A stretch of DNA of 64,000 nucleotides from positions 12,399 to 76,398 of the forward strand of contig JAQTVM010000001.1 in NCBI GenBank assembly GCA_028706745.1, written 5' to 3'. How positions within the stretch are numbered: the first letter of the stretch is position 1; every line of letters starts with the position of its first letter. Of the stretch, positions 1-64,000 are shown one piece after another. Position numbers and translations under genes: made by a program. Below the pieces are notes generated by a model that saw only the letters and a program-made list of their open reading frames with translations, did not search any database and had not been told where the DNA came from. The stretch comes from Candidatus Nanoarchaeia archaeon. Lineage in GTDB: Archaea > Nanobdellota > Nanobdellia > SCGC-AAA011-G17 > GW2011-AR17.

Positions 1-29
1 TTGAAAAGCCCTTAACAGTGAGGGAAAGA

Positions 30-215
30 ATGGCGGAAAGAATTGGAATAAAGGACATTACATCAGACAAGGCAGAATACAGGTGCCCGAACTGCAAATA
101 CGAGTTTTCAAGGGCAAAAGCATTTCAGCTTACATGCTGCCCTTACTGCGGAAAGCCCGGCTTGGAAAAGAAGAAGCTGGTGCACCACGACTGGGTTGCC
201 GGAATGGAGCCTTAG
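30..215 (+). CDS. small zinc-ribbon protein (CPNC...CPYC)
   Basis: ATG at 30 in the frame of ORF 18..215; two CxxC pairs typical of a Zn ribbon; no further family recognised. Confidence 0.35.
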   Translation: MAERIGIKDITSDKAEYRCPNCKYEFSRAKAFQLTCCPYCGKPGLEKKKLVHHDWVAGMEP

Positions 216-300
216 TTTTCTTTTTAAAATTATTTTTAATAATTCTTATTTTCAATGTTATAATCTCTTAAAAAATAATTAAAGAATAAAAAATAGGATT

Positions 301-582
301 TTACTGCAAAACCCCAAAAGCCATGTAGTGCTTAATTGCAGGTATAGCCTCAAACCATTTGTCCTTGTTTTCATCGTGCCCCAAAAGCAAATGCGCAATG
401 TTGTTGTTTGCAGCAGCTTCGGGATATTTTCTTAGTATGTCTGAATACTGGTTTACTCTCAGCGCCTCGACATATTCAAAATAGAACTGCCTTATGTCGG
501 CAACAGTATTAAGTTTGTCCACTGCTGTCACCAGCACATTTTCTTTAGGATTTTCCCGCCTTAGTTTGTCCAATAAGCTCAT
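301..582 (-). CDS. hypothetical protein
   Basis: 93-aa ORF, no recognisable motif. Confidence 0.25.
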   Translation of the reverse strand: MSLLDKLRRENPKENVLVTAVDKLNTVADIRQFYFEYVEALRVNQYSDILRKYPEAAANNNIAHLLLGHDENKDKWFEAIPAIKHYMAFGVLQ

Positions 583-648
583 TTTAAATGCCTCCGCAAG
601 TTGATAAGAAGCAGAATAGCAGGCTTGTTTATAAGGATTATGCTTAAT

Positions 649-1551
649 TTAGAAAATAAAAGCAAGCACAAAAAAAAGCACATAAACCAAAGGCACCACT
701 CCAAGCATGCTGAACTCTGTCAGCCTGTGCATTCTCATCAGCTTTGCCTCCTGCTTTCTCTCGTGCAGCTCAAGCATTATAACATTGAGGATGAATGTAA
801 CAAGCAGTATGAAATAAGTCAATACCATAAACTTGTCTGCAAGAGTTAAATACCCTACAGGCGGAATCTGGTTTGAGATTGCTATGTGAAACATGACAGC
901 TGCAACCAGGCTTGAGCCCGCCATTCCCAATCTTGTTGTAATCTTGTCAGGGTCAAGCACAAAGCTGAACATGGTAACCATCATGATAAAGAACACAGGC
1001 AGGAATGTCTTCAGGAATGAGTTAAACACTATCCTTGAAATGTCAACATTGAATACATACTGCGAATATGTCTCATCATAGGGCTTGTAGTAATGCTCTG
1101 CAACGCTTGCTTCCCACCTGTCAATGTTCCAGCCTGTGAATGCAATGCTCTCATCAATTCCGCTTTCTTTCCCAATAGGAACATAAGCCAACTTGTCTAT
1201 TGTATTTTCCTTGTCCTCAAGTATAATCTGCATCTTCTGGCTGTCAAAAGGGAATGATTTCAAGTCAACAGGGCTGTTCAATGCAGCCTGTATCCTGTAG
1301 AACTTCTCGTTTGGCTCATCAATAATCCTGTCAACAGATGTGGCCCTTCCATTAACAAACTCAAAGTCAGAGCATTCATTATCACATTTCATTGAAAGAT
1401 AAAAGTCAGCTGTAAATGAGCCTGTGGAGATGTCAAACTTTCCAAGATTAAGTATGTACAAACCTACATCCACATTCTGCGCAGATGCCATTGGAGATGC
1501 TATTGAAAGCAGCATAACCAAAGCAAATGCAATCATTAAAATCTTCTTCAT
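649..1551 (-). CDS. pentameric ligand-gated ion channel (Cys-loop / GLIC-ELIC family) homolog
   Basis: Signal peptide (MKKILMIAFALVMLLSIASPMASA). The ~190-aa beta-rich ectodomain has FDISTGSFTADFYLSMKCD, resembling the beta1-beta2 region of pLGICs. Pre-M1 YYKPY...ISR is followed by four TM helices (M1-M4) with a short M3-M4 loop, as in prokaryotic pLGICs. Confidence 0.55.
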   Translation of the reverse strand: MKKILMIAFALVMLLSIASPMASAQNVDVGLYILNLGKFDISTGSFTADFYLSMKCDNECSDFEFVNGRATSVDRIIDEPNEKFYRIQAALNSPVDLKSFPFDSQKMQIILEDKENTIDKLAYVPIGKESGIDESIAFTGWNIDRWEASVAEHYYKPYDETYSQYVFNVDISRIVFNSFLKTFLPVFFIMMVTMFSFVLDPDKITTRLGMAGSSLVAAVMFHIAISNQIPPVGYLTLADKFMVLTYFILLVTFILNVIMLELHERKQEAKLMRMHRLTEFSMLGVVPLVYVLFFVLAFIF

Positions 1552-1663
1552 ATTGGAAGAATAATAAATGAGGTGTTTTATAAAGATTGCGGAATAATCT
1601 GAAAGCGGAAAACGGCTTTCCCGACGTAAGATTTAAATAAGCCCATAACTCTTATCCTCTATA

Positions 1664-4303
1664 ATGGACTTCAAGGCAATACAGGACAAGTGGCAGAAGC
1701 GCTGGGAAGAGAAGAAGATATTCAAAGTGAAAGAGAATTCAAAGAAAAAGAAGTTCTATGTCCTTGAGATGTTCCCTTACCCCTCTGCATCATACCTGCA
1801 CATGGGGCACGTAAGGAACTACACAATGGGCGACGTGGTCGCAAGATTCAAGCGAATGCAGGGCTTTAATGTTCTTTATCCCATGGGATATGACTCATTC
1901 GGACTGCCTGCAGAGAATGCAGCGAAAAAAGCAGGAATTCATCCAAAAGAATACACTGAAAACGCAATAACAAACATAATGGCTTACCAGAAAGCTTTGG
2001 GGAACAGTTATGACTGGGACAGGGTATTGGCAACGCACCGCCCTGAATACTACAAATGGAACCAGTATTTCTTCATCAAATTGTTTGAAAAAGGACTTGC
2101 ATACAGGGGGGAAGCGCCTGTCAATTTCTGCGATTCCTGCAACACAGTATTGGCGAATGAGGAAGTCGAGGCAGGCAAATGCTGGCGCTGCGGCACAGAA
2201 GTCACGACAAAATCCCTTAGCCAGTGGTTTTTGAAGACAACAGCATATACAGAGGAATTGCTGAATGACATTGACAAGCTTGACTGGTCTGACAAGATAA
2301 AGGAAATACAGAGGAACTGGATTGGCAAAAGCCACGGAACAATAATTAATTTCACAATTGACGGCAAAGTATGGCCTGTATTCACCACACGCTCCGACAC
2401 TGTTTTTGGCGTCACATTCATGGTAATATCAGCGCAGCATCCAAAGCTTAAAGAGCTTGTGAAAGGAACAAAAGAAGAAACAAGTGTTATGGCTTTCTCA
2501 GAAAAATGCAAAAAAGCAAGGTCAAGGGAAGAAATTGAAGAATTGGGGAAAGAAGGCGCCTTTACAGGCAAATATGCAGTCAATCCAATAACAAATGATA
2601 AAATACCTGTCTGGGCAGGAAACTTTGTTCTTGCAGAATACGGAAGCGGAATGGTAATGGCTGTCCCGACTCACGACCAAAGGGACTTTGAGTTTGCAAA
2701 GAAATACAGCCTGCCTTTGAAAGTTGTAATCCAGCCTAAGAATAAACAATTAAAAGAAAGTGAAATGTCAGAAGCATACACAGAAGAAGGTATTCTTGTC
2801 AATTCAGGGCAATTCAATAATATTGAAAATAAAACCGCAATTGAAAAAATAACAGATTACATTGAAAGCAAAAATCTTGGAAAAAGAACAGTCAATTACA
2901 AGATAAGGGACTGGCTAATCTCAAGGCAGAGATACTGGGGCACGCCAATACCAATGATTTACTGCGAAAAGTGCGGCATAGTGCCTGTGCCTGAGAAAGA
3001 GCTTCCACTCTTGCTGCCTGAAGATGTCTCGTTTACTGAAAAAGGCAATCCAATGCTTACAAGCAAAAAGTTCCAGAATGTTAAATGCCCGAAATGCGGG
3101 GCAAAGGCAAGAAGGGAAACAGACACAATGGGAGGATTTATGGACAGCAGCTGGTACTTCATGAGATACTGCTCTCCAAAGGAAAAGAAAACAGCTTTCA
3201 GCAAGGAATCAGTAGATTACTGGATGCCTGTTGACCAATATATCGGAGGCATAGAGCACGCTGTCGGGCATTTGATATACTCAAGATTTTTCACAAAGGC
3301 ATTAAGGGATATGGGGCTTTTGAAATGCGATGAGCCGTTCAATGCATTATTCAACCAAGGGATTGTTTACAGAGACGGCAAGAAAATGTCAAAGAGCGCA
3401 GGCAATGCAGTAATGCAGGATGAAATTGTAAAAGATTACGGCATTGACACTGCAAGATTGTTCCTGATGTTTGTAGCATCCCCTGAAAAGGAAATGGAGT
3501 GGAGCTCTGCAGGCATTGAAGGCAGTTTCAGGATTGTGCACAAGCTGATTTCATTGTTTGAGGATAAACCAAAAGGCAATGGGACAAAGGACAAGTTGAT
3601 AATCAGCAAAATGCACCGCACAATAAAGGAAGTGACTGCAGGTATTGAGGGGTTCAGGTTTAATAACTCGATTATTGCATTGATGGAATATGTGAATTAT
3701 TTGCATAGGGAGAAAGAAAATATATCTGAGAAAGTATGGAACAAGGCTTTGGAAACAGTGTGCGTATTGGCTTCTCCTTTCATGCCGCACATATGCGAGG
3801 AATGCTGGGAAAAGCTTGGCAACAAGCCGTTTGTATCTTTGGAAAAATGGCCTTCCTTTGACGAGAAGAAGATTGATTTGAAAGCTGAAGCAATTGAGCA
3901 GATTGCAGATAATGTTGCATCTGACATAAGAAAAGTCCTTGAGCTTGCAAAGATAGAGAAGCCTGCGAAAATCACTTTGTTTACAGCAAACAAATGGAAG
4001 TATGAGCTTGTAGAACAAGTGAAGAAATTAAACACAAGGAATGCAGGCGAGATAATAAAGTCAGTGATGCAAACATCCTTGAAACAGCACGGTCAGGATG
4101 TTATGAAAATTGTTCCTAAATTGGCAGAGAAGCTGCCTGAATTCGTGTTTGAGAAGAAAGAAGAGGAAAAAGCACTGAAAGATTCTGCTGCAGCGCTTGA
4201 AAAAGAGTTCAATTGCAAGATAGAAATTGTAGATGCAGAGAAAAGCACTCAGCAAAAGGCAAAACAGGCAATGCCGGCGAAGCCGGCGATACTGGCTGAG
4301 TAA
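1664..4303 (+). CDS. leuS: leucyl-tRNA synthetase (archaeal type)
   Basis: 879 aa; HMGH (class I HIGH) and KMSKS motifs; CP1 editing-domain features; overall LeuRS architecture. Confidence 0.9.
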
Positions 4304-4341
4304 TGCAAACTATTTTAAACATCGTTCTACACTAAATTCAC

Positions 4342-4899
4342 ATGCACGACAAATACACAGACAAGGCACTGGCTGAGGGCATGCGCGCAAGAAGCGCTTT
4401 CAAGCTCATTCAGGTTAATGAGAAGTACCACATTGTGAAGAGAGGGAATGACGTTCTTGACTTGGGCTGCTGGCCAGGCGGCTGGATGATTGCTTCAAAA
4501 CGGATGGGCGCAAACAAGGTTGTAGGCATTGATTTGTCAAAGATAGAGCCTGTTGTCGGAGCTGAATTCATACAGGGAAGCGTGACTGAAAAGAAAACAT
4601 TAAATAAACTAAAAGGCGCCTTTGATGTTATCCTGAGCGACCTGGCTCCAAAAACATCAGGCATACGAAACCTTGATGTAGCGAGATCTTTAGACTTAAC
4701 AAATACAGCGCTGAAGATTGCAATAAAGCATCTGAAAATAAACGGGAACTTTTTGGTCAAGGTATTTCAGGGAGAAGGATACCAGGAATTCTTCAGGGAA
4801 GTTAACAAGCATTTCCTCTTTGTGAAGACAGTGAAGCCAGAGGCATCAAGGCAAAGGAGCATGGAAGTTTATCTTTTGGGCATTGGCTTCAAGGGCTAA
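4342..4899 (+). CDS. rlmE: 23S rRNA 2'-O-methyltransferase RlmE/FtsJ
   Basis: ARSAFKL motif; LDLGCWPGGW SAM-binding motif; ~185 aa, typical FtsJ/RrmJ size. Confidence 0.8.
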   Translation: MHDKYTDKALAEGMRARSAFKLIQVNEKYHIVKRGNDVLDLGCWPGGWMIASKRMGANKVVGIDLSKIEPVVGAEFIQGSVTEKKTLNKLKGAFDVILSDLAPKTSGIRNLDVARSLDLTNTALKIAIKHLKINGNFLVKVFQGEGYQEFFREVNKHFLFVKTVKPEASRQRSMEVYLLGIGFKG

Positions 4900-5900
4900 T
4901 TAACCCTGAAATCAACACAGCCCCTGATAATACCCGGCCCGTACGTCCCGCACTGCACAGAATTAAGCAAAATAGCTTTTGGAAAGTATTTCTTTACCTT
5001 ATCAAAAGTCTCAGCCGGAAAAACATCCTGATTAAGAATCTCATAAATATGAATGACAGCAGAAGGCTTTGCAGCCTCTTTTGCAATGTCAAGGAAATCA
5101 GAAGCGCTCTTAGGCAAAGGCATTAAAATCCGGTCAAACTTCAATCCAAGCTTAGGCACAATCTTCCGCACATCGCCGCAAAACACCTTCACATTATTCA
5201 ATTTATTAATCTTCACATTCTCCAAAGCATATTTGTGAGCAGAAGGATTAATCTCAATTCCGTAAACCTCTTTTGCAGGAGTGTTCTTTGCAATCACGCA
5301 ATTGTAAGGCCCAACTCCTGAAAACATGACAAGAACTGATTCCCCTTGCTTAACTTGCCTTGCAACCCTCAGCCTTTCAGTGCTTAGCCTTGGAGAGAAA
5401 TAACAGGTCTCTGCATTCAGCTTAATCAAAACATTATTCTCTTTGCAGATTGTTTCTTTCCTTTTTGCGCCTGCAATAATCTTCAGCTTTTGCGTCCTGA
5501 AAACCCCTGAATGAATGCCTGCTTTTTTTGCAACAACTTTAATATGCCTGTTCAAAGACAAAAGCGCCTTTCCAATCATTGCCTCCTTCTTAACAAGTTC
5601 TGCAGGAATCTCGACAATTGCAATATCCCCTAAAGTGTCAAAAGCCCTTGGCAGTATTTCAAGCTGTTTTGCAGTTAATTTATTCTTTAATGCCTCATAT
5701 AAATTGCGAGGTTGCAATTCTCTCTTTTTAAGGGAGACATCAACAATCTCGAGCCCTTTAAGCCCTTTAACAGAAATAACAGGTATAATCAGGTGTTCTT
5801 TCTCAATCTTCAGGGCGTGCGAGCTGTCAAAAAGCCCCTTGGATTTCAGCATCTGCATTGTTTTCTCAGCATCTTTCTTAAGCACTTTTACCGCTTTCAT
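4896..5900 (-). CDS. trm5: tRNA methyltransferase of the Met-10+/Trm5-Taw2 family (tRNA m1G37 MTase-like)
   Basis: Class I SAM-MTase motifs (FSGVGPYNCVIA, VYGIEINPSA); architecture of archaeal Trm5b/Taw2. Confidence 0.6.
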   Translation of the reverse strand: MKAVKVLKKDAEKTMQMLKSKGLFDSSHALKIEKEHLIIPVISVKGLKGLEIVDVSLKKRELQPRNLYEALKNKLTAKQLEILPRAFDTLGDIAIVEIPAELVKKEAMIGKALLSLNRHIKVVAKKAGIHSGVFRTQKLKIIAGAKRKETICKENNVLIKLNAETCYFSPRLSTERLRVARQVKQGESVLVMFSGVGPYNCVIAKNTPAKEVYGIEINPSAHKYALENVKINKLNNVKVFCGDVRKIVPKLGLKFDRILMPLPKSASDFLDIAKEAAKPSAVIHIYEILNQDVFPAETFDKVKKYFPKAILLNSVQCGTYGPGIIRGCVDFRVN

Positions 5901-6014
5901 AAGCTAGAAGTTGCATATTCTGATTATAATACTTTCTGTAAGCAAGAACAAACAGAAAACCCGAACTAAAGTAAGAGCGTTAAGGGCATAAAAGAAACTG
6001 AAAGGAAAAAAGAA

Positions 6015-6063
6015 AGGCGGGGAAGAATTGGGTTGGGAAAAGAGGTGTTGTTTCCCCGCCTTG
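6015..6063. other. perfect 11-bp stem hairpin (AAGGCGGGGAA ... TTCCCCGCCTT) with 27-nt loop in an intergenic region
   Basis: seen directly; located between convergent or divergent genes at 5900-6265. Confidence 0.6.
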
Positions 6064-6265
6064 CTTGAACATTGACTTTTGGGAGGTGTCTGTTCAGGTA
6101 TACAAATTATATTGATGCAGGGTTTATAAAGCACTGTGAAAACCATATCTATAATAGTAATGCGTAAAGCTTAAAAAGGGTTTTTCGAGGGATTTTTCGT
6201 CGTGAAATCGGCGCATTAAGCCTTTTTCAGCAAGGTTTATAAATAAAGGAGAGAATAGATTAAAC

Positions 6266-6955
6266 ATGGTGGATTTAATAGTATCAATAAACGGGCCTGC
6301 ATGGTTCAACACATTTGACTCAATATTCCAGCTGCTTTTTGCAGTAATAACGCTCATAATCTGCGGATTCAGCTACAAGGCTTACCGCTTATTGCAGGAA
6401 AGAAGATACAAGTACTTTTCAGTCGGCTTTTTGATGATTTCAGCAGGTTTCTTTGTCCTGTCGCTTTCAAATCTTCTTATCTATCTCCATGTTTATGACG
6501 GGATAGTAACCAGGCTTGGCGGGCTTAATGTTGCAAATCTGCTTTATATGGGGCATATATTCCTCTTGCTTTTCGGCTATATGCTGCTTCTGGTAGTTGC
6601 AATGAAGCTCCAGCAGAGGCGCCTTACTGCGCTTTTATTTGCGTTTATTATACTATTTACTGTCTTTTCATACCAGTATTACCTTAAATTCCATATGATA
6701 TCCTTCATGCTCCTTGCATTCATGGCATGGCAGTTTTATGACAATTACAGGGAAAAGAAAAACCTTAACTCAGGGCTTGTGTTTTCAACATTCTACATGC
6801 TTGCATTTGCAGAGCTGTTTTTGCTGGCAATGGTTTTTATGCCTATATTATATGTTGTCGGGCATATACTGCAGCTGATAGGATACGGGCTATTGCTTTT
6901 GATGTTCATACTGGTTCATAAGGCAACAAAGGCAGTAAAATCAAAGAGGAAATAA
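6266..6955 (+). CDS. polytopic membrane protein, function unknown
   Basis: 229 aa with about 6-7 hydrophobic helices. Confidence 0.4.
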   Translation: MVDLIVSINGPAWFNTFDSIFQLLFAVITLIICGFSYKAYRLLQERRYKYFSVGFLMISAGFFVLSLSNLLIYLHVYDGIVTRLGGLNVANLLYMGHIFLLLFGYMLLLVVAMKLQQRRLTALLFAFIILFTVFSYQYYLKFHMISFMLLAFMAWQFYDNYREKKNLNSGLVFSTFYMLAFAELFLLAMVFMPILYVVGHILQLIGYGLLLLMFILVHKATKAVKSKRK

Positions 6956-6956
6956 G

Positions 6957-7238
6957 ATGGCTGAGCGAAGAAACAGGCTGGAAATAATATACGATATTCT
7001 CAAGTCAATACAGGACAAGAGAAACATGATGATTAAGCCGACTCATCTGCTCTATAAGTCAAACCTTTCCCACGACGGCATGAAAAGATACATTGACGAG
7101 CTTAAGGCAAGCAACATGATTATGGAAACAGAGGACCCTAAGACAAAAAACAAGATGTTCACATTGACTGAAAAAGGCTTGAAATTTCTTGAAGAGTACA
7201 ACAAGGTAAGGGCATTTACTGACAGCTTTGGAATCTGA
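6957..7238 (+). CDS. winged-helix DNA-binding protein (putative transcription regulator)
   Basis: 93 aa; pattern RLEIIYDIL...MKRYIDEL...TLTEKG typical of small archaeal wHTH regulators. Confidence 0.4.
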   Translation: MAERRNRLEIIYDILKSIQDKRNMMIKPTHLLYKSNLSHDGMKRYIDELKASNMIMETEDPKTKNKMFTLTEKGLKFLEEYNKVRAFTDSFGI

Positions 7239-8285
7239 TCATTTAAAGCTAAACAATCTAGTTTGCTTTTTTTCCTCTTTCTGCTTTTTCAGCTGCTCAA
7301 ACCCGGATTCAACCCTTTCAACAGAAAACTGGTGCTTGTCAATAAGTATTTTTCTTATTTTTTCCTCATCAAAATCATTAAACTCAATCTTGTAATCATT
7401 TAAAACAGGCATCTTCCTGAAAACATCCATTATCTCATCCAAATCAAACTCAGCGCCCATTTCTTCAATCTCTTTTTTAATCTCGGAAACTGATTTCTCC
7501 ATCACAAGCTTCAATGCTTTCTTTGAACCAATGCCCTTCACTCCGCCCGGATTAAAATCAGTGCCAACCAATACAGAAAGCAAAAGCAATTGCTCCTGGT
7601 TAATATTCAATGACGCAAGCGCTTCCTTAAGCTCAATCATCACTGGATAAATTTTTACATAACTACCATTTGGCATTTTCCTTTTTTCAGCAAGAGTCAA
7701 ATTTTGTATTACTTTGGGAGTTCCGTAAACCAGCGCATCATAATCCTGCGAAGCAACTGCCCATGCATCTGCATTCCTGCAAATCAATGAAGCCTGCGCC
7801 TCTGCCTCAGAGGGGGCCTGTATCACAGGCAAGCCAAAAGCAGATATCAATTCCTGCGCTTCCTTAATCATGTCCTTTGTCAGCTTCACAGACTGCCTTG
7901 AGTATTTCAGCATCTCTTCCTCATTGCCTTCCTCTTTTGCAATCTCAAACTTTTCATTTGCCTTCTCTTTTAACCCCCTTCTTCTTTCAATCTCCTGCTT
8001 CTTGAGCAAAGGAGGCTTTCCGTCAAAAACAAACACAGGCTTTATTCCCATTTCCATTAATCTGATTGTCCTGGGAAACAACCCAACAAGATGGCTTGTC
8101 ACATTGCCTTTTGAATCAGTTAGAAGGGTTCCGTCAGGCTTTCTTATCGAGCTTAGGAACTGGTAAAGGACATTCGGAGTATCGATTGCAATTGTCCTGC
8201 CTTTAAGCTCATCCCACTTTAGCTCTTTTCTTGGTATAATCTCAGTAAGCTTTACGCCCATAGAGAGTAGAGAGGAATAAGGCAA
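7239..8285 (-). CDS. fen: flap endonuclease 1
   Basis: 348 aa; N-terminal MGVKL...IAIDT, XPG N and I domains, C-terminal PCNA-interaction region. Confidence 0.9.
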   Translation of the reverse strand: MPYSSLLSMGVKLTEIIPRKELKWDELKGRTIAIDTPNVLYQFLSSIRKPDGTLLTDSKGNVTSHLVGLFPRTIRLMEMGIKPVFVFDGKPPLLKKQEIERRRGLKEKANEKFEIAKEEGNEEEMLKYSRQSVKLTKDMIKEAQELISAFGLPVIQAPSEAEAQASLICRNADAWAVASQDYDALVYGTPKVIQNLTLAEKRKMPNGSYVKIYPVMIELKEALASLNINQEQLLLLSVLVGTDFNPGGVKGIGSKKALKLVMEKSVSEIKKEIEEMGAEFDLDEIMDVFRKMPVLNDYKIEFNDFDEEKIRKILIDKHQFSVERVESGFEQLKKQKEEKKQTRLFSFK

Positions 8286-8361
8286 ATATAAATGTATTGC
8301 AGGTTATGGAAATGTTTATATCCTTGCAAACAATTGACAAACAGAAAAAGGGGCAGATATT

Positions 8362-8988
8362 TTGATTAAAAGCAAATGTTTCTGGCACGGGTGGAAGTAT
8401 GACTATGGGCTGCATAATAAAAAAGCAGAGGGGCTGCTCAACAATGGCTTTTCAGGATTAAAAGATTACCTTAATTCATTATTCACAAAATGCCCTGATG
8501 ATTATTTCAAGAACGGCCCAAGGGGCTCAAAGCTGAGATTCCAGCTTCCCAACCTTGACATAAAAAGGCACAATGACCACGAAGTAAGCTTATTGTGCAG
8601 CTACGGAATTGACATCAATGCGGAACGCTTCAAGTCAGAACACATGAAAGTCCAGATGTTCATGCTTGAAAATGACAAGAAAACAATTGCAATGGAAATC
8701 CCTGTCTGGTTTTCTTCTGAAGAAACACAGGAGCATAAGCCTATTGCAGGAAACTTCCCTCTCACCGGGCATATTGACCTGTTGAGAATAGAAGACAATA
8801 AAGTTTGGGTATGGGATTACAAGCCGAATGCGCAGAATGAAAAATACGCTGCAACACAAACCTATTTTTACGCATTAATGCTCAGCAAGAGGACAGGAAT
8901 TCCTATTGAAAATTTCATGTGCGGATGGTTTGACACCGCAAACGCGTTTGTATTCAGGCCAAATGCAAAATTTCTCGCAGAATACTGA
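8362..8988 (+). CDS. PD-(D/E)xK nuclease, Cas4/RecB-like (QxxxY motif), lacking the Cys cluster
   Basis: GHIDLLRIED (motif II), VWDYK (motif III D-x-K), ATQTYFY (QxxxY); no C-terminal Cys triad. Confidence 0.45.
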   Translation: MIKSKCFWHGWKYDYGLHNKKAEGLLNNGFSGLKDYLNSLFTKCPDDYFKNGPRGSKLRFQLPNLDIKRHNDHEVSLLCSYGIDINAERFKSEHMKVQMFMLENDKKTIAMEIPVWFSSEETQEHKPIAGNFPLTGHIDLLRIEDNKVWVWDYKPNAQNEKYAATQTYFYALMLSKRTGIPIENFMCGWFDTANAFVFRPNAKFLAEY

Positions 8989-8993
8989 AAGAG

Positions 8994-9872
8994 CTAGCTG
9001 TCTTCCCTGAACTGCAATTTTCTTATCAGCACTTCGAGCGGCTCAAGCCACGTTTTGTAAGTGCCGTAAGCCTCTATTTTCAGCTTTCCTTCAAAAAAAG
9101 ACCTGTTCATAAGTTCAGGATATTCAGGAAAATAATTGCCAACATCAAACTCAAAGTCGTACAGCCTTGCAATTGCGGGCGAAGCATATTCCTGCAGATG
9201 CCTTAATCCTGCATCAAACCCTTTTCTCTTTGCTTTTTTCAGCGCCGTCTTGTATATTCCTTTTGATGCCCTTATGCCCCTGTTTGCGCATATGTCAAAG
9301 CATAAGTCATAAAGGAGCAGGTATTTTCCATCTTCAATAAACCTCAGCCACGGAGATGAGTCAGAAAATACAGCCTCATCCCATTGAGGGATTATGTTTT
9401 GCGAAAACCTGTCAAGCACTTTTTCAAGCTCTTCCTCGCCGCAGTTCTGAACAAGAAGCTGTGTTTGTATGAAGCTGCTGCTAAGCCCAAGATATCTCTT
9501 GCCATAGCCGCCAATAACAGTTTCAATCACAGTTGCAGTTGCTTCCTCAATAAAATCACCTGCAGGAGAAACAAGCCCCAAGGCAGAAACTGTATTATGC
9601 CACTGCTCGTGAGCTATTATTGCCTTATCAGGATTTTCATCAGCATAGAGAGTTTCAGCCCCTGCAAAAGCGCCAGTCGTGCCAAGATAAGCAAGATGCT
9701 CTTTTTCAAGCTTAAAAAACGCTTCCTCTGCAAAACGGCATCCTGCCTTGTCATATTCATCCTGCGCTGACACATCAACATACAGCTTTACAGAATCCTT
9801 TACACGTCTGCAAGCCAAAAGTTCTGCCAGATAAGACATAAAATCGATAATCTTCTGCTGATTTATAAGCAT
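8994..9872 (-). CDS. hypothetical protein with HExxH (HEQWH) motif
   Basis: 292-aa ORF; single HExxH motif, otherwise unrecognised. Confidence 0.3.
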   Translation of the reverse strand: MLINQQKIIDFMSYLAELLACRRVKDSVKLYVDVSAQDEYDKAGCRFAEEAFFKLEKEHLAYLGTTGAFAGAETLYADENPDKAIIAHEQWHNTVSALGLVSPAGDFIEEATATVIETVIGGYGKRYLGLSSSFIQTQLLVQNCGEEELEKVLDRFSQNIIPQWDEAVFSDSSPWLRFIEDGKYLLLYDLCFDICANRGIRASKGIYKTALKKAKRKGFDAGLRHLQEYASPAIARLYDFEFDVGNYFPEYPELMNRSFFEGKLKIEAYGTYKTWLEPLEVLIRKLQFREDS

Positions 9873-9893
9873 TTATGTAATGCAGTTCAATAA

Positions 9894-12245
9894 TCAAAAA
9901 TCTCCCAAGTTCTTCTGTTTTACCCCTTTAGCGGCATCTTCAAATGTCTGCCCCATAAAGCATAGAATTGCGTCTGCAATCGGCTTGAGCTGCTTTTTAA
10001 GATAATGCTCATAGTCAATCTTATGCGATACAAAACCCATGGGCTCAGGCCCGTCTTCTGTCATCACGTATTCAATGATATTGCTTTCAACCTTCGGCAG
10101 TTTTCTTGCTGCCTTTATATGCGGCGGAGTTGTCTTTGTATATTCATCAATATTTTTTCTTGCTGTTTTCCTGTAAACAAGCCGGGAATCAAATTCCCCT
10201 TTCTCCAGTTTTTGCACAAAATCAGCTATGAAAGGAAGCAATTGCTTGTCATGAAAAAGCCTGTCAAGCAGTTCGTACTGAAACTTCTTTGCAAGCTCTG
10301 TCCAGTCTCCCCTTACAAACTCTAATCCTGTAATGTCAATCTTCTCCTTTCCTTCTTTTATAACCAGCCCCGCATACCTCTTTTTTGCGCCAACTTCTGT
10401 CTTGCGCAGCTTGGGCATCAAAAACTTCAAAAAGCACTTGTCAAACTGCATGTCAAGGAAAGAATCCCTCTTGAACTGCTTTTTCACATATGATTTATAA
10501 AATTCATTAATCTGAATCGCAAGCTTTCTTCCTATTTCCTCTGCCTCTTCCCTGTTTTTTGCCTTTGTAACAACAAAACAAGAGTCAGTGTCAGAGTAAA
10601 GCACTTCATATCCCCTTTTCCTGATTTCAACTGCAGTGTTCTGTATAATCTCCCTTGCAAAAGAGGTTATAGCATTCGCAATTGCCATGTTAAAGAACCT
10701 TGAATTAGGGGAAGCCATTGCGCCGTAAAAGCTGTTCATCAGTATTTTTATTGCATACCTTGCAAGCTCATCCTTTCTTTTTCTTGCTTCCTCCCTTGAA
10801 GCCCATAATTTATGTATTATTGAGGGCAAAATCCCGTCTTCATTCTTAAAGCACGCGCCATTCGGCGATTTTACCATTCCCTTAGCACACTTTTCAGAAA
10901 AAGAGGAGGGATCAATGTTAAAAGTTGTTATAATCGACGGATACAGCGATTTGAAATCAAGCACAGCTACATTCTCATAAATCCCCGGCTTTGGCTCCAT
11001 TACAAAAGCGCCTTTTACCATGGTTTCCTTTTCAGCATAAGACATAGACGGGCAGACAAGCCCTCTTTTCCTTGCCTCGCGAATGTACAATGAATCAAGA
11101 GAGGCAATCGAGGCAGAAACCCTGTCAATCTGCATTCCTGTCAGCAAACTGCGTTCAATCGCAAGGCTCAATGCATTTGACTTTTCAATTATCTTAATCA
11201 CAAGCCTCGCATCCTGAAGATTGTAATCAGCAAGCAATTGGGGATTTTTCACAAACATCTCGTCAATTTCATTCCCTTTGCTTGTAAATTTCACAAGCTT
11301 TCCCTCGCCTGTAAATGTTCTTGCGGCTGTCTCAAGCCTGTAATCCTCAAGCCTGATAAAAGCCCCCTTCAATAACTGCATTGCGTCAATTATCAGCCTG
11401 CCTTCTGCATCTGCCTTTGACTCTTTCATGAAATCCTTTTCAATCCTTAATTTGCACCTTGCATTTCCCCTTCCGAGAGCCAATTCCATTCCGTATTCCC
11501 TCATCCTGTCTTGCAAAACCTTAAGGTCAAAGTCAATCAGGTTCCATCCTGTTATTATGTCAGGATCAAACTCTCTCACTGCATCAATAAACTTCTCAAG
11601 CACTTCTTCCTCTGATTTGCAGCAGACTGCATTTTTTATTTTTTTCTTTGTGTTGATGAATGTATTTTCAAATGAATCAGCAGCCAATGAAATTGCATAC
11701 ACTTCGCCTGCATCCTGCCTTGTTTCAATGTCAAGAGAAAGCACTTTCAGCTTTGGAAAGAAAGAAGCAGGCTTAAAAGAAGGATTTTTGAAAACAAGAA
11801 GGTTGTCCTGATATTCCTGCTCTCCGTCAATATCAACACATCCTTTTATGTCGTTGTCAATAAGAAAGCGCTGCGCAAAACGTATGTCAGCTTCATAGCA
11901 AACAATGCCGTTTGATTCAAGCATCTGCCTGTATTCAGGAACGTCAGAAGGCTTTTGCGTGAAAATGCGCACAACCTTGTCGCCATTGAATGTCTTAAGC
12001 CCTGTCTTCTCAATCTCAAGCTCCTCAACTTCTCTTGCTCTTTTTAAGTCAGCTTCCTTTATGTAGAAATAAGGCTTGAAAGGAGCCACTGCTGCAAATG
12101 ACTCTCCTTTTTCCAGCCTTCCAAATAAGAATACATAAGGGCTGTCCCCTATAATCCTGTATGTCGAATACAATACAAAACCTTTCATGAGATGAAGTAA
12201 TAAAGGTATGATTAAAAGCCTTGCGGCTATATGATTTTCTGGCAA
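9894..12245 (-). CDS. polB: DNA polymerase, family B
   Basis: 783 aa; 3'-5' exonuclease motifs and polymerase motif C (LYSDTDS), motif A/B region. Confidence 0.9.
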   Translation of the reverse strand: MPENHIAARLLIIPLLLHLMKGFVLYSTYRIIGDSPYVFLFGRLEKGESFAAVAPFKPYFYIKEADLKRAREVEELEIEKTGLKTFNGDKVVRIFTQKPSDVPEYRQMLESNGIVCYEADIRFAQRFLIDNDIKGCVDIDGEQEYQDNLLVFKNPSFKPASFFPKLKVLSLDIETRQDAGEVYAISLAADSFENTFINTKKKIKNAVCCKSEEEVLEKFIDAVREFDPDIITGWNLIDFDLKVLQDRMREYGMELALGRGNARCKLRIEKDFMKESKADAEGRLIIDAMQLLKGAFIRLEDYRLETAARTFTGEGKLVKFTSKGNEIDEMFVKNPQLLADYNLQDARLVIKIIEKSNALSLAIERSLLTGMQIDRVSASIASLDSLYIREARKRGLVCPSMSYAEKETMVKGAFVMEPKPGIYENVAVLDFKSLYPSIITTFNIDPSSFSEKCAKGMVKSPNGACFKNEDGILPSIIHKLWASREEARKRKDELARYAIKILMNSFYGAMASPNSRFFNMAIANAITSFAREIIQNTAVEIRKRGYEVLYSDTDSCFVVTKAKNREEAEEIGRKLAIQINEFYKSYVKKQFKRDSFLDMQFDKCFLKFLMPKLRKTEVGAKKRYAGLVIKEGKEKIDITGLEFVRGDWTELAKKFQYELLDRLFHDKQLLPFIADFVQKLEKGEFDSRLVYRKTARKNIDEYTKTTPPHIKAARKLPKVESNIIEYVMTEDGPEPMGFVSHKIDYEHYLKKQLKPIADAILCFMGQTFEDAAKGVKQKNLGDF

Positions 12246-12299
12246 AATACAGCATTTTTAAAGGGAATATTTATAAACCTAAGTATTATTACTAATGCC

Positions 12300-14321
12300 A
12301 TGGCAGGAAAAGACGCCAAAAGCCTCGAAGAAAGGCTCAGATTGGGCTTTGACTGCGATGCACTATGTTCTACAGAGCAAAAAAAGGAAGAGCTCAGAAT
12401 TAACAAGGTAAACGGGATGGGCGCTTTCCTGAAAGAGGATTATTCATCAGCAAGGCAGTTCTTTATCAATGCAATTCCCAAAACAGGCGACAAGCAGGAG
12501 AAAGAATGGTTTTACAGGAAGATAATAGAGTGCTCAAAAGAGCTTTTTAAGAACCTGATGGACAACCAGCTTGAAGACAAGGCAGAAGAAGAGTTCAAAA
12601 GAGTATGCGCCGGGTATGAGCATCTGATAAAGGCATTTGAAACATCTGATAATTACCTTGACTATATGTCTTTTGTAGGCTTTGAGATGAGCGACAAATA
12701 TGACAAAAATCTTTTTGAAGAGGCAAAAAAAATAGGCGAAAAGGCATTATGCCGTTTCCCTGAAGACCATCGCCTTTACAAGGAAATGTATGACTTATGC
12801 ATTTACACGCAGGATGATGAACTGGAAGATAATTGTATACACACGGCTGCAAAGCTAAAATTCAACGATGCAGATTATATGCTTGATTCTTTCGGCAACG
12901 CATTATGGCAGAGGCATAAGGATAATGGGATTATTCCTTTTCAGACAATAATGGAATGCAGGGGCGGGGCTTTGTATGAAAACCCCGCAGCGCTGCAGAA
13001 ATACGGCAAATACATGGTTGACAATGTTGCAGGCAATGATAAGCTTGCGCTCCATATGCTTTATACAGCATACTGCAAAAAGCCGCTTATGCCCGGATTA
13101 AAGGAAGACCTTGTTGATGCTTTTGAGCAAACCATGGAATATATGAAAAAGAATAATGCGCCAATTGCAGAAAGAAAGCTTTTCATCGCCAGATACCAAA
13201 AAATTCTTGAAATCAGGAAAGAACTTGCAGGGGAAAATGAAAAAGAGAATGAAAAAAGCGCAGACCGGAACAGGTTTTCAAGCGAGATAGTTGTTGTGAA
13301 CCCAAAAGAAATAAAGCAGTACCTTGACCAGTATGTGATAGGGCAGGAGCAGGCAAAAAGAGGAGTTTCAGTGGGATATTACATGCACCTCCTGCGCCTT
13401 AAGCACCAGGGAGAAAAGAATTCAAAAATGGACAAGAGCAACATCCTTCTTCTCGGTCCTACAGGCTGCGGAAAAACATATATGCTGCAGATACTTGCGC
13501 AGATGTCAAAGGTTCCATTTGTAATATTCGACACTTCAAAGATAACATCAGCAGGCTATGTAGGAAGCGATGCAGAAGACTGCCTTAAGTCCCTCGTGAA
13601 TGCGGCAGAAGGGGACATTGAGCTTGCACAGAGAGGCATAGTTTACCTTGATGAGGCTGACAAGATAAAGGCAAAGCCCGGATACGGGAAAGATGTCGGC
13701 GGAGAAGGCGCACAGCAGCAGCTTTTGAAGCTTTTGGAAGGCTCGATTGTAAATGTCGGCGGGCATAATGAGAAAAAGTTTCAGATAGACACAAAAAACA
13801 TACTTTTTGTCGTTGGCGGGGCTTTTTCATACACAGAAGAAGGCGGCAGCATTGGTGACAGGATTCAGTGCAGGGAAAAGGTCGTAGGATTCAGGATGCA
13901 AAAAGACGAGCCGGAAGAAACAAAAACATGCAAAGAAGATAAAAAGAACATTGTTACAAAGCTCACTGACAAGGATTTGCACGAATATGGTTTCCTGCCT
14001 GAATTCATTGGCAGATTGCATTACAGAATTGTGCTTGACTCGCTTACAAAGCCCGAACTGAGAAGAATCCTCACAGAACCCGGAAATGCAATCATACCGC
14101 AATATGAAAACGCGTTCAGGCTGTCAGGAATAAAGCTGGTAATAAGGGATGATGCCCTTGACACAATCGCAGAAGAGGCATTTGCCTTGAATGCAGGCGC
14201 AAGAAGCCTCAAGACAATCTGCGACAAGATATTTGAAGACGCATTGTTCCACCTTCCGGGCAGCAGCACCACGGAGTATATTGTCAATAGAACGGAAGTA
14301 ATGCGCTACATAAAGAAATAG
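12300..14321 (+). CDS. ClpX-like AAA+ unfoldase with novel ~345-aa N-terminal alpha-helical domain
   Basis: C-terminal 330 aa match ClpX nearly motif-by-motif. Shared motifs: YVIGQEQAK, GPTGCGKT, GYVGSDAED, QRGIVYLDEADKI, GGEGAQQQLLKLLEGS, YGFLPEFIGRL and GARSL. A VGF tripeptide sits at the IGF-loop position. The N-terminal Zn-binding domain of ClpX is absent. ATG at 12300 is preceded by TTTATAAAC at 12269. Confidence 0.75.
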   Translation: MAGKDAKSLEERLRLGFDCDALCSTEQKKEELRINKVNGMGAFLKEDYSSARQFFINAIPKTGDKQEKEWFYRKIIECSKELFKNLMDNQLEDKAEEEFKRVCAGYEHLIKAFETSDNYLDYMSFVGFEMSDKYDKNLFEEAKKIGEKALCRFPEDHRLYKEMYDLCIYTQDDELEDNCIHTAAKLKFNDADYMLDSFGNALWQRHKDNGIIPFQTIMECRGGALYENPAALQKYGKYMVDNVAGNDKLALHMLYTAYCKKPLMPGLKEDLVDAFEQTMEYMKKNNAPIAERKLFIARYQKILEIRKELAGENEKENEKSADRNRFSSEIVVVNPKEIKQYLDQYVIGQEQAKRGVSVGYYMHLLRLKHQGEKNSKMDKSNILLLGPTGCGKTYMLQILAQMSKVPFVIFDTSKITSAGYVGSDAEDCLKSLVNAAEGDIELAQRGIVYLDEADKIKAKPGYGKDVGGEGAQQQLLKLLEGSIVNVGGHNEKKFQIDTKNILFVVGGAFSYTEEGGSIGDRIQCREKVVGFRMQKDEPEETKTCKEDKKNIVTKLTDKDLHEYGFLPEFIGRLHYRIVLDSLTKPELRRILTEPGNAIIPQYENAFRLSGIKLVIRDDALDTIAEEAFALNAGARSLKTICDKIFEDALFHLPGSSTTEYIVNRTEVMRYIKK

Positions 14322-14367
14322 TTTTCTTACAGATAGATTTATATTCTCTTTTTTACCTCCCAAACCT

Positions 14368-15234
14368 ATGGAAAACTGGGTAAAGGCAGGAAAAATAGCA
14401 GCAGAAAGCCTGAACTACGGCTGCGAACTGGCAAAGCCCGGAATCAAGCTGTTAGAGTTGGCAGAGAAGATAGAGGCAAAAATCAAAGAATTGGGCGGAA
14501 AGCAGGCATTTCCTGTAAATCTCTCCTTAAATGAGCTTGCAGCGCATTACACGCCTGCGTCTGATGACACAACAATCCTGAAGGCAGAAGACTTGCTTAA
14601 GATAGATGTTGGCGTGCATATTGAAGGGCATATAGGCGATTGCGCAAGAACAGTGGGAGATGACAAAGAATTAATACGAGCTTCAGAAGCCTGCCTTGCA
14701 GCGGCAATTCCACTTTGTGTTCCCGGAAGAAAAATAAGGGAAATCGGGAAGGCAATAGCGGAAGCTGCAAACGAACACGGATTCATTTCAATAAGAAACC
14801 TCTCCGGGCACGGAATTTCTCATTTTGACCTGCACTGCGGATTAAGCATCCCTAATTTTGACAACGGCGATGAAACAGTATTAAAAGAAGGCGCAATAAT
14901 CGCAATAGAGCCTTTTGTCACAAGAGGAAACTCAGCAAGAGTCAGTGAAGGAAAGCCCTCGGGCATATACAAACTTGAAAAAGTAAAGCCGGTAAGGGAT
15001 ATGAATGCCAGAAAGATTCTCAGTTTCATTGCAAATGAATACTCGAGCCTGCCATTCGCGTCAAGATGGCTTGAAAAGGAATTCCCGAAAGCAAAGTTCT
15101 ATATCCAATTATTAATAAAAGAAGGAATCCTGCGCAGTTATCCGCAGTTATACGAATCCTCAAAAGGAAATGTAAGCCAGGCAGAACATACAATACAAGT
15201 AAAGGAAAATCCCGTTATACTCACGCAAGCTTGA
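14368..15234 (+). CDS. map: methionine aminopeptidase, type 2 (archaeal)
   Basis: 288 aa; pita-bread fold metal ligands in a MetAP2-like arrangement. Confidence 0.85.
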   Translation: MENWVKAGKIAAESLNYGCELAKPGIKLLELAEKIEAKIKELGGKQAFPVNLSLNELAAHYTPASDDTTILKAEDLLKIDVGVHIEGHIGDCARTVGDDKELIRASEACLAAAIPLCVPGRKIREIGKAIAEAANEHGFISIRNLSGHGISHFDLHCGLSIPNFDNGDETVLKEGAIIAIEPFVTRGNSARVSEGKPSGIYKLEKVKPVRDMNARKILSFIANEYSSLPFASRWLEKEFPKAKFYIQLLIKEGILRSYPQLYESSKGNVSQAEHTIQVKENPVILTQA

Positions 15235-15276
15235 TAATTCTTAAAAAAGAAATAGGAAAATAAAAAGAAAAGAGGT

Positions 15277-16179
15277 TTACTCGTAGTGTATATTATTCTT
15301 CGTGGTGATTGTCTCTTCAATCTTATCGGCAAATCCTTTTCCTATGCTGTACCCGAAATGCGAGAACATTCTTCCGAAAAATGACGGGTTCTGCACCATC
15401 AGTGTGCCGACATAAGTGTTCTTGAAGTTCCCTCTTTTTTCGCAGGATTTTATTGCTGTCCTCAATGTGCCTGTCCTGTCAACAAGCCCCATTTTTGCTG
15501 CGTCAATACCGTCCCATACATAGCCGTTTGCATATCCTTCAAGCTGGCTCTTTGTCATCCTGTCGCCTGCCTTCTCTTGCCTGCTTTCATAAACAAGATT
15601 GACAAATCTCTCGTGGTGCCTCTTTACAAGGTATTCAAGGTGCTGCCTTTCCTCTGGTCTTAATTCCCTGAACATTGACATGAAGTCCTTTTCTTCCTTT
15701 GATTTTATTACCTCAAGCTTAACTCCAATTTTTTCCATCAGCTCCTTGACAACAAACTTGTTCATTATTACGCCGATGCTTCCGATTAATGCGTCTTCCG
15801 CAACAATTATCTCGTCGCAGCCGCACGCAGTCATGTAAGCGCCTGAAGCGCAAAGACTGTTCACGTAAGCCACCTTCGGCTTTTTCACTTTTCTTACCAA
15901 GTCATAAATTGTCTTGCTTGCTCCTGCCTCTCCTCCGCCTGAGCTTATGTCAAGAATAATTCCCTTTACCCTGTTATTTTCCTCCAAGCCCTTGAGAATC
16001 TTCTCAAGCCCCTGGGGTGTTGTGGGACCGGGCGCATAGTCCTTAGGTCCTGCATTCCCTATCTGCCCGTTGAAAGGCACTCTTATAATCTGGCTGTCTC
16101 CCTTCTTGTACTCGTCTATTTTCCTTTTTATCATGGGGTATCCTATCAGCCCCAGAAACAAAAGACTTATGTAATCCAT
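15277..16179 (-). CDS. sppA: signal peptide peptidase SppA (S49, ClpP/crotonase fold), 36K type
   Basis: ILDISSGGG oxyanion region and SLCASGAYMTACGCDEI catalytic-Ser region typical of SppA. Confidence 0.75.
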   Translation of the reverse strand: MDYISLLFLGLIGYPMIKRKIDEYKKGDSQIIRVPFNGQIGNAGPKDYAPGPTTPQGLEKILKGLEENNRVKGIILDISSGGGEAGASKTIYDLVRKVKKPKVAYVNSLCASGAYMTACGCDEIIVAEDALIGSIGVIMNKFVVKELMEKIGVKLEVIKSKEEKDFMSMFRELRPEERQHLEYLVKRHHERFVNLVYESRQEKAGDRMTKSQLEGYANGYVWDGIDAAKMGLVDRTGTLRTAIKSCEKRGNFKNTYVGTLMVQNPSFFGRMFSHFGYSIGKGFADKIEETITTKNNIHYE

Positions 16180-16373
16180 GTTGAATCGACCTCCGTTAAG
16201 GCTGATTATTCTCTGTCTATTTATATAAGTTGCGGGAAAAATCTCTTTTTTGCCTTTGATTAGCCACTATGCAATGCTATTTCCAACTGGGCCAAAAAGA
16301 AGGAGGTAAGGGGCTTTGCCCCTAACACCCCTTGTTTTCAGGAGAGTCAGCAGTTTTTAAGAAAAGTTTAAAT

Positions 16374-16416
16374 ACTTATTTAGTCCTTATTTAGTCCATA
16401 AATAGTCCTTATTTAA
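16374..16416. promoter_or_regulatory. direct repeats TAGTCCTTATTTA (x2) plus TAGTCCATAAA upstream of the RHH gene; candidate operator
   Basis: seen directly; immediately 5' of the RHH ORF at 16423. Confidence 0.4.
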
Positions 16417-16422
16417 TACAAA

Positions 16423-16572
16423 ATGGCGGAAATAAGATTTGGCATAACGGCGAAATTGGACGGGCTCCTTAAGGATATAGCCGGCAAGTACGGAGTTGAT
16501 AAGTCTGAATATGTAAAGAGCCTTATAATCTCTGACTTGAGAACTAAGGAAGCAAGACCAAAAGACAAGTAA
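16423..16572 (+). CDS. ribbon-helix-helix (CopG/Arc-like) DNA-binding protein, 49 aa
   Basis: Not in the ORF track (<60 aa). Translation MAEIRFGITAKLDGLLKDIAGKYGVDKSEYVKSLIISDLRTKEARPKDK has the beta-strand plus two-helix RHH pattern; sits upstream of the R-M genes. Confidence 0.45.
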   Translation: MAEIRFGITAKLDGLLKDIAGKYGVDKSEYVKSLIISDLRTKEARPKDK

Positions 16573-16750
16573 ATGGCAAGTGGTAAACGGTCATAAAATG
16601 AGAACAAAAAATAAGGCTTGCGAGGGAAGCAGGCGGAAGATTTGCGGAAAGTCCGAAGGACTTTCGGTTAAGGCGGAGAATCCGAACCAGTTGCCACTCG
16701 CCACCCGCACGGACAGGGCTTATAAACATCTAAAGTAAAGGAGAAAAGAA

Positions 16751-18748
16751 ATGATAAGAAAAAATGAATCACAGAAAGACATACTTTTGTTTAATTATTT
16801 GAAAGATAAACGTTCTTTTCAAGAAAAATGGAATACTAAAAAAACAACAAATAAGTTTATTCAACCAGTTCTTGATACTTCAAGTAAGAAAAAGAATGGG
16901 CAAAGAGGAGAACCTGATTTTGTATATGTAAACGAAAAAAGGAAAATATTAATATTAATAGAAAATAAAGATGATATTAATCAACATAAATCTAAAAATG
17001 AAGATAATCCTATAACTTATTCTGTAGACGGTATAAAACATTATTTAAGTTGTTTTAAGAAGGATTATCTAGAAAATTTTAATATTACAATTAAAAAATA
17101 TTTAAATGATTGGAAAATTGTTGGGATTGCTGTATCTGGAAATATTGAGGATGAATATAACCATTTAATCTCTACTTATACTCTCCAAGAAGATGAAGTA
17201 AAAGATATAGAAACAGAAGAAATACTTAATGAAGAGGATTACCTCTCTTTATTTGAGAATATCAATTTAGAAAAAATAACAAGAGATATATCCTTATCAT
17301 CAAATAAGATTAATAATCTTTTACGTTCTTTAGATTCACAAAAGAGACCCATTCTCCTTAGTGCTTTAATGATATGTTTATTTGAACCCAAAAATATTCA
17401 AAATGATTTCAAAAATAACTATTCTAATTGGACAGCAAACACAATTATAACGAATATTCCACTAATAATAAAAACGATTTTAGGAAATGAGGGGATACCC
17501 TCGGAAAAGATTGAAGTATTAAATAATGAACTGACATTTATTAAAACAGATTTAGAACTTAAAAATACAGATATATTGAAGGATATACTCAATGAGCTCG
17601 AGAATAATGTTATCCCACAATTTAATAAAAGCCATAATTATGATATTATTGGGAAGTTTTATGAAGATTTTTTGAGATATGCAGGAGTAACAAATGTAAA
17701 AAAAGGGATTATTTTAACACCTGCCCACATTACTAAATTATTTACAGAATTAATTGATGTTAAAACAAATGATGTTATTATTGATACTTGTTGTGGGACA
17801 GGGGCATTTCTTATTTCAGCGATGAATAAAATAATTGAGGAAATAACAGATTCAAGTATTAAAAATAAAAAAGATTTAATTGATAAAGTTAAACATAAAC
17901 AGTTAATTGGTATCGAAAAGAATACGACCATGTATACTCTCGCAATCTCTAATATGCTATTTAGGGGGGATGGTAAATCCAATATTTACCATTTAGATTC
18001 TTTTTCAAAAGAAGCAGATAAGATTTTATTAAATCTTAAAAAGAGGGGAATTATTCCAACAATCGGCTTTATCAATCCGCCTTATGGCGGTAGAGATAAT
18101 AAAGAAAATCCTACTAAAAAAGAAATTCAATTTTTAGAAAGATTATTGGATAATGTTAGCCGATACGGTATAATCATTGCACCATTGTCTACTTATTTTA
18201 AAGAAGAGATTATTAGAAGTAGAATATTATCCAAGCACACTTTGAAATATGTGATAAATATGCCAAAAGAATTATTTCAACCAAATGCATCTACACATAC
18301 AGCTATTGCAGTATTTAAAACAAATTTACCCCATAATAATAAAGAAGTTATATTTTATAATCTTCAAGATGACGGATTAGTTTTATCAAAAAATAGGGGC
18401 AGAACAGATGCATTAAATAAGTGGGCAAAAATAAAAAAGGAATTATTAACAAAATTGAATAATCCTAAAAAATATGCTGATGGAATAAATCTCGTTATAA
18501 CAAAAATCAGTAATGGGGATGAATGGATATTACAAGCTCATGCAAAAACAGATTATACTAAGATTAATGAAAGAGCATTTATTAATAGTATAAAGCAATA
18601 TATTATCTTTTCAACGAAGAGAAAACTAGGTCTATTAGACAGAGATATTGATGAAATAACCTTATTGGAGATACTTAATGAAAATAAGATAAATGCCAAT
18701 GCTTTACTAAGAGATGTTAAAATTAAAGAAAAAAATGAAAAGATATAA
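16751..18748 (+). CDS. fused restriction-modification enzyme (N-terminal PD-(D/E)xK nuclease plus gamma-class N6-adenine DNA methyltransferase), BcgI-A-like / Type IIB-IIG
   Basis: N-terminal EPDFVYV...ILILIENK (PD...ExK); MTase motif I VIIDTCCGTGAFL and motif IV FINPPYG (NPPY). Confidence 0.75.
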   Translation: MIRKNESQKDILLFNYLKDKRSFQEKWNTKKTTNKFIQPVLDTSSKKKNGQRGEPDFVYVNEKRKILILIENKDDINQHKSKNEDNPITYSVDGIKHYLSCFKKDYLENFNITIKKYLNDWKIVGIAVSGNIEDEYNHLISTYTLQEDEVKDIETEEILNEEDYLSLFENINLEKITRDISLSSNKINNLLRSLDSQKRPILLSALMICLFEPKNIQNDFKNNYSNWTANTIITNIPLIIKTILGNEGIPSEKIEVLNNELTFIKTDLELKNTDILKDILNELENNVIPQFNKSHNYDIIGKFYEDFLRYAGVTNVKKGIILTPAHITKLFTELIDVKTNDVIIDTCCGTGAFLISAMNKIIEEITDSSIKNKKDLIDKVKHKQLIGIEKNTTMYTLAISNMLFRGDGKSNIYHLDSFSKEADKILLNLKKRGIIPTIGFINPPYGGRDNKENPTKKEIQFLERLLDNVSRYGIIIAPLSTYFKEEIIRSRILSKHTLKYVINMPKELFQPNASTHTAIAVFKTNLPHNNKEVIFYNLQDDGLVLSKNRGRTDALNKWAKIKKELLTKLNNPKKYADGINLVITKISNGDEWILQAHAKTDYTKINERAFINSIKQYIIFSTKRKLGLLDRDIDEITLLEILNENKINANALLRDVKIKEKNEKI

Positions 18749-19745
18749 ACTAAATCTAAAAAATTGGAAATATTTTAATTTTAATGATATATTTTCATTT
18801 GAGAGGGGAAAAAGGCTTGTTGAATTAGACCAAATAGGGGGAGATATACCTTATATTGCATCTTCCAAAAAAAATAATGGTATAACAAATACAATTAATC
18901 CTCCTGAATTTATGAAATTATATCGGAATGTTTTAACTCTAAATAATAGCGGGAGTGTAGGATATTGTTTTTATCAAGAATCAGATATAGTATGTTCAGA
19001 CCATGTAACTGTAATATGGATTAAAGATGAAAATGTTAAACTAAATCCATATACTGCTTTATATCTAAAACCTATAATAGAATCAATGCAATATAAATTT
19101 AATTTTGCTAGAGAAATAAGTGATGCTAGGTTAAATAAAGAAAAGATATTACTTCCAACTGACAAAAATGGTAATCCTGACTGGTATTTTATGGAAAATT
19201 ACATAAAGCATATTTCTAAGAGAATAAAATATGATAAGGTAATAAATTTAAGAATAGCGAAGAAATTAGATACCCAGAAATGGAAATGGTTCGATATAGG
19301 AAGTTTATTTGAAATTAAAAAAGGAGAACGATTAATTGAAGAAGAACGAATTAGGGGTGAAATCCCTTTGATTACTGCCTCATCTGAAAATAATGGCGTT
19401 GTTGATTTAATATCCTACCCACATTTTAATAAAGAAAAAAAATGTTTTGAAAATAAGATAACAATTGATATGTTCTTCAATGTATTCTACCATAATTATA
19501 AATATTTTAGTGATGATAATGTTCATACTTTAATACCACTTTTTGAAAAAGTAAATACTTATATTTCATTATTTTTAGTAGCAGTTCTTAAAGAATTACA
19601 ATTTAAATATGCTTATGGTCGACAATTAAGAATAAAAAGATTAGAATTAGAAAAAATTAAGCTTCCCATAGATAAAAGAGGTAAACCTAATTGGGTATAT
19701 ATGGAGGATTATATTAAATCCTTGCCTTATAGCTCAAATCTTTAG
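18735..19745 (+). CDS. specificity (S) subunit with two target-recognition domains (HsdS/BcgI-B-like)
   Basis: Two internal repeats: WKYFNFNDIFSFERGKRL...PYIASSKKNNG and WKWFDIGSLFEIKKGERL...PLITASSENNG. ATG at 18735 overlaps the stop of the upstream gene by 14 nt. Confidence 0.75.
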   Translation: MKRYKLNLKNWKYFNFNDIFSFERGKRLVELDQIGGDIPYIASSKKNNGITNTINPPEFMKLYRNVLTLNNSGSVGYCFYQESDIVCSDHVTVIWIKDENVKLNPYTALYLKPIIESMQYKFNFAREISDARLNKEKILLPTDKNGNPDWYFMENYIKHISKRIKYDKVINLRIAKKLDTQKWKWFDIGSLFEIKKGERLIEEERIRGEIPLITASSENNGVVDLISYPHFNKEKKCFENKITIDMFFNVFYHNYKYFSDDNVHTLIPLFEKVNTYISLFLVAVLKELQFKYAYGRQLRIKRLELEKIKLPIDKRGKPNWVYMEDYIKSLPYSSNL

Positions 19746-19753
19746 GTATATAT

Positions 19754-20029
19754 TTAAGCATTCTTATCTAATTTATTCTTCCCCACTTTCCTGCCAGTTT
19801 TTATATTCCACTTTGCCATACATTCTTCAATAGTATACCACATATAGCATCCCCTATCGCCCTTAAATGCCCTGTATAAGAGTCCAAACAAAAACCATTT
19901 GGTTACTCTCTTTTGCTTTGAGAAAAAAGCCCTGAAAGCATATATAAACGCTATCGGACTCCAAATAATGTGCCTATAGAACCTTTTCCAGAAAGGGGGC
20001 TTAGGGTTTTGCGGTTTTGATGGATTCAT
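19754..20029 (-). CDS. hypothetical small protein
   Basis: 91-aa ORF, basic/hydrophobic, no family recognised. Confidence 0.2.
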   Translation of the reverse strand: MNPSKPQNPKPPFWKRFYRHIIWSPIAFIYAFRAFFSKQKRVTKWFLFGLLYRAFKGDRGCYMWYTIEECMAKWNIKTGRKVGKNKLDKNA

Positions 20030-20273
20030 TTCAATCCTGCTCTTACTGCAAAAATTATCAGTGTAATCATTATACCCACTAAAATACCTGCACCTGAACT
20101 TATTATAAGTTCTAATGTGGCAACCTTAAATCCTCTTACAAATTGTGATTCCATATTTCCACCCTTTATACTAAAATCATAATAATTTGTCATTTAAAAG
20201 CGTTTGCTTGATTTTTGTGCAACTTATAGTTTTTGTGCAAAGCTTTGTTTTCAGAAAAGCTTAAATATAAGTT

Positions 20274-20325
20274 GTATATACTCTCTGTGTATACACATAA
20301 AATATACACAGGAGATATACAACTG
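20274..20325. promoter_or_regulatory. cluster of TATACA(C) motifs including perfect palindrome GTGTATACAC; candidate operator upstream of the Zn-ribbon/AbrB gene
   Basis: seen directly; 45-100 bp upstream of ATG 20372. Confidence 0.3.
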
Positions 20326-20371
20326 ATGGTACTGAGCAAAAGCGAAGTGCCATATCGAACAAAGTGAGAAC

Positions 20372-20728
20372 ATGGCAGACATATTCGACGCGGACATTGT
20401 ATGCGACGCATGCAAAACAAAAACAGTGAAGGGGGAAATCCTCAAGGAAGGATTCAAGATAAGGGCATGGCGCTGCCCGAAGTGCGCCAAGATATGGCCT
20501 CACCCTCTTGACATGGCGCAGTACGAGGATTTCAAAAAGCTTAAGCAGAGGGATTTCGAGGTAAAGCTGAGGCAGGTGGGCAACAGCTGGTCTGTTTCAA
20601 TACCAAAGGAGATAATCAACTTTGAGGCTGTAAAAGCGACAAAGCTTGTCAGGCTTTCATTGGACAACCCGGGAAGGGTTTCAATTTCATTCACGCAGAT
20701 TAAAAGAGTAATCAACAGGGGGCAGTAA
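20372..20728 (+). CDS. Zn-ribbon plus AbrB/MazE (swapped-hairpin) domain protein
   Basis: CDAC...CPKC zinc ribbon; [18 protein letters not shown] matches the SpoVT/AbrB/MazE looped-hinge motif; 4 nt upstream of cdc48. Confidence 0.5.
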
Positions 20729-20732
20729 GAAA

Positions 20733-23597
20733 ATGGCAGAAAAAACAAGGGAAAAAAGATTGCAGGTAGTCGAGGCGCAGCAGGATGATGCGTTCAAGGG
20801 AATTGTAAGGATAGATTCTGAGATGCTCAAGGACATTGAATTAAGACCGGGAGACATAGTTGAAATAGAGGGCGCAAGAAAAACAGTCGCCATTGCAGAC
20901 AGGGCATACCCTACTGACATAGGCAGGGAAGTCGTAAGAATGGACGGCATAATGAGGAGAAATGCCAAGACAGCAATCGGCGAGAATGTCACAATAAGAA
21001 AGGCGGAAATAAAAGAGGCAAAGGAGATTATTATTGCTCCTGCTGAAAAAGGCATGATGATACAGGGAGAGCCGGACGTATTTTTGAAAGGATTGCTTGG
21101 CAGGCCGCTGCTGAAGGGGGATATTGTTGTCTTGGGCGGAGCAAGAACAAGGAGAAGGACAATGAGCAGCTCTCCTTTCGAGGAGATATTCCGCGGATTC
21201 GGGCTTGACATGGGGCATTTCGGCTTCAGCAACATAAGATTTGTCATTGTTGACACAAATCCAAAAACAGCAATCATAATCACAGAAGACACAAAAGTGC
21301 ATGTAAGACCTCAGCTGGAAGACAAGGATTTGTCAGAAGAAAAGGTTGCAGGCATAACCTATGAAGACATAGGCGGGCTTGATGATGAGCTGAAAAAAGT
21401 AAGGGAAATGGTTGAGCTTCCGTTGAAGCACCCTGAATTGTTTGAACGGCTTGGTGTGCAGCCTCCGAAGGGAGTCTTATTGCACGGTCCTCCGGGAACA
21501 GGAAAAACACTTTTGGCAAAGGCAGTCGCGACAGAGGCAGATGCCAAGTTTTATTCAATCAACGGGCCTGAAATAACTTCCAAGTTTGTGGGAGAGGCTG
21601 AAAAAAACATCAGGACAATATTTGAAGATGCTGAAAAAAATGCGCCTTCAATTATTTTTATTGACGAGATAGACGCAATCGCTTCAAAAAGGGAAGAAAC
21701 ATACGGCGATGTTGAGAAAAGAATTGTTGCGCAGCTTCTCGCCACAATGGACGGGCTTAAATCAAGGGGAAAAGTAATTGTTATGGCTGCGACAAACAGG
21801 CCAAATGCAATTGACCCTGCATTGAGAAGGCCGGGAAGGTTTGACAGGGAAATAGAAATAGGAGTTCCGTCAAAAGAAGGAAGATTAAGCGTTCTGAAGA
21901 TACACACAAGAAACATGCCGCTGAAATACTGGGACGACTCTGTTGCGTGCAATGTCCTGATGAAAAGGCTGAGCTCATTTGAAGAGGATGCCAAGGCAAG
22001 GATTAGCCAGAAAAAAAGTTCTGCAAGCCAGCTTAATGCCGAGCTGAAAGAAAAAAGCAAGGCGCTTGAAGAAAGCGCGGCTGAATTGAGAAAAATGGAG
22101 CAGCAGAAAAAAGACAGCCCTGACTCTTTCCTTACAGACATAATGGCAAGGATAAATTTCAAGCAGGGCAAGATTGCCGACTTGAAAAAGCAGATAGACA
22201 AGATTAAGTCTGAAATTGAAAGCATTCCGAAAGAGATTAAAAAAATCGAAGAAGATTTGATTGTGGACAAAGAGCTGCTGAAAGAGATAGAGAAAGACAA
22301 AAGCATCCTTCTCGAGCTTGAATCAAAGCTAAAGGAGATTATACACACAAAAGAGATTCGCTCTTTTGAAGACGCAAGGGATTTGTTCCTGAACAAGGAC
22401 TTGAAAGAATCACAGACAAAGATTAAGTCTGTCATTGAAAAGTTCATGAAATCAGGCATACTGTCAGGAGAGTTTGTGGGAGAGATATACAAGGAATCGT
22501 CTGTTATCCTGTTGAAAGGGCTTGCCCAAAAAACATACGGGTTTGTGGGAGCTGACCTTGAAGCATTATGCAAGGAAGCTGCAATGAATGTGGTGAGAAG
22601 AGTACTGCCTAATGTAAACTTCAAGGAAGACGTTCCGATAAAGCCGGAGATTTTGGAAAAATTGGTTATTACTCAGGAAGACTTTGATTCTGCAATGAAA
22701 AACGTCAGCCCTTCCGCATTAAGGGAAGTGTTTGTCGACATACCAAATATCAAATGGGGCGACATCGGCGGATTGAATGATTTGAAGCAGGAACTGAAAG
22801 AGGCAATTGAATGGCCCTTGAAATTCCCTGACTCATTCAAGAGAATGGGGGTTCGCCCGCCGAGAGGGGTAATGATGTACGGTCCGCCCGGCTGCGGAAA
22901 GACATTGCTTGCAAAAGCGGCTGCAAACGAGTCAGAGGCAAACTTCATTTTGGTAAAGGGGCCCGAGCTGATTTCAAAGTGGGTTGGAGAAAGCGAAAAG
23001 GGAATCAGGGAAATCTTCAAGAAGGCAAGGCAGAGCAGTCCCACAATAATCTTCTTTGACGAGATTGACTCAATTGCTCCGAGAAGGGGAAATGAGGCAG
23101 GCACGCACGTCACTGAAAGAATGGTTAACCAGCTTTTGACTGAGATGGACGGGCTTGAGACGCTGAATGACGTGATTGTGATTGCAGCGACAAACAGACC
23201 GGACATTATTGACCCCGGTTTGCTTAGGCAGGGAAGGTTTGACAGGATTATACTTGTCCCGCCGCCTGACACAAAAGCAAGGGAGGAGATTTTCAGGATA
23301 CACACAAAGAACATGCCTCTTGCAAAAGACGTGAAGATAGATAAGCTTGTTGAAAAAACAAACAATTATGTCGGCTCTGACATTGAAGGCATCTGCAGGG
23401 AAGCCGCCACAATTGCATTGAGGGAAAGCATTGACGCAAAGGATGTGAAGCTGAAGCATTTCGAAGAGGCGGTAAAGAAAGTGAAGAGCTCAATCCTGAA
23501 TGAAGAAATACAGAAGTACAGGGAAATTGAGAACAGCTACATACGAAATGCAAGAAGCATATCTGCCGGAGAAAAGGACAAGAGCTACTTCGGCTGA
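20733..23597 (+). CDS. cdc48: Cdc48/VCP-like AAA+ ATPase with ~180-aa coiled-coil insertion in the D1 helical subdomain
   Basis: N domain present. D1 Walker [12 protein letters not shown]; D2 Walker [11 protein letters not shown]; both second-region-of-homology motifs present. 954 aa versus ~740 aa typical. A K/E-rich heptad-like segment lies between IHTRNMPL and [11 protein letters not shown] (about nt 21920-22475). Confidence 0.85.
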
Positions 23598-23942
23598 TTT
23601 TTTTCTTTTTTAATAATTTTTTAATTAGGGATTTAATTTTTAAGATTTATGTATTTTTACCACACTCTAATTGCATTTTTGCGCATCACGGCAGAAACAT
23701 TTATATACAAGCATCATTGAGACATATACTCAGCATCGGGGAAGAGAGGCGAATTCAGGTTTTCCTCTATAAAATATGCAGGGTGGCGAGCTCTGCACGA
23801 TTCCATGGCTCTTGGCGGAGCCTTAGATGCACCTTGGTGGTTGGCTTTTTTTATTTTTTGCCAGCCCTTTAATTTTTTTCTTGAGTTTCAATTTCGCAAA
23901 CTATAAAAACCCCTGAATAAAAAGCTAAAGCGGTGAAAACAA

Positions 23943-24236
23943 ATGGCTGCAAAGAAAAAAACAATAAAAAAGCCCGCTAAGAAAAGCAGTAAGAAGGCAC
24001 TAATCAGAAAAGACACGCCCATAGGGGATGTAGTGCAAAAATACCCGGATACAGTTGAAGTCTTCGGAAACCACGGGCTCCACTGCATAGGCTGCGCAAT
24101 AGCCTCTTTTGAAAGCGTTGAGCAGGGCGCAAATGCCCACGGTATTGATGTTAATGCGCTGCTGAAAGACCTTAATGCAGCCGCTAAGAAAAAGAAAACA
24201 GCAGGACACGAAGAATGCTCGTGCTGCGGACATTAA
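23943..24236 (+). CDS. DUF1858-like redox-disulfide domain protein with Lys-rich N-tail and Cys/His-rich C-tail
   Basis: Core IGDVVQKYPDTVEVFGNHGLHCIGCAIASFESVEQGANAHGIDVNALLKDLN matches the hybrid-cluster-protein-associated DUF1858 pattern. Confidence 0.45.
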   Translation: MAAKKKTIKKPAKKSSKKALIRKDTPIGDVVQKYPDTVEVFGNHGLHCIGCAIASFESVEQGANAHGIDVNALLKDLNAAAKKKKTAGHEECSCCGH

Positions 24237-24257
24237 AAAACAAGGAGGAAAACAAAA

Positions 24258-24476
24258 ATGGTGAAGTACAAGATAACAGTGGACAATAATGCGTGCATAG
24301 GATGCGGCGCATGCGCCTCAGAATGCCCTGACAACTGGGAGCTGAAAGAGATGGATGAGGGCTATAAAGGGCACCCGAAGGTTGCAGTGCTTGAAACAGA
24401 GGAAGAATACGAAAAAAACAAGGCTGCAATGGATATCTGCCCTGTCCAGGCGATAAAGATTACAAAGGCAAAGTAA
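24258..24476 (+). CDS. fdx: 4Fe-4S ferredoxin (single-cluster, CxxCxxC...CP)
   Basis: CIGCGACASECP ... CP; 72 aa. Confidence 0.7.
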   Translation: MVKYKITVDNNACIGCGACASECPDNWELKEMDEGYKGHPKVAVLETEEEYEKNKAAMDICPVQAIKITKAK

Positions 24477-24550
24477 ATTTTTATTTTTTAGATATTTTAT
24501 TGGATTTTTCAGAAATGTTTATATAATACCGGCTCTACCGCCTTTTAAGA

Positions 24551-25351
24551 ATGGAAGAGCATAAAAAAAAGCAAGGAAGATGGATAAAAAGAATTGCCTG
24601 GGGAATGCTGGCAGGAAGCCTTTATGCTGTTTCAGGAAATATCTACACTTGCGCAAGAATAGAGGGAGATATCTTAGAAGCGGGAGAAGGGCATTTCAAC
24701 AGGTATCCGGATGAGGGATTTTATGATGAGTTTGCAAGGGATTTGGACTATCTTGATTTTGACTTGCAGGAAAAAAAGCCAAAAGGAAAAACAGTTGTGC
24801 CTATTGCAGTTTATGTGCATATCGGGCTGAAAAGCTATTTTGATGACGCAAACAACTCGGATGATGGCAACCTGTGGGCAAAAGAAGTCAGGAATGCGCT
24901 TGCCGGGCTGGATATGTATAAGGATTATGGGATAGAATTTGAAGTAAAAAGGGTAAGAGCAACTGAAACTGCAGCAGAGTTTGAGGAAAATGGCTATGCC
25001 TGCCTGTTTCACCCGGACTATAAGGATAGAGAAATTGCAATTGCATTTTATCCAATGAACGGCAGGCTTGGTAAAGAACAAGATTTAGGAAGGGCATACG
25101 TGGAAGGAAATTATGCAGAAGTATACCTCTCAAATAATGAGACATACAATAAAATAATAACTGCGCATGAGATGGGGCATATATTTGGGCTGAGACATGA
25201 TGAGGACATAAGCAGCTGGGCTGCACTCTATGATCCTTTTAGGATATTTTCAGGCCATCTTATGAGACAACATCTTCAATCCCAGGATTTGACATTAAGC
25301 GAAAATGATGAAGAAATACTGGAAAAAGCAAAAGAAAGGTTCAGGCGCTAG
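24551..25351 (+). CDS. membrane-anchored or secreted zincin metalloprotease (HEMGHIFGLRHD; metzincin-like HExxHxxGxxH)
   Basis: N-terminal hydrophobic segment; extended zinc-binding consensus. Confidence 0.5.
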   Translation: MEEHKKKQGRWIKRIAWGMLAGSLYAVSGNIYTCARIEGDILEAGEGHFNRYPDEGFYDEFARDLDYLDFDLQEKKPKGKTVVPIAVYVHIGLKSYFDDANNSDDGNLWAKEVRNALAGLDMYKDYGIEFEVKRVRATETAAEFEENGYACLFHPDYKDREIAIAFYPMNGRLGKEQDLGRAYVEGNYAEVYLSNNETYNKIITAHEMGHIFGLRHDEDISSWAALYDPFRIFSGHLMRQHLQSQDLTLSENDEEILEKAKERFRR

Positions 25352-25390
25352 AAAGGTTTTTATACAGAGGGAATATAGCAACAAATAGTT

Positions 25391-26200
25391 ATGAAAAGAG
25401 AGGTAGTAGACCGGATTTGCAAGGGCATAGGATATACCCTTCTTGGCTCTTTCTTGTATGTTTGTTCAGGACCCTGCTATGCCATGTACAAGTCAATGAA
25501 CATCAGTTCCAATATGGAAGGACAGAATAACAGGGAAAAAACAGAAGAGTATTACGAAGAGTTTGAAAAAGAAAGAAAAAGCCTTGAGCAGAGGTTAAGA
25601 ACAGACAATGATAATGAAGAGACAATAGTTGAAACAGACATCTACGTCTCTGAAAGCCTGAAATACTTCTTTGATGACAAGGACAATCTGAATGATAATG
25701 ATGATTGGGCAAGAAAAGTTGAAAAAGCGGTTTCAGGGCTTGACGCATTTGAGGATTATGGCTATGATTTCAGGGTAAGATATGTAAGGGTAATTCCCGA
25801 AAGTATAGAAAAAATGGGATTTAAGCATATAACTTATTATATGGCAGGCAGGGAAGATACAGCGGAGTTCAACATATCGCTTGTCCCAAACCCCCTGCAA
25901 AAATATTCATTTTGGGAAAGGATTCAGACAGACATGGTTTTCGGCATGGCATATGTCGGGCATGGGTACGGAATGGTCTATCTTGACAATAATGACTCCC
26001 TGAACAGGCACACGCTTGCGCACGAGGCAGGGCACATGCTTAATCTGATTCACAGGGAAGAAAACGCATTTCTTACTTGGTTTGACCCATTTTATTTTGG
26101 TGAAAGGGGGCTTATGTCTCAAGGCAACCTTAATTACAGCGACTATACGCTTAATGAGACGGAAATAGCAATAATTGGGGAATCAAAAAAGCGTTTCTGA
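25391..26200 (+). CDS. paralogous zincin metalloprotease (HEAGHMLNLIH)
   Basis: Same length and architecture as the upstream gene; shared YFDD...DDW..KV..A..GLD...DYG and HExxH blocks. Confidence 0.5.
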   Translation: MKREVVDRICKGIGYTLLGSFLYVCSGPCYAMYKSMNISSNMEGQNNREKTEEYYEEFEKERKSLEQRLRTDNDNEETIVETDIYVSESLKYFFDDKDNLNDNDDWARKVEKAVSGLDAFEDYGYDFRVRYVRVIPESIEKMGFKHITYYMAGREDTAEFNISLVPNPLQKYSFWERIQTDMVFGMAYVGHGYGMVYLDNNDSLNRHTLAHEAGHMLNLIHREENAFLTWFDPFYFGERGLMSQGNLNYSDYTLNETEIAIIGESKKRF

Positions 26201-26244
26201 CTTTCGCTAGGTTTAAATATGCAGGATTCTTAAATTAGTTTATT

Positions 26245-26808
26245 ATGCCGGAAGACATATTCGAAATAGTGGTGCACGGAAGGGCAGGACAGGGCGCAAA
26301 AAGCATGGCGCAGATAATTGCAGAGGCAGCCATGTTCAGGGGAAACTGCATACAGACTTTTCCCAGCTATAGCGCAGAAAAAACAGGAGCGCCCATGCAG
26401 GCGTATGTAAGAATTTCAAAAAAGCCGATAAAAACCCATTCCCCTGTAAGAAAAGCAGATGCAGTGATTGTTCTTGACCCGACGCTGCTTGAAACAATAG
26501 ACCTTAATATTAATCTCACGGATAAAAGTGTTTTAGTAATAAACACAACAAAGCCGCTGGAAAAAATAAGAAAGGGAATAAGATGCAAATGCAGGGTTGT
26601 TGCGTTTGATGCAGAGCAGGTTTCAATAAATCACGGCGGAAAAAATTTTCCGAATATGCCTCTGCTCGGCGCTTTTGCAAAAACAGCAGGCATACTTGAC
26701 TTGAAGAGCATTACAGAACATGTCAGGTGCATATTCCTCCACAAGCTGGGGCAGGAAATCACAGCCAAGAATATTGAAGCAGTAAAAGCAGGATATGGTG
26801 CAGTATGA
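26245..26808 (+). CDS. porG: pyruvate/2-oxoacid:ferredoxin oxidoreductase gamma subunit
   Basis: HGRAGQGAKS motif; 187 aa; first gene of a gamma-delta-alpha-beta operon. Confidence 0.8.
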   Translation: MPEDIFEIVVHGRAGQGAKSMAQIIAEAAMFRGNCIQTFPSYSAEKTGAPMQAYVRISKKPIKTHSPVRKADAVIVLDPTLLETIDLNINLTDKSVLVINTTKPLEKIRKGIRCKCRVVAFDAEQVSINHGGKNFPNMPLLGAFAKTAGILDLKSITEHVRCIFLHKLGQEITAKNIEAVKAGYGAV

Positions 26809-27122
26809 AAAAAGAACTCAAAGGCGCTCGAAAATCCGAGATTTTCGGCGCCCCGAGACAAAGTCTCGATGGCGCAAAAGTAAAGGCAGGGACAACTGCG
26901 GAAATGAAAACAGGCAGTTGGAAAACCCGGCGCCCGCTATGGGACAAAGCAAGGTGCATAAACTGCATGTTCTGCGTTATTTACTGCCCTGAAGCGTGCA
27001 TTCAGGCAAAAAAAGGAATAAGGAAAGAAACAGATTTATTTTACTGCAAGGGCTGCGGCATTTGCGCAAATGTATGCCCTGTGAAATGCATAAAAATGGA
27101 TGAGGAGCACAAGCACATATGA
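26805..27122 (+). CDS. porD: pyruvate:ferredoxin oxidoreductase delta subunit (2x[4Fe-4S])
   Basis: CINCMFCVIYCP and CKGCGICANVCP. Confidence 0.8.
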   Translation: MKKELKGARKSEIFGAPRQSLDGAKVKAGTTAEMKTGSWKTRRPLWDKARCINCMFCVIYCPEACIQAKKGIRKETDLFYCKGCGICANVCPVKCIKMDEEHKHI

Positions 27123-28282
27123 GCGGAAAAAAAGTCGCATTGACTGGAGCGCACGCAGCAGCAGAGGCAATGAAGCAGATTAATCCTGATGTTGTGCCTG
27201 TATACCCTATTACACCTCAAACCCCGATAATTGAAAAGTTCTGCTATTTCAAGGCAGAGGGGCAGGTAGATGCAGAGGTTGTGTTGGCTGAGTCAGAGCA
27301 TTCTGTAATGAGCATTTCAGTCGGGGCTTCAGCAGCAGGCGCAAGGGTGATGACTGCAAGCGCTTCGCAGGGAATATCGCTTATGAATGAAGTTTTGTCA
27401 GTTGCATCAGGAATGCGGCTTCCGATTATTATGACTGTGGTGAACAGGTCAATATCATCCCCCTTAAACATACACTGCGACCAGTGCAGCACCATGAATG
27501 TTAGGGATTTAGGATGGATACAGCTTTTTGCAGAAAATCCGCAGGAAGCATATGATTTTACAATAATTGCGACAAAGCTTGCAGAAGCAATAAACATGCC
27601 CGTAATGGTTTGCCAGGACGGATTCATAACATCACACTGCGTTGAGATGCTTGAGATAATAGACGATAAAAAAGTGAAGGGCTTTGTCGGAAAGTATAAT
27701 CCAAAAGAACATCTGCTTGACACAAGCAGGCCATTAACATTCGGGGCGTGGCAGCTTCCAAACACATATATGGAAACAAAGATTGAACAGCAGGAGGCAA
27801 TAAACCGGGCATTAAAGGAATATCCAAAAGTCGCAAAAGCGTTTGCAAAAATAACAGGCAGAAATTATGCATTTGTGGAAAAATACAAGACAAATGACGC
27901 AGATGCAATAATGGTCGCAACCTGCTCAACAGCAGGCACTGTAAAAGCAGTCATAGACAGGATGAGAAAAAAGAAAAAGAAAGTGGGGCTTTTGAAAATA
28001 TACATGCTCCGCCCTTTTCCAAAAACAGAAATAGCAAAGGCATTAGAAAAGGCAAATGCCGTATGCGTGCTTGACAGGGCAATCAACTTCGGCGCAGAAG
28101 CGCCGCTTTACACAGAAATAAAGAATGCATTGTTTGAATCAAAGAAAAAGCCAAGAGTGGAGAGCAGGGTGTTCGGTCTTGGGGGAAGGGATATTTTTGA
28201 AGAGCAGATAGAGGCAGTGTTCAATTCAATTCTTTCCAATCAAAACAAAGAAAAGAAGGGAGGAAATGTTTACATAAAGTGA
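27119..28282 (+). CDS. porA: pyruvate:ferredoxin oxidoreductase alpha subunit
   Basis: 387 aa; overlapping start/stop with neighbours; POR alpha N-terminal domain. Confidence 0.8.
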   Translation: MSGKKVALTGAHAAAEAMKQINPDVVPVYPITPQTPIIEKFCYFKAEGQVDAEVVLAESEHSVMSISVGASAAGARVMTASASQGISLMNEVLSVASGMRLPIIMTVVNRSISSPLNIHCDQCSTMNVRDLGWIQLFAENPQEAYDFTIIATKLAEAINMPVMVCQDGFITSHCVEMLEIIDDKKVKGFVGKYNPKEHLLDTSRPLTFGAWQLPNTYMETKIEQQEAINRALKEYPKVAKAFAKITGRNYAFVEKYKTNDADAIMVATCSTAGTVKAVIDRMRKKKKKVGLLKIYMLRPFPKTEIAKALEKANAVCVLDRAINFGAEAPLYTEIKNALFESKKKPRVESRVFGLGGRDIFEEQIEAVFNSILSNQNKEKKGGNVYIK

Positions 28283-29223
28283 CAATGGCAGCCAATATCA
28301 AAGAATTCGCGGAAATGGAATCTTATTTTGCCCCTGGGCACGGAAGCTGCTCAGGATGCGGATTCCCCATGATAGTCCGCACAGTGCTGAAAGCGGCAGG
28401 CAAAAATACAGTCGCCTGCATTGCAACAGGCTGCCTTGAGGTCACAACAACCCAATACCCCAGAAGCTCATGGAAAATACCCTGTATTCATTCGCTTTTT
28501 GAGAATGCGGGCGCAACAATCTCTGGAGTAGAATCAGCATACAGGGCATTGAAAAAGCAGGGAAAAATAAAGGATAATATTAATTTTGTAGCATTTGCAG
28601 GAGACGGCGGAACATATGATATCGGATTGCAAAGCCTTTCAGGCATGCTGGAAAGAGGGCACAAGGCAGTGTTTGTCTTGTACGACAACGGCGCTTACAT
28701 GAATACAGGAAACCAGAGAAGCAGCGGCACGCCTTACGCAGCAAAAACATCAACAACCCCTGTCGGCTCTGTTCTTAAGGGCAACATGCTGTTCAGAAAA
28801 GACATTGCAAGAATAGCGGCTGCACATAATATACCATATGCTGCGCAGGCGGCAGTGCACGACTGGCAGGACTTGTTTGAAAAGGCAAAAAAGGCATTTG
28901 CAGCAGACGGACCTGCATTCCTTAATGTCCTGTCGCCTTGCCAGCTGAACTGGGGGACAAAAACAGACCTGGCAATCGAGATTTCAAGATTAGCAGTGAA
29001 CACAAAGTTCTGGCCATTGTATGAAATAGAAAATGGAGTATGGAAGCTAAGCTATAAGCCTCAAACCCCTGTTCCAATCTCAGAATTCTTAAAGCACCAG
29101 AAGAGGTTCAGGCACCTGCTTGAGCCTGAGAACAAGAAATATCTTGAAAAAATGCAGGCAGGCATTGACAGGGAATGGGGATTGCTGGAAAAGCAGTGCG
29201 CAGGAGAAAAAAATGGAGTTTAA
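28279..29223 (+). CDS. porB: pyruvate:ferredoxin oxidoreductase beta subunit (TPP-binding)
   Basis: GDGGTYDIGLQ TPP motif; Cys ligands CSGCG...C. Confidence 0.8.
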   Translation: MTMAANIKEFAEMESYFAPGHGSCSGCGFPMIVRTVLKAAGKNTVACIATGCLEVTTTQYPRSSWKIPCIHSLFENAGATISGVESAYRALKKQGKIKDNINFVAFAGDGGTYDIGLQSLSGMLERGHKAVFVLYDNGAYMNTGNQRSSGTPYAAKTSTTPVGSVLKGNMLFRKDIARIAAAHNIPYAAQAAVHDWQDLFEKAKKAFAADGPAFLNVLSPCQLNWGTKTDLAIEISRLAVNTKFWPLYEIENGVWKLSYKPQTPVPISEFLKHQKRFRHLLEPENKKYLEKMQAGIDREWGLLEKQCAGEKNGV

Positions 29224-29506
29224 GGAAATCGCAAAAGACACATTCAAGCCGACTGTGCCAAAGATAGCGCTTTATGCTGCAATGACATTTGTAGTGCCCG
29301 GCGTCCTGAAAATCAGCGTTAATGACTGCAGCAGCAAGGTTGTTCCTCTTGCAGGATACAGGCTTGTCCTTAATCCTGAACAATACATGCTTACATTTCC
29401 AAGAATGATATTCATGTTTATCACTGCTTATATCTCTGCTTCAATTGCAATTTCTCTTGTTAATGCGGCAAGGCAAAGAGGCTGGTGGCATAAGCCAAAA
29501 GTATAA
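29213..29506 (+). CDS. small membrane protein (2 TM)
   Basis: ATG at 29213 in the frame of ORF 29120..29506; two hydrophobic helices; overlaps the porB stop. Confidence 0.25.
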   Translation: MEFKEIAKDTFKPTVPKIALYAAMTFVVPGVLKISVNDCSSKVVPLAGYRLVLNPEQYMLTFPRMIFMFITAYISASIAISLVNAARQRGWWHKPKV

Positions 29507-29532
29507 AAACAAGGCGGCAATGGGCAATTCTG

Positions 29533-30123
29533 ATGAAAATACTGGCATTTGTTGACACGCACGGGATAAAAAAGGCATTTGAAGAGATTTTGAAAAAATC
29601 AAAAGACGCAGATATTTTGCTATGCGCAGGAGATTTCACAAGCTGGGGAAAGGACACTGAAAAATGGATTCAGTTCCTTGAAAAAGCGGGAAAGCCCCTT
29701 ATTCTGACTTACGGGAACCATGAAAACGAAAAGGAAGTTGCAGAAGTATGCAGGAAATACAGTTTCTGTGTTTATTTGCACAGGGCGGCATATGAATACG
29801 GAGAATATCTGTTCTTCGGATTCGGAGGCGGCGGATTTTCTGAAAAAAATCCTGATTTCGAAAGAATAGCTGAAAGAGTAAAGAAAGATGCAAAAGGGAA
29901 GAAGCTTATTTTGATAACCCACGGGCCCCCATATGGGACAGCTCTTGACTACCTGCCAAGCACAGGGCACCGCGGCTGCAAGTCAATAAGAAAGTTCATA
30001 GAAGAGGCAAAACCGATGGCTGCAATCTCCGGGCATTTGCACGAAACATCAGGAAGAACAGACTTGATAGGAAAAACATTTGTTATAAATCCCGGACCTG
30101 CAGGCGCAATGCTTAAAGTTTAA
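29533..30123 (+). CDS. calcineurin-like metallophosphoesterase
   Basis: D-x-H-G ... GDF...GNHE motifs. Confidence 0.6.
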   Translation: MKILAFVDTHGIKKAFEEILKKSKDADILLCAGDFTSWGKDTEKWIQFLEKAGKPLILTYGNHENEKEVAEVCRKYSFCVYLHRAAYEYGEYLFFGFGGGGFSEKNPDFERIAERVKKDAKGKKLILITHGPPYGTALDYLPSTGHRGCKSIRKFIEEAKPMAAISGHLHETSGRTDLIGKTFVINPGPAGAMLKV

Positions 30124-31051
30124 TCTTCCTGCTTTTTTTGTCCTTTTTCATAAGAAGAACAACCCTTGAGTTTTGCTTTTCATCAATTATTTTTAATCCT
30201 GAAACAGCGCATATCTTTTTTGCAAATTCAATAATCTCATCATGCCTCGGCATCTGCTCATAAGCCATCCTGTACTGCGCATATCCTACAGGCATTGCGG
30301 CTTTTAATTCCACAAACATCGGCTTTGCTTTTGCAATTATCTCGGCATACTGCTCCGGGTTAACCATATTAAGCTTTTTTACAAGCGTCAGCCTTATTGT
30401 ACTCCTCTTGAACTTATGCAGAATAGAAAGCGACTTCTGAAGCCTTTTCCACCCATCCCTTACAAGCGGCTTGCAGGTTCTCATATAAACCTCCTCGTTA
30501 GGAGCAGGCAATGTTATGTAAAGCTGGGTAGGCATGTGCTTCAACAGCTTTTCAAGCATGTCAGGCTTTAATCCGTTTGTAACAAGAAAAGAAGTCATTT
30601 TTCTTTTCTTGATTTCATCAATAAGCCCGGGAAGTTTTGGATATAATGTTCCGTCTCCTGCCAAGGAAATGGCAACATGCTTCGGTGTCATTGCCTCATC
30701 AAAAAGCTTTTTCGGGACATTCTTGTTGCCCTTGAAACCCTGAAGATATTTTTTTTGCTCTGTTATCAGCCCGTCAAGTATAAATGAAGGCTCGTCGGGA
30801 TTCTCTACTTCTTTTGGAATTGTGTATTCCATGCATCTCCAGCAGAATTCGCACCTGTGAAAGCAGTTAAGCAATGTGACAGAAGACTGCACGCACCTGT
30901 GGCTTTGAATGCCGTAAAAGGTGTTTTTATAGCATACATCTTTTCCCTGTATTGCCCTCTTTACCCACAGGCATACTTTTACAGCAGAGTGGTTTCCCAC
31001 CAGCCTGTATCCCTGCTTTTCAAAATCAGCTTTTATTTTAGGGTTGAGCAT
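30113..31051 (-). CDS. taw1: tRNA 4-demethylwyosine synthase Taw1/Tyw1 (radical SAM)
   Basis: CFHRCEFC (CxxxCxxC) plus upstream Cys for the auxiliary cluster; 312 aa, typical archaeal Taw1 size. Confidence 0.6.
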   Translation of the reverse strand: MLNPKIKADFEKQGYRLVGNHSAVKVCLWVKRAIQGKDVCYKNTFYGIQSHRCVQSSVTLLNCFHRCEFCWRCMEYTIPKEVENPDEPSFILDGLITEQKKYLQGFKGNKNVPKKLFDEAMTPKHVAISLAGDGTLYPKLPGLIDEIKKRKMTSFLVTNGLKPDMLEKLLKHMPTQLYITLPAPNEEVYMRTCKPLVRDGWKRLQKSLSILHKFKRSTIRLTLVKKLNMVNPEQYAEIIAKAKPMFVELKAAMPVGYAQYRMAYEQMPRHDEIIEFAKKICAVSGLKIIDEKQNSRVVLLMKKDKKSRKIKL

Positions 31052-31062
31052 TTTTCAAAAAA

Positions 31063-31392
31063 TTAAAATTCCTCGGCAGCCTGCATTTCCTTTACAAGCC
31101 CTTTTCTCTTAAGCCATGCAGTTTGATTCCTTGTGTAAACATAAACAACGTCGCCTTTCTCATTGCCGCCAAGCTCCCACGGCTCAACAAGCACTGTGTC
31201 CCCGTCGCGAACCCATAATCTTTTCTTCAAACGCCCCGGAATCCTGCATATCCTTGTCTTGTTGTCAAAACAGCGGACTCTCATCCTGCTTCCGCCCAAA
31301 CGAGCCTCAAGAATTCCTATTACTTCCCTTCCGCGGGGGAGCTTTACTCTTGAGATTTCATCAGCCGCCTTTTGGGCTGCTTCCTCTGCCAT
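31063..31392 (-). CDS. eif1a: translation initiation factor 1A
   Basis: S1-like OB fold with RVRCFDNKTRICRIPGRLKKRLWVRDGDTVLV; start taken at the internal Met (MAEEAAQ). Confidence 0.8.
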   Translation of the reverse strand: MAEEAAQKAADEISRVKLPRGREVIGILEARLGGSRMRVRCFDNKTRICRIPGRLKKRLWVRDGDTVLVEPWELGGNEKGDVVYVYTRNQTAWLKRKGLVKEMQAAEEF

Positions 31393-31573
31393 TCTGTCTG
31401 CTATGCTCATAAACAGAGAAAGGAGCAAACCGCTTTATAAAGCTTTGCTTAACCACGAGGGAAAATGCAATATAATCATTGCAAAGCAGATATTCCATTA
31501 CATAAATGCTTAAAAAGGGCAGAATACAATATATTGTATATAAATCTTAAAAGGGGTACAAGGGGTTGATAAA

Positions 31574-32041
31574 ATGAAATGCCCGTATTGCGGCTGCAAG
31601 GAAACAAAAGTCACTGACAGCAGGGAAAGCAACGAAGAGCCTGTCACCAGAAGAAGGAGGGAATGCCCTAAATGCAAAAAACGATTCACGACATACGAGC
31701 GCCTTGAAACATCAAATGTCATTGTCGTAAAAAAAGACGGCAGGAGAGAGCAGTTTGACAGGGAAAAGCTCAGGAGAGGCTTGTTAAGGGCGTGCGAAAA
31801 AAGGCCCATCTCATCAGACAAAATAGATTCAGTAATCAGCGATATGGAATCAGACATAACTTCCTCGGGAAAAACAGAGGTTGCAAGCAGATTGCTGGGT
31901 GAAAAAGTAATGTCTGCGCTGAAAAAGCTGGACAAGGTGGCATACATCAGGTTTGCTTCTGTCTACAGGGAATTCACAGACCTTGAAACATTCCAGGAAG
32001 AGCTAAAGACGCTTCTCAAGAAGCAGAGGGGGAAAAGATGA
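31574..32041 (+). CDS. nrdR: transcriptional repressor NrdR (Zn ribbon plus ATP-cone)
   Basis: CPYCGC...CPKC; near-identity to the bacterial NrdR signature (KVAYIRFASVYREF). Confidence 0.85.
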   Translation: MKCPYCGCKETKVTDSRESNEEPVTRRRRECPKCKKRFTTYERLETSNVIVVKKDGRREQFDREKLRRGLLRACEKRPISSDKIDSVISDMESDITSSGKTEVASRLLGEKVMSALKKLDKVAYIRFASVYREFTDLETFQEELKTLLKKQRGKR

Positions 32042-35000
32042 TAACCCGGATTAAAAAAAGAGACGGAAGCATTGTTTTTTTTAACAAGGCAAAGATAAGC
32101 GATGCAATATTCAAGGCGGCAAAGTCAGTAGGGGGAAAAGACAGAAGAAGGGCTGAACATCTTGCCTTAATGTCTGTTGAGCTTCTTGAGCAAAGGGGCT
32201 TTTGCGAAGAAAAGATGCCCAATGTCGAGGATGTGCAGGATGCTGTTGAAAAAACGCTCATAGAAGAGGGGCATGCGCAGACAGCAAAAGCATACATAAT
32301 CTACAGGGAGCAGCACAAGAGAATAAGGGAATTCCATTCCTATGTAAACTCAAACGAAATAATGGACGGCTACCTTAACCAGCTTGACTGGAGGGTAAAG
32401 GAAAACAGCAATATGAGCTTCTCGCTCCAGGGATTAAACAACCATATATCATCCATAGTAAGCTCAAACTACTGGCTTCACAAGATTTACCCGCCTGAAG
32501 TGAGGGAAGCGCACATTGAAGGAGACATACATCTTCACGATTTGCAGATACTCGGCTCCTATTGCTGCGGCTGGGACATAATGGACTTGATGATAAAAGG
32601 ATTTGGCGGAGTTCCTGAAAAAGTCGAGAGCATGCCTGCAAGGCACTACAGGGCAATGCTCGGGCAGATAACAAACTTTTTCTACACTCTTCAGGGGGAA
32701 ACAGCAGGTGCGCAGGCATTTTCAAATTTTAATACAATGCTGGCGCCTTTTGTGAAGTATGACCATCTTGAATACAAGGAAGTAAAGCAGGGAATGCAGG
32801 AATTCTTATTTAACATGAATGTGCCGACAAGAGTAGGTTTTCAATGCCTTTCAGCAGACACAGAAATACTTACGCCCACAGGATGGAAAGGATATGGAGA
32901 TATTAACAAAGGCGAGATCATAGAAACATTTAATCTAAGAACAGGAATAATCGAGCATCAAAAAGTTGCCTCTTTTTTTAGAAAGGAATATACGGGCAAG
33001 ATGTACCGCCTGCAAAATCGCATCCAGGACCAGCTTATTTCTCCAAATCACAGAGTTGTAAGAAAAAAATTTCAGACAGGAGAGAATGTTTTGGAGCCTA
33101 TCGAGGAAATTTTGAAGCTCAAGTCTCCTTTTATTATTCCAATTGCCGGAAAAAATAGCAAGCCGGAAGCAAAAATAGAAGACAAGCAGATAAAATTGAT
33201 GGCATGGATTATAAGCGAAGGCACTATTGAAAGGCCAACAAAGTACAGATGCTGTTACAGGGTGAGTATATACCAGTCAAAGATTAAAAATAAAACCAAT
33301 TACAAAGAAATAAAATCACTTTTGCACTATTTTAAACTTGAATTTTCAGAATATGAAGTCGCCTCTTTGGGAGAGAGCGTAACAAGAATGAGGCTGAACG
33401 CAGAAAGCTCAAAAAAAATACATAAATGGTTTGGAAGCAGGGAAAATATCCATTTTATTCCTGATTATTTATTGAATTTAAGCGAAAGGCAATCGCGCTT
33501 GTTTTTGGATACATACATTAAAGGCGAAGGCTTTGAAGGCTGCAAAATATCTGTTTCCGACATAGCCTTGCTAGACAGGCTGCAGATTATCATTGTCAAT
33601 TCAGGATTTGGCTCGAGCATATTAAAACGAAAGCCGACAATCGGCAAGAAAGATATTTTTGTATTAAGGATTATAAGACATAAAGATACGTATATTTCAA
33701 AAGTAAGCCAAGTAAATTACAAAGGAATTATATGGTGCCCGCATACCAAAAATGAGACAGTAATTGCCAGAAGAAGAGGAAAAGTGTTTATTACAGGCAA
33801 TACGCCTTTTACAAATTTAACTCTGGATATTGAAGTGCCTGAAAATCTGAGAAACAGCCACGCAATAATCGGCGGAAAGCCCATGCCCGAAGTGTACGGC
33901 GATTTCCAGAAAGAGGCTGACATGGTAAACAGGGCTTTCCTGGAAGTTATGTCAGAGGGGGATGCAAAAGGGAGGATATTCACATTCCCAATACCTACTT
34001 ATAACATAACAAAAAACATTGATTGGGAAAACCCTGCCCATGACACATTATTTGAAGTTACGTCAAAATTCGGGCTGCCTTATTTTGCAAACTTTGTAAA
34101 CTCAGAGATGAGCCCTGACGATGCAAGAAGCATGTGCTGCAGGCTTAGGCTTGACAACAGGGAATTAAGAAAAAGAAGCGGCGGATTATTTGCTTCAGCC
34201 CCATTGACAGGAAGCATAGGCGTTGTAACACTTAACATGCCTAGGATAGCGTTTGCAGCAAAAGATGAAACAAAATTTGCAGAGCGCGTGGTTGAGCTTA
34301 TGAGAATAGCAAAAACAAGCCTTGACATAAAAAGAAAGGCGGTTGAAAGATTCACGGAGCAGGGGCTTTATCCCTATGCAAAAAAATACCTCGGCGGGGT
34401 AAAACAGGCAACAGGGCAATATTGGGGAAATCATTTCAACACAATAGGGCTTATAGGAATGAACGAGGCGTGCCTTAATATTCTTGGAGAGAACATTGCT
34501 TCAAACAAGGGCAGGAATTTTGCGCTCAGGATTCTTGACGTAATGCGCGAAGAGCTAAGGCAATACCAGGAAAGCACAAACGACAATTATAACCTCGAAG
34601 CAACCCCTGGAGAAGGATGCAGCTACAGGTTTGCAAAGATGGACAGGGAAAGGTTTCCGCAAATAAAAACAGCAGGAGAGCAAGTGCCTTATTACACAAA
34701 CAGCACCCACCTCCCGGTAGGATATACAGACGACATATTTGAAGCGCTTGACCTGCAGGATGAACTTCAGTGCAAGTACACAGGCGGAACAGTGCTTCAC
34801 GGGTTTGTCGGAGAAAGAATATCAGACCCGGAAACATGCAAGAAACTCGTTAAAAAAATAGCCAGTAATTATAAGCTGCCTTACTTTACAATAACCCCGA
34901 CATTCAGCGTATGCCCTGAGCACGGTTATATTGCAGGCGAGCATTCACAATGCAAGAAAGAGACAGCAGAAGGGGCATGCGGAAAGCAGTGCGAAGTTTT

Positions 35001-35142
35001 TTCAAGGGTAGTCGGCTATTACAGACCTGTCCAAAGCTGGAATAATGGGAAAAGAGAGGAGTTCAGGCAGAGAAAAGCTTACTGCGAAAAGAAAAGCATT
35101 GAAAGCATGGAAAAAAAACAGGGATTCAGGTTTGCGATGTAA
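32038..35142 (+). CDS. nrdD: anaerobic ribonucleoside-triphosphate reductase NrdD, intein-containing
   Basis: ATP-cone at N-terminus. The GFQ/TPFTN active-site region is interrupted by a 319-aa insertion. C-terminal Zn ribbon and glycyl-radical motif RVVGYY are present. Extein about 715 aa. Confidence 0.85.
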   Translation: MITRIKKRDGSIVFFNKAKISDAIFKAAKSVGGKDRRRAEHLALMSVELLEQRGFCEEKMPNVEDVQDAVEKTLIEEGHAQTAKAYIIYREQHKRIREFHSYVNSNEIMDGYLNQLDWRVKENSNMSFSLQGLNNHISSIVSSNYWLHKIYPPEVREAHIEGDIHLHDLQILGSYCCGWDIMDLMIKGFGGVPEKVESMPARHYRAMLGQITNFFYTLQGETAGAQAFSNFNTMLAPFVKYDHLEYKEVKQGMQEFLFNMNVPTRVGFQCLSADTEILTPTGWKGYGDINKGEIIETFNLRTGIIEHQKVASFFRKEYTGKMYRLQNRIQDQLISPNHRVVRKKFQTGENVLEPIEEILKLKSPFIIPIAGKNSKPEAKIEDKQIKLMAWIISEGTIERPTKYRCCYRVSIYQSKIKNKTNYKEIKSLLHYFKLEFSEYEVASLGESVTRMRLNAESSKKIHKWFGSRENIHFIPDYLLNLSERQSRLFLDTYIKGEGFEGCKISVSDIALLDRLQIIIVNSGFGSSILKRKPTIGKKDIFVLRIIRHKDTYISKVSQVNYKGIIWCPHTKNETVIARRRGKVFITGNTPFTNLTLDIEVPENLRNSHAIIGGKPMPEVYGDFQKEADMVNRAFLEVMSEGDAKGRIFTFPIPTYNITKNIDWENPAHDTLFEVTSKFGLPYFANFVNSEMSPDDARSMCCRLRLDNRELRKRSGGLFASAPLTGSIGVVTLNMPRIAFAAKDETKFAERVVELMRIAKTSLDIKRKAVERFTEQGLYPYAKKYLGGVKQATGQYWGNHFNTIGLIGMNEACLNILGENIASNKGRNFALRILDVMREELRQYQESTNDNYNLEATPGEGCSYRFAKMDRERFPQIKTAGEQVPYYTNSTHLPVGYTDDIFEALDLQDELQCKYTGGTVLHGFVGERISDPETCKKLVKKIASNYKLPYFTITPTFSVCPEHGYIAGEHSQCKKETAEGACGKQCEVFSRVVGYYRPVQSWNNGKREEFRQRKAYCEKKSIESMEKKQGFRFAM
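32845..33801 (+). mobile_element. intein (Cys1 ... terminal Asn, +1 Thr) with degenerate LAGLIDADG-like homing-endonuclease region
   Basis: Starts CLSADTEIL (block A) right after GFQ and ends ...VFITGN followed by TPFTNLT; internal LMAWIISEGT and FLDTYIKGEGF blocks. Confidence 0.7.
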
Positions 35143-35143
35143 G

Positions 35144-35836
35144 ATGGAGATTGCAGGATTAAAAAAAACATCTCTCGTGGATTATCCGGGCACCATATCT
35201 GCTGTTATTTTTCTTTCTGGATGCAATTTCAGGTGCGGATTCTGCCATAATCCGTCCGTTGTTTTTGGAAAGTCAGCAAAGATAGATGAAAAAGAGGTAA
35301 TGGATTTCCTTGAAAGGAGAAAAAGAGTTCTAGAAGGCGTATGCGTAACAGGAGGTGAGCCGACTATTCACGATAACCTTCCTATGCTTTTAAAAAAAAT
35401 AAAATCAATGGGCTTTTTGGCAAAGCTTGACACAAACGGCACAAATCCTGAAATGCTGAAAAAGATTATAGAAGAAAATATTGTGGATTATGTGGCAATG
35501 GACATAAAGGCGCCGCTTGAGACATATTCTTTTGCTGCAAATGCAGATGTTAATATCAAAAAAATAAAAGAGAGCATGCGGATTCTAATGGAATCAAAAA
35601 TAAAATATGAGTTTCGCATGACTTTACTGCCTAAGTTTGTCAGCATTGAAAGCTTTAAAGAAATATGCGAAATGCTCAAAGGGGCAAAACGATTCTATAT
35701 CCAGCAGTTTGAAAAAGGAAGCGAGATGATTGACTGCGCATTTAAGTCGGAAAAAGCATACACTAAAGAAGAGCTGAATGAGTTTCTTAATGTTGCAAAA
35801 GAATATTTTGAAGAATGCGGCATACGGAACGCTTAA
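35144..35836 (+). CDS. nrdG: anaerobic RNR activating enzyme NrdG (radical SAM)
   Basis: CNFRCGFCHN; the ATG at 35144 immediately follows the nrdD stop. Confidence 0.75.
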   Translation: MEIAGLKKTSLVDYPGTISAVIFLSGCNFRCGFCHNPSVVFGKSAKIDEKEVMDFLERRKRVLEGVCVTGGEPTIHDNLPMLLKKIKSMGFLAKLDTNGTNPEMLKKIIEENIVDYVAMDIKAPLETYSFAANADVNIKKIKESMRILMESKIKYEFRMTLLPKFVSIESFKEICEMLKGAKRFYIQQFEKGSEMIDCAFKSEKAYTKEELNEFLNVAKEYFEECGIRNA

Positions 35837-36204
35837 TCTTCCTGCTCTTCAGAGTCTTCGCTTTCCTCTTCAGAAGGTTCTTTTGGATTAAGCCTGAACA
35901 TTATTGTACCCCGGTAAATCTGCTTGCCCGTCATCCTGTCCATTGTATGAAGAGTTCTTGTAATCTTAAGCTCGCCCTTGAAAGCATGCTTCAGCTTTTT
36001 ACCTATTGCCCTTGCATAGCTCTGGGAAGACATGTAAATGTCAATTCCATAGTCGAATTCCTTTATTTTTGAAATTGAAACATTCGGCCTTTCTTTTATC
36101 CTGTTCATTACAAAACTGACAACTTCCTCATCTGCAGGCCTGAGCTGGATTACTGCCTCATAATATTCAGCATGCCTCTGTATAACCTGATTTGGCTTGT
36201 TCAT
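35833..36204 (-). CDS. conserved hypothetical protein with acidic C-terminal tail
   Basis: 123-aa ORF; no confident family assignment. Confidence 0.3.
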   Translation of the reverse strand: MNKPNQVIQRHAEYYEAVIQLRPADEEVVSFVMNRIKERPNVSISKIKEFDYGIDIYMSSQSYARAIGKKLKHAFKGELKITRTLHTMDRMTGKQIYRGTIMFRLNPKEPSEEESEDSEEQED

Positions 36205-36207
36205 TAT

Positions 36208-36498
36208 TCACACCGCAAATATGCATGCCACAGGCACTTTTCCTATCTTCTTTACGCAATTCTTGTCCACGAATCCGCGCTTGACTGCAAACTCAACCGC
36301 ATTTTTTCCGACAATTGTTGCATTGCCTGTCGCCTCGAGTATTTCAGCAACAAAATCCTCGCTTCTTGCCTCGCCCTTGAAAAACCGCTCGATAATTTCA
36401 ATTTTTTCTGTTTTTGTCTCGAAAGTTTTCCCTATTAGGTTTTCATCGCAGAGAGAAACAATGCCTTTCGGATGTATTTTGATAAGTATTCTAACCAT
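36208..36498 (-). CDS. small conserved archaeal protein (DUF424-like)
   Basis: 96 aa; the pattern and the aIF2-beta neighbourhood resemble DUF424. Confidence 0.35.
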   Translation of the reverse strand: MVRILIKIHPKGIVSLCDENLIGKTFETKTEKIEIIERFFKGEARSEDFVAEILEATGNATIVGKNAVEFAVKRGFVDKNCVKKIGKVPVACIFAV

Positions 36499-36519
36499 TT
36501 GCCACCAACTATAACCTGC

Positions 36520-36945
36520 CTAAGCTATCTTTGCCTTGACAGGGTGCTTTGCGCCGCAGGCAGAGCAGTGCATGAAAAGCACATTGCCTTCCTTCTTCAG
36601 CTGGGTGTCAGGCCTGTTGCATTCTGTGCAAAGCACGAAATCCTTTGCAAACTGCTCTACCTTTGAATTAATCAGCATTGAAGTCAGCTTTCTTCCAAGA
36701 ATAAGCCTTGCTCCGTCAATCGCGGCAGGTGTTGCAAGCTCTCTCTGGAGGTATTTCAAAACCTGCGCCGGCTCTCTCCTGAATATGCTGCAGATGTCTA
36801 TGAAGTTTGCGATTATTGTCTTGTTGCCCTCAACATGCCCTCTTACCTTGGGTATCTCAAACCTTTCTGATTTAAGATGCACGTCAGGCAAAAGCTCCTT
36901 TGCCCTCTTGAGCAATGCGCGGTAATCAAAGATGTTTTCAGCCAT
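36520..36945 (-). CDS. eif2b: translation initiation factor 2 beta subunit
   Basis: KTIIANF...ELAT...C-TEC-...CSACGA zinc ribbon; 141 aa. Confidence 0.85.
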   Translation of the reverse strand: MAENIFDYRALLKRAKELLPDVHLKSERFEIPKVRGHVEGNKTIIANFIDICSIFRREPAQVLKYLQRELATPAAIDGARLILGRKLTSMLINSKVEQFAKDFVLCTECNRPDTQLKKEGNVLFMHCSACGAKHPVKAKIA

Positions 36946-36968
36946 AAATAAGACGAAAATAAGGTGAT

Positions 36969-36992
36969 TTATAATACTTTGCCTTAAAGCGC
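36969..36992. repeat. 24-bp direct repeat TTATAATACTTTGCCTTAAAGCGC (copy 1)
   Basis: Identical to 38480..38503. Contains a TATA-like TTTATAATA/TTTAAGG on the minus strand about 25 bp upstream of the aIF2-beta ATG, and overlaps the HEPN stop codon. Confidence 0.9.
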
Positions 36993-37454
36993 ATTTAGCT
37001 TCATTAGTATCTCCTCTTTGAGCTTATTGAAATAAAGCCTGAATTGCAGCTCAATTTTTTTCCAATCATCAAAGTTGACAGGTGTACCATAATAATGGAT
37101 TCCATTCCTTTTGGTCCTCACTATTTCAAAGAAATCCCAATCAAAATCCAATTCAGGATGTATTTCACATAAATAAGCAAAAAGGCACTGGTGGTTATCA
37201 ATTTTAATCCTGTCAAAACGCAGAAAAGATTCAGCCATTTCATGCAGTGCATCATAATAAAGCTTGTATACGCTGTTCCATTCGATGCTGTCTTTAGGAA
37301 TATCTGCAATAAGGCGGTTGGCTGAACTTATGTCGCCTTCTGCAATATCCAATGTTGACTTTATCTTATGAATATCAACGAACTCAACAGCTAAGAATTT
37401 GCCTTCCTTTTTGCATCTGCAAAATGCATCTTTTAGCACAAGATATTCAGGCAT
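36984..37454 (-). CDS. HEPN domain protein (toxin-antitoxin component)
   Basis: R-x4-6-H motif RTKRNGIHY; 8-nt overlap with the upstream MNT gene. Confidence 0.6.
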   Translation of the reverse strand: MPEYLVLKDAFCRCKKEGKFLAVEFVDIHKIKSTLDIAEGDISSANRLIADIPKDSIEWNSVYKLYYDALHEMAESFLRFDRIKIDNHQCLFAYLCEIHPELDFDWDFFEIVRTKRNGIHYYGTPVNFDDWKKIELQFRLYFNKLKEEILMKLNAL

Positions 37455-38073
37455 TTATACTAGCCCTCACAAAATTCATGTCTCCTTTGATAAGATTGCC
37501 TTTTATTATGTTGCTTAATAGCCCTTCGCCAAATTTTTTAAGCTCGCCCTTGTCCTTGCAATTAAATATTTCAATATCCCTGTGAAGCTTTTGCTCAAAA
37601 CCGGCCATTTTCAGCCCGGAATAATCGCCATAAATAAAAATGTCAATATCACTCTTCTCATACCAGTCCGAGCGGGAAAAGCTGCCAAAAAGCACTACTG
37701 TGTCTGCCGCAGGCAAAGAAGCGAGATGGTTCAAAAGCCCTGAATTGTAAAGCTCGTTTAGCGCAAACAGCTTTTTTCTGTTCTTGTATGCCGCTGACTC
37801 GTAATTACCTATATAAAAAGGCATTTTTCCATTTTCCTTTGCCTTCTTTATAATGCCTTGCTTCAAAAATACCTTAAGCCAGCCCGCAGCCTTGCTTCTG
37901 GTAATTTTTGCCTGCTTGAGTATCTCCTCAAAATGCCATTCCCTTGTAGGATTATTGAAAAAGAGCCCAAGCACATTGTCTTCCTTGCTTTTCATAATAG
38001 TTTCTATAATGGGAACTAATTTATAAGCTTTGCTCTTGATGTCCATAAACCACAGTAAAAAGAGATTGTTCAT
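37447..38073 (-). CDS. wHTH plus minimal nucleotidyltransferase (MNT) protein
   Basis: GSFSRSD...DIDIFIY (GS-x9-13-DxD NTase motif); N-terminal winged helix. Confidence 0.65.
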   Translation of the reverse strand: MNNLFLLWFMDIKSKAYKLVPIIETIMKSKEDNVLGLFFNNPTREWHFEEILKQAKITRSKAAGWLKVFLKQGIIKKAKENGKMPFYIGNYESAAYKNRKKLFALNELYNSGLLNHLASLPAADTVVLFGSFSRSDWYEKSDIDIFIYGDYSGLKMAGFEQKLHRDIEIFNCKDKGELKKFGEGLLSNIIKGNLIKGDMNFVRASINA

Positions 38074-38091
38074 AAACTCTTCGGCTCAAAT

Positions 38092-38228
38092 TCCGCAATA
38101 TTTCCGGCAAACCTTGGAAAACCAAAGGAGGCAGCAGGAAAAATAGAGCCAAAATCACGCAAAAACCAATAAATTTCCAACATCTCCGAAAGGGTATTTT
38201 TACCTCTCGTCGTCAAAGCTGGCTTTGC
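38092..38228. repeat. ~140-bp noncoding element, copy 1 (about 70-75% identical to 46470..46620)
   Basis: Shared blocks ATTCCGCA..ATTTCCGGCAA.CCTTGGAAAACC, CCGAAAG and CTCGTCAAAGCTGGCT. Confidence 0.7.
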
Positions 38229-38456
38229 TTATTCATGCTCTTTTGGAACGCGAATGCGCAATGGCTTGTATGGCGGCTGTGATAATTCAAGCCCGGGCAA
38301 GCAATAATTATTCCTGCCCGTGGGGTCTTCCTTAACTGCCTTTCTCCAATATTTTACCGCCTTTCTGAATATTTCTTTTTTTTCTTTATCATCATTAAAC
38401 CCTAAAAGAATATCTTTCGCAAATTCTATCTCATATTCCAAGCTTTTGCCAGCCAT
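38229..38456 (-). CDS. hypothetical small protein
   Basis: ORF 38229..38477 uses a TTG start; first ATG gives MAGKSLEY...; no family recognised. Confidence 0.25.
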   Translation of the reverse strand: MAGKSLEYEIEFAKDILLGFNDDKEKKEIFRKAVKYWRKAVKEDPTGRNNYCLPGLELSQPPYKPLRIRVPKEHE

Positions 38457-38479
38457 AACAATCAAAATATCATTCAAAA

Positions 38480-38503
38480 TTATAATACTTTGCCTTAAAG
38501 CGC
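38480..38503. repeat. 24-bp direct repeat TTATAATACTTTGCCTTAAAGCGC (copy 2)
   Basis: Perfect copy; immediately upstream (minus-strand sense) of the small ORF ending at 38477. Confidence 0.9.
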
Positions 38504-39127
38504 CTGCACAAATCCGGCCTTCGGCTTGAAAACTTCCCCGTCCTTAATCAACTCATCAAGAATCCTCTCAACCATCTTTGCAGGCATTGCCGCTTTTGCA
38601 ATAAGCTCTTCAACATTAACCATTCCGTCATAAGAAGAAATCAGGGAAACAACCCTTCCTCTCGCCTCCATCGAAGGCTCAACAGGCTCTTCAATCACTT
38701 CCTCGCTTACCTTGAAGTGCTCAGCTTCCTGTTTTCCATAGACAGCATCAAGATATTGCCTTCTTGCAAATGCCCATTCAGCAGACATTTTTCTGACAAT
38801 TTCAGGGCGCACGAATATCTCGCCGTTTGACTCGTGAAGCATTCCAACAACAAGAGCCATATCGCCAATTGAAAGAGATGACATAAGTAAAGTGTCCTCG
38901 TCCCACGCCTTTACCCTTATCTGCCCTGAGCCGTCATCAAGAGTAAAGGCATTATACCTCTTGTCAGAATTTTCATAAGAATCAACAACAGCCGCAATCA
39001 AATTAACCCTTCTAACCTGCTTTCCGCCAACATTAAACACCTTGAATCCTGATTCATTAAGCAAAGGAGAAGCAGAAGCCAAATCCTTTATCCAGAAAAT
39101 GTAAGCAGTATTCCTCTTAATGTCCAT
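38495..39127 (-). CDS. OB-fold plus C-terminal winged-helix protein, RPA32/Stn1-like
   Basis: VRRVNLIAAVVD...TLDDGSGQIRVKAW...GDMALVVGML OB pattern; C-terminal wH; directly downstream of mcm. Confidence 0.45.
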   Translation of the reverse strand: MDIKRNTAYIFWIKDLASASPLLNESGFKVFNVGGKQVRRVNLIAAVVDSYENSDKRYNAFTLDDGSGQIRVKAWDEDTLLMSSLSIGDMALVVGMLHESNGEIFVRPEIVRKMSAEWAFARRQYLDAVYGKQEAEHFKVSEEVIEEPVEPSMEARGRVVSLISSYDGMVNVEELIAKAAMPAKMVERILDELIKDGEVFKPKAGFVQAL

Positions 39128-39144
39128 TGTATCTCCTTAATAAC

Positions 39145-41145
39145 CTACTTCATCAGTTCTATAATGCGGGGCTTGGGTTTATAGATATAGCCGTCTCTTA
39201 CTAGCTTATCAATTGCATCCTCTGCCTTAAACCTTGAAACACCTAGTTTTTCAGCCTCATCCAACACTTTCTCAATTTCCATTGATTTCTGCTCTTTGCT
39301 CATATTATAAATTAGCTCCCTGATTCCAACCACCTTTGCCCTTTCAGAAGTGGGCATTCCGCTGATTCTGTCAATGTCAATCTGCCCTGTTTCAGGGTCC
39401 TGGCCTACTTCCATAAGGCAGTATCTCTGCAGGTCAATCGCCCTTCTTGCATCCTCGACAGTTATCTTGTCAGAGAGCCTTACTTTCGCAGAAGCTTCTG
39501 CAAGCCTTACAATCCCGTCCAAATGTCTCGGAGTTATGGGAATTGGCTTTATTGCATCACCCACTGTGCCTGTATTTCTAAGCTTTACATAGAAGTTTTT
39601 AATTTCATCCCTTGCCTCGTCTGAAAGCATCGGGCGAAGCTGCTTTGCAAATGCAATGTATTTTCTCAATAGTTTTGCATCAATGTCAGGGTCAGCTCCG
39701 CTCATTATCTGGTTAAGCAAAACCTTGTTTGCAATATTTGTGTCTTTTTCTTTTTCAGGCAAATCCCTCATTACAAAAATCAGGTCAAACCTGCTAATCA
39801 AAGCAGGAGGCAGGTCAATCTGCTGCCCTATTATGCCGTAAGGGTCAAACCTTCCCAGCTTCGGGTTTGCGGCTGCAAGAACAGTTGTCTGCGCCCTTAA
39901 AGTTGCCTGAACATTTGCCTTTGCAATGCTGATTTGCTGCTGCTCAAGCGCCTCGTGCAAGGCGGCCGTGTCCTCATGCGACATCTTGTCAAGCTCGTCA
40001 ATGCAAAGCAGGCCCTTGTCAGCAAGAACCATTGCCCCTGCTTCCAAAGCCCATCCTCTCAAGAATTCATCCTTGACTACTGTGGCAGTTAGCCCTGCTC
40101 CTGAAGCGCCCTTTCCCGCTACAAACCTTGACTTAGGGGCAACTTTTGATATGAATATAATCATCTGCGACTTTGCAACCCCGGGGTCTCCGACAAGAAG
40201 TATGTGCATGTCACCCCTGATGAAAGTGCCGTCTTTCTTCTGCTTCCTTACTCCTCCAAACATCTGCAAAGCCAAAGCAAGCTTTACCATGTCATAACCG
40301 TAGATGCTCGGCGCAACAGAGGCGATGAGCTTTTGGTAAATATTTTTTTCTTTTGCAAGCTTCCTTATCTCTGTTTCCTCTTCCTTTGAGATGATTATTT
40401 CTGAAAAATCCTCCTGCAGAGGGTCAATATGATTTGCATCCATGGCAAGGTCAAACCTTGTCATTATTCCCCCCAGCTTGTGGGGTATTGGAACTTCGCG
40501 GATTATGCCTGAAACGCAAACACCGCATCCGGGAGTTGTCCTTCTTTCCATTCTTGGCTCAACAAGGTCTTCCCTTAGGAATACTGAAAGCCTTTTTGGC
40601 TGCGCATTTCCCTCCAATGTCTGCGGCGACTCTTCCAAAACAAGCCTCTGCGCATCAGTAAGCTCTTTTGAAAGAAGCCTGAATTGCCCTTTTCTTCCGC
40701 ATGAGCATCTTGACGGCTCCTTGAACTTTGAGTCAGTCTGCAGCATGGTGATTACATTGCCGCACGACGGGCATTCAAACCTTGCCGAAACAACCTCAGG
40801 TCTGACATCAGACGACTGCCTTATGATTCCTGTAATGGAAATCAGCCTTCCCAAATGCTCAGCCCTTACATTTCTTATGAAAGCCTGCTGGCTCTCTGGC
40901 AGGTTCTTGAACCTTATTCTCAGCTTAAAGCCCATTACCTTTGCAGCTTCCTCCATTGCCTTGAGCGTATTGTCAGGGTCATCCAGCAATTGTTCGGCTG
41001 CCTCTGACTTGAACTTTGCAAGCTTGAAGAAATCAACAGATATTGCCTTCTGCCCCCTTGCGGCAGCTTCCTGAAGCTCTATTATGTAATCTGATTCAAG
41101 AAAATCCTGAAAAAGTTCCACAAGGTCCCTTAGTTCTATTGGCAT
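39145..41145 (-). CDS. mcm: MCM replicative helicase
   Basis: Zn finger C-x2-C...C-x-C; Walker A GDPGVAKSQ; Walker B CIDELDKM; arginine finger SRFDL. Confidence 0.9.
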   Translation of the reverse strand: MPIELRDLVELFQDFLESDYIIELQEAAARGQKAISVDFFKLAKFKSEAAEQLLDDPDNTLKAMEEAAKVMGFKLRIRFKNLPESQQAFIRNVRAEHLGRLISITGIIRQSSDVRPEVVSARFECPSCGNVITMLQTDSKFKEPSRCSCGRKGQFRLLSKELTDAQRLVLEESPQTLEGNAQPKRLSVFLREDLVEPRMERRTTPGCGVCVSGIIREVPIPHKLGGIMTRFDLAMDANHIDPLQEDFSEIIISKEEETEIRKLAKEKNIYQKLIASVAPSIYGYDMVKLALALQMFGGVRKQKKDGTFIRGDMHILLVGDPGVAKSQMIIFISKVAPKSRFVAGKGASGAGLTATVVKDEFLRGWALEAGAMVLADKGLLCIDELDKMSHEDTAALHEALEQQQISIAKANVQATLRAQTTVLAAANPKLGRFDPYGIIGQQIDLPPALISRFDLIFVMRDLPEKEKDTNIANKVLLNQIMSGADPDIDAKLLRKYIAFAKQLRPMLSDEARDEIKNFYVKLRNTGTVGDAIKPIPITPRHLDGIVRLAEASAKVRLSDKITVEDARRAIDLQRYCLMEVGQDPETGQIDIDRISGMPTSERAKVVGIRELIYNMSKEQKSMEIEKVLDEAEKLGVSRFKAEDAIDKLVRDGYIYKPKPRIIELMK

Positions 41146-41259
41146 TTTTTTCCTTTTGGAGTATTAGCTGCTGATTCTATATTAAATGTAATCACTCCTT
41201 TCTTACTCACCCGAAAAGTGTTTTGTTTTGGTGTATTATAAAGCTTTTGGCTGATTTTT

Positions 41260-41281
41260 TGAAAATCCTTCGGGATTTTCA
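41260..41281. other. perfect hairpin TGAAAATCC-TTCG-GGATTTTCA downstream of tbp
   Basis: seen directly; between the tbp stop and the mcm start. Confidence 0.5.
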
Positions 41282-41318
41282 GAAAAATTGAAAAAATAAA
41301 AAATAAGGCAATTCGCCT

Positions 41319-41867
41319 TTACTTGTATCCCTTCTTTGCCAGGTTCACGACAAGCATGTCAACAGCCTCGTTAAGCTTTGATTCGCTGCGCGTGCCTGTG
41401 CATACTATCTTTCCGTTGCTGAACAATAGGAATGTGGCCCTTGTTCCCGGAAGCTTGTAAACAAGCCCTGGAAACTGCTCAGGCTCATATTCTGTGTTTT
41501 CCATGTCAATTGCAAGGGAGTTCAGGTTAAGGTCAATGTTTATGCTTCCTGAAGCAACCATGTTCTGCACAATCGCCTTTGGCTTGATTTTAATCTTAAT
41601 CTTTATTTTTTCAACATTTTTTATGATATTCAAAATAGCTTCATTGACTTTCTTCATTGACTTTGCGCCTGTGCACACGATTCTTCCTGAGCTGAATATC
41701 AGTGCAGAAGTCTTTGGCTCTTTTATCCTCATTACAAGCCCGGGAAACTGCTCGGGATTGTATTCTGTGTTTGGCAAAGCCTCAGCCAGCTTTACAAGCG
41801 GAATAGGCTGCTCAAGGCTGGTTGTCGCAACAATGTTCTGGATTTTTATTTCCTTTTTTACCGGCAT
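41319..41867 (-). CDS. tbp: TATA-box binding protein
   Basis: Two imperfect repeats; IQNIVATTSL...FPGLVMRIKEP / VQNMVASGSI...FPGLVYKLPG. Confidence 0.9.
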   Translation of the reverse strand: MPVKKEIKIQNIVATTSLEQPIPLVKLAEALPNTEYNPEQFPGLVMRIKEPKTSALIFSSGRIVCTGAKSMKKVNEAILNIIKNVEKIKIKIKIKPKAIVQNMVASGSINIDLNLNSLAIDMENTEYEPEQFPGLVYKLPGTRATFLLFSNGKIVCTGTRSESKLNEAVDMLVVNLAKKGYK

Positions 41868-41940
41868 TTTAGTCCCTCCAAAACACCCAAGGTATCCTCG
41901 GATGATTTATAAATGGTATAGAGAGGTAGATATATAGGGG

Positions 41941-41968
41941 GGTTTATAAAGGTAATGGTTTATAAAGG
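41941..41968. promoter_or_regulatory. tandem GGTTTATAAAGG (x2) TATA-like elements upstream of tbp
   Basis: 12-bp direct repeat with 4-bp spacer, plus a third TTTATAAAT at 41905, all within 100 bp of the tbp start. Confidence 0.4.
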
Positions 41969-41986
41969 CATTTATGCCGGAAAATT

Positions 41987-44872
41987 TTAAGCCTGCTTCA
42001 ATCCTATCTTGAAGCTCCTGCCCTTAATCTTCTCTTCCTTTGTCTTCTCAAAGCCCTTGTCTTCAAAGAATATGTTCTTGGCTCCTACTTTTGCCTTAAT
42101 AATTTTTTCTAATTTCTTCAAATCAACATCTGAAACAATGGATAATTCAATCATATCATCCTTCTTCAAGCCGGATTCCTTCCTCAGCTGCTGAACCCTT
42201 CTCATTATTTCCCTTGAAAATCCCTCTGCCTCAAGCTCAGGCGTCAAGGCAGTGTCAATAAGCACTGTTCCATTCCTGCATTCAGCCGCGAATATTGACT
42301 TTCCTTCAGCCTTTCCTGCCTTTACTTCTTTCACATTAACCTGCCCCATAATCAGTTCCTTAAGATGCACAACAGCCTCTTTCAATTCCTTGTCCTCTGT
42401 TGAAACATATGCGGCGGGCAAAGGCCACCTTACTCCAATCTGCGCCTTCTCCCTGGCAGAAAGCATTGCCTGTATTACCATCTGCGCATCAGCCATCTGC
42501 TTTTCCAGCTTTGCGTCAAGCATTTTCTCATCGTGCTTTGTCCATAAGCAGTGAGTTATGCTCTCTTCCTTCAATGCAAATGCTTCCTTCAAGTTCAAGT
42601 AAATCTTCTCAGATATGAAAGGCGCAACAGTTGAAAGCATCTTCAATAATTCAAAAAGCACATTGTATATTGTGTAAAGCACGGGCTCAGGCTCATTGTT
42701 TGCTTTTTCCCTTGTAAGCTGTATGTAAACCCTGCTTAATTCCAAAAACAAGGATTCAATCTTTTTAGGCACCTTGTCAATCTCATAGGATTCGTATGCT
42801 TCGCTTACCTCTTTTATTGTCCTGTGCAGTCTTGAAAACATGAACTTTTCTTCAATTGAAAGCTTTGGCTTTTTCATTGTTGAGGGATTAATGCCTGCGC
42901 TCTTGGCATATTCAATCAAATAGTTTTGCACATTCCATAAAATAGTCAGGTTCCTGTAGCACTGCCCTGCCATTTCCCACGAGAAGTTTATGTCCTCCCC
43001 TGCAGGAGTTGAGCAAAGGTAATACCTTAGTGTATCTGCTCCGTGCTTGTCAATCAGTTCGTAAGGAGAAATGACATTTCCCAGTGATTTTGACATCTTC
43101 TGCCCCTCTATGTCAGTAAGCATTCCGTGCATATATACTGCGTTAAAGCAGGGCTTGTCAAATGCAATCATTGAAGCAACCATCAAAAGGTTAAACCATC
43201 CCCTTACCTGCTCCTTTGCCTCTAATATGAAGTCAGCAGGGAAATACCTGTCAAACAGGTCCTTTCTTTTTGGATAATATAAGCAGTTCCACGAAGCGCT
43301 TCCCGCATCAACCCACACATCTATGATGTCAGGCAGGCGTTTCATTTCACCGCCGCATTTGCATGGAATTACTGTCTCATCAATCCACGGCTTGTGAAGT
43401 GACTCAGGAATATTCTTTGCTTTAAGCTTTTTCAGCTCATCAATGCTTTCAACAACAACATATTCATTGCACTTTTCGCATCTCCATATTGGAACGGGGG
43501 TGCCCCAGAATCTCTGTTTTGTGATTGAATTGTCCCTCAAATGATTAAGCCACGAGTCAAACGCGTTCTTTCCTGCTTCAGGCACCCAGTGCACTTTCGA
43601 GTTTGCCTTTATCATTTTTTCTTTCAAATCCTCAACCTTGAAGAACCACTGCTTCGTTGTCCTGAAAACAACAGGCTCGTGGCATCTTTCGCAGTGCGCA
43701 TAATCGTGCTCAACAGGCACTTCTGCAACAAGTATCTTGTAATCCTTCAAAGCATCGATGAATTTCCTGTCATCTGTCTTTGCCTTTAACCCTGAGAACC
43801 AGCCCATGCTTGAAGGGAAAATGCCGTACTGGTCAATGTTGTTGAAAGGCGGAACATTATTCTTGTACCCTACTTCATAGTCTTCAGGACCGCAGCCCGG
43901 CGCGCAATGGACCAGCCCAGAGCCTGCATCCAAGGAAACATAATCAGCTGACAATAATACAGTGTGAACTTTCGGATGCTTTTTCTTTAATTCTGCAAAA
44001 TCCTTGATCTGGTCGCTCCACGGATGCTCATACTCCATCCCTTCCAGCTTTTCTCCCTTGAATTCCTCAAGAACCTTCAACGGCTTTCCGACAACAGCCT
44101 GCATAACAGCTCCTGCCAATCCTTTTGCCATAATCCATTTCTCGCCGTCTCCTGCATCAACCTTAACATAATCAAGTTCGGGATTTGCCATTATTGCAAG
44201 ATTGAAAGCAATTGTCCAAGGGGTTGTTGTCCAGATTAGAAAAAATTCGTTCTTCTTTCCCTTTATCGGAAATTTCACGAATATTGAAGGCTCTTCCCTT
44301 TCCTTGTACTGGCATTCGTGCTTTGCAAGCGCTGTTCCGCAGCTTGCGCACCATGTGATTGTCCTTAAGCCTTCATACAATCTCTTCTTCTCGTGCGCCT
44401 TCTTAATCAGCCACCATATTCCCTCAATATATTCGTTCTTGATTGGCCAGTAAGCATTATCATAATCCATCCAGATGCCTAATCTCCATAGGTCAGTGTC
44501 CATCATCTTTGCCTTTTCAGACGAGAATTTGATGCATTCCTTTGCAAATCTGTCAAGTCCGAAATCAACAATGTCCTCTTTTGTCTTCAGGTTAAACTCA
44601 GCCTGCACCTTGTGCTCTGTTGGCAAACCGTGCATGTCATAGCCTGCCCTGTCCCAGACATCCAAGCCCTGAGCTCTTTTGTATCTTAAGACAAAATCTT
44701 TCAGTGAATTGTTCCACGCATGCCCCATGTGCAATCTGCCGCTTGTATAAGGCGGGCCCTGGAGGAAATAGAACTTCTTCTTGCCTTCTGCCCTTTTCTT
44801 CAGCTTGGGGTAAATCTTGTGCTCTTCCCAGTATTTGAGCACTTCCTGTTCAACTGCTTTGAAGTCATACAT
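41987..44872 (-). CDS. ileS: isoleucyl-tRNA synthetase
   Basis: HMGH, KMSKS, WTTTPWT (IleRS CP1 editing signature); 961 aa. Confidence 0.85.
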   Translation of the reverse strand: MYDFKAVEQEVLKYWEEHKIYPKLKKRAEGKKKFYFLQGPPYTSGRLHMGHAWNNSLKDFVLRYKRAQGLDVWDRAGYDMHGLPTEHKVQAEFNLKTKEDIVDFGLDRFAKECIKFSSEKAKMMDTDLWRLGIWMDYDNAYWPIKNEYIEGIWWLIKKAHEKKRLYEGLRTITWCASCGTALAKHECQYKEREEPSIFVKFPIKGKKNEFFLIWTTTPWTIAFNLAIMANPELDYVKVDAGDGEKWIMAKGLAGAVMQAVVGKPLKVLEEFKGEKLEGMEYEHPWSDQIKDFAELKKKHPKVHTVLLSADYVSLDAGSGLVHCAPGCGPEDYEVGYKNNVPPFNNIDQYGIFPSSMGWFSGLKAKTDDRKFIDALKDYKILVAEVPVEHDYAHCERCHEPVVFRTTKQWFFKVEDLKEKMIKANSKVHWVPEAGKNAFDSWLNHLRDNSITKQRFWGTPVPIWRCEKCNEYVVVESIDELKKLKAKNIPESLHKPWIDETVIPCKCGGEMKRLPDIIDVWVDAGSASWNCLYYPKRKDLFDRYFPADFILEAKEQVRGWFNLLMVASMIAFDKPCFNAVYMHGMLTDIEGQKMSKSLGNVISPYELIDKHGADTLRYYLCSTPAGEDINFSWEMAGQCYRNLTILWNVQNYLIEYAKSAGINPSTMKKPKLSIEEKFMFSRLHRTIKEVSEAYESYEIDKVPKKIESLFLELSRVYIQLTREKANNEPEPVLYTIYNVLFELLKMLSTVAPFISEKIYLNLKEAFALKEESITHCLWTKHDEKMLDAKLEKQMADAQMVIQAMLSAREKAQIGVRWPLPAAYVSTEDKELKEAVVHLKELIMGQVNVKEVKAGKAEGKSIFAAECRNGTVLIDTALTPELEAEGFSREIMRRVQQLRKESGLKKDDMIELSIVSDVDLKKLEKIIKAKVGAKNIFFEDKGFEKTKEEKIKGRSFKIGLKQA

Positions 44873-44993
44873 GATGGATATGGTATTCTACGGCTTTATA
44901 TATAAAGGTTTCTGCAAGTCGCAACGAGCAGGAACTTTCGAACGCAGTGAGAAATCTTTTGGCAAATTGACGGCGGAAAAAGGAGGCAAAAAT

Positions 44994-45323
44994 TTACTGT
45001 CTTAAGCCGGCCAGCTTTGAAACAAGCTCATTGAAAACAACCTGCTTTTTTTCTTTTGGCAAAGAAAACAATATTTTCTGAACCATTGCCTCTGATATTG
45101 TAAAGATGTAATTAAGCTTGATTATGCTGTCTTTTACAGCGCCTTCTTTCCTTGAAAGCGCAATCCCTTCCATTGAAGTGTTGGATGTTATCCCTGCAAC
45201 AGCCACATTGCCGTGCTCCTCAAATAATACAAGAGCAGGCCGCTTTTTAACTTCAAAAGTGTCCGCAAATTGGACAGAGGCAAGCACCACATCTCCCGCC
45301 TTAAGCATTCTCCCACACCTCAT
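44994..45323 (-). CDS. MazF/PemK-family toxin
   Basis: GDVVLASVQF...KKRPALVL...VAGITSN pattern of the CcdB/MazF fold. Confidence 0.55.
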   Translation of the reverse strand: MRCGRMLKAGDVVLASVQFADTFEVKKRPALVLFEEHGNVAVAGITSNTSMEGIALSRKEGAVKDSIIKLNYIFTISEAMVQKILFSLPKEKKQVVFNELVSKLAGLRQ

Positions 45324-45522
45324 CTTCCTTGTTGTCCCAAAGCTCTTTCATCTTTTGCTGTTGTATCTTGTGCAGGAATTCATCGTATTGGTTTCTTTTC
45401 TTTACGCTATGGAATACCTTTATCATATGCTCAATCAGCTCGGCATAAGTCTGCCTTGGATATTCCTTCAGCTCCTGCATTGCCTTAACAAGCGCCTTGT
45501 CTATCTGTATTGTCGTGTTCAT
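45301..45522 (-). CDS. ribbon-helix-helix antitoxin (partner of MazF-like toxin)
   Basis: Internal Met start MNTTIQIDKALVKAMQEL; 23-nt overlap with the toxin gene. Confidence 0.45.
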   Translation of the reverse strand: MNTTIQIDKALVKAMQELKEYPRQTYAELIEHMIKVFHSVKKRNQYDEFLHKIQQQKMKELWDNKEDEVWENA

Positions 45523-45600
45523 TATATATTCACTATAGTTGGCATATAATCTATTATATATAAGCCTTGCGGATGTTTTGGTTTTGACTATATTTTCCAT

Positions 45601-46434
45601 TCAGGCGCACCCCTCTTTCCTTAAGCCGTCATAAGGGCTTTTAACCGAAATAAAGGCAGAAGGGCACATGTGCACATAAACCATTGTTGTTTCCGCACTG
45701 CTGTGCCCCATCAGGGGCTGGACAGCTGAAACACTGTATCCATTTTCAATCAAATGAGTTGCAAAAGAATGCCTTAATGAATGCGGATGAACCTTCTTCT
45801 TAATGCCTGCCTTTCTTGCAGCATCCCTTACAGTCTCCTGCACGCTCCTCGGATGAAGCGGAAAGCCATTTCTTCCTGCAAACAGCCAATCCTCTCCTGC
45901 ATCACAAACAGCCTTTTTCAGCCTTTCACGCAGGCACTCTGCTATAATAAAAGGCCTGTCCTTGTTTCCCTTTCCGTGCCTTACCCATCCAATGCATCTC
46001 TCAAATTCAAAATCAATAGTTCTTAGGTTAAGAGCCTCGCTTACCCTTAATCCTGCAGAATACAACAACTCAAGAATAAGCCTGTGCTTTTCATTATCAA
46101 CAGCAGAAAAAAGTCGAAGCACCTCATCTTTTGTAAGGAATACAGGCAGCGTTTTCGGCACCTTTGAATACTTAATCCGCCAAGTGACTCTTTTGTGCAA
46201 AACCTCTTCCATCAGGAACTTCAGCGCATTCACGTGCACGTTCAGCGTATTGCCGCACTTATTCTCCGCAACAAGCACGTCGATATAATCCCTAACATCC
46301 TTTGACGTAACGCGCATGAATTCCTTAGGGCAAAAGCGCATGAACTGCCTGACACACTGTATATAAGTAAGGATTGTCTTTCGGCTTAGCCCTCTTCTAA
46401 GCATCTCTTTTTGCATGTTGTAGATAGCGTCCAT
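45601..46434 (-). CDS. tyrosine recombinase, XerC/XerD/XerA-like, without IntI-specific insertion
   Basis: C-terminal HPHSLRHSFATHLIENGYSVSAVQPLMGHSSAETTMVYVHM (R..HxxR...Y). Only ~55 aa lie between the KGNKDR and LRHSF boxes, versus ~100 aa in IntI. Start taken at MDAIYNM (46434). Transcribed away from the cassette array. Confidence 0.8.
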   Translation of the reverse strand: MDAIYNMQKEMLRRGLSRKTILTYIQCVRQFMRFCPKEFMRVTSKDVRDYIDVLVAENKCGNTLNVHVNALKFLMEEVLHKRVTWRIKYSKVPKTLPVFLTKDEVLRLFSAVDNEKHRLILELLYSAGLRVSEALNLRTIDFEFERCIGWVRHGKGNKDRPFIIAECLRERLKKAVCDAGEDWLFAGRNGFPLHPRSVQETVRDAARKAGIKKKVHPHSLRHSFATHLIENGYSVSAVQPLMGHSSAETTMVYVHMCPSAFISVKSPYDGLRKEGCA

Positions 46435-46469
46435 ATAAAGGAGGCAAGAAGCTCGTCCCTTAAAAAATC

Positions 46470-46620
46470 TTCGCACAAAATTCCGCAGGATTTCCGGCAA
46501 CCCTTGGAAAACCCACCAAGCCAGTCGAAAATTATATGCAAAAATAGGCAAAAGACACAAAAATTTACAACATCGCCGAAAGCACTTTTTGAGAACCCTC
46601 GTCAAAGCTGGCTAACTAAA
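46470..46620. repeat. ~140-bp noncoding element, copy 2, in the attI-like region between recombinase and first cassette
   Basis: see copy 1 at 38092..38228. Confidence 0.7.
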
Positions 46621-46705
46621 ACGTGACGACAAAAAATCAAACAATGGCTCTACCAAAAGCCGCCTGAAACCCGCAAAAAGAATGAATTCCTGTGTCTTCT
46701 CGCAT

Positions 46706-46736
46706 ATAGACTGTTAGGCAACATTTGGGTTTGGGC
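46706..46736. repeat. attI-like junction: unique left half (CATATAGACT) plus conserved right half GTTAGGCAACATTT plus left inverted repeat of cassette 1
   Basis: GTTAGGCAACATTTGGG is identical to the start of cassette 4; the left side is unrelated to the attC-like left half. Confidence 0.55.
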
Positions 46737-46748
46737 TAAAAACACTTC

Positions 46749-46979
46749 TTAGAATTTTGCATATAATGGTTCTTTGGGAATTTTTATCATGTAACTATGT
46801 TTACCAACAATTATAATTCCTTCTTCTAAGCCCCATTCAAATAAGTCTTGAGGATTAAACTCAGGAGGAACTCCACCCCTATAAGGTCTAGCCATTAAAC
46901 CTTCTATTCCCTTTCTTAATGCGATAGGCTCAAAAATATGTCCGTCTATTTCTGAAAAAAATTTGTATATATCAAACAT
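46749..46979 (-). CDS. cassette 1 ORF, hypothetical 76 aa
   Basis: Bracketed by the inverted repeats TTTGGGTTTGGGC (46724-46736) and GCCCAAACCCAAA (47038-47050). Confidence 0.35.
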   Translation of the reverse strand: MFDIYKFFSEIDGHIFEPIALRKGIEGLMARPYRGGVPPEFNPQDLFEWGLEEGIIIVGKHSYMIKIPKEPLYAKF

Positions 46980-47037
46980 TTTTTACTCCTATTCATTGTT
47001 AATATTATACCCCTATATAAGTATTATGGTTTTAAAC

Positions 47038-47162
47038 GCCCAAACCCAAACGCTGCGCCCCTGCGGGGGCTTGCCCGACCAGCTCTGGAGCTTGCTGTGA
47101 GGCTCACTTCGCTCGCACTCCAGCTGCGCTCCGAGGGTCGGGTCGCCTAACAGTCGTTAGGC
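47038..47162. repeat. attC-like site 1: cassette IR plus GC-rich module plus palindromic core GCCTAACAGTCGTTAGGC (47145-47162)
   Basis: about 70% GC in a <40% GC genome; conserved blocks AAACGCTGCGCCCCTGCGGGGGCTTGCCCG ... CGAGGGTCGGGTCGCCTAACAGTCGTTAGGCA. Confidence 0.7.
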
Positions 47163-47233
47163 ACAATTTGAGTTGGGACTTCCCCACCGACAAAAGCAAT
47201 ACATTTATATATTTCTAGCAATTTACAAAGGAT

Positions 47234-47566
47234 ATGGTTAGAAAAATATTAAGAAAAACAATAGAAGATTTACCTGTTTGGAAAATAAAATATGGATTAA
47301 CAAGAGGCGATCTAATTCTTATTCATGAATTAGCATTAATCACATTTAAACCTAATGTATTAAATAACTATTTTAAACAAGAGATGGGTGGGGTTCTTGG
47401 TCGTAATCAAGATTGCTCCATTATTTACTTTGCTCGCAATCTCCTTTTAGAAAAGGGTTTGCCACATGCTTTTGTCGGAATGAAATCTGATATGGATGGA
47501 GAAGATTATAAGTTAATACCTGTATCAGATATAGAATCTTACGAAACTCTTAAATTAAAACCTTAA
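47234..47566 (+). CDS. cassette 2 ORF, hypothetical 110 aa
   Basis: Bracketed by TTTGAGTTGGGAC (47167-47179) and GTCCCAACTCAAA (47579-47591). Confidence 0.35.
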   Translation: MVRKILRKTIEDLPVWKIKYGLTRGDLILIHELALITFKPNVLNNYFKQEMGGVLGRNQDCSIIYFARNLLLEKGLPHAFVGMKSDMDGEDYKLIPVSDIESYETLKLKP

Positions 47567-47578
47567 TTGTATATATTC

Positions 47579-47714
47579 GTCCCAACTCAAACTTCTCCGC
47601 TCCTCGCCTGCGGGCTGCGGTGCTCGACCTGCGCAGCTCTGGGCTCGTCAGGAGTGCTCGCTGTCGCTCGCCTCGACTTCGCCCGAGGCGCAGGGTGCCT
47701 AACAGTCGTTAGGC
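47579..47714. repeat. attC-like site 2 (divergent GC-rich module plus core 47697-47714)
   Basis: Same terminal GCCTAACAGTCGTTAGGCAACATT; the GC-rich body is more diverged than at sites 1, 3 and 4. Confidence 0.65.
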
Positions 47715-47766
47715 AACATTTTCCAAAAAGTCCGAAAACACAAAAAGGGAAAGGAAAAAGAATTAT

Positions 47767-48075
47767 CTAAATTCTAGCAGCAACCAAGGGATTATAATAA
47801 TAATCAAACACTAACATAACTGGGGATTTGTTATATATTTTCACTAATTGCCAACCACACTCTTGTTTAGAGGTATGTTTATATTGTTCAAGTACCTTAC
47901 TAAGAGTTCTAATATTTATATCATTTCCAAAAGTTATAGTAGCATGACAAGAAGTTTCATCAGAAGTATAATTATATTCCTTCTCCAATCTCAAAGCTTT
48001 ATTTAATGCTTTACGGATCTTTTGTTCAAGATTTTGATTTGGTGTTGTCTTATCTACTCTTAATTTTATATCCAT
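47767..48075 (-). CDS. cassette 3 ORF, hypothetical 102 aa
   Basis: Bracketed by ATTTTCCAAAAAGTCCG (47718-47734) and CGGACTTTTGGAAAAC (48193-48208). Confidence 0.35.
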   Translation of the reverse strand: MDIKLRVDKTTPNQNLEQKIRKALNKALRLEKEYNYTSDETSCHATITFGNDINIRTLSKVLEQYKHTSKQECGWQLVKIYNKSPVMLVFDYYYNPLVAARI

Positions 48076-48192
48076 TTTTACCCCCTACAATGTTGTTATT
48101 TAAGAGATATGACAAATATATAAGCCTTTCGGTGAGAGGTTATTTATTCCTTTCCCTCATTAACCTATCATTAAAGGGCTTCGCCCCGTTAG

Positions 48193-48313
48193 CGGACTTT
48201 TGGAAAACGCTGCGCCCTGCGGGGCTTGCCCGCTCATCCTCGAACTCGCCATGATGGCTCGCTCCGCTCGCCTCGGCTCGTTCGGGGAGCGGGTCGCCTA
48301 ACAGTCGTTAGGC
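48193..48313. repeat. attC-like site 3 (GC-rich module plus core 48296-48313)
   Basis: see site 1. Confidence 0.7.
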
Positions 48314-48332
48314 AACATTTGGGAACCGAAAC

Positions 48333-48560
48333 TCAGTCCCTTAAAGGCAATTTTCCACATATTTCATCAAAGTGTGTAACCTTGATATCATATAGAGAAT
48401 AAGTAGAATATTTTGTACCAAAGTTATCATTTATTGCATTTATTGCCAATGTGTAGGCTACTACTTTATCTTCATTAGGTTTTCCAAATCCATTTAATTC
48501 ATGTAATACCATATGTTGTAGCGATTTTACGACTTTGTCTAAAGAAGTTTGTTCTGTCAT
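48333..48560 (-). CDS. cassette 4 ORF, hypothetical 75 aa
   Basis: Bracketed by TTTGGGAACCGAAA (48318-48331) and TTTCGGTTCCCAAAC (48608-48622). Confidence 0.35.
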   Translation of the reverse strand: MTEQTSLDKVVKSLQHMVLHELNGFGKPNEDKVVAYTLAINAINDNFGTKYSTYSLYDIKVTHFDEICGKLPLRD

Positions 48561-48607
48561 TATAATACCACCTCAATAGGAAAGAATTATCTTTCAGTTT
48601 TTATAGC

Positions 48608-48754
48608 TTTCGGTTCCCAAACGCTGCGCCCCTGCGGGGGCTTGCCCGCCCAGCTCTGGGGCTTGCCCGCCCAGCTCTGGGGCTTGCCAGGATGGCTCGC
48701 TACCGCTCGCCTCGGCTGCGCCCCGAGGGTCGGGTCGCCTAACAGTCGTTAGGC
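48608..48754. repeat. attC-like site 4 (GC-rich module with internal 21-bp tandem duplication plus core 48737-48754)
   Basis: CTTGCCCGCCCAGCTCTGGGG occurs twice inside the module. Confidence 0.7.
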
Positions 48755-48810
48755 AAAATTACAGGCGGCTCATAAGACTAATAACAAGAAAAGAACAAAC
48801 GGCGGGCGGC

Positions 48811-49281
48811 TTATTGGCTGTTTTTCCATTTTTCCCACAAATGTGCAGCGTCTCTTACATTCAGGCTTTCAAATAGATAATTATACATATTTATTGCGGT
48901 TTGCCTGGCAGGGCGCTCTTCGTAAATCAGCCCAAAGCCATGTTCCTGTTCTGCTATGTCATATACGTCAAGAGTCTGGTTGCATCCTGTATCTATAAAC
49001 CTTTCATAAAAGAATCCGCCGGGCTGTGGCTTTTTGCTAATAAGGTTTTCACAGCCCCCATAAACAACTACTGTAAATGTAGGGCTATTATAGCTTTCGC
49101 GGTGCTCAAAGGTATATTCGCCACATTCTACCCTAAAGCCCTCTTCCATAAAGGCAACATTTGCTTCATTGCATATATTGCCTATTGTATCTATTGTCGT
49201 TTCTCTATTATTTACACCTGTTGTTGCGCATCCTGCTCCAAGTGCAAGTGCTGCTAATCCACCAAATATTGCTTTTTTCAT
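48811..49281 (-). CDS. putative secreted lipoprotein (cassette 5)
   Basis: Signal peptide with LGAGC lipobox-like Cys; paralogous to the next gene; locally elevated GC. Confidence 0.4.
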   Translation of the reverse strand: MKKAIFGGLAALALGAGCATTGVNNRETTIDTIGNICNEANVAFMEEGFRVECGEYTFEHRESYNSPTFTVVVYGGCENLISKKPQPGGFFYERFIDTGCNQTLDVYDIAEQEHGFGLIYEERPARQTAINMYNYLFESLNVRDAAHLWEKWKNSQ

Positions 49282-49335
49282 TTTGATTTACCTCCCTCAA
49301 TATATCTTATACAGCAATAATCTACTGCGGGCGGC

Positions 49336-49878
49336 TTATAATTTTTCTTTTGCCTGATGCCATTCCGCAATAAGTCGCTCAACATCAAATGTACTTGTGA
49401 TTGTCTGCATATATGAATCATATGCACTATTGCGGAATGCCTGCGCTTGCTCTTCCGCCCCGGGTTCCTCTAAATCAAAGGAGCACCGCAGCCCGCAGGT
49501 GAAGAGCGGAGAAAGAGGACCAGCAGGTCCATGCTCAAATGTCCTGTCGCAACCTTCGTCTGAAAAATATTGATGATTTATCTGTGCATCTGACTGAAAC
49601 ACGTCCAATGTTATTCTTACGCATCCTGTACTCTCCGCATATTCCTGCCTTCTCCATACTGTTTCTGATTCCAAATTGCCGTTATTTACAACTCTTACCG
49701 CAAGTTCTAATTGTTCTTCATTCCAATAAATATCGCCAGAAATAACTTCTGCCCCATTTTGCGTCAGGACATTACTACTTTGACCGTACAAAGGCAGATC
49801 CCTTGCGCAATCTAATCCGGCTGCTGCTAAAGTCGCCAATCCGGCAACCGCGACTGATGATATTATTCTTGCTTTCAT
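49336..49878 (-). CDS. putative secreted lipoprotein paralog (cassette 5)
   Basis: Signal peptide AAAGLDC; similar C-terminal region (..AEWHQAKEK vs ..HLWEKWKN); flanking sequence duplicated (ACAGCAATAATC..). Confidence 0.4.
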   Translation of the reverse strand: MKARIISSVAVAGLATLAAAGLDCARDLPLYGQSSNVLTQNGAEVISGDIYWNEEQLELAVRVVNNGNLESETVWRRQEYAESTGCVRITLDVFQSDAQINHQYFSDEGCDRTFEHGPAGPLSPLFTCGLRCSFDLEEPGAEEQAQAFRNSAYDSYMQTITSTFDVERLIAEWHQAKEKL

Positions 49879-50079
49879 TTTGATTTACCCCCTAAACATA
49901 CTTTCTACAGCAATAATCCACTCCTTCCTTATAAGCCTTACGGAGAACGCCGCCCGCCAACGACGAATATGCCGCCTGTAACTCACCAGATGTCGCTCGC
50001 TGCGGCTCGCTACATCGGTGCCGCGCAGCAGCAGGCTCGCCGTGAAGCTATATTCAACTGTCCGATATATTCGGACAAT

Positions 50080-50595
50080 TCAGCTAAAAATAATATCTTT
50101 CGTCGCATCAATTAATTCTTTACAAATATTTTTTAATTTACTTATCTTCGCCTCATTCTCAACAGAAATCTGCACGCCGTATGTATAGTCCTCCCTCATG
50201 CCAATAATGCTGTCCATATCTTCATATTCCAATAATTCAATAAACTTATCATCCAGGCTGATCTTTTTCTCTTCTTTCAAATATCTCATTAAAGCAATTG
50301 TGCATGTCTGGTTTCCGGATTCAAACCCGAATTTTGCCGCAATAGCCAAAAAGCAATGATAAATGCAATAAAACCCGGCTGACATTGACCAGTCTGAAAA
50401 TCCGTCTCTTTTAAAAACAGTTATCCCATCCAGGTCATGCTCTGCCTTTGCAAGATGCTTTTTTGCTTCCTCAATATCCGGCTTGCCTTTCAATAATCCC
50501 CTGTGCTTTAGCCTTTTCCCTAACTTTTTGCATTCTTCAATCTCTTTTTTTGCCTTGTTCAGGCACCATTCAATTTGGTTAAAAGCGTGCGGCAT
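50080..50595 (-). CDS. HEPN-like domain protein (partner of downstream MNT), cassette 5
   Basis: N-terminal helix pattern AKKHLAKAEHDL typical of HEPN; 17-nt overlap with the MNT gene; HEPN Rx4-6H motif not clearly identified. Confidence 0.35.
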   Translation of the reverse strand: MPHAFNQIEWCLNKAKKEIEECKKLGKRLKHRGLLKGKPDIEEAKKHLAKAEHDLDGITVFKRDGFSDWSMSAGFYCIYHCFLAIAAKFGFESGNQTCTIALMRYLKEEKKISLDDKFIELLEYEDMDSIIGMREDYTYGVQISVENEAKISKLKNICKELIDATKDIIFS

Positions 50596-51169
50596 CTTTC
50601 ATTATCTCCACATATTTATCCTGCCCATATAATACAATAGCATTTTTGACTATATCAATAATGGCTTTGTTTCTCTTTTTAAGGTTTTCCAGCAAATCTT
50701 GCTGTGTCACCATAATAGCATGAAGCTTTTTAGGCAGCATCTCTTCTTTTTTGTTAATGAATTTATTTATTTCTTTAATATCATTTTTATTCATCACAAC
50801 CATAATATCAATATCGCTTGCCTGAACATAGTTCTTAATGGCAGAGCCGTAAATCATTACAATCCTGCCTTCCTTAAAAACTTCCTTAAATTCCTCTTTC
50901 CATCTTTTGAAGCTATTGGCTTCATCAGCAAGCAAGAAAGCTATAAGCTGGCTGACATAAGCCTCCTCAAAATTCAGCCTGTAATTTATTGATTTGCCTA
51001 TTTGCCTGCTTATTACTAAATTTTCCTTAAACAGCCTTTTGAACAGCTTTTGGGCGCCAACATGGCTTATATCCAGTATCTTGCTTATGGAGTTGGCATT
51101 ATAAAATGCAGTGAACTCCTTGAATAAAACAAGCAAGCATTCCCTTTCAGTTAACGTTAAAGACACCAT
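50579..51169 (-). CDS. wHTH plus minimal nucleotidyltransferase protein (cassette 5)
   Basis: IYGSAIKNYVQASDIDIMVV NTase motif; N-terminal wHTH; same architecture as 37447..38073. Confidence 0.6.
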   Translation of the reverse strand: MVSLTLTERECLLVLFKEFTAFYNANSISKILDISHVGAQKLFKRLFKENLVISRQIGKSINYRLNFEEAYVSQLIAFLLADEANSFKRWKEEFKEVFKEGRIVMIYGSAIKNYVQASDIDIMVVMNKNDIKEINKFINKKEEMLPKKLHAIMVTQQDLLENLKKRNKAIIDIVKNAIVLYGQDKYVEIMKDAARF

Positions 51170-51312
51170 ATTAACTCCAAGTTACTATATAGAAACTATG
51201 AATTACTATATAAACCTTTCTATCCCTAATGACGAAAAACCCCACCTCCTTTATTTTTCGGACAAATAGAGCCTGCGGCGGAGAGATATATCGCCCACCA
51301 AGCCTTATGTCT

Positions 51313-51330
51313 TCCTAACAGTCGTTAGGC
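51313..51330. repeat. core site 5 (TCCTAAC-AGTC-GTTAGGC) without GC-rich module
   Basis: seen directly; followed by GAAATTACAGGCGGCTCACAAGACTAATAACAA, near-identical to the start of cassette 5 (48755-48790). Confidence 0.7.
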
Positions 51331-51395
51331 AGAAATTACAGGCGGCTCACAAGACTAATAACAACTATTAAATATCTGCAAAGCATAATCCTAAT

Positions 51396-51776
51396 ATGAA
51401 AAGAAAGGTTGGGCTCTTTGTTTACTGGACTCCAAGAATATTATCCATAATCTTCTTATTGTTCCTTGCATTAATGTCCCTTGACATCTTTGACGGCAAT
51501 TACGGATTTTGGGGCACAATACTGGGCTTGTTCATGCATAACATACCTGCATTTATCCTGCTTATAATCCTGTTAATCTCCTGGAATCACGAGATTGTGG
51601 GAGGAATCGGCTTTATCCTTGCAGGGATTGCATATGCCTCACTTATCATATCTCATCTGATTAAAACCGGATTTGAATGGTATTATCTGGCGTGGATATT
51701 GCAAATCTCAGGGGTTGCATTTCTTATAGGAATCCTTTTTCTTATTGGCTGGTTCAAGAAAAATAAGAAAAAATAA
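51396..51776 (+). CDS. membrane protein (4 TM), function unknown
   Basis: 126 aa, hydrophobic helices; after the last core site. Confidence 0.35.
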   Translation: MKRKVGLFVYWTPRILSIIFLLFLALMSLDIFDGNYGFWGTILGLFMHNIPAFILLIILLISWNHEIVGGIGFILAGIAYASLIISHLIKTGFEWYYLAWILQISGVAFLIGILFLIGWFKKNKKK

Positions 51777-51778
51777 AT

Positions 51779-52087
51779 CTACTTCTTCGCAACCTTCTCT
51801 TCCTTCATTATCTTCTTTGCGATAAGGAATACAACCAGAGCGATTATCACGAAGTTCAGCAATTCACCTAAGAAAGACCCCCAGCCGATAACTATCGGAC
51901 CTAAAGCAAATGTAGCCGCCTTCCACGCTCCGCCCGGAATAAACGGCGTTATCAAAGGCATAACAACATTATCAACCAGGGATTTTATCAAGGCAGTGGC
52001 TGCAAAGCCCATTACAAAGGCAATAGCCATGCCTACCACTTTGTATTCCCTTAAAAATCCCATAAACTCTTTCATCAGTTGCTTCAT
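51779..52087 (-). CDS. mscL: large-conductance mechanosensitive channel MscL
   Basis: KEF..F...VVGMAIAFVMGFA...SLV.NVVMPLI ... and second TM; aligns along its length to MscL. Confidence 0.75.
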   Translation of the reverse strand: MKQLMKEFMGFLREYKVVGMAIAFVMGFAATALIKSLVDNVVMPLITPFIPGGAWKAATFALGPIVIGWGSFLGELLNFVIIALVVFLIAKKIMKEEKVAKK

Positions 52088-52118
52088 TTTTCCCTCCAGT
52101 ATATATTAAATAAAAAAA

Positions 52119-52298
52119 TTACTTCTTCCTGCCTATGAAATAATAGACAATAGCGGTAATTATGCTGAACAGCACTGCGCAGATTATCCAAATCAGCTTA
52201 TGTGTCGAGTTCATTTTCTTGTTCTTCGCAACCACGTCATAAATTACCCATATTGCACACACAAGTGCAATAACGCCTACAATTCCTCCAAATGCCAT
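52119..52298 (-). CDS. small membrane protein (PLD-nuclease-N-terminal-like domain)
   Basis: 59 aa, not in the ORF track: MAFGGIVGVIALVCAIWVIYDVV...IWIICAVLFSIITAIVYYFIGRKK. Confidence 0.3.
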   Translation of the reverse strand: MAFGGIVGVIALVCAIWVIYDVVAKNKKMNSTHKLIWIICAVLFSIITAIVYYFIGRKK

Positions 52299-52349
52299 TT
52301 TATCTACCTCCTTTGCTTTTTATTAAAGCGCAAATATTATTAAATATTC

Positions 52350-53585
52350 CTATTCATACAGCTTCTTAATCTTTACCTTAATAATCTTCTTGGGCGTTGC
52401 CTCAACAATCGTAATCTCATTCTGGTTAATAGTCACAACTTCATCCTGCTTAGGAAATTTTTTTATGTTCTTCAGTATAATCTTGCTTAAAGAATCATTT
52501 GACGCTCCGGGCAGTGTCGTGTGAAAGAACCTGTTCAAAGCCCTTAATTCAGTCATTCCGTGAGCCAAAACAGTCTGCTTGTCCAATCTTTTAATCAAGT
52601 GCTGCTTTACATCACTTTCGTCAATTATCTCTCCAACAAGCTCTTCAAGCAAGTCCTCAAGTGTCGCCACGCCTATAAGCTCTCCGTGGTCATTCACAAC
52701 AACAGCCATGTGCATCTGCTTGTTCTGGAACTCCTTGAAAAGCTGGTTAAGAAGCATATGCTGAGGCACAAACTCTATTTTTGACATTATTGAAATTACG
52801 GGCTTGTTCTCCATGCCCTTGCCCATCGCAAGAAACATGTCTTTTATATGGACAACGCCAACAATATTCTCTTTAGATTTCTTGAAAACAGGGTATCTTG
52901 AGAACTGGTGCTCTTCTGCAACACCGGCTGCATCTGAAAGCTTCATTGCAGAATCAAGGCATATCATCTCGCTCCTGTGCGTCATTACTTCCCTGACCGT
53001 AATGTCATTAAACCTTAAAACAGATTCAATCATCTCTTTTTCTTCCTTTCTCACATTGCCTGAAGCAGCGCTCATCTCAAGTGTCGCCTTTAATTCCTCC
53101 TCTGTAACAATGGGCTGATTCATGCCCTGTCCCGTCTTTGTCAACTTTATTGCAACAAGCTCAAAAAGCAGTATTACAGGATAAAGAGCTTTCATCAGGA
53201 ATATTAAAATTGGCGCAAACCATACAGCAATCTTGTCTGCATTGTGTGTTGCATATGACTTTGGCACAATCTCTCCAAAAACAAGTATAACCAGCACCAT
53301 TGCTCCTGTTGCAATTCCTGTGCCTATGTCTCCAAAAGCCTTTATTGCAAGCATTGTGGCTATTGCAGAGGCAGCTATGTTTGCTATGTTATTCCCGACA
53401 AGTATTGTAACAAGAGTCTTCTTGGGGTTTGTCTTAAGGTATTCAAGCTTTTTCGCCCCGGGAATATTCTTTTCCACCATTGCCCTGAGCTTTGCAGCTG
53501 TTGTTGAAAATATTGCTATCTCGGCAGCGGAAAAGAACGCTGACATAAGCACAAGTACAATTAAACCTATAAAATATCCAAGCAT
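52350..53585 (-). CDS. corC: CNNM/CorC-family Mg2+/Co2+ transporter (DUF21 plus CBS pair plus CorC_HlyC)
   Basis: N-terminal 4-TM DUF21, tandem CBS region, C-terminal transporter-associated domain. Confidence 0.7.
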   Translation of the reverse strand: MLGYFIGLIVLVLMSAFFSAAEIAIFSTTAAKLRAMVEKNIPGAKKLEYLKTNPKKTLVTILVGNNIANIAASAIATMLAIKAFGDIGTGIATGAMVLVILVFGEIVPKSYATHNADKIAVWFAPILIFLMKALYPVILLFELVAIKLTKTGQGMNQPIVTEEELKATLEMSAASGNVRKEEKEMIESVLRFNDITVREVMTHRSEMICLDSAMKLSDAAGVAEEHQFSRYPVFKKSKENIVGVVHIKDMFLAMGKGMENKPVISIMSKIEFVPQHMLLNQLFKEFQNKQMHMAVVVNDHGELIGVATLEDLLEELVGEIIDESDVKQHLIKRLDKQTVLAHGMTELRALNRFFHTTLPGASNDSLSKIILKNIKKFPKQDEVVTINQNEITIVEATPKKIIKVKIKKLYE

Positions 53586-53638
53586 TTTACCTTATTGTCC
53601 ATAATAGGCACGATAAGTATATAAAACTAATGCAAGGG

Positions 53639-54232
53639 CTAAAGCTCAAGAATCTTGCCTTTCCTGCCTACATTAATAACAGTTGTATTGCCTATCTTCT
53701 CTTCAATGCCTTCTGCTTCGTGCACGTGGCTGCAGAATAATATGTCCGGCTGAAATTCCTCAATTGCCTTCTTCACTCCGTCGCTTCCGGGAACAAAGCT
53801 TGAGAACTTTGCCATCAATGTGCCTTTTGGATGAACATGAGTTACCATTATCTTCTTCCTGCAATCCTTTGTGTATTTGGCTCCTTTCTTCAAAGTGTCA
53901 AATATCTCTGTTTCAGTAAGCCCGAACTGCCCCACATTTGCAGAGCCGCAGCCAAAGAAGCCTAGATTGTCAACCCTGTACGCATAACCGTGCAGGTTCT
54001 TTCCGTCATACCTTTCTGCAAGAAAGTCAGCAATGTCATTGCCTTCGTGATTGCCGGGAACAAGCAAAACCTTCTGCTTGAAAGCCCCCACCAGATTGTC
54101 AGTTGTAAGCCCGTCCTGTGTAATATCACCGCAAATAACCACAAGATCCACTTTTTCCTTGTCAGCCCTTTCAGCGGCCTTTTTAGCCATCTGGGTGTCG
54201 CCGTGAAAGTCGCCTATTGCTAATATTTTCAT
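53639..54232 (-). CDS. calcineurin-like metallophosphoesterase
   Basis: GDFHG...GDITQDG...GNHE motifs. Confidence 0.6.
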   Translation of the reverse strand: MKILAIGDFHGDTQMAKKAAERADKEKVDLVVICGDITQDGLTTDNLVGAFKQKVLLVPGNHEGNDIADFLAERYDGKNLHGYAYRVDNLGFFGCGSANVGQFGLTETEIFDTLKKGAKYTKDCRKKIMVTHVHPKGTLMAKFSSFVPGSDGVKKAIEEFQPDILFCSHVHEAEGIEEKIGNTTVINVGRKGKILEL

Positions 54233-54306
54233 TTTTTATTCCCTAAATCGCTTATTTTTAGCTCAAAAATAGGTATTTAAACCTTATGGTTATTGAAAAG
54301 TAATAA

Positions 54307-55584
54307 CTATTTATTCCCCAAAACCTTCAAACCATTCATATAAGGAACAAGCACTTTAGGAACATTAACTGTCCCGTCCTTGTTCTGGTAATTCTCAAGA
54401 ACAGCAACAAGAGCCCTAGATGTGGCAACAGCAGTGGAATTCAATGTATGCAAAACTCTCTTTTCTCCGCCTTCCTTGCCGCACTTGATATTCAGCCTTC
54501 TTGCCTGGTAATCAGTGCAGTTTGAACAGCTTACAACCTCGCCGTACTTGTTCTGCCTTGGCATCCAAGCCTCAATGTCATACTTCTTTGCAGCAACCGT
54601 CCCTATGTCGCCTGTGCAGATATTTACAACATGATAAGGTAGCTCCAATCCCTTAAAAACATCTTCTGCATTCTTAATCATCTCTTCGTGAATCTTCCAT
54701 GAATCTTCAGGCCTGCAGAAAACAAACTGCTCAACCTTGTTGAACTGGTGCCTTCTGAAAAGCCCTTTTGTGTCAATGCCGTGCGCCCCTATCTCCTTCC
54801 TGAAGCACTGGCTGTAGCCTGCAAATTTTATAGGGAGCATTTTCTCATCAATTGTCTCATTCATGAAGAAAGCAGCCATCGGATGCTCTGAAGTCGCAAT
54901 CAGATATTCATCATCATTCTCAACCTTGTACATTACTTTTTCAAAATCACTCAAATCAGTTACTCCCTCGTACGGCTTTCTCTTAATCATGAAAGGAGGA
55001 AGGAATAACTTGTAGCCTTTTTTAATCAGTGTATCTATTGCAAACCTTGCGATTGCCTGCTCCAATAATGCAATCTCCCCTGTCAGAACAAAGAATCCGC
55101 TTCCTGATAATTTAGTTGCCCTGTCAAAATCCGCCCCAATTTTCTCTGCAATTTCAACGTGAGTTTTTAATTCAAAATCAAACTTGGGAATTTTGCCCCA
55201 CTTGCGAACCTCAACATTCTCAGAATCATCCTTTCCGTAAGGGACTGACTCGTGCAGTATGTTGGGCATTCTCATAAGATAATTTCTTAATTTCTCTTCA
55301 GCTTCAGAAACCCATTTTTCCCCTTCAGCAATCTCTTTGGGCAAGGAAGCTGCCTTCTTTATCTGCTTTGAAGCATCCTTTCCCTCTTTCTTCAAGGCAT
55401 TTATCTCCATGCTTACCTTGTTTCTCTCAGCTCTTAAGGAATCCAAATCAGCCTTTCTCTTTCTCCATTCAGAATCAAGCTTTATTATATCATCAACCTG
55501 ATTCAGTTTCTCAGAATCCTTCCTTTTTTCAAGGTTCTTTCGGATAATTTCCGGATGTTCCCTGAATAGTTGTATGTCAAGCAT
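54307..55584 (-). CDS. serS: seryl-tRNA synthetase
   Basis: N-terminal coiled-coil arm; class II motifs 1-3; 425 aa. Confidence 0.9.
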   Translation of the reverse strand: MLDIQLFREHPEIIRKNLEKRKDSEKLNQVDDIIKLDSEWRKRKADLDSLRAERNKVSMEINALKKEGKDASKQIKKAASLPKEIAEGEKWVSEAEEKLRNYLMRMPNILHESVPYGKDDSENVEVRKWGKIPKFDFELKTHVEIAEKIGADFDRATKLSGSGFFVLTGEIALLEQAIARFAIDTLIKKGYKLFLPPFMIKRKPYEGVTDLSDFEKVMYKVENDDEYLIATSEHPMAAFFMNETIDEKMLPIKFAGYSQCFRKEIGAHGIDTKGLFRRHQFNKVEQFVFCRPEDSWKIHEEMIKNAEDVFKGLELPYHVVNICTGDIGTVAAKKYDIEAWMPRQNKYGEVVSCSNCTDYQARRLNIKCGKEGGEKRVLHTLNSTAVATSRALVAVLENYQNKDGTVNVPKVLVPYMNGLKVLGNK

Positions 55585-55777
55585 TGTATCTGCTTATATT
55601 CCCCACCTATTTAATTCTTTTGCTGGTTTTTGGTGTCAACAGCCAGTAACTACAGGCAAAACTTTATATATTTTCCTGCATTAGATTACTAAGTTCCGAG
55701 TGAGTTTGAGAGTTTAAGCAAAGCTTTAAATATAAGTACTGGAATATATATGTTAGAGGATATAGGTTCCAAAGAGG

Positions 55778-56062
55778 ATGAAAATGGCAAAAAAAAGCAA
55801 GGAAATGTTTGATGTTTTTTTTAGGGCAAAGCCGGCTAATCTGCTGGTTGAATTAAGAAAGCAGGGCAAGAACAAGTATGGAAGCACCCTCGCGAAAGAC
55901 GTCAACTGCACATATTCGCACGCCGTAAAAATTCTTCAGGACATGGAAAAGGCAAGGCTTGTAAATTTTGAAAGAAACGGAAGGATAAAGACAATAGCCC
56001 TTACAGACAGCGGGCACAAGATTGCCGAGTTTATTGAAAAAATAAAAGAAATGCTTCCGTAA
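55778..56062 (+). CDS. winged-helix transcription regulator
   Basis: 94 aa; wHTH pattern (STLAKDVNCTYSHAVKILQDMEKARLV). Confidence 0.4.
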   Translation: MKMAKKSKEMFDVFFRAKPANLLVELRKQGKNKYGSTLAKDVNCTYSHAVKILQDMEKARLVNFERNGRIKTIALTDSGHKIAEFIEKIKEMLP

Positions 56063-56102
56063 GCGCATAAAGTTTTTATACCAGAAGTAATTCTCAAGCA
56101 AT

Positions 56103-57203
56103 ATGAGTGATGAGTTCAAAAAAGTCATACTTCTTGCAGATTATGGGAGCCTGAGCCTTGCGCAAAAAGTATATAATGAACTTTCAAAAAAGGATATATA
56201 CGGCGGACTGGAAGTTTTTGACCCTAACGGAGTGTATGTAAACCGGTTTGCAAACAGGGAAATAAATGTTGACATAATGCATCATGTAAGGGGAAGAGAT
56301 GTGTTCCTTTTCAAATCCTTTTGCACCTGCGAGCAGCCATGGGATAAATCTCAAAAATACCCGCCAAAAGACAAGATGGTTTTCAGCCCTACAGAAGCAT
56401 ATCACGAACTTTTTCTGCTGAATGATGCATTATGGAGGGGTGAAGCAAGCACCATTACAAATGTTCTCCCTTTCATGCCTTATCAAAGGCAGGATAGGAG
56501 GCCTGAAACAAACGGAAGAAGAACAAGAAGCCCCATATCGGCAAAAGTGTTTGCAGCTATGTTCAGCATAGGGGACGTAGAAAGAATCATAACCCTTGAT
56601 TCTCACTTCAAGCAGATAGAGGGTTTTCACGGCAATCATTACAATGAACTTGAAAGCTTTGTCTTATTTGCCGAATATATTGAAAAAACATTCTCAAATG
56701 ACATGGACAAGATAGTGTTTGTTGCTCCGGACCAGGGAAGCAGGGACAGGGCAAAAAAATATGCTGCATATTTTAAAAGACCTTATACTGTCGTTGACAA
56801 GGAAAGGAATATTCCGGGCGCATGCACTGCAAGCGGCATAGTTCCGGATATGAGCCTGACAGACGCAATATGCATAATACCGGATGACATAGTGGATGGC
56901 GGAGGAACACTTGTTGCTTCATCAGGCGTATTAAGAACAAAAGGCGCAAAGGAGATTATTGCGTGCTGCACGCACCCTGTATTAAGCGGCACTGCAAAAG
57001 ACAAGCTTGTTGGAAACAACATCAAATTGATTACAACAGAAAGCATTCCTGTAATGGACATTGACAGCTATCCGAATATTACTGTCCTTGATACATCTTA
57101 TCCAATCGCGCGGGCTATATGGTGCATATGCAACGGAAAGTCAATAAGCCAGCATCTTTTTGACTATGACAGGTACAAGGCAACAAGAGCTGCAAATCCT
57201 TAA
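56103..57203 (+). CDS. prs: ribose-phosphate pyrophosphokinase (PRPP synthetase) family
   Basis: PRPP-binding loop IIPDDIVDGGGTL; YQRQDRR motif; Prs fold order. Confidence 0.65.
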   Translation: MSDEFKKVILLADYGSLSLAQKVYNELSKKDIYGGLEVFDPNGVYVNRFANREINVDIMHHVRGRDVFLFKSFCTCEQPWDKSQKYPPKDKMVFSPTEAYHELFLLNDALWRGEASTITNVLPFMPYQRQDRRPETNGRRTRSPISAKVFAAMFSIGDVERIITLDSHFKQIEGFHGNHYNELESFVLFAEYIEKTFSNDMDKIVFVAPDQGSRDRAKKYAAYFKRPYTVVDKERNIPGACTASGIVPDMSLTDAICIIPDDIVDGGGTLVASSGVLRTKGAKEIIACCTHPVLSGTAKDKLVGNNIKLITTESIPVMDIDSYPNITVLDTSYPIARAIWCICNGKSISQHLFDYDRYKATRAANP

Positions 57204-57255
57204 AAAATCCCAGATTAGTTAAATATAAAAATACATTTCTTAATTCTAACCAAAG

Positions 57256-58560
57256 ATGAGAAAGCTTTTTGGCACAGACGGAATAAGGGGGAAAGCTTAT
57301 GAATATCCCATTAATGTTGACATTGCGGAAAAGCTTGGATATGCTGTTGCCTTATTCTCTAAACAAAAAAAAGTTGCAATAGGAAGAGACACAAGGATTT
57401 CAGGAAAAGAATTGGAACAGGCAGCTGCAAAGGGTGTTTCCAAAGCAGGAAAAGAAGCGGTCCTGTTAGGCATACTCCCGACTCCTGCTGTTGCATTCCT
57501 GACAAGAAAATTAAACGCAGGCGCAGGAATAATGATATCTGCTTCCCATAATCCTGCAGAAGACAATGGATTAAAGGTATTTTCCTCAGAAGGGTATAAG
57601 CTGGAGGATGAAAAAGAGGAAACGATAGAATCATATATGCTTAACACGCAAAAAGAAACAGCAGGCGGAAAAATAACAGAATATGCAGATGCAAAAAGGC
57701 AGTACATTGATTTTGCAAAAAAAGCATTCAATGGGAGCGCGGGCGGAATAAAAATTGTTGTTGATTGCGCAAACGGGGCTGCTTGCAATGTTGCAAAAGA
57801 TATTTTCAGCGATTTGAAAGCAGAAGTAACCGCAATCAACGACAGCGAAGACGGAAGCATAATAAACAGAGGCTGCGGCGCGCTGCATACAGGCAGCCTG
57901 AAAGAAGCTGTGCTGAAAGAAAAAGCGGATTTAGGCATTGCATTAGACGGGGATGCAGACAGGATTATTGCAGTGGATGAAACAGGCAGGGAGCTTGACG
58001 GAGATTATCTTCTTTACATCTGTGCAAAGCTGATGAAAGATAAAAACAGGTTAAAAAATAATACAGTTGTTGCAACAAGTATGAGCAATGGCGGTTTTGA
58101 AGAGTCAATGAGAATGGCGGGAATTGCAGTAAAAGAAACAAAAGTCGGAGACAAGTATGTTATTGAGGAGATGAGAAAAAACAATTACAGCCTTGGCGGA
58201 GAGCAGTCAGGGCATATAATCATTGCAGATTATTCAACAACAGGAGACGGAATACTCTGCGGACTGGAAATAATAAAAGCAATAAAGGAATACAAAAAGC
58301 CTCTTTCAGAGCTTGCCAACGAAGTTCAGAAATATCCACAAGTGTTAATCAACGTGCCTGTAAGGGAAAAAAAAGAAATTAAATCCCTTGATTCATATGC
58401 ATTAATACAAAAAGCAGAAAAAGATCTGGAAGGAAAAGGCAGGGTTCTTGTCAGGTATTCCGGCACAGAAATTCTATTAAGGGTAATGGTGGAGTCAAAA
58501 GAAACCCCGGAGATTTATGCAAAAGAAATAGCAGATTCATTAAGAAAAGAACTTAGCTGA
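57256..58560 (+). CDS. glmM: phosphohexomutase (phosphoglucosamine mutase GlmM-like)
   Basis: GTDGIRG; active-site SASHNPAEDNG; sugar-binding GEQSGH. Confidence 0.7.
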   Translation: MRKLFGTDGIRGKAYEYPINVDIAEKLGYAVALFSKQKKVAIGRDTRISGKELEQAAAKGVSKAGKEAVLLGILPTPAVAFLTRKLNAGAGIMISASHNPAEDNGLKVFSSEGYKLEDEKEETIESYMLNTQKETAGGKITEYADAKRQYIDFAKKAFNGSAGGIKIVVDCANGAACNVAKDIFSDLKAEVTAINDSEDGSIINRGCGALHTGSLKEAVLKEKADLGIALDGDADRIIAVDETGRELDGDYLLYICAKLMKDKNRLKNNTVVATSMSNGGFEESMRMAGIAVKETKVGDKYVIEEMRKNNYSLGGEQSGHIIIADYSTTGDGILCGLEIIKAIKEYKKPLSELANEVQKYPQVLINVPVREKKEIKSLDSYALIQKAEKDLEGKGRVLVRYSGTEILLRVMVESKETPEIYAKEIADSLRKELS

Positions 58561-61500
58561 ACCACTTATTAAGCCCTTCCTGCTTTTCAGAGTCCTTCCC
58601 AAACACAGATTCAATCCTTTTCCTTGTAATCTCAACAGACTGCCTCAGGTAAGAAGGCAGTTTATATCTCTTAATCAGGTCTTCAACAGGTTCAAGGTAT
58701 TTCACGACAGAGCCTTCTGAAATTGTAAAAAGCAGCTTCCCCTTGCACTTAATGCATTTTCCGCTCAAAGGCGGCCGCCTGTATTTTTCATTGCAGCTCA
58801 CGCACCTGAACTCCTGTGTTGAAAACTTACGCAGATTGCCCTTTATATCACGAATAAAGTGCCTTTCAATCACAAGCCGCGCTGTATCATCCGCATCAGC
58901 CGCCCTTATCTTCTCTGCAAGAATCATCTGCTTCTGCACCTTTTCCTTCATTGAAGGTATTGACTTGTAGGAACTGCAAAGCACGCCTGTATTGAAATCG
59001 GAAGTGTCGTGCGTAAATCCTATTCCCTCATACTGGCTTTCTTTTCCCAATCTCTGCCTGAATGTTTCAATTGTTTTCAAGTCAGAAGGCGATTTATACT
59101 GTTCAGCCATCTCATAAAGCTCAATAGGATATTTCCAGGCGGTGTCCATGTCAAACACCATGTCATCAACTTCAGCAGGTATTAATTTTGTAGTTATGAG
59201 CAATGGGGCGTCCTGAGTGGCTCCCCTTTTATCCGGCAAAAACTTTTTTGAAAAATTAAGCAGATGGTCCATAAGCATCATTACTGCTGCTTCATCTCCA
59301 TCACAATCGCGGCGCATAATGCAGTGCAATAATGGGTGGGCAAGAAAGCCCTGTGTTTTCGAAAACCCGACAATCCTGCATACTATGCCTGCCGCTGTGT
59401 GCGGAGACATTGCAACGCATAAGTGCCCTATTAAATCTTGTTTTGTTTCAAGCTTGTAATACGGCTCAACACCATAGAGATAAACAAGCATATCATCTAT
59501 GAAATTCGCAACCCTGAAAAGAACATTGTCAGCTCCTTCTTCAAGAGCAGCATCGCAGGCGGGCAGTATTACATCTTGGGCATTCAATTCAAGTATCTGC
59601 TCATTGCTTTCCAGGGGATTTCCATAACAGTCATGAGTATACCCCATCTCCTTTAATTTCTCAACAGAAGCCCCTACTTCTTTTGGCTTGAAATGCGTGC
59701 AAGACATTTCAGTCATGTCATACCTTATTGTCCCTTCTTTGTTAACATTAAGGTTGTGCTTCGCCCTCAGTATTCCTTTCAATATGTGCTCGGGTATGTG
59801 CTCAACATTTGAAGTTCCCCTTATTCCTTTCACAATCTCAGGCTGCTGCTGAAGCTTTGCTTTTCTCAATGCGTTGTTGTAAAAGAAATTAATGTCAATT
59901 GAATCTTTCTTGAACAAAAGGCATTTGCCGTGCGCAGGGCAGGTATCATTGTCCATCTCCTTGTTGCACTTCGGGCAGAAATATTTTCTTGCTGATTCAG
60001 AGCCGCATTCGTCACAATTGGTATAAACTGTCTTTTTCCCGCAGTTTTTGCAGTATCTTAATGGAAACTGTGCTGTAATCTTTCCTTTCCCGATTGCAGC
60101 CTGAAAGCTTCTAAGCCTGCCTCCTTCTTCTCCGACAGGAAACAATACGTGCGGGCTGCTTTTGAGCTTTCTCATCTTTGCCTTTTCAGGACGCCCCATT
60201 CTTGCGCCGATGAAAGTGCCGCACTTGTCTTTTATCTTGACAGAAGAAACGCTGTTTGCCATCTCTAATGGGGTTTCACCAACGGGCTGTTTCAAAAGTC
60301 CGCCCAAATTTTCCATTAATGCATCAGCATCATCTTTTTCAACAACAACGTGTTCGTTTCCGACAGCTATATGCTCAATTCCTATAAGCTCAAGAGCTCT
60401 TTTTGCATCCGGTGATGGAAGCGCAATCACTATCTTGCCTTTTTCAACAACAGCCTGCTTAAGAGATTCATACAACACCATAAACTGCTCTTTGGATATT
60501 GAATTCCAGTAATATACCCATCTTGGATGCAAAGGCATATCCAATAAATTGGACAATCCCATCGCTTCGCTAAAACTAAATTTTGAAATTAATGGATTTG
60601 CAACAGCCTCTTTTGTTTTTCCTGAATTTAATCCTGCTTTTTCATCAATTTGCTCGAAAGAAAGCGCTTTTTCCTTCATCTGCTTTTCAATGCACAAAGC
60701 CCACCATTCTTCATTAAATCCGCAAGGAACAAGCTTGTGCCCCCTGTTAAGGAAGTCGCCGTAATTAACAAGCAAATCCCCCAGATAAATTATTTCAGCA
60801 ACATCTTTCACATACTGCTTTGCCTCGTCTATTGTCTCAATTCTCTTCACGCTTCCGGAATTAAGCTTCACAATTGGACCGTCAATCATATCGCACACTG
60901 AAATTGTCGTTGACTTGCCTGGTCTTTCTGTCTTAAGCTGTGTTCCTATTCCAATAAATGAATCAAGTATAACCATTGTGGCAGGGCTTATTGCATCTGA
61001 AGAAAGACCGGTTGCTCTTGACCTTCCGTATCTTAACCTTAATCCGCCATTTCTTAGGGGATAAGCAATAATGGGTCTTCCTGCAACCAAATCCTTGATA
61101 AAAGTAAAGTCAGGCAGTATAGGGGCTTTTTTCTCGTCTGTTTTTGCAACAGCGCCTTTTGCTTTTATTTTGTCCTGCAAATCAAGAAATTCCCCAAGAA
61201 AATTCCACTGTTCCATGCCAAAGTCCTTGCCCCATTTTGAAAGCTGTTTCCAGAGTTTTTTTGCTTTTGCAGAAAGGCATTCGGCAGTTACAAGGCAGAA
61301 ACCCCCCCTTATCCTGTCTGACTCAATTCTCTTGAGCCCTTTGTAATTGCTTACATTAATCTCGGCAGTTCCGTCTCCGTCAATCTGCACAGGAAGGCGG
61401 CTTGTCATGAATGCAACCTCTTCATTTGAAGGCCTGTACTGAAGATTGGTTACTCTTTCATGATAATCAGCAACCTCTATGCAAGCCCTTTTAACTTCAG

Positions 61501-62086
61501 TTTCGTCAGGGTCATATTCAGCATAACCTAATTTTTTTCTTACATAATCAGCAATAAGAACAGAAACAGCCGCGCCTGTTCCACCTGCGCTTCTTACAGG
61601 TCCTGAATAAAACAATGCAAAATACTCCTTCCCGTTGTCATTTCTCTTGTTGAAATTTAATCCTGCAAAACCTTCAAGCGGGGAGGAAACAACCCCCACA
61701 GTAACATAAGCAAAGCCCATCCTTATTCCTGTTTCAATTGCTTTCTTTTTGTCTTCAAACTTGCAGAATTTTTCGCAGGCAACCTCTTCTGCTATCTTAA
61801 GCGCGACTCTCCAGTCCTGCGAACCGTATTGGGCTTCAAGCTCTGCAATCCTTGCAACAACCCCTTTGCCTACTATTTCAGGGGCAACAGTTGCTATAAG
61901 CCCCTCTACCCTCTCAGCCATGTTCTTTGCAAGAGGAATCATCACCCTGTCATCAGGGTCAAATCCTTTCTTTTTTGTCTCATTTGCAATAGAGTAAGCC
62001 CTATTAACCTCATCATCCATCCTCTTGAAGTATGCTAATATTTTTGGGCTTGCTTCCATATTATTTGTCCTATTTACTTCTTTCAC
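58553..62086 (-). CDS. polC: DNA polymerase II (PolD) large subunit DP2
   Basis: 1177 aa; DP2 Zn-finger clusters (CKNCGKK, CDECG); conserved catalytic regions; no intein. Confidence 0.9.
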   Translation of the reverse strand: MKEVNRTNNMEASPKILAYFKRMDDEVNRAYSIANETKKKGFDPDDRVMIPLAKNMAERVEGLIATVAPEIVGKGVVARIAELEAQYGSQDWRVALKIAEEVACEKFCKFEDKKKAIETGIRMGFAYVTVGVVSSPLEGFAGLNFNKRNDNGKEYFALFYSGPVRSAGGTGAAVSVLIADYVRKKLGYAEYDPDETEVKRACIEVADYHERVTNLQYRPSNEEVAFMTSRLPVQIDGDGTAEINVSNYKGLKRIESDRIRGGFCLVTAECLSAKAKKLWKQLSKWGKDFGMEQWNFLGEFLDLQDKIKAKGAVAKTDEKKAPILPDFTFIKDLVAGRPIIAYPLRNGGLRLRYGRSRATGLSSDAISPATMVILDSFIGIGTQLKTERPGKSTTISVCDMIDGPIVKLNSGSVKRIETIDEAKQYVKDVAEIIYLGDLLVNYGDFLNRGHKLVPCGFNEEWWALCIEKQMKEKALSFEQIDEKAGLNSGKTKEAVANPLISKFSFSEAMGLSNLLDMPLHPRWVYYWNSISKEQFMVLYESLKQAVVEKGKIVIALPSPDAKRALELIGIEHIAVGNEHVVVEKDDADALMENLGGLLKQPVGETPLEMANSVSSVKIKDKCGTFIGARMGRPEKAKMRKLKSSPHVLFPVGEEGGRLRSFQAAIGKGKITAQFPLRYCKNCGKKTVYTNCDECGSESARKYFCPKCNKEMDNDTCPAHGKCLLFKKDSIDINFFYNNALRKAKLQQQPEIVKGIRGTSNVEHIPEHILKGILRAKHNLNVNKEGTIRYDMTEMSCTHFKPKEVGASVEKLKEMGYTHDCYGNPLESNEQILELNAQDVILPACDAALEEGADNVLFRVANFIDDMLVYLYGVEPYYKLETKQDLIGHLCVAMSPHTAAGIVCRIVGFSKTQGFLAHPLLHCIMRRDCDGDEAAVMMLMDHLLNFSKKFLPDKRGATQDAPLLITTKLIPAEVDDMVFDMDTAWKYPIELYEMAEQYKSPSDLKTIETFRQRLGKESQYEGIGFTHDTSDFNTGVLCSSYKSIPSMKEKVQKQMILAEKIRAADADDTARLVIERHFIRDIKGNLRKFSTQEFRCVSCNEKYRRPPLSGKCIKCKGKLLFTISEGSVVKYLEPVEDLIKRYKLPSYLRQSVEITRKRIESVFGKDSEKQEGLNKWFS

Positions 62087-63534
62087 GCCATGAACTTTAC
62101 CACTTTCACTTCTCTTGTCTTCAAATTAACAACAGGCACCCTTGCAGGCTCAGGATTATGCCCTACTTTTTCCTGGAATGCTGTTTTTGACTGCCAGCAC
62201 GAGCCTGAAAGCAGAGTTGTGCTTTTGTAATTGCTTATTGCTGTCTTGTGTATGTGACCTGTTATGAAAATGTCAGGCACCTTGTCAATAACCAACGGGT
62301 CTGTTTTCTCATCAGGAATATACAATGAAGAGCCGTGCGTGGGACAGAGGTGCCTTTTTTGAAGCAAATGCTTCATCACAAGATCACCCCTATCATATCC
62401 GCCATTATGCCTTATGCTTTCAACATTTGAAATATAATAATCAAAGCTGTAGCCGTGGTACATCATTACATTGAATCCGGGAAAACCTTTAACAGCATGA
62501 ATATTAATCATCGCGGGGTTTGAAACAAATATTGCATTGGAAAGCGTATAAAGCGCAGCGGCATATGTCTTTTCAAGCACAGGCTGCGGCTCTGAAATCC
62601 TTATTGCATCGTGGTTTCCTCCGCAGATTATTATTGAAATATCCTTTCTTATTATTGAAAGATACCTTGCGCATTCATTATACTGCTCAATAATGTCTTT
62701 TATCTCAAGCTCATTGTCCTGCTCAGGATAAATTCCTATGCCGTCAACGAGGTCTCCTGCAATAAAAAGGTATTTGATTTTCATTGCCTCTTTTTTTTGC
62801 TCGTCAGTTCCTGTCTCGCCGTTAATCCAGCTTATAAATTTAAGAAATTCATCTTTCAGGAACATCTTTGAGCCTATATGCAAGTCTGATATGAATGCGG
62901 CGGAAACATCATCCGGTCCTTTTTTGAATTCGGCAACAGGAATGTCAGGCAATAACAAGTCATTTACAAAAAAAACTTCTCCATTGCAGCTTCCTGTCAC
63001 GCCTATGACTTCATCCATTGTAAGCTCATTTGCAGATTCAAATGATTTTCTATTGTCTTTTCGCACAATTGCTTTCATATGCCCTGACTGGTCTTCAAGA
63101 GTAAGGCAGATGTTTCCGTTTTTTGTTTCTTCCTTCTTAAGAACCATTCCGACGAGAGATGTTTTTTCCATTGTTTTTTTCTCAGTTGCCCGTTTTATGG
63201 AAATTGCGGACTGCATATCCAGCCTGTTCATAAGAATATCCCTTAACTGGTCATATCTTGCCCTCATATATGAAACAAAATGCCCTACTTCTCTTTTCTT
63301 TGGCTCTTCATTATAGGATTTTATAACAAAAACAGAAGGTTTCAGCTCTGCAGATGAAACAAACAAGGCATCTATCATTGAATTGTCAAAAAAAACAGGT
63401 GTATTTTTTCTTTCAATAAGGGAAGCTGCCTGCATTATGTCCTCTGCTTTCCTGCTTTTCAGAATATAATCCATGGCAGAAGGATTAAGGAATATGTTTT
63501 TTTGCATGAATGCAGAAACAATGTCAGCGCTCAT
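62083..63534 (-). CDS. polB2: DNA polymerase II (PolD) small subunit DP1 (calcineurin-like 3'-5' exonuclease)
   Basis: OB plus phosphoesterase motifs (DLHIGS, GNHD, GHIH); overlaps DP2 by 4 nt. Confidence 0.85.
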   Translation of the reverse strand: MSADIVSAFMQKNIFLNPSAMDYILKSRKAEDIMQAASLIERKNTPVFFDNSMIDALFVSSAELKPSVFVIKSYNEEPKKREVGHFVSYMRARYDQLRDILMNRLDMQSAISIKRATEKKTMEKTSLVGMVLKKEETKNGNICLTLEDQSGHMKAIVRKDNRKSFESANELTMDEVIGVTGSCNGEVFFVNDLLLPDIPVAEFKKGPDDVSAAFISDLHIGSKMFLKDEFLKFISWINGETGTDEQKKEAMKIKYLFIAGDLVDGIGIYPEQDNELEIKDIIEQYNECARYLSIIRKDISIIICGGNHDAIRISEPQPVLEKTYAAALYTLSNAIFVSNPAMINIHAVKGFPGFNVMMYHGYSFDYYISNVESIRHNGGYDRGDLVMKHLLQKRHLCPTHGSSLYIPDEKTDPLVIDKVPDIFITGHIHKTAISNYKSTTLLSGSCWQSKTAFQEKVGHNPEPARVPVVNLKTREVKVVKFMA

Positions 63535-64000
63535 AATCCCAATCCCTCCCTCAGCAGCCTTTCTATTTTAGGAGCGGTTGAGGGAGGTATTCCTAGCCCG
63601 AGATGCCTTGTCCTGCCATATCTTCCATGGCTCACTAATTTCGTATGCAAAATCCCAAGAAGTTCAAGTTCCCCCAAAATGTCAGAAAATCTTCTTTGCG
63701 TCAAAACCTTGTTCTTGAGGTTCAGGCAAAGATTTTTGTAGCCGTCGTACGCGTTGCCGCTTAAAACAGGCTTGCTATTATCCTTGCTGCAAAGCTCGAA
63801 CAAGGAAAAAAGAACCATCATGTTTTGCTTGTTCATGTTCTTGACAGCATCAAAATATTTGTCAGTGTCCAGCTTTTCATCAGCCTCGTCAAGGCTTTCT
63901 ATTGTTATCAAATTCTCATTTTTTCTTTCAGATATTTCCGCAGAAACCCTTAGAAGGTCTATTGCCCTTCTTGCATCCCCGTGAGTGGCGGCATACGCGG
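63531..64000 (-). CDS. cdc6: Orc1/Cdc6 replication initiator, C-terminal part (5' end beyond window)
   Basis: Translation of the minus strand to the window edge gives ...THGDARRAIDLLRVSAEI... followed by a winged-helix domain; overlaps DP1 by 4 nt. Confidence 0.8.
   Translation of the reverse strand, partial: AYAATHGDARRAIDLLRVSAEISERKNENLITIESLDEADEKLDTDKYFDAVKNMNKQNMMVLFSLFELCSKDNSKPVLSGNAYDGYKNLCLNLKNKVLTQRRFSDILGELELLGILHTKLVSHGRYGRTRHLGLGIPPSTAPKIERLLREGLGL

Follow-up and report, generated by a model that had tools for sequence, protein, structure and literature searches.

The window analysed here is a stretch of 64,000 nucleotides from a Candidatus Nanoarchaeia archaeon. Within it a cassette of 1,511 bp is seated between a replication gene (OB-fold) and the gene of the essential translation factor aIF2-beta, and the genes between the two repeat copies that bound it are all on the minus strand. 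HEPN, MNT, a noncoding element and a small ORF follow each other in the same order as in the original prediction for this DNA, with the three ORFs at the same coordinates. The following features are referred to below:

36520..36945, minus strand: aIF2-beta, flanking target gene (Pfam eIF-5_eIF-2B, 2.5e-33)
36946..36968, minus strand: native aIF2-beta leader, 23 nt, orthologous to the leader at empty sites
36969..36992, minus strand: repeat copy 1 (junction J2), HEPN tail and stop, then BRE/TATA preceding aIF2-beta
36984..37454, minus strand: HEPN-fold protein, 156 aa (AF2 pLDDT 94; Foldseek; PADLOC PDC-M05B)
37447..38073, minus strand: MNT-type nucleotidyltransferase, 208 aa (Pfam Polbeta/NTP_transf_2; GSx10DxD)
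38074..38228, minus strand: conserved noncoding element, about 155 nt, directly upstream of MNT
38229..38456, minus strand: small ORF, 75 aa, intact in four lineages (dN/dS 0.16-0.35)
38457..38479, minus strand: cassette leader, 23 nt, from the TATA to the small-ORF ATG
38480..38503, minus strand: repeat copy 2 (junction J1), GCGCTTTAA then GGCAAAGTATTATAA
38495..39127, minus strand: OB-fold (RPA2-like) flanking target gene, downstream of MCM; homologues carry PF08784
45601..46434, minus strand: XerA-like tyrosine recombinase, 277 aa, sole recombinase candidate in the window
46464..46620, minus strand: 155-nt element, second copy with about 74% identity, in front of the XerA-like gene

The 24-mer TTATAATACTTTGCCTTAAAGCGC is present in exactly two copies in the 64 kb, at 36969-36992 and 38480-38503 with a spacing of 1511 bp, in agreement with the perfect direct repeats noted earlier. 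No further match was found in the 64 kb when up to 3 mismatches were allowed, and 100 dinucleotide shuffles gave 0 matches, so none is expected by chance. Both junctions recur in independent assemblies of four sequencing runs (L001-L005), which rules out an assembly artefact. In copy 2 GCGCTTTAA corresponds to the final two codons and the stop of the OB-fold gene, the 3’ end of which is part of the repeat, and GGCAAAGTATTATAA forms a BRE/TATA-like stretch on the minus strand. Copy 1 contains the final two codons and the stop codon of HEPN (GCG CTT TAA), as had been predicted for the stop codon; the 9 nt at the HEPN 3’ end are identical to those at the 3’ end of the OB-fold gene in copy 2, to which the original prediction does not refer. 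On the minus strand both copies are followed by exactly 23 nt and then by ATGGCTG (aIF2-beta at 36945, small ORF at 38456). The small-ORF leader, which starts with TTTTGAATG, is homologous in L032, L023 and L024 (L numbers denote the loci compared) and is therefore part of the cassette. A convincing inverted-repeat architecture was not found in the core of the repeat.

In 45 genes of the window, TATA-like hexamers are most frequent between -33 and -28 relative to the ATG. For the small ORF and for aIF2-beta alike, the repeat places the start of its TTATAA at -29, a position typical for this genome, and the proposed BRE/TATA element upstream of both start codons is thus borne out. The placement suits leaderless transcripts, which we predict for both genes, with termination expected at T-tracts within the 155-nt element, and both repeat copies may be active as promoters.

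Genes and noncoding element of the cassette

The MNT protein contains the GSx10DxD motif (GSFSRSDWYEKSDID in the translation) and matches PADLOC PDC-M05A with 6e-14, the match to MntA being weak. It has an N-terminal extension of about 100 aa, in which a wHTH was looked for and could not be confirmed. For the HEPN-like ORF a Pfam search gave no match. The best Foldseek match of its AF2 model is 2hsb (probability 1.0, TM 0.77), followed by 6m6u, 5yep and 7ae8; these top matches are HEPN and HepT structures. The two genes overlap by 8 nt (37447-37454), and the MNT-HEPN pairing is present in every homologous locus examined. With Pfam for MNT, the HEPN fold and a PADLOC match of both components, the pair announced in the original prediction is confirmed, and it is a predicted type VII-like (MntA/HepT, PADLOC PDC-M05) toxin-antitoxin or defence module. 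The region of the Rx4-6H motif reads R113-x6-H120 (RTKRNGIH) in the window. The family consensus has Asn at position 120: the catalytic His is replaced by Asn in most members, with R113, N117, G118, Y121 and Y122 invariant, which makes RNase toxicity uncertain. HEPN may act as the toxin, and the pair may favour retention of the cassette. A second HEPN/MNT pair in a cassette array of the window (50080-51169) was considered and dismissed, as it is no close paralogue of the cassette HEPN.

The small ORF has zero matches in Pfam, NCBIfam and PADLOC, and its AF2 model is poor (pLDDT 52). All three cassette genes are under purifying selection (dN/dS 0.09-0.35). No recombinase was found among the three ORFs, so the cassette is non-autonomous at best, and neither a transposase nor terminal inverted repeats were found in it.

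In the window, and in part in L027, the 155-nt element is found in front of the XerA-like gene as well. It is absent upstream of distant MNT/HEPN pairs (L012-L022) and is therefore lineage-specific. Neither the element nor the repeat could be assigned to a credible family when 36-52 kb was scanned against Rfam (E<=1). RNAalifold on six copies of the element yielded -10 kcal/mol without covariation support, a weak signal of RNA structure, and we dropped the reading as an RNA motif in favour of a control region at the DNA level.

Empty and occupied sites in related genomes

The comparison set comprises only about eight independent lineages, all of them metagenomic. An empty site directly upstream of aIF2-beta, with one repeat copy between the OB-fold stop and aIF2-beta, is present in L025 (23/24 positions) and L027 (21/24), which bears out the earlier description of a discrete inserted cassette. 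In L025 it reads GCGATT TAA GGCAAAGTATTATAA, followed by 23 nt and the ATG; the core of L027 is the same. The sites of L026 and L007 are likewise empty. The insertion point is occupied in five other lineages, in which the extra genes vary and the repeats are shorter or diverged. Loci with inserted or residual sequence were found as follows:

L032: occupied; gene order as in the window
L024: occupied; small ORF, element, MNT and HEPN (the contig ends inside HEPN, the locus being covered from the J1 side)
L006, L009 and L029: occupied; array cassettes, attI-like region, element, MNT and HEPN
L008: array-type cassettes only before the contig end, next to the OB gene
L023: deletion scar, decay in place

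The flanking repeats are identical at 24/24 positions in the window, 18/18 in L032, 14/15 in L029 and 15/15 in L023. J1 of L024 and L023 has a different promoter variant. The own OB tail and promoter of L024 read GTGCTGTGAGTAAAGCTTATAT. Across these relatives, exactly this one site has repeatedly received the same cassette, which elsewhere has decayed in it or is missing from it.

Occupancy does not follow the relationship of the hosts. MCM nucleotide identities of 85-88% unite the window with L023, L025 and L026 in one clade, in which occupied and empty sites are mixed, and the occupied L024 is sister to the empty L007. In nucleotides, MNT is 92-93.5% identical among L032, L024 and L006, with 75-82% for the host MCM, and dS among these three is 0.20-0.29 for MNT and HEPN compared to about 1.0 for MCM and aIF2-beta. 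For the small ORF the relation is reversed: dS between the window and L023 is 0.93, higher than the host value of 0.44-0.67. For aIF2-beta, L032 shares 88-91% identity with the window clade and 79% with L006. Cassette-type sequence gives way to host-type sequence at the core, which by these identities is the edge of the transferred segment. From host to host, cassette genes thus diverge far less than the hosts do, and at the level of gene divergence this shows that the cassette moves horizontally and site-specifically.

These data also bear on the age of the insertion. Of the 24 nt, 9 are coding and the last 15 are promoter sequence that is invariant in every locus of the same promoter type; the perfect identity is therefore no sign of recency. 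Conversely, diverged repeats in relatives had been named as a sign of ancient duplication. Such repeats do occur in L032, L023, L029 and L006, but the duplication does not follow from them, as the divergence of the genes shows mobility.

Origin of the repeat and movement of the cassette

The gene tails within the repeat are informative on its origin. In L032, J1 consists of GCGCTTTAA plus the core (the local tail, AL-stop), and J2 of GCTATATAA plus the core (AI-stop). Cassettes of this type in L006 and L029 also have the AI-stop tail, and among 118 other HEPN homologues there is not one with AL or AI at its end. On the HEPN side the tail is the same as the local OB tail in the window and L023, almost the same in L029, and different in L032 and L006. 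Since the J2 tail of L032 matches the cassette and not the local OB tail, at least part of the repeat is cassette-borne. Judged from these tails, the repeat behaves as an att-like core that is partly carried by the cassette rather than as a target-site duplication: the core surrounds the insert as direct repeats and occurs once at empty sites, as expected of an attachment core. The crossover points look variable, a pattern more in line with exchange driven by homology, or with gene conversion, than with a site-specific crossover at a fixed position.

We therefore depart from the original prediction that the insertion duplicated the promoter. In that case, transposition-like insertion through 24-nt staggered cuts in the OB-stop/promoter region, subsequently filled in, would leave two copies of local origin. 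The perfect repeat of the window, a HEPN tail that agrees with the local OB tail fully in the window and L023 and nearly in L029, and a J1 promoter in L024 resembling the native type of its relatives L007 and L026 would all fit. Both copies should then derive from the local target, which fails in L032: GCTATATAA differs from the local GCGCTTTAA at 3/9 positions and matches the cassette tail of other hosts. The promoter parts of J1 and J3 in L023 are strongly different, the cassette has neither transposase nor terminal inverted repeats, and 24-bp duplications are not known to us from any transposase family. We regard this origin as very improbable. Only slightly better placed, and still unlikely, is one ancient insertion in a common ancestor of these Nanoarchaeia, followed by vertical inheritance, several precise losses and gene conversion that kept each genome's two repeats identical. 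The insertion point is identical in every occupied lineage, the repeats are diverged or shortened in the four loci named above, L023 decays in place, and precise loss via a direct repeat of 15-24 bp would be easy. Against this, the divergence of cassette and host is strongly discordant in both directions, with a dS of 0.20-0.27 for MNT between hosts with a dS of about 1, and the high small-ORF value for the window and its sister genome L023. This history would need four or more precise, independent losses, and horizontal replacement anyway. The incongruence argues against ancient insertion as the sole explanation.

Instead, the 1,511-bp unit is probably an integrative cassette, site-specific and non-autonomous, that belongs to a lineage of the Nanoarchaeia (DPANN); it runs from the 23-nt leader through the small ORF, the 155-nt element and MNT to HEPN. 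Its attachment core TAAGGCAAAGTATTATAA, lengthened to 24 nt in this genome, would span the stop codon at the end of the RPA2-like OB-fold gene and the aIF2-beta BRE/TATA, and a cassette-borne copy would sit at the end of the HEPN gene. Recombination within the shared core would insert the cassette and leave one core copy on each side, possibly via a circular intermediate and with the crossover inside the core. One promoter copy would then drive the first cassette gene, placed 23 nt from the TATA as is aIF2-beta, an arrangement that would suit leaderless mRNAs; the other would keep the essential aIF2-beta expressed. The OB-fold gene would retain its stop, and the HEPN ORF would end in the core. 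The enzyme may be a trans-acting tyrosine recombinase or short-homology host recombination.

A candidate for such an enzyme is encoded near the cassette, and a link between the two is conceivable. The protein was described as Xer-like before, and it indeed aligns end to end with XerA and has recomb_XerA_Arch as its best NCBIfam match. An integron integrase was rejected: residues 177-197 of the protein correspond to 182-246 of IntI4, about 45 aa are missing and the IntI additional domain is absent. With the gene goes an array of sites that are dif-like 11-6-11 palindromes; gene and array are 7 kb from the cassette, and GGTCGCCTAACAGTCGTTAGGCAACAT is a putative substrate of the enzyme. L025 has no array or recombinase next to IleRS, which is uninformative because its site is empty. 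A viral or plasmid carrier was discarded as well: in IMG/VR the 18-nt core has 8 matches, all in unrelated phage contexts and at chance level, and the HEPN family and the array site have 0 matches each. No circular or excised form with the core came to light in these viral contigs.

The XerA-like enzyme could use the locus as a secondary site of its array, inserting cassettes at the TTA of the OB stop on the opposite strand, similar to the insertion of integron cassettes into attG sites or of IMEX elements into dif. In L006, L009 and L029 the 155-nt element physically connects MNT-HEPN with array-type cassettes and an attI-like region inserted at this locus, and in L008 such cassettes adjoin the OB gene on a contig that ends before any MNT-HEPN. 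The extra reverse-ORF cassettes of L023 and L006 lie exactly at the stop codon; that of L023 starts with TTAGGGCAAGC, similar to the TTAGGCA of array cassettes. The element in front of the XerA-like gene points the same way. The sequences of the site itself speak against it: the 24-mer with its flanks scores 12-14 against the array consensus, at a random background of mean 12.3 and 95th percentile 16, so that action of the Xer-like enzyme on the 24-mer, raised originally as a question, is unsupported. Matches seen by eye (TAAGGCA/TTAGGCA, GCCTTAA/GCCTAAC) were not used because this similarity does not rise above background. GC-rich array-type or attC-like sites are missing from both ends of the window cassette, local alignment to the array consensus again being at background, and the mechanism alone fails to account for the promoter side of the crossover, where 15-24 nt are identical. 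On balance we think a secondary site of the array improbable. A somewhat less doubtful, still speculative variant would be an Xer-based integron analogue of the Nanoarchaeia, in which a XerA-like recombinase assembles cassette arrays with 11-6-11 dif-like sites and in addition mobilises in trans “promoter-trap” cassettes without an integrase; the MNT/HEPN unit, which shares the 155-nt control region of the recombinase gene, would be one of them and would insert by mimicking the junction of stop codon and promoter. If this were true, imprecise loss of the cassette would silence aIF2-beta in the host.

Significance and comparison with known systems

How genes flow horizontally in DPANN archaea is poorly understood and cannot yet be addressed by genetics. 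The locus offers natural empty, occupied and decayed alleles for comparison, and its junction is short and well delimited, a candidate natural landing site for recombinase-mediated insertion. It also ties a widespread MNT/HEPN (PDC-M05-like) module to an array with an Xer-type recombinase lacking the integron-integrase hallmark. If the integrative-cassette model is true, the attachment site, an archaeal promoter plus the stop codon of a neighbour, would be of a new kind for a mobile element: integration would be neutral for both essential neighbours and plug the cassette genes into a strong housekeeping promoter.

Like type VII HepT/MntA and PDC-M05 systems, the cassette has the MNT gene first and overlapping the HEPN gene, GSx10DxD in MNT and a HEPN fold with its closest solved relatives among HepT toxins; both proteins match the A and B components of the PADLOC candidate system PDC-M05. 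It differs in the extra N-terminal domain of MNT (about 100 aa), a HEPN without Pfam match and the Asn in place of the Rx4-6H histidine in most HEPNs of the family.

Elements of the Lambda/pNOB8 type target 3’ gene ends, typically of tRNA genes, and bring a replacement copy with attP. Here, too, the insert lies between direct repeats of an att core, of which the empty site has a single copy, one site is reused in different hosts, and the element-borne copy restores the target, in this case the stop of the upstream gene and the promoter of the essential downstream gene. In contrast, the cassette has no integrase and is only 1.5 kb long, its core is the stop codon of a protein gene plus BRE/TATA instead of a tRNA gene, and the crossover position is apparently variable.

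Integron cassettes and CALINs, including archaeal integrons (Ghaly et al. 2022, PMC9668308), are likewise small, promoter-dependent, integrase-less and often toxin-antitoxin modules with variable content at one locus, and the pair in L006 and L029 adjoins an attI-like region and a cassette array. However, the recombinase of the window lacks the IntI additional domain, the cassette ends lack an attC-type site, the flanking repeat has 24 nt compared to the 7-nt integron core, and the array sites are 11-6-11 dif-like palindromes.

IMEX and pdif modules, which exploit the host Xer system, resemble the cassette in being non-autonomous, frequently toxin-antitoxin modules bounded by short recombination sites. 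By analogy, dependence of the cassette on a chromosomal Xer-type enzyme would be conceivable, with the XerA-like gene and its dif-like site array close by. Unlike in these modules, the 24-mer is not dif-like, and the site of insertion is a promoter and not dif.

Repeat copies and gene order at the locus

The 24-mer TTATAATACTTTGCCTTAAAGCGC occurs in two exact copies in the window (36969-36992 and 38480-38503), as had been noted from the sequence. We found no further match within three mismatches in the rest of the window and none in shuffled sequence. On the minus strand, which carries all genes of the locus, the repeat reads GCGCTTTAA-GGCAAAGTATTATAA and comprises a core that joins the stop codon of an OB-fold gene to the putative BRE/TATA element of aIF2-beta.

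Genes and elements of the locus
39145-41145, minus strand: MCM
38495-39127, minus strand: OB-fold RPA2-like gene, whose final two codons and stop make up the first 9 nt of repeat copy 2
38457-38479, minus strand: 23-nt leader on the small-ORF side
38229-38456, minus strand: small ORF of 75 aa
38074-38228, minus strand: non-coding element of 155 nt
37447-38073, minus strand: MNT-type nucleotidyltransferase
36984-37454, minus strand: HEPN-like ORF of 156 aa, overlapping MNT by 8 nt and ending inside repeat copy 1
36946-36968, minus strand: 23-nt leader on the aIF2-beta side
36520-36945, minus strand: aIF2-beta

The gene coordinates bear out the original observation that the HEPN-like ORF ends inside repeat copy 1. 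The source record is a Candidatus Nanoarchaeia MAG, and the junctions at copy 2 (J1, OB-gene side) and copy 1 (J2, aIF2-beta side) were both recovered in independent assemblies from four sequencing runs. In the assembly of sample SRR22315508, contig L004 ends (3506) and contig L001 starts at the boundary between element and MNT (window ~38068-38096), the two overlapping by ~28 nt. This break may stem from strain heterogeneity in the population at this position.

MNT matches Pfam Polbeta/NTP_transf_2 and contains the GSx10DxD motif. The HEPN-like ORF has no Pfam match; the top structural matches of its model (pLDDT 94) are HEPN proteins and HepT toxins. MNT corresponds to component A and the HEPN-like protein to component B of the PADLOC candidate system PDC-M05. 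The window protein retains the Rx4-6H histidine, but most of over 400 homologues have Asn at this position, so that nuclease activity is not assured. The dN/dS values of the three cassette genes (0.09-0.35) show purifying selection on each of them.

Across 45 window genes, TATA-like hexamers cluster between positions -33 and -28 relative to the ATG. For aIF2-beta as well as for the small ORF, TTATAA of the repeat starts at -29, and the 23-nt leader of the cassette is also conserved in the relatives L032, L023 and L024. This arrangement suggests that the first cassette gene is positioned to use whichever promoter copy is present at J1.

Empty, occupied and decayed sites in relatives

In four relatives the OB gene is directly followed by aIF2-beta.

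Empty sites
L025: OB protein 83% identical to the window; GCGATT TAA GGCAAAGTATTATAA, 23 nt, ATG; 23/24 match to the window repeat
L027: OB protein 63% identical; core of the L025 type; 21/24 match
L026: OB protein 69% identical; promoter variant differs
L007: OB protein 59% identical; promoter variant differs

The empty site that the original reading had proposed to look for, a single repeat copy before aIF2-beta, is thus present in L025 and L027. Among the occupied loci, L032 has the gene order of the window with a repeat perfect over 18 nt only (TAAGGCAAAGTATTATAA), and L024 contains small ORF, element, MNT and HEPN, the contig stopping within HEPN. L023, the nearest relative of the window, keeps an intact small ORF; here nucleotides 1-58 of the element are joined to the last ~95 nt of HEPN (2988-3140) at a GATG(nn)TGGAAA microhomology, while MNT and most of HEPN are gone. 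This stretch is a deletion scar of the cassette. In L006, L009 and L029 the small ORF is replaced, and cassettes of the type found in an array ~7 kb away in the window, an attI-like region and the 155-nt element precede MNT-HEPN. Such cassettes also adjoin the OB gene in L008, where the contig stops.

Two unrelated, reverse-oriented single-ORF inserts, in L006 (8437-8858, 83 aa; flanks TCTAAG/TCTGAG) and L023 (3134-3578, 104 aa; flanks TTAAG/CTAAG), sit exactly after the HEPN stop codon (directly behind TAAG). The stop-codon/promoter junction thus looks like a hot spot at which cassettes of several types insert repeatedly. In L029 the MNT and HEPN genes at this locus are each broken by insertions. 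In three unrelated genomic contexts (L028 6254-7363, L030 6254-7363, L031 1319-2428; L029 belongs to the same cluster), a gene for an IS630-like DDE_3 transposase is followed, 262 nt downstream, by a 120-aa truncated copy of the cassette HEPN, which seems to be an insertion-sequence passenger or target. Elsewhere in the window (32038-35142), an anaerobic ribonucleotide reductase (NrdD-like) ORF is 1034 aa long, whereas its counterparts in L007 and L025 have 715 aa; the additional ~319 aa, starting with CLSADTEIL and ending with VFITGN followed by T, look like an intein absent from relatives.

Nature of the repeat and mobility of the cassette

The insertion had been thought to duplicate local promoter sequence. 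The conserved C-terminus of the HEPN family ends in KEEIKKK(L/I) followed by 0-3 variable residues, and an AL or AI ending occurs in 0 of 118 other HEPN homologues. The HEPN of the window ends in AL-stop and that of L006 in AI-stop, both mimicking OB-gene tails. In the window, L023 and L029 the HEPN tail is the same as, or close to, that of the local OB gene. In L032 they differ: the OB gene ends in GCGCTTTAA and HEPN in GCTATATAA, the tail that this cassette type also has in L006 and L029. This mismatch contradicts a pure target-site duplication and shows that part of the repeat travels with the cassette, which fits an att-like core. At the core the sequence switches from cassette type to host type, aIF2-beta of L032 being of the window-clade type. 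Before aIF2-beta, the promoter half GGCAAAGTATTATAA is identical in all five occupied lineages in which this junction is visible, and also in two empty lineages. The 24/24 identity of the window copies is therefore no sign of a recent insertion.

A single ancient insertion is likewise less well supported. The MCM clade of window, L023, L025 and L026 (85-88% at the nucleotide level) mixes occupied and empty alleles, and by MCM the occupied L024 is sister to the empty L007. Among L032, L024 and L006, MNT is 92-93.5% identical versus 75-82% for MCM, and dS is 0.20-0.29 for cassette genes versus ~1.0 for host genes; between the sister genomes window and L023, the small ORF reaches a dS of 0.93 with a lower host value of 0.44-0.67. 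These mismatches, together with the mixed clade, indicate that the cassette is exchanged horizontally and arrives, or is replaced, at a single defined position. Insertion of the array type, carried out by the XerA-like enzyme encoded in the window, is also less well supported. Array-type cassettes do occur at this locus in relatives. The similarity between the 24-mer region and the array site is no higher than chance, so that a role of the enzyme on the cassette is hypothetical. The data are best explained by an MNT/HEPN cassette that is non-autonomous, moves horizontally and integrates site-specifically, with the OB-stop/aIF2-beta-promoter junction as its attachment core.

The shared element and the XerA-like recombinase locus

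A second copy of the 155-nt element lies upstream of a tyrosine recombinase gene (45601-46434, minus strand, 277 aa).

Copies of the ~155-nt element
window: 38074-38228 and 46464-46620
L006: 7195-7350
L029: 5100-5256
L024: 3578-3731
L032: 285-438
L027: 1-96 (partial)

With a mean column identity of 82% the element surpasses several of the neighbouring proteins in conservation. It is found upstream of either MNT or the XerA-like gene. T-tracts occur in it, as do two conserved blocks, AGCCRGCTTTGACGACGG and TTTTCARGGGTTGCCGKAAA; it has no match in Rfam, shows no covariation and might serve as a shared control region.

Directly downstream of the recombinase gene lie a PemK/MazF-like toxin (44994-45323) and, upstream of it, a small partner (45301-45600, DUF7557). 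Behind the recombinase, small cassettes are separated by six direct sites, GGTCGCCTAA-CAGTCG-TTAGGCAACAT. The sites have a dif-like 11-6-11 layout, with an attI-like junction at ~46712 and five further sites at 47146, 47698, 48297, 48738 and 51314; a GC-rich stretch of ~100 nt precedes each of them, and each cassette is bounded by its own 13-nt inverted repeat (e.g. TTTGGGTTTGGGC...GCCCAAACCCAAA). The last large cassette is a second pair of HEPN (Pfam HEPN, 50080-50595) and NTase (50579-51169). The recombinase can be aligned with archaeal XerA over its whole length and lacks the ~45 residues matching the IntI additional domain; L027 has an 87% identical enzyme in the corresponding position. 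The region 45601-51400 is an integron-like locus with a XerA-type recombinase in place of IntI.

Follow-up and report, generated by a model that had tools for sequence, protein, structure and literature searches.

A putative promoter-bearing regulatory module upstream of a XerA-like recombinase gene and an MNT-HEPN operon in a Nanoarchaeia archaeon

A non-coding element of about 180 bp occurs twice in a stretch of 64,000 nucleotides from Candidatus Nanoarchaeia archaeon (below, the window), each time directly in front of a gene start, and it recurs with a conserved pattern of constraint in related genomes. We suggest that this element is a promoter-bearing regulatory module, native to the platform of a XerA-like tyrosine recombinase and reused at an operon for an MNT-HEPN toxin-antitoxin (TA) pair. 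Judging from comparison of the sequences, we would put the probability of this reading at roughly 60%.

The gene content of the window (TBP, MCM, an RPA-like OB-fold protein, aIF2-beta, IleRS) is that of a small archaeal genome. To our knowledge, transcription control in DPANN archaea is all but unexplored, as is the regulation of their recently described cassette-recombination platforms. The element provides a defined and conserved target of ~180 bp, with two natural contexts in one genome and nine sequence variants. It may also be a clean archaeal case of promoter-region reuse, where the regulatory part is exchanged and the segment from TATA to ATG is gene-specific. If the two operons are truly co-regulated, toxin-antitoxin activity would be linked to cassette shuffling. 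If they are not, the element would be an unremarkable duplicate of an intergenic promoter region.

Two copies in the window

The copies and the genes around them are as follows.

46435-46613, minus strand: copy B of the element, adjoining the 5' side of the XerA-like recombinase gene (nhmmer E 1e-43)
45601-46434, minus strand: XerA-like tyrosine recombinase, 277 aa, first gene 3' of copy B
45301-45600, minus strand: DUF7557 antitoxin-like gene, contiguous with the recombinase gene
44994-45323, minus strand: MazF/PemK-like toxin gene, contiguous with the recombinase and DUF7557 genes
38047-38224, minus strand: copy A of the element, occupying the entire gap from the ORF75 stop to the wHTH-MNT ATG (nhmmer E 5e-42)
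37447-38046, minus strand: wHTH-MNT nucleotidyltransferase, 199 aa, antitoxin-like, first gene 3' of copy A
36984-37454, minus strand: HEPN-like partner, 156 aa, with an 8-nt overlap with the MNT stop
38229-38456, minus strand: ORF75, 82 aa from an upstream TTG, function unassigned, its stop 5 nt from the 5' end of copy A
36969-36992: right copy of a 24-nt perfect direct repeat that bounds the block of ORF75, copy A, MNT and HEPN-like genes
38480-38503: left copy of the same repeat

Positions 38074-38224 and 46464-46613 are 74.3% identical over 152 columns (blastn, E = 5e-20), which agrees with the 70-75% given in a preliminary description of this DNA; the three shared blocks quoted there can all be located in both copies. 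The Smith-Waterman score of the pair is 113, against 20.2 +/- 2.6 for 500 dinucleotide shuffles, about 35 SD above them. Both copies are direct repeats on the same (minus) strand. The limits first assigned to the repeat were slightly too narrow, since similarity continues toward the start codons and the true element spans 38047-38224 and 46435-46613 (~180 bp). As the same description had it, each copy lies directly 5' of a gene start in the minus-strand sense, the recombinase ATG at 46434 and the wHTH-MNT ATG at 38046. No third copy was found by blastn or nhmmer within the 64-kb window, and none in the flanking Logan contigs of the same organism (L110-L112), which extend both window ends.

The recombinase, DUF7557 and MazF/PemK-like genes presumably form one operon. 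At the other locus, the N-terminus of the wHTH-MNT protein is winged-helix-like, with a weak match to TrmB (E 0.16) and PF01978 listed for some homologues. The gene that follows it has no Pfam match, and we call it HEPN-like because of its position and an Rx6H motif read from its sequence.

The block carrying copy A had been described as a cassette bounded by direct repeats, and the perfect 24-nt repeat around it bears this out. Each copy of the repeat is made up of the final two codons of the preceding gene with its stop codon (GCGCTTTAA) and, after them, a BRE/TATA-like AAAGTATTATAA; an ATG follows ~24 nt past it (aIF2-beta at 36945, ORF75 at 38456). The 24-nt repeat is a second duplicated promoter piece. 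Similarity between ORF75 and aIF2-beta is limited to the ~70-nt promoter/start region. The idea that ORF75 is a duplicated aIF2-beta N-terminus was rejected, as BLASTP gives E 0.14 at an unrelated position and no relation. ORF75 is absent at the related locus L108, where the order is RPA-like gene, element, MNT.

Relatives, constraint and a predicted promoter

Related loci were retrieved through homologues of the recombinase and of the MNT protein and then searched with an nhmmer profile of the element. The preliminary description would have regarded the similarity as a chance local duplication if neither further copies nor conservation existed. This is clearly not the case: the search returned seven further full copies from related groundwater Nanoarchaeia contigs, nine in total, and their positions are constrained as set out below. 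Six copies lie at recombinase loci (copy B, L001, L006, L002, L005 and L149; recombinase proteins 71-100% identical) and three at MNT genes (copy A, L108 and L113; MNT proteins 89-100% identical). In L113 the MNT gene stands behind a complete core site, long-form spacer and element, which is the place of the recombinase gene in the window.

Outside this group, the element was not found by nhmmer at 79 metagenome loci with recombinases of <=60% identity, nor in L150 (65%). A scan of GTDB representatives with CTTTCRGNRATGTTGKAAATT yielded 19 bacterial matches to the pattern only, the source genome evidently not being among the representatives, and three pattern scans of IMG/VR gave chance matches only. 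Copies in related lineages together with empty wider scans indicate that the family is real and confined to a narrow lineage; the nine copies from this lineage are the whole sample for the comparisons that follow. CGGAAT-type boxes and a mid-spacer T-run do occur at similar distances upstream of recombinase genes that are 50-65% identical. An attempt to align the spacers of distant recombinase loci to the element gave 47% column identity with many gaps, and we consider them not alignable. L001 (5660-5730) and L006 (590-660) have an extra, truncated and diverged copy of the 5' part of the element (TTTTTTGTCGTCTC...AGCCGGGTTTGACAAC...GGCTTTGTGAACG) ~170 nt upstream of the full one, which points to a local duplication within the spacer.

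The nine copies are 54-90% identical, and only 5 of the 183 columns of their alignment are gapped. In alignments that included the tested sequences, copy A agrees at 59 of the 70 positions (84%) at which the five recombinase-type copies are invariant, versus 65 of the 141 variable ones (46%), the variable positions being scored against copy B (Fisher p = 6e-8). Similarly, L108 keeps 64/70 invariant positions versus 88/141 variable ones. Hence the same positions are protected in paralogues and orthologues. The parts of the element to which we refer below are these.

38070-38085, minus strand: BRE/TATA-like box of copy A, CCGAAGAG-TTTATGA, hexamer start at -30 from ATG 38046
46460-46475, minus strand: BRE/TATA-like box of copy B, GCGAAGA-TTTTTTAA, hexamer starts at -32/-31 from ATG 46434
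38088-38123, minus strand: GGAAAT-box block of copy A, GGTTTTCC-N10-CCGGAAAT-N4-GCGGAATTT, just upstream of the BRE
46478-46513, minus strand: GGAAAT-box block of copy B, 87% identical to that of copy A
38171-38224, minus strand: 5' boxes of copy A from the alignment, AGCCAGCTTTGACGACG ... CCTTTCGGAGATGTTGGAAATT
46561-46613, minus strand: 5' boxes of copy B from the alignment, AGCCAGCTTTGACGAGGG ... GCTTTCGGCGATGTTGTAAATT

The element ends in what appears to be an archaeal core promoter. All nine copies have GAAGAG followed by TTT(T/A)T(A/G)A (TTTTTTAA or TTTATGAA) about 22-25 nt before the ATG, and the TTTATGAA variant of the TATA box is common to all three MNT-type copies. Over the 38 long ORFs of the window whose upstream 60 nt we surveyed, TATA-like hexamers are concentrated in the seven positions from -34 to -28 relative to the ATG; these hold 23 hexamers, and hardly any fall outside them. 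In the two window copies they start at -30 to -32, a placement typical of this genome that suggests a core promoter for near-leaderless mRNAs. An A/T-rich TATA, a purine-rich BRE and a fixed distance to the start, by which archaeal core promoters are recognized, are all present. An ATG at 38073 falls within the TATA box, so the MNT start must be 38046, in agreement with the 199-aa NCBI protein. The element had been tentatively called a mobile promoter or leader. We retain the promoter on the grounds of the TATA position, the sequence features of mobile promoters (see below), the two gene contexts and the occurrence in several genomes. We drop the leader, since the TATA position implies near-leaderless mRNAs with essentially no leader at all. 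In L005 the element is separated from the recombinase gene by a gene for a 90-aa protein (orf90) that has a TATA box of its own; the link of the element to the recombinase start is thus not a strict one.

One minor observation concerns assembly. Two Logan contigs from the same organism (L106 and L107, MNT 100% identical) both start within copy A, 22 nt ahead of the counterpart of ATG 38073 and 49 nt ahead of the MNT start at 38046; the repeat, or strain variation at this place, may have broken the assembly there.

Most archaeal promoters need far less than 180 bp, so a promoter alone does not explain the size of the constrained region. The odd feature is the unusually long constrained part upstream of the promoter, which is nearly free of indels. 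Its boxes gave no match to any verifiable archaeal operator. No clear palindromic operator was found in the element either, and two dyads reduce to complementarity between A-runs and T-runs.

Kinship of the GGAAAT boxes with origin-recognition dyads (TTTCCnnTGGAAA, L111) was considered and rejected because of their spacing (10 nt versus 3 nt). The L111 dyads are of some interest on their own. About 0.7-1.3 kb past the right end of the window (L111 2834-3427) there is a 590-nt intergenic region beside orc1/cdc6, a gene that spans window position 63531 to beyond 64000. A ~100-nt AT-only stretch in this region is flanked by inverted ORB-like dyads (TTTCCTCTGGAAAG, TTTCCTGTGGAAAA, TCCACTTGAAA, TCCAAAGGAAAT), and the region is likely a replication origin.

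Parts of the element have different histories. The TATA-to-ATG segment groups by downstream gene (L108-L113 85%, A-L113 68%, B-L001 76% and A-B 45% identity). The 5' boxes of L108 are 94% identical to those of copy B, and its GGAAAT boxes are 97% identical to those of L001. From this mosaic it follows that the exchanged unit is the part upstream of TATA, BRE included. On these comparisons, the upstream part is kept alike at the two loci through recombination or gene conversion, through repeated capture, or through both.

This brings us to mobile promoters. Matus-Garcia, Nijveen & van Passel (2012; PMC3488235) regard as a putative mobile promoter a stretch of >=50 nt with >=80% identity and unrelated flanking CDSs, and in their survey the conserved stretch was typically 50-100 nt. 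Copies A and B are 84% identical over 50 ungapped nt (38074-38123 versus 46464-46513) and 80% identical over 55 nt. Their downstream CDSs are unrelated (recombinase, Phage_integrase, versus nucleotidyltransferase), and so are the upstream ones (ORF75 versus the cassette ORF 46749-46979, no BLASTP match). Like mobile promoters, then, the element is a homologous, putatively promoter-bearing upstream sequence before non-homologous genes within one genome. Unlike them, its shared part lies mainly upstream of TATA (~-45 to -185), with a gene-specific stretch from TATA to ATG; it has two copies per genome, it is longer than 50-100 nt, and its host is a DPANN archaeon. The element does not have the features of a MITE or a derivative of an insertion sequence, for which terminal inverted repeats, a target-site duplication and many copies would be expected: there is no inverted repeat at its ends, and two copies were found in the 64 kb plus the Logan flanks.

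We can now spell out how the module would work. The BRE-like GCGAAGAG and the TATA-like box would give rise to near-leaderless mRNAs of the recombinase-DUF7557-MazF operon and of the wHTH-MNT-HEPN-like operon. The ~140 nt upstream of them would hold a series of DNA boxes with constrained spacing: CAGCTTTGACGACGGG, GGCTTTCGGnGATGTTGGAAATT, phased T-runs and GGnTTTTCC-N10-CCGGAAAT-N4-GCGGAATTT. These boxes most likely bind at least one protein that governs how active the neighbouring promoter is; candidates are MNT with its winged-helix N-terminus, the recombinase and a host factor. The invariant oligo-T runs may also terminate transcription from the upstream gene on the same strand, which is present in every context. 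The module would be native to the interval between the core recombination site and the recombinase gene and would have been placed before the MNT-HEPN TA operon later, with its upstream part still swapped between the two loci by recombination or gene conversion.

Core site, cassette-like units and the accessory-sequence alternative

Copy B is situated between the recombinase gene and an attI-like GTTAGGC junction at 46713, which opens a series of four cassette-like units.

46700-46719: attI-like/dif-like recombination core, GCCTAAC-AGTC-TATATGCGA in the minus sense, with the GTTAGGC junction with the first cassette at 46713
46614-46699, minus strand: long-form spacer from the core to copy B, with boxes TTTTTTGTCGTCAC (46623-46636) and GGGTTTCAGGCGGCT (46658-46672)

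The cassette-like units occupy 46713-48760, and their repeats end at 47162, 47714, 48313 and 48754. Each unit ends in a ~70-nt GC-rich imperfect hairpin (CCCGACC...GGTCGGG) and a dif-type palindrome, GGGTCGCCTAA-CAGTCG-TTAGGCAACAT, and each cassette ORF is flanked by its own inverted repeat of 11-13 nt, for example TTTGGGTTTGGGC at 46724 and GCCCAAACCCAAA at 47039. The four repeats terminate in GCCTAAC-AGTC-GTTAGGC. In folding they form a GC-rich hairpin and, apart from it, a short dif-like palindrome, not an attC closed by R'' and R'; with their 11-6-11 palindrome they look more like the dif architecture described in PMC2958812 than like canonical attC.

The recombinase itself is best matched by the XerA model (NF040815, 214.8 bits against a cut-off of 220). 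TIGR02249 and VchIntIA (2A3V) match it in two separate parts that leave out the stretch following residue ~177-185, and by this comparison of models the IntI-specific additional domain is absent. Taken together with the hairpin and dif-type ends, this means that the locus resembles a Xer-type cassette array and not a canonical integron. Of the four cassette ORFs, three share the strand of the recombinase gene and point toward it. We found no conserved cassette-directed promoter (Pc) among the copies; a TATA-like box on the cassette strand occurs only in copy B (46524).

Guerin et al. are said to have described, in 2009, an integron intI-attI region with a LexA box in PintI. Like such a region, the element at copy B lies between a crossover site (the GTTAGGC junction) and a tyrosine-recombinase gene and bears the predicted promoter of that gene; a stress-type regulon shared with toxin-antitoxin genes is also conceivable here. 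Unlike it, the recombinase is XerA-like and lacks the IntI domain, there is no conserved cassette promoter on the opposite strand, and the same region is duplicated at a locus without a recombination site. Putative archaeal attI sites and archaeal integrons have been described by Ghaly et al. 2022 (PMC9668308).

How far the core lies from the element differs greatly between loci. L002 and L005, which do without the spacer, have ~15 nt between the two; for B, L113 and L149 the figure is ~95 nt, and for L001 and L006 it is ~260 nt. The long-form spacer boxes are common to L001, L006, L113 and L149, and L108 has the first box only. We also asked whether the long-form spacer might have been left over from the RPA-like gene's 3' end and rejected this, because the local alignment scores are within the range of shuffles (70-421 of 1000 shuffles score as high). 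In more distant relatives, a core site (Y)TAAC-NGTNT-ATATGCGA is found upstream of recombinase genes that are 50-60% identical to that of the window. It lies at -197 to -199 from the recombinase ATG in L007, L023, L024 and L025, at -143 in L032 and -148 in L034; in L002 and L005 the distance is about -210. Although these spacers no longer align, the distance that they span from core to gene appears conserved in its own right.

Such observations could mean that the element is an accessory or architectural sequence for recombination, binding the recombinase or its helpers, and that the copies on the MNT side are displaced relics. All recombinase-type copies lie between core site and recombinase gene, the MNT-type copy L113 retains core and long-form spacer, the four distant loci with unalignable spacers agree in their core-to-ATG distance to within 2 nt, and the element is almost free of indels. 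However, there is no core site near copy A or L108, and both keep the constrained positions; the function of the element thus does not need the core. A range from ~15 to ~260 nt does not fit a fixed nucleoprotein geometry, and the recombinase is a short Xer-type protein without an arm-binding domain. We therefore regard a recombinase-binding accessory sequence, which the preliminary description had put forward, as disfavoured and, overall, unlikely.

In such a role the element would be comparable to the direct repeats of attI or to the accessory arms of the Xer sites cer and psi. At cer and psi, accessory sequences of ~180 bp lie beside the core at a fixed distance and bind proteins that impose resolution selectivity. 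The element resembles these sequences in being a conserved, indel-poor stretch of ~180 bp near a dif-like core of a Xer-family recombinase. It differs in its variable distance from the core, in the absence of any core at two copies, and in ending in a predicted promoter. Xer recombination is reviewed in PMC5357621, and archaeal XerA is reported to be active without partners of the cer/psi type (PMC2958812, PMC3646895).

Shared control and weaker alternatives

Both copies precede operons with a toxin-antitoxin pair, and the first gene of one operon has a winged-helix-like N-terminus, a potential operator binder. In these two respects the element is reminiscent of autoregulated TA operators. If the upstream boxes are a common operator platform, one DNA-binding protein could couple the recombinase operon to the TA module, and the winged-helix N-terminus of the MNT antitoxin would be the most obvious candidate for that protein. 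Coupling of this kind would parallel, in an archaeon, the way LexA/SOS governs integron integrases. In a variant of this idea, the element would mark a promoter-proximal slot for gene swapping, occupied by orf90 in L005 and by MNT in L113. Even when this variant is counted in, we consider such coupling decidedly improbable. The TA families concerned are unrelated (MNT/HEPN versus DUF7557/MazF), so one shared operator is not expected under classical autoregulation.

The element could also be a functionless leftover of duplication, with copies that look alike only through recent gene conversion. The mosaic identities tell us that exchange between copies does happen, and there are only two copies per genome. 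But at least three lineages, with MNT proteins 89-100% identical, have kept both loci and their elements, paralogues and orthologues are spared substitutions at the same positions, and indels are nearly absent at up to 46% divergence. A leftover of this kind is very unlikely.

Hardly any more credible is that the element encodes a small non-coding RNA or acts as a riboswitch or other cis-regulatory leader. Its conservation, its non-coding nature and its length would suit such an RNA, local hairpins can be drawn, and one pair of a dyad (H2) has a UA/AU exchange in three sequences. Every analysis of structure nevertheless speaks against it. Rfam gave no match at gathering score in the window, and at E <= 1 only a chance miRNA match (E 0.92). 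In eight folds covering both strands, z-scores against shuffles are -0.2 to -1.3, with no excess of stability. RNAalifold, run on both strands, gives negligible consensus energies of -6.5 and -3.2 kcal/mol for 160 nt, with covariation terms of -0.08 and +0.33. Of the two dyads that can be drawn around the GGAAAT boxes, H1 equals its shuffles and has no covariation; H2 is weakly above its shuffles, scores almost equally when slid by one column, and has no register-specific covariation. The structure and covariance analyses proposed in the preliminary description were thus run on the copies and supported no structure, which leaves little of the small RNA suggested there. Finally, there is no conserved internal TATA box on either strand of the element, and because the TATA-like box is at its 3' end, the conserved part lies upstream of the predicted transcription start.

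A 37-residue micro-protein (MLEI...AKSF) is effectively refuted: the frame from a conserved ATG to a stop within the TATA box is open and of the same length in 6/8 copies, yet in copy B the frame is broken by two stops, the earlier one at codon 3, L005 has no ATG and is frameshifted, variable columns are spread over codon positions as 23/23/20 with no third-position excess, and on a T-rich, A-poor strand stop codons are expected to be absent anyway.

Some further observations were made on the genes at these loci. In related loci, recombinase genes are regularly accompanied by TA pairs of varied families. DUF7557 and MazF/PemK stand beside the recombinase gene in the window (44994-45600) and in L150 (1500-2703), which also has MazE and PIN. 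The orf90 gene occurs in L003 (196-791) with a ParE/RelE-like partner, in L002 (1903-2302) with a toxin remnant, and alone beside the recombinase gene in L005 (1946-2221). Depending on the genome, it is upstream or downstream of the recombinase gene. Its presence with the recombinase in L002, L003 and L005 made orf90 a candidate for a universal partner or regulator; it was rejected, being absent from the window by tblastn.

In L109 (3560-3700) an MNT-HEPN pair, whose MNT is a 69% identical homologue, has no element upstream. It is preceded by a GC-rich stretch (CCGCACCCCGCTGCGCTCCCACTCC...GGGACACATAAC) resembling the cassette-end repeats, and for this reason MNT-HEPN may itself circulate as a cassette in this group.

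Inteins are a last point. In the window, a 1034-aa ribonucleotide-reductase-like ORF (32038-35142) has an apparent intein-like insertion, recognized by eye from its ends (CLSADTEILT ... VHN-type). EF-2 of L005 has Pfam matches to intein and LAGLIDADG.

What the first reader, a model, noticed from the sequence alone, without database searches (positions are those of the whole stretch)
45601..52100. Integron-like cassette array driven by a Xer-type (not IntI-type) tyrosine recombinase in an archaeal genome
A XerC/D-family recombinase gene (45601-46434, minus strand) is transcribed away from a rightward array of at least five cassettes, boundaries at 46713, 47156, 47708, 48307, 48748 and 51324. 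Each cassette carries one or a few small, mostly unannotatable ORFs in mixed orientation. Each is delimited by the same conserved site ending GCCTAAC-AGTC-G|TTAGGC. This site matches the integron inverse-core/core consensus (RYYYAAC / GTTRRRY), with the canonical integron crossover between G and TT. The recombinase-proximal site is a hybrid (unique left half, conserved right half), as expected for attI x attC products. The recombinase lacks the ~40-aa IntI-specific insertion between the KGxKxR and LRHSFAT boxes that defines integron integrases, including those reported from archaeal metagenomes. So this is either a new Xer-based integron analogue, or an IMEX-like array of elements captured at a dif-like site next to their recombinase.
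Basis: partly seen in the sequence, partly recalled or inferred. Interest (0 to 1): 0.9.

Follow-up and report, generated by a model that had tools for sequence, protein, structure and literature searches.

The report
Xer-type integron-like gene cassette array
A DPANN archaeon carries, next to a Xer-like recombinase gene, an array of small swappable gene cassettes that behaves like a bacterial integron but uses a recombinase lacking the integron-specific domain and a differently built cassette site, so it may bear on how integrons arose.

Summary

**What is there**
- The 18-bp palindrome GCCTAAC-AGTC-GTTAGGC bounds four short cassettes and one 2.6-kb composite cassette.
- These lie upstream of a 277-aa tyrosine recombinase gene.
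- The recombinase-proximal site is a conserved dif-type half-site, TCGCATAT-N6-TTA.

**Evidence from related contigs**
- Contigs encoding the identical recombinase share this half-site. They diverge straight after GTT into six different first cassettes, and the arrays are nested or reshuffled.
- Each cassette's two ends are complementary to each other, not to their neighbours. Together they rebuild a covarying multi-helix structure that is slightly more stable on the bottom strand.
- The centre of the proximal site differs from that of the cassette sites. This points to exchange at one edge only, as in integrons and CTX phage.

**The recombinase**
- It forms its own clade, about equally distant from archaeal XerA and bacterial IntI.
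- Its fold matches VchIntIA best, but it lacks the I2 insertion (19–24 residues against 63–66 in IntI).

**Comparison and open points**
- Published archaeal attC sites are canonical; these are not.
- Pacearchaeal orthologues have no array.
- It is not known whether the enzyme also resolves chromosome dimers, or whether the cassette substrate is single-stranded.
- I found no prior description.

The parts
45601..46434 (-). Tyrosine recombinase gene (277 aa). It belongs to a distinct Woesearchaeal clade related to XerA and IntI, and lacks the IntI I2 insertion.
   Evidence: Pfam PF00589 E 9e-42 plus PF13495. NCBIfam XerA_Arch 214.8 bits (cut-off 220); integron integrase 197 bits (cut-off 265), in two pieces. 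PDB alignments, insertion length, tree, AF2 model and Foldseek.
46698..46724 (+). Primary (attI-like, dif-type) site: TCTCGCATAT | AGACTG | TTAGGCAACAT. The left arm and centre are fixed; the right arm belongs to the first cassette.
   Evidence: The left half TCGCATAT(A/G)-N4-GTT is conserved 150-430 nt upstream of the gene in every lineage sampled. Contigs with the identical recombinase diverge right after GTT. L110 has the same 17-mer followed by a different cassette.
46714..47156 (+). Cassette 1 (443 bp). ORF 46749-46979 (-), 76 aa, no family. Structured end element 47038-47156.
   Evidence: Own-end pairing 46718-46736 with 47038-47056 (I10). Reconstituted junction fold: bottom strand -46.8 kcal/mol, z -7.2.
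47157..47708 (+). Cassette 2 (552 bp). ORF 47234-47566 (+), 110 aa, an ORFan. Structured end element about 47580-47708.
   Evidence: The protein matches only itself among 5.8 billion proteins.
47709..48307 (+). Cassette 3 (599 bp). ORF 47767-48075 (-), 102 aa, no family. Structured end element about 48188-48307.
   Evidence: (I14).
48308..48748 (+). Cassette 4 (441 bp). ORF 48333-48560 (-), 75 aa, no family. Structured end element 48608-48748, with an internal 21-bp tandem duplication.
   Evidence: (I6, D3, D5).
48749..51324 (+). Composite cassette 5 (2576 bp). It holds two paralogous lipoprotein-like genes (48811-49281, 49336-49878, both -), a decayed module (49935-50055) and a HEPN (50080-50595) plus nucleotidyltransferase (50579-51169) pair. 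There is no GC module before its end site.
   Evidence: (D11, D12, D15, I1).
47145..47162 (+). Cassette junction site 2: the left arm and centre come from cassette 1, the right arm from cassette 2.
47697..47714 (+). Cassette junction site 3.
48296..48313 (+). Cassette junction site 4.
48737..48754 (+). Cassette junction site 5.
51313..51364 (+). Last detectable site (TCCTAACAGTCGTTAGGC) plus a 32-nt flank that repeats the start of cassette 5. This is the distal end of the array.
   Evidence: (D11). No further site downstream.

Best explanation
This is a chromosomal gene-cassette capture platform that works like an integron but is built from different parts.

SHOWN
(1) A tyrosine recombinase of a distinct Woesearchaeal clade sits next to a conserved dif-type primary site. 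The recombinase is related to XerA and IntI and has no I2 insertion.
(2) Cassettes of 230-1000 bp, mostly one gene each, are stacked in direct orientation from that site outwards.
(3) In natural populations with the identical recombinase, the cassettes differ, are nested and are reshuffled. The breakpoint always lies right after the fixed half-site.
(4) The crossover lies within G-T-T-A at the right edge of the 5-6 nt centre. The centre always stays with the left partner.
(5) Each cassette's own two ends are complementary. They rebuild a 9-bp hairpin next to a long cassette-specific stem that encloses a GC-rich imperfect hairpin, and all three helices show compensatory changes.

INFERRED
- Cassettes exist as excised circles, or as looped single strands.
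- The recombinase exchanges one strand only, the bottom strand at TAA|C, between the primary site and the cassette site. The junction is then resolved by replication, as in integron attI x attC and CTX-phage/dif integration.
- The conserved folding means the cassette partner is probably recognised as folded single-stranded DNA.
- Cassette genes are expressed from their own TATA-type promoters rather than from a common promoter.

NOT SETTLED
Whether the same enzyme is also the lineage's chromosome-dimer resolvase, in which case the primary site would be dif.
For: Site statistics.

Same system next to orthologues at 53-84% identity: L001, L002, L083-L092, L093-L100, L103, L105, L110.

Population variation:
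- L094 equals L095 plus one 578-bp cassette.
- L093 has 5.6 kb of different proximal cassettes and then the same distal array.
- Eight contigs share ...TCGCATATAAACGGTT and then show six different continuations. Several of these are internal cassettes of L093: L096 first = L093 fifth at 99.2%, L100 first = L093 ninth, L097/L099 first = L093 twelfth.

Crossover mapping:
- In the window the primary-site centre is GACT and the cassette centre is AGTC.
- In L001 the right-arm variant GTTA[G/T]GC travels with the downstream cassette, while the centre variant (CGTC or AGTC) travels with the left arm.
- In the P0024 lineage the primary centre is 6 nt and the cassette centres are 5 nt.

Covariation:
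- Own-end arm pairing averages 8.4 of 10, against 6.6 for non-cognate pairs and 6.6 for array-adjacent sites, with at least 8 different arm sequences.
- Formal count: 99.3% of cells paired, 5 of 9 pairs compensatory, score 0.507 against 0.127 for shuffles (0 of 500), and slid registers 27-62% paired.
- Outer stem: cognate median 11 nt, non-cognate 7 nt, 95th percentile 9.
- RNAalifold recovers three helices, and 29 of 34 pairs show compensatory changes.

Folding energy:
- Mean -42.8 kcal/mol for the bottom strand, -40.3 for the top strand, -21 for shuffled sequence; the bottom strand is more stable in 26 of 28 cassettes.
- z scores run from -4.9 to -7.2 for the reconstituted junctions against dinucleotide shuffles.

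Recombinase.

Negative controls: bacterial relatives at about 40% identity and the Pacearchaeal orthologue family have no array and no such site.
Against: - No excised circle or junction read was observed, so strandedness and single-strand exchange rest on sequence logic alone.
- The 9-bp hairpin with a 3-4 nt loop provides only one duplex arm. How a recombinase dimer would sit on the folded form is unexplained.
- I2, the element that lets IntI read folded attC and block second-strand exchange, is absent.
- The bottom-strand energy advantage is small, about 2.5 kcal/mol.
- The L094/L095 one-cassette difference could also arise by homologous recombination between the 125-bp identical modules.
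- The tree is a quick neighbour-joining tree on fragments, with an unstable sister group.
- The link between recombinase and array is by conserved adjacency, not by experiment.
Confidence: 0.75

Rival explanations
1. Ordinary housekeeping XerA/dif module parasitised by miniature IMEX-type elements. On this reading the recombinase's real job is chromosome-dimer resolution at the proximal site (dif). The cassettes are selfish double-stranded circles that carry a dif mimic and pile up in tandem, as TLC and CTX elements do at V. cholerae dif.
For: - The proximal site has dif anatomy (11-6-11).
- Its left arm is conserved across recombinases down to 53% identity, like dif and unlike attI sites.
- The recombinase aligns end to end with XerA and scores 214.8 against a 220 cut-off on the XerA equivalog model.
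- Each DPANN order seems to have one lineage-specific Xer-type orthologue.
- A xer gene next to its dif is known for xerS/difSL and is stated for some archaea (PMC5357621).
- The cassettes encode no recombinase.
Against: - The Pacearchaeal orthologues have neither an adjacent site nor an array. In Thermococcales, dif is not next to xerA (PMC2958812).
- The cassettes are 230-1000 bp with one gene and no replication or transfer function, unlike known IMEXs.
- Covariation of arms and outer stem has no role in a purely double-stranded dif mimic.
- Centres of unequal length or sequence argue against two-strand exchange.
- One P0024-lineage array lies about 6 kb from an Orc1/Cdc6-like gene, which is not where a terminus site is expected. 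This is weak evidence.
- This rival overlaps with the best explanation rather than excluding it.
Confidence: 0.3
2. A repeat family (MITE- or REP-like GC-rich elements with a terminal palindrome) scattered through a hypervariable island. Variation would arise by homologous recombination between repeats, and the recombinase would be a bystander.
For: The modules are 70-96% alike within an array. The single-cassette difference between L094 and L095 is bounded by 125 bp of identity. Contigs often break in the modules.
Against: - At the proximal junction there is no homology to the left of GTT, yet six different cassettes are joined at exactly that base.
- The right arm, and the left arm plus centre, segregate as independent units.
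- The covarying stems join a cassette's own start and end across its gene, so the mobile unit includes the gene.
- The half-site, recombinase and array are associated in every lineage sampled and absent from the controls.
Confidence: 0.05
3. A bona fide integron (IntI plus attC) of the kind already reported from archaeal MAGs, merely divergent.
For: - The core boxes match RYYYAAC/GTTRRRY.
- The best fold match is VchIntIA.
- The N-terminal domain is PF13495, and the C-terminal V-x-S-P-x-D tail aligns with the IntI tail.
- Cassette content (TA pairs, ORFans, secreted proteins) is typical of integrons.
Against: - The I2 insertion is absent in all 27 family members examined.
- The protein scores below the TIGR02249 cut-off and falls outside the IntI clade (40/40 bootstraps).
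- In the published archaeal attCs the R'' and R' boxes are 44-85 nt apart; here they are 3-4 nt apart with the structured part outside them. None of these motifs occurs in that paper's supplement.
Confidence: 0.03

Closest known systems
Integrons (IntI / attI / attC), including sedentary chromosomal integrons and the archaeal integrons of Ghaly et al. 2022 (PMC9668308)
   Same: - The recombinase gene lies next to a primary insertion site.
- Short, mostly single-gene cassettes form a direct array with similar repeats within an array.
- The core boxes fit RYYYAAC / G|TTRRRY.
- A cassette's first bases are complementary to the inverse core at its own end.
- The cassette site is a structured imperfect palindrome with conserved structure and variable sequence.
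- The crossover lies at one edge of the centre.
- Cassette content is rich in TA pairs, defence genes, ORFans and secreted proteins.
- Arrays vary within populations, most of all at the recombinase-proximal end.
   Different: - The recombinase has no I2 / additional domain and lies outside the IntI clade.
- The R''/R' boxes are 3-4 nt apart and form a small hairpin, rather than closing the whole attC.
- The GC-rich hairpin lies outside them, and a further long cassette-specific stem encloses everything.
- The primary site is dif-like and conserved across the family.
- Cassette genes mostly point towards the recombinase, with the structured element on their 5' side, and seem to have their own promoters.
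IMEX elements at dif (CTX, VGJ and TLC phages; GGI), exploiting Xer recombinases
   Same: - A Xer-type enzyme without I2 acts at a dif-type target.
- The elements carry no recombinase of their own.
- Tandem accumulation leaves a fixed half of the target at one end.
- For CTX, a folded single strand is used with one-strand exchange resolved by replication (PMC7790495).
   Different: - The elements here are 0.25-1 kb single-gene cassettes, not phages or islands.
- There are up to 18 in a row.
- The folded form offers a one-arm hairpin plus stems rather than a full dif mimic.
- The target is beside the recombinase gene.
- The system is archaeal.
Archaeal XerA/dif, and single-recombinase Xer modules (XerS/difSL, XerH/difH)
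   Same: A single recombinase of about 275 aa collinear with XerA; a site with 11-6-11 anatomy; gene-site adjacency as in xerS/difSL; XerS also prefers bottom-strand exchange (PMC5357621).
   Different: The score is just below the XerA equivalog cut-off. The site is repeated many times with cassettes between the copies. A role in dimer resolution is untested. The orthologues in the sister order Pacearchaeales have no adjacent site.
pdif modules on Acinetobacter plasmids
   Same: Small gene modules bounded by Xer-type sites.
   Different: In pdif modules the bounding sites alternate in orientation, lie on plasmids and use XerC/XerD. Here all sites are in one orientation, in a chromosome, next to the recombinase gene.

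Membership tests
Integron | Tyrosine recombinase catalytic fold | tested here: met
   PF00589 E 9e-42. The R, H-x-x-R and Y motifs (LRHSFATH, YVHM) are conserved in the family alignment. Foldseek matches to tyrosine recombinases.
Integron | IntI-specific additional domain (I2 helix, about 40 aa insertion in the catalytic domain) | tested here: not met
   Query 177-197 aligns to VchIntIA 182-246. The segment is 19-24 aa in the family against 63-66 aa in 18 IntIs. The model shows only a short hairpin there.
Integron | Scores above the curated integron-integrase model cut-off and groups inside the IntI clade | tested here: not met
   TIGR02249 197 bits against 265; PRK15417 145 bits against 435. 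The family and IntI are separate clades, 40/40 bootstraps each.
Integron | attC: R'' and R' boxes at the two ends of a 55-140 nt imperfect palindrome, with L boxes and extrahelical bases | tested here: not met
   The boxes are separated by 3-4 nt, and the structured GC module lies 5' of both. Published archaeal attCs for comparison. The IntegronFinder model could not be run.
Integron | Complementarity between a cassette's first bases and the inverse core at its own end | tested here: met
Integron | Primary site next to the integrase gene, where new cassettes enter; crossover at G|TT | tested here: met
   Fixed half-site followed by six alternative cassettes. The crossover is narrowed to G-T-T-A. 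In two lineages the base before TT is A rather than G.
Integron | Cassettes promoterless and co-oriented away from the integrase, read from a common promoter Pc | tested here: not met
   Cassette ORFs are mostly on the recombinase strand: window 7 of 8, L093 14 of 17, L105 11 of 11. TATA-like boxes 30-40 nt upstream of the window cassette ATGs were read directly; promoter activity is inferred.
XerA/dif | Recombinase reaches the XerA equivalog model cut-off | tested here: not met
   NF040815 214.8 bits against 220, full length in one stretch. This is a marginal miss, and NCBI names some family members with this model.
XerA/dif | Site of two roughly 11-bp imperfect inverted arms around a 6-bp centre | tested here: met
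   TCTCGCATAT|AGACTG|TTAGGCAACAT, with equivalents in all lineages. Definition from PMC2958812.
XerA/dif | Site unique in the chromosome and located at the replication terminus | tested here: inconclusive
   Related sites are repeated 6-19 times per locus. GC skew in the window follows gene orientation and shows no switch. Whole genomes were not available.
XerA/dif | Resolves chromosome dimers | not testable with these tools
   Needs genetics or biochemistry.
IMEX | Element without its own recombinase, integrated at the Xer target, carrying a dif-like site | tested here: met
   No recombinase is found in the cassettes. The cassette site has arms that match the right arm of the primary site.
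IMEX | Element is a phage, plasmid or island with replication or transfer functions | tested here: not met
   Cassettes are 230-1000 bp and encode one small protein, a TA pair or a defence gene.
pdif modules | Bounding sites in alternating orientation | tested here: not met
   All sites lie on one strand relative to the recombinase.

The most novel reading that the evidence does not exclude
This is an extant I2-less relative of integron integrases that already captures single-gene cassettes through folded, self-complementary sites at a dif-type primary site. It would be a living example of the 'Xer-like ancestor hijacked by single-stranded IMEXs' stage that has been proposed, but never observed, for the origin of integrons. 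Alternatively it is an independent archaeal invention of the same solution. Either way, structure-specific cassette recombination would not require the I2 helix.
Probability: 0.3. Interest if true: 0.95.

Novelty: new variant of a known kind. Interest (0 to 1): 0.85.

Why it matters
Integrons are the textbook gene-capture system. Their integrase is thought to have arisen from a Xer-like enzyme by gaining the I2 helix, and the people who study that transition state that no natural intermediates are known (PMC7790495).

Here a widespread group of uncultivated archaea has an I2-less enzyme, equally close to XerA and IntI. It sits beside a dif-type site and an array of cassettes whose ends show integron-style complementarity and a conserved fold.

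That gives a concrete, cloneable system for three questions:
- Can a Xer-type enzyme recombine folded single strands?
- What does I2 actually add?
- Did cassette platforms evolve once or twice?

It also identifies a large, so far uncatalogued reservoir of mobile ORFan, toxin-antitoxin and defence genes in DPANN archaea. Integron-finding software would be expected to miss these loci, because it requires the IntI-specific domain and a canonical attC. Assemblies also tend to break inside them.

Tried and rejected
- My first pattern search used a 5-nt spacer and found nothing. It was corrected.
- tRNA scan and Rfam: nothing in the window, so the site is not a tRNA-type att site or a known RNA.
I used those loci only as an outgroup and as negative controls.
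- The viral scan with the 16-mer gave one chance hit in a 61% GC phage contig, with no module and no recombinase.
- The metagenome scan with the 17-mer of the primary site gave one true relative (L110) and five chance hits.
- GC skew: uninformative.
- Site 1 can be read as an inverted full copy (15 of 18 matches on the minus strand, centre GACT = reverse complement of AGTC). I rejected this as coincidence because other lineages show no such relation between primary and cassette centres.
- I considered the 50-nt identity after sites 5 and 6 as attL/attR of one integrated element. I rejected this because L110 has a similar cassette start inside a continuing array.
- The search for homologues of cassette-2's protein found only itself.

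Full report
**1. Observation**

The 18-bp palindrome GCCTAAC-AGTC-GTTAGGC occurs perfectly at 47145, 47697, 48296 and 48737. It occurs with one mismatch at 51313, and as a right half only at 46713-46719. That is six matches against none expected in shuffles, and there are none elsewhere in the 64 kb. Sites 2-5 are each preceded by a GC-rich module of 110-150 bp in otherwise 41% GC DNA.

The recombinase ORF 45601-46434 (-) is 277 aa. Between the sites lie single small ORFs of 76, 110, 102 and 75 aa with no Pfam family. They are followed by a 2.6-kb composite segment with two paralogous lipoprotein-like genes and a HEPN/nucleotidyltransferase pair.

An independent assembly reproduces 47131-48645 exactly.

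**2. The same system in relatives, and population variation**

The recombinase belongs to a large family in Woesearchaeota/Nanoarchaeia MAGs, at 53-84% identity. Every member I examined on a sufficiently long contig has a run of small ORFs on the 5' side of the gene. These are separated by a lineage-specific version of the same site, each preceded by a GC-rich module:
- L001 and L110: GCCTAAC/CATAAC-(A/C)GTC-GTTA(G/T)GC
- L093-L100: AACTAAC-ACG-GTTAGTT and variants
- L083-L092: GTATAAC-AAGG-ATTATGC
- L105: AACTAAC-ACTG-ATTAGTT
- L103: AACTAAC-GGG-GTTAGTT

. L093 holds 18 cassettes in 10 kb.

Contigs from different samples that encode the 100% identical recombinase share the downstream core genes but differ in cassettes.
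- L094 equals L095 plus one 578-bp cassette.
- L093 shares only the first 210 nt upstream of the gene with L094. It then has 5.6 kb of other cassettes and then the same distal array.
- Eight contigs share ...CTTCGCATATAAACGGTT and then continue in six different ways.
- Several of these first cassettes are internal cassettes of L093. L096's first is L093's fifth at 99.2% identity, L100's first is L093's ninth, and the first of L097/L099 is L093's twelfth.

This is the pattern expected from insertion, deletion and reshuffling at a fixed primary site.

**3. The primary site**

A half-site TCGCATAT(A/G)-N4-GTT lies 150-430 nt upstream of the recombinase start in all lineages, down to 53% protein identity. 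The surrounding intergenic DNA is not conserved. L103 has the close variant TCGTATATA and L101 has GCGCATAGA.

Read with its right arm, the site has the anatomy of a dif site: TCTCGCATAT | AGACTG | TTAGGCAACAT, that is 11-6-11. dif sites are defined in PMC2958812. The likeness to E. coli dif (GGTGCGCATAA-TGTATA-TTATGTTAAAT) is from my memory and is a lead only. L110, whose recombinase is 71% identical, has the very same 17-mer followed by a different first cassette.

**4. Where the crossover is**

- In the window, the primary site and the cassette sites differ at every base up to the one before GTTAGGC, with centre GACT against AGTC.
- In L001 the fifth base of GTTA[G/T]GC always goes with the downstream cassette. 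The left-arm variant and the centre variant (CGTC or AGTC) go with the upstream module.
- The exchange point therefore lies within G-T-T-A, at the right edge of the centre. This is compatible with the integron G|TT.
- The centres of the two partners are not homologous in the window lineage and have different lengths (6 and 5 nt) in the P0024 lineage. A classical two-strand exchange across a shared centre is therefore unlikely.
- The simplest reading is exchange of one strand only, the bottom strand at TAA|C, with resolution by replication. This is established for integron attI x attC and for CTX phage at dif (PMC4792948, PMC7790495). It is an inference.

**5. The cassette end is a structured element that exists only when a cassette's own ends meet**

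In the array the palindromes are often imperfect, because the left arm belongs to one cassette and the right arm to the next. Pairing a cassette's own start with its own end gives 9 of 9 Watson-Crick pairs in most of 32 cassettes, using at least eight different arm sequences. The means are 8.4 of 10 for cognate pairs, 6.6 for non-cognate pairs and 6.6 for array neighbours.

On an alignment of reconstituted junctions this helix is 99.3% paired. Five of nine pairs show compensatory double changes. The covariation score is 0.507 against 0.127 for shuffles (0 of 500), and register-shifted controls are 27-62% paired.

Beyond it, 10-17 nt starting 10 or 18 nt into a cassette are perfectly complementary to a stretch ending 106-133 nt before the cassette's end. 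The sequence is cassette-specific and the geometry is constant. The cognate median is 11, the non-cognate median is 7 and the 95th percentile is 9.

RNAalifold recovers three elements independently: the outer stem, the 9-bp hairpin, and a long imperfect hairpin in the GC module that starts directly after the hairpin. Of 34 pairs, 29 show compensatory changes.

Folding energies:

| Substrate | Energy (kcal/mol) | Source |
|---|---|---|
| Reconstituted junctions, bottom strand, mean | -42.8 | |
| Reconstituted junctions, top strand, mean | -40.3 | |
| Shuffled sequence, mean | -21 | |
| Window cassette 1, bottom strand | -46.8 (z -7.2) | |
| Same module followed by the neighbouring cassette's start | -37.5 | |

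The bottom strand is the more stable in 26 of 28 cassettes, and when there are mismatches they are mostly A·C on the top strand, which is G·T on the bottom strand.

Arms of a double-stranded site bound by a homodimer have no reason to co-vary, so I infer selection on an intramolecular fold. That fold could form in an excised circle. It could also form in single-stranded array DNA, where the same helices would loop out the gene and bring the cassette's two crossover points together.

How a recombinase dimer would use a one-arm hairpin is not explained by anything I found.

**6. The recombinase**

- Domains: PF13495 plus PF00589.
- Curated models: XerA equivalog 214.8 bits against a cut-off of 220, in one full-length stretch. 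Integron-integrase model 197 bits against 265, in two pieces.
- Alignments: it aligns end to end with the XerA structures 4A8E and 5HXY, and with VchIntIA in two blocks that skip about 44 IntI residues.
- Insertion: the segment is 19-24 aa in the family, 25 in XerA, 20-33 in other Xer-type proteins and 63-66 in 18 bacterial IntIs.
- Tail: the C-terminal V-K-S-P-Y-D motif is nearly invariant in the family and aligns with the IntI tail.
- Tree: in a quick neighbour-joining tree both the family and IntI are monophyletic (40/40 each). The family lies between an archaeal XerA grade and a clade of IntI plus short bacterial relatives, with an unstable sister group. Mean distances are 1.39 to IntI and 1.35 to XerA.
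- Fold: the AF2 model (pLDDT 83) matches VchIntIA best (E 9e-18, TM 0.77), then XerA (3e-16 and 7e-14). It has no helix at the I2 position.

The protein fails the defining tests for IntI and narrowly misses the XerA equivalog cut-off.

**7. Controls and the housekeeping question**

Bacterial relatives at about 40% identity have no arrays. The nearest archaeal relatives form a separate, well-conserved Pacearchaeal family, none labelled Woesearchaeota. This suggests one Xer-type orthologue per DPANN order. Their upstream regions are constant between samples, hold ordinary genes and lack the half-site.

The Woesearchaeal enzyme may therefore be that order's XerA with its dif alongside. Gene-site adjacency is known for xerS/difSL and is stated for some archaea (PMC5357621). 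The arrays, however, are a clade-specific addition.

The window holds no second recombinase, and whole genomes were not available. I put about even odds on the enzyme also being the dimer resolvase. This does not change what the array is.

**8. Comparison with what is known**

The archaeal integrons of Ghaly et al. have IntIs with the additional domain. Their attCs are canonical, with R'' and R' boxes 44-85 nt apart. None of the motifs found here occurs in their supplementary sequences.

Other differences from integrons:
- The boxes here have the same sequences but are 3-4 nt apart, with the structured part outside them.
- Cassette genes mostly lie on the recombinase strand, so the structured element is on their 5' side.
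- Each window cassette has a TATA-like box 30-40 nt before its ATG (read; function inferred).

Differences from known IMEXs: the elements are single-gene cassettes without replication or transfer genes.

Difference from pdif modules: all sites share one orientation.

Literature searches for integron-like, Xer-linked or dif-linked cassette arrays in archaea found nothing. Smyshlyaev et al. note only that the insertion is 'not fully conserved' in their integron-like subgroup.

**9. Verdict**

This is a real, recurrent and population-variable cassette platform. It works like an integron but is not a member of that family, and it is built on a Xer-type enzyme and a dif-type primary site. It is a new variant of a known kind.

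It matters for the origin of integrons, a question whose students note 'the lack of intermediates'. The single-strand mechanism and the evolutionary position are inferences that need the experiments listed under decisive next steps.

Noticed in passing
window 16751-19745: A low-GC island (28-32% against 41% overall) encodes a type I restriction-modification methylase (N6_Mtase, 665 aa) and a specificity subunit (Methylase_S, 343 aa). It is probably a separately acquired defence island.
   Followed up: partly
window 44994-45600: A PemK/MazF-type toxin (109 aa) and a DUF7557 protein (99 aa) overlap as a likely toxin-antitoxin pair, directly downstream of the recombinase and between it and IleRS. 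A DUF7557 + ParE pair is a cassette in L105.
   Followed up: partly
window 49481-49513 (with 47593-47625): A 33-nt stretch that is 94% complementary to the 5' part of module 2 lies inside the 180-aa lipoprotein-like ORF (49336-49878), within a GC island at 49424-49530. A module fragment seems to have been absorbed into a coding region.
   Followed up: no
window 48749-50055: Two lipoprotein-like genes with lipobox signal peptides repeat with a period of about 596 bp, and their 5' regions are 82-83% alike. The complement of cassette 5's start (gccgcctgtaa, 49969-49980) is followed by a decayed GC module without a palindrome. Cassette 5 looks like fused cassettes that lost an internal site.
   Followed up: partly
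window 48637-48678: A 21-bp tandem duplication (GGGGCTTGCCCGCCCAGCTCT x2) lies inside the module of cassette 4.
   Followed up: no
window 48756-48787 and 51333-51364; L110 (minus strand) after its site at 3838: The 32 nt after sites 5 and 6 are 97% identical, and L110 has a similar cassette start. This looks like a recurrent family of cassette starts. The window's array ends with such a start but no matching end, merging into DUF7670, MscL and CNNM/CBS genes.
   Followed up: partly
L093-L096 reconstituted junctions (alignment A2, columns 26-35 and about 175-187): In one class of cassettes, conserved unpaired motifs GAGTAATATT and AGAGTATGACGCA face each other between the outer stem and the hairpin. 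They are candidate protein-contact sites.
   Followed up: no
L001 5300-9500: Between the recombinase and the first full cassette site lie IS fragments (Y2_Tnp/IS91-like, DDE_3) and a GmrSD-type gene. Insertion sequences have invaded the proximal part of that array.
   Followed up: no
L101 3950-9560: In a 53%-identical relative, the recombinase-proximal position is occupied by large defence-like genes: a DNA methyltransferase, an 834-aa HATPase_c_3 protein and a 583-aa protein. Module-type sites appear only further out.
   Followed up: no
L003 714-846: The Pacearchaeal locus has two perfect 28-nt direct repeats 105 nt apart (TTTATGCACTAAGATAACCTTAGTTAAA), each with an internal palindrome, about 900 nt upstream of its Xer-type gene. 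This may be that lineage's own recombination site.
   Followed up: no
P0027; ends of L002, L097-L100, L110 and L120: One family member is labelled as a CPR bacterium (Nomurabacteria) in NCBI although the family is archaeal, which is probably a binning error. Many contigs end inside the GC modules, so these arrays break assemblies and are likely under-represented in MAGs.
   Followed up: no
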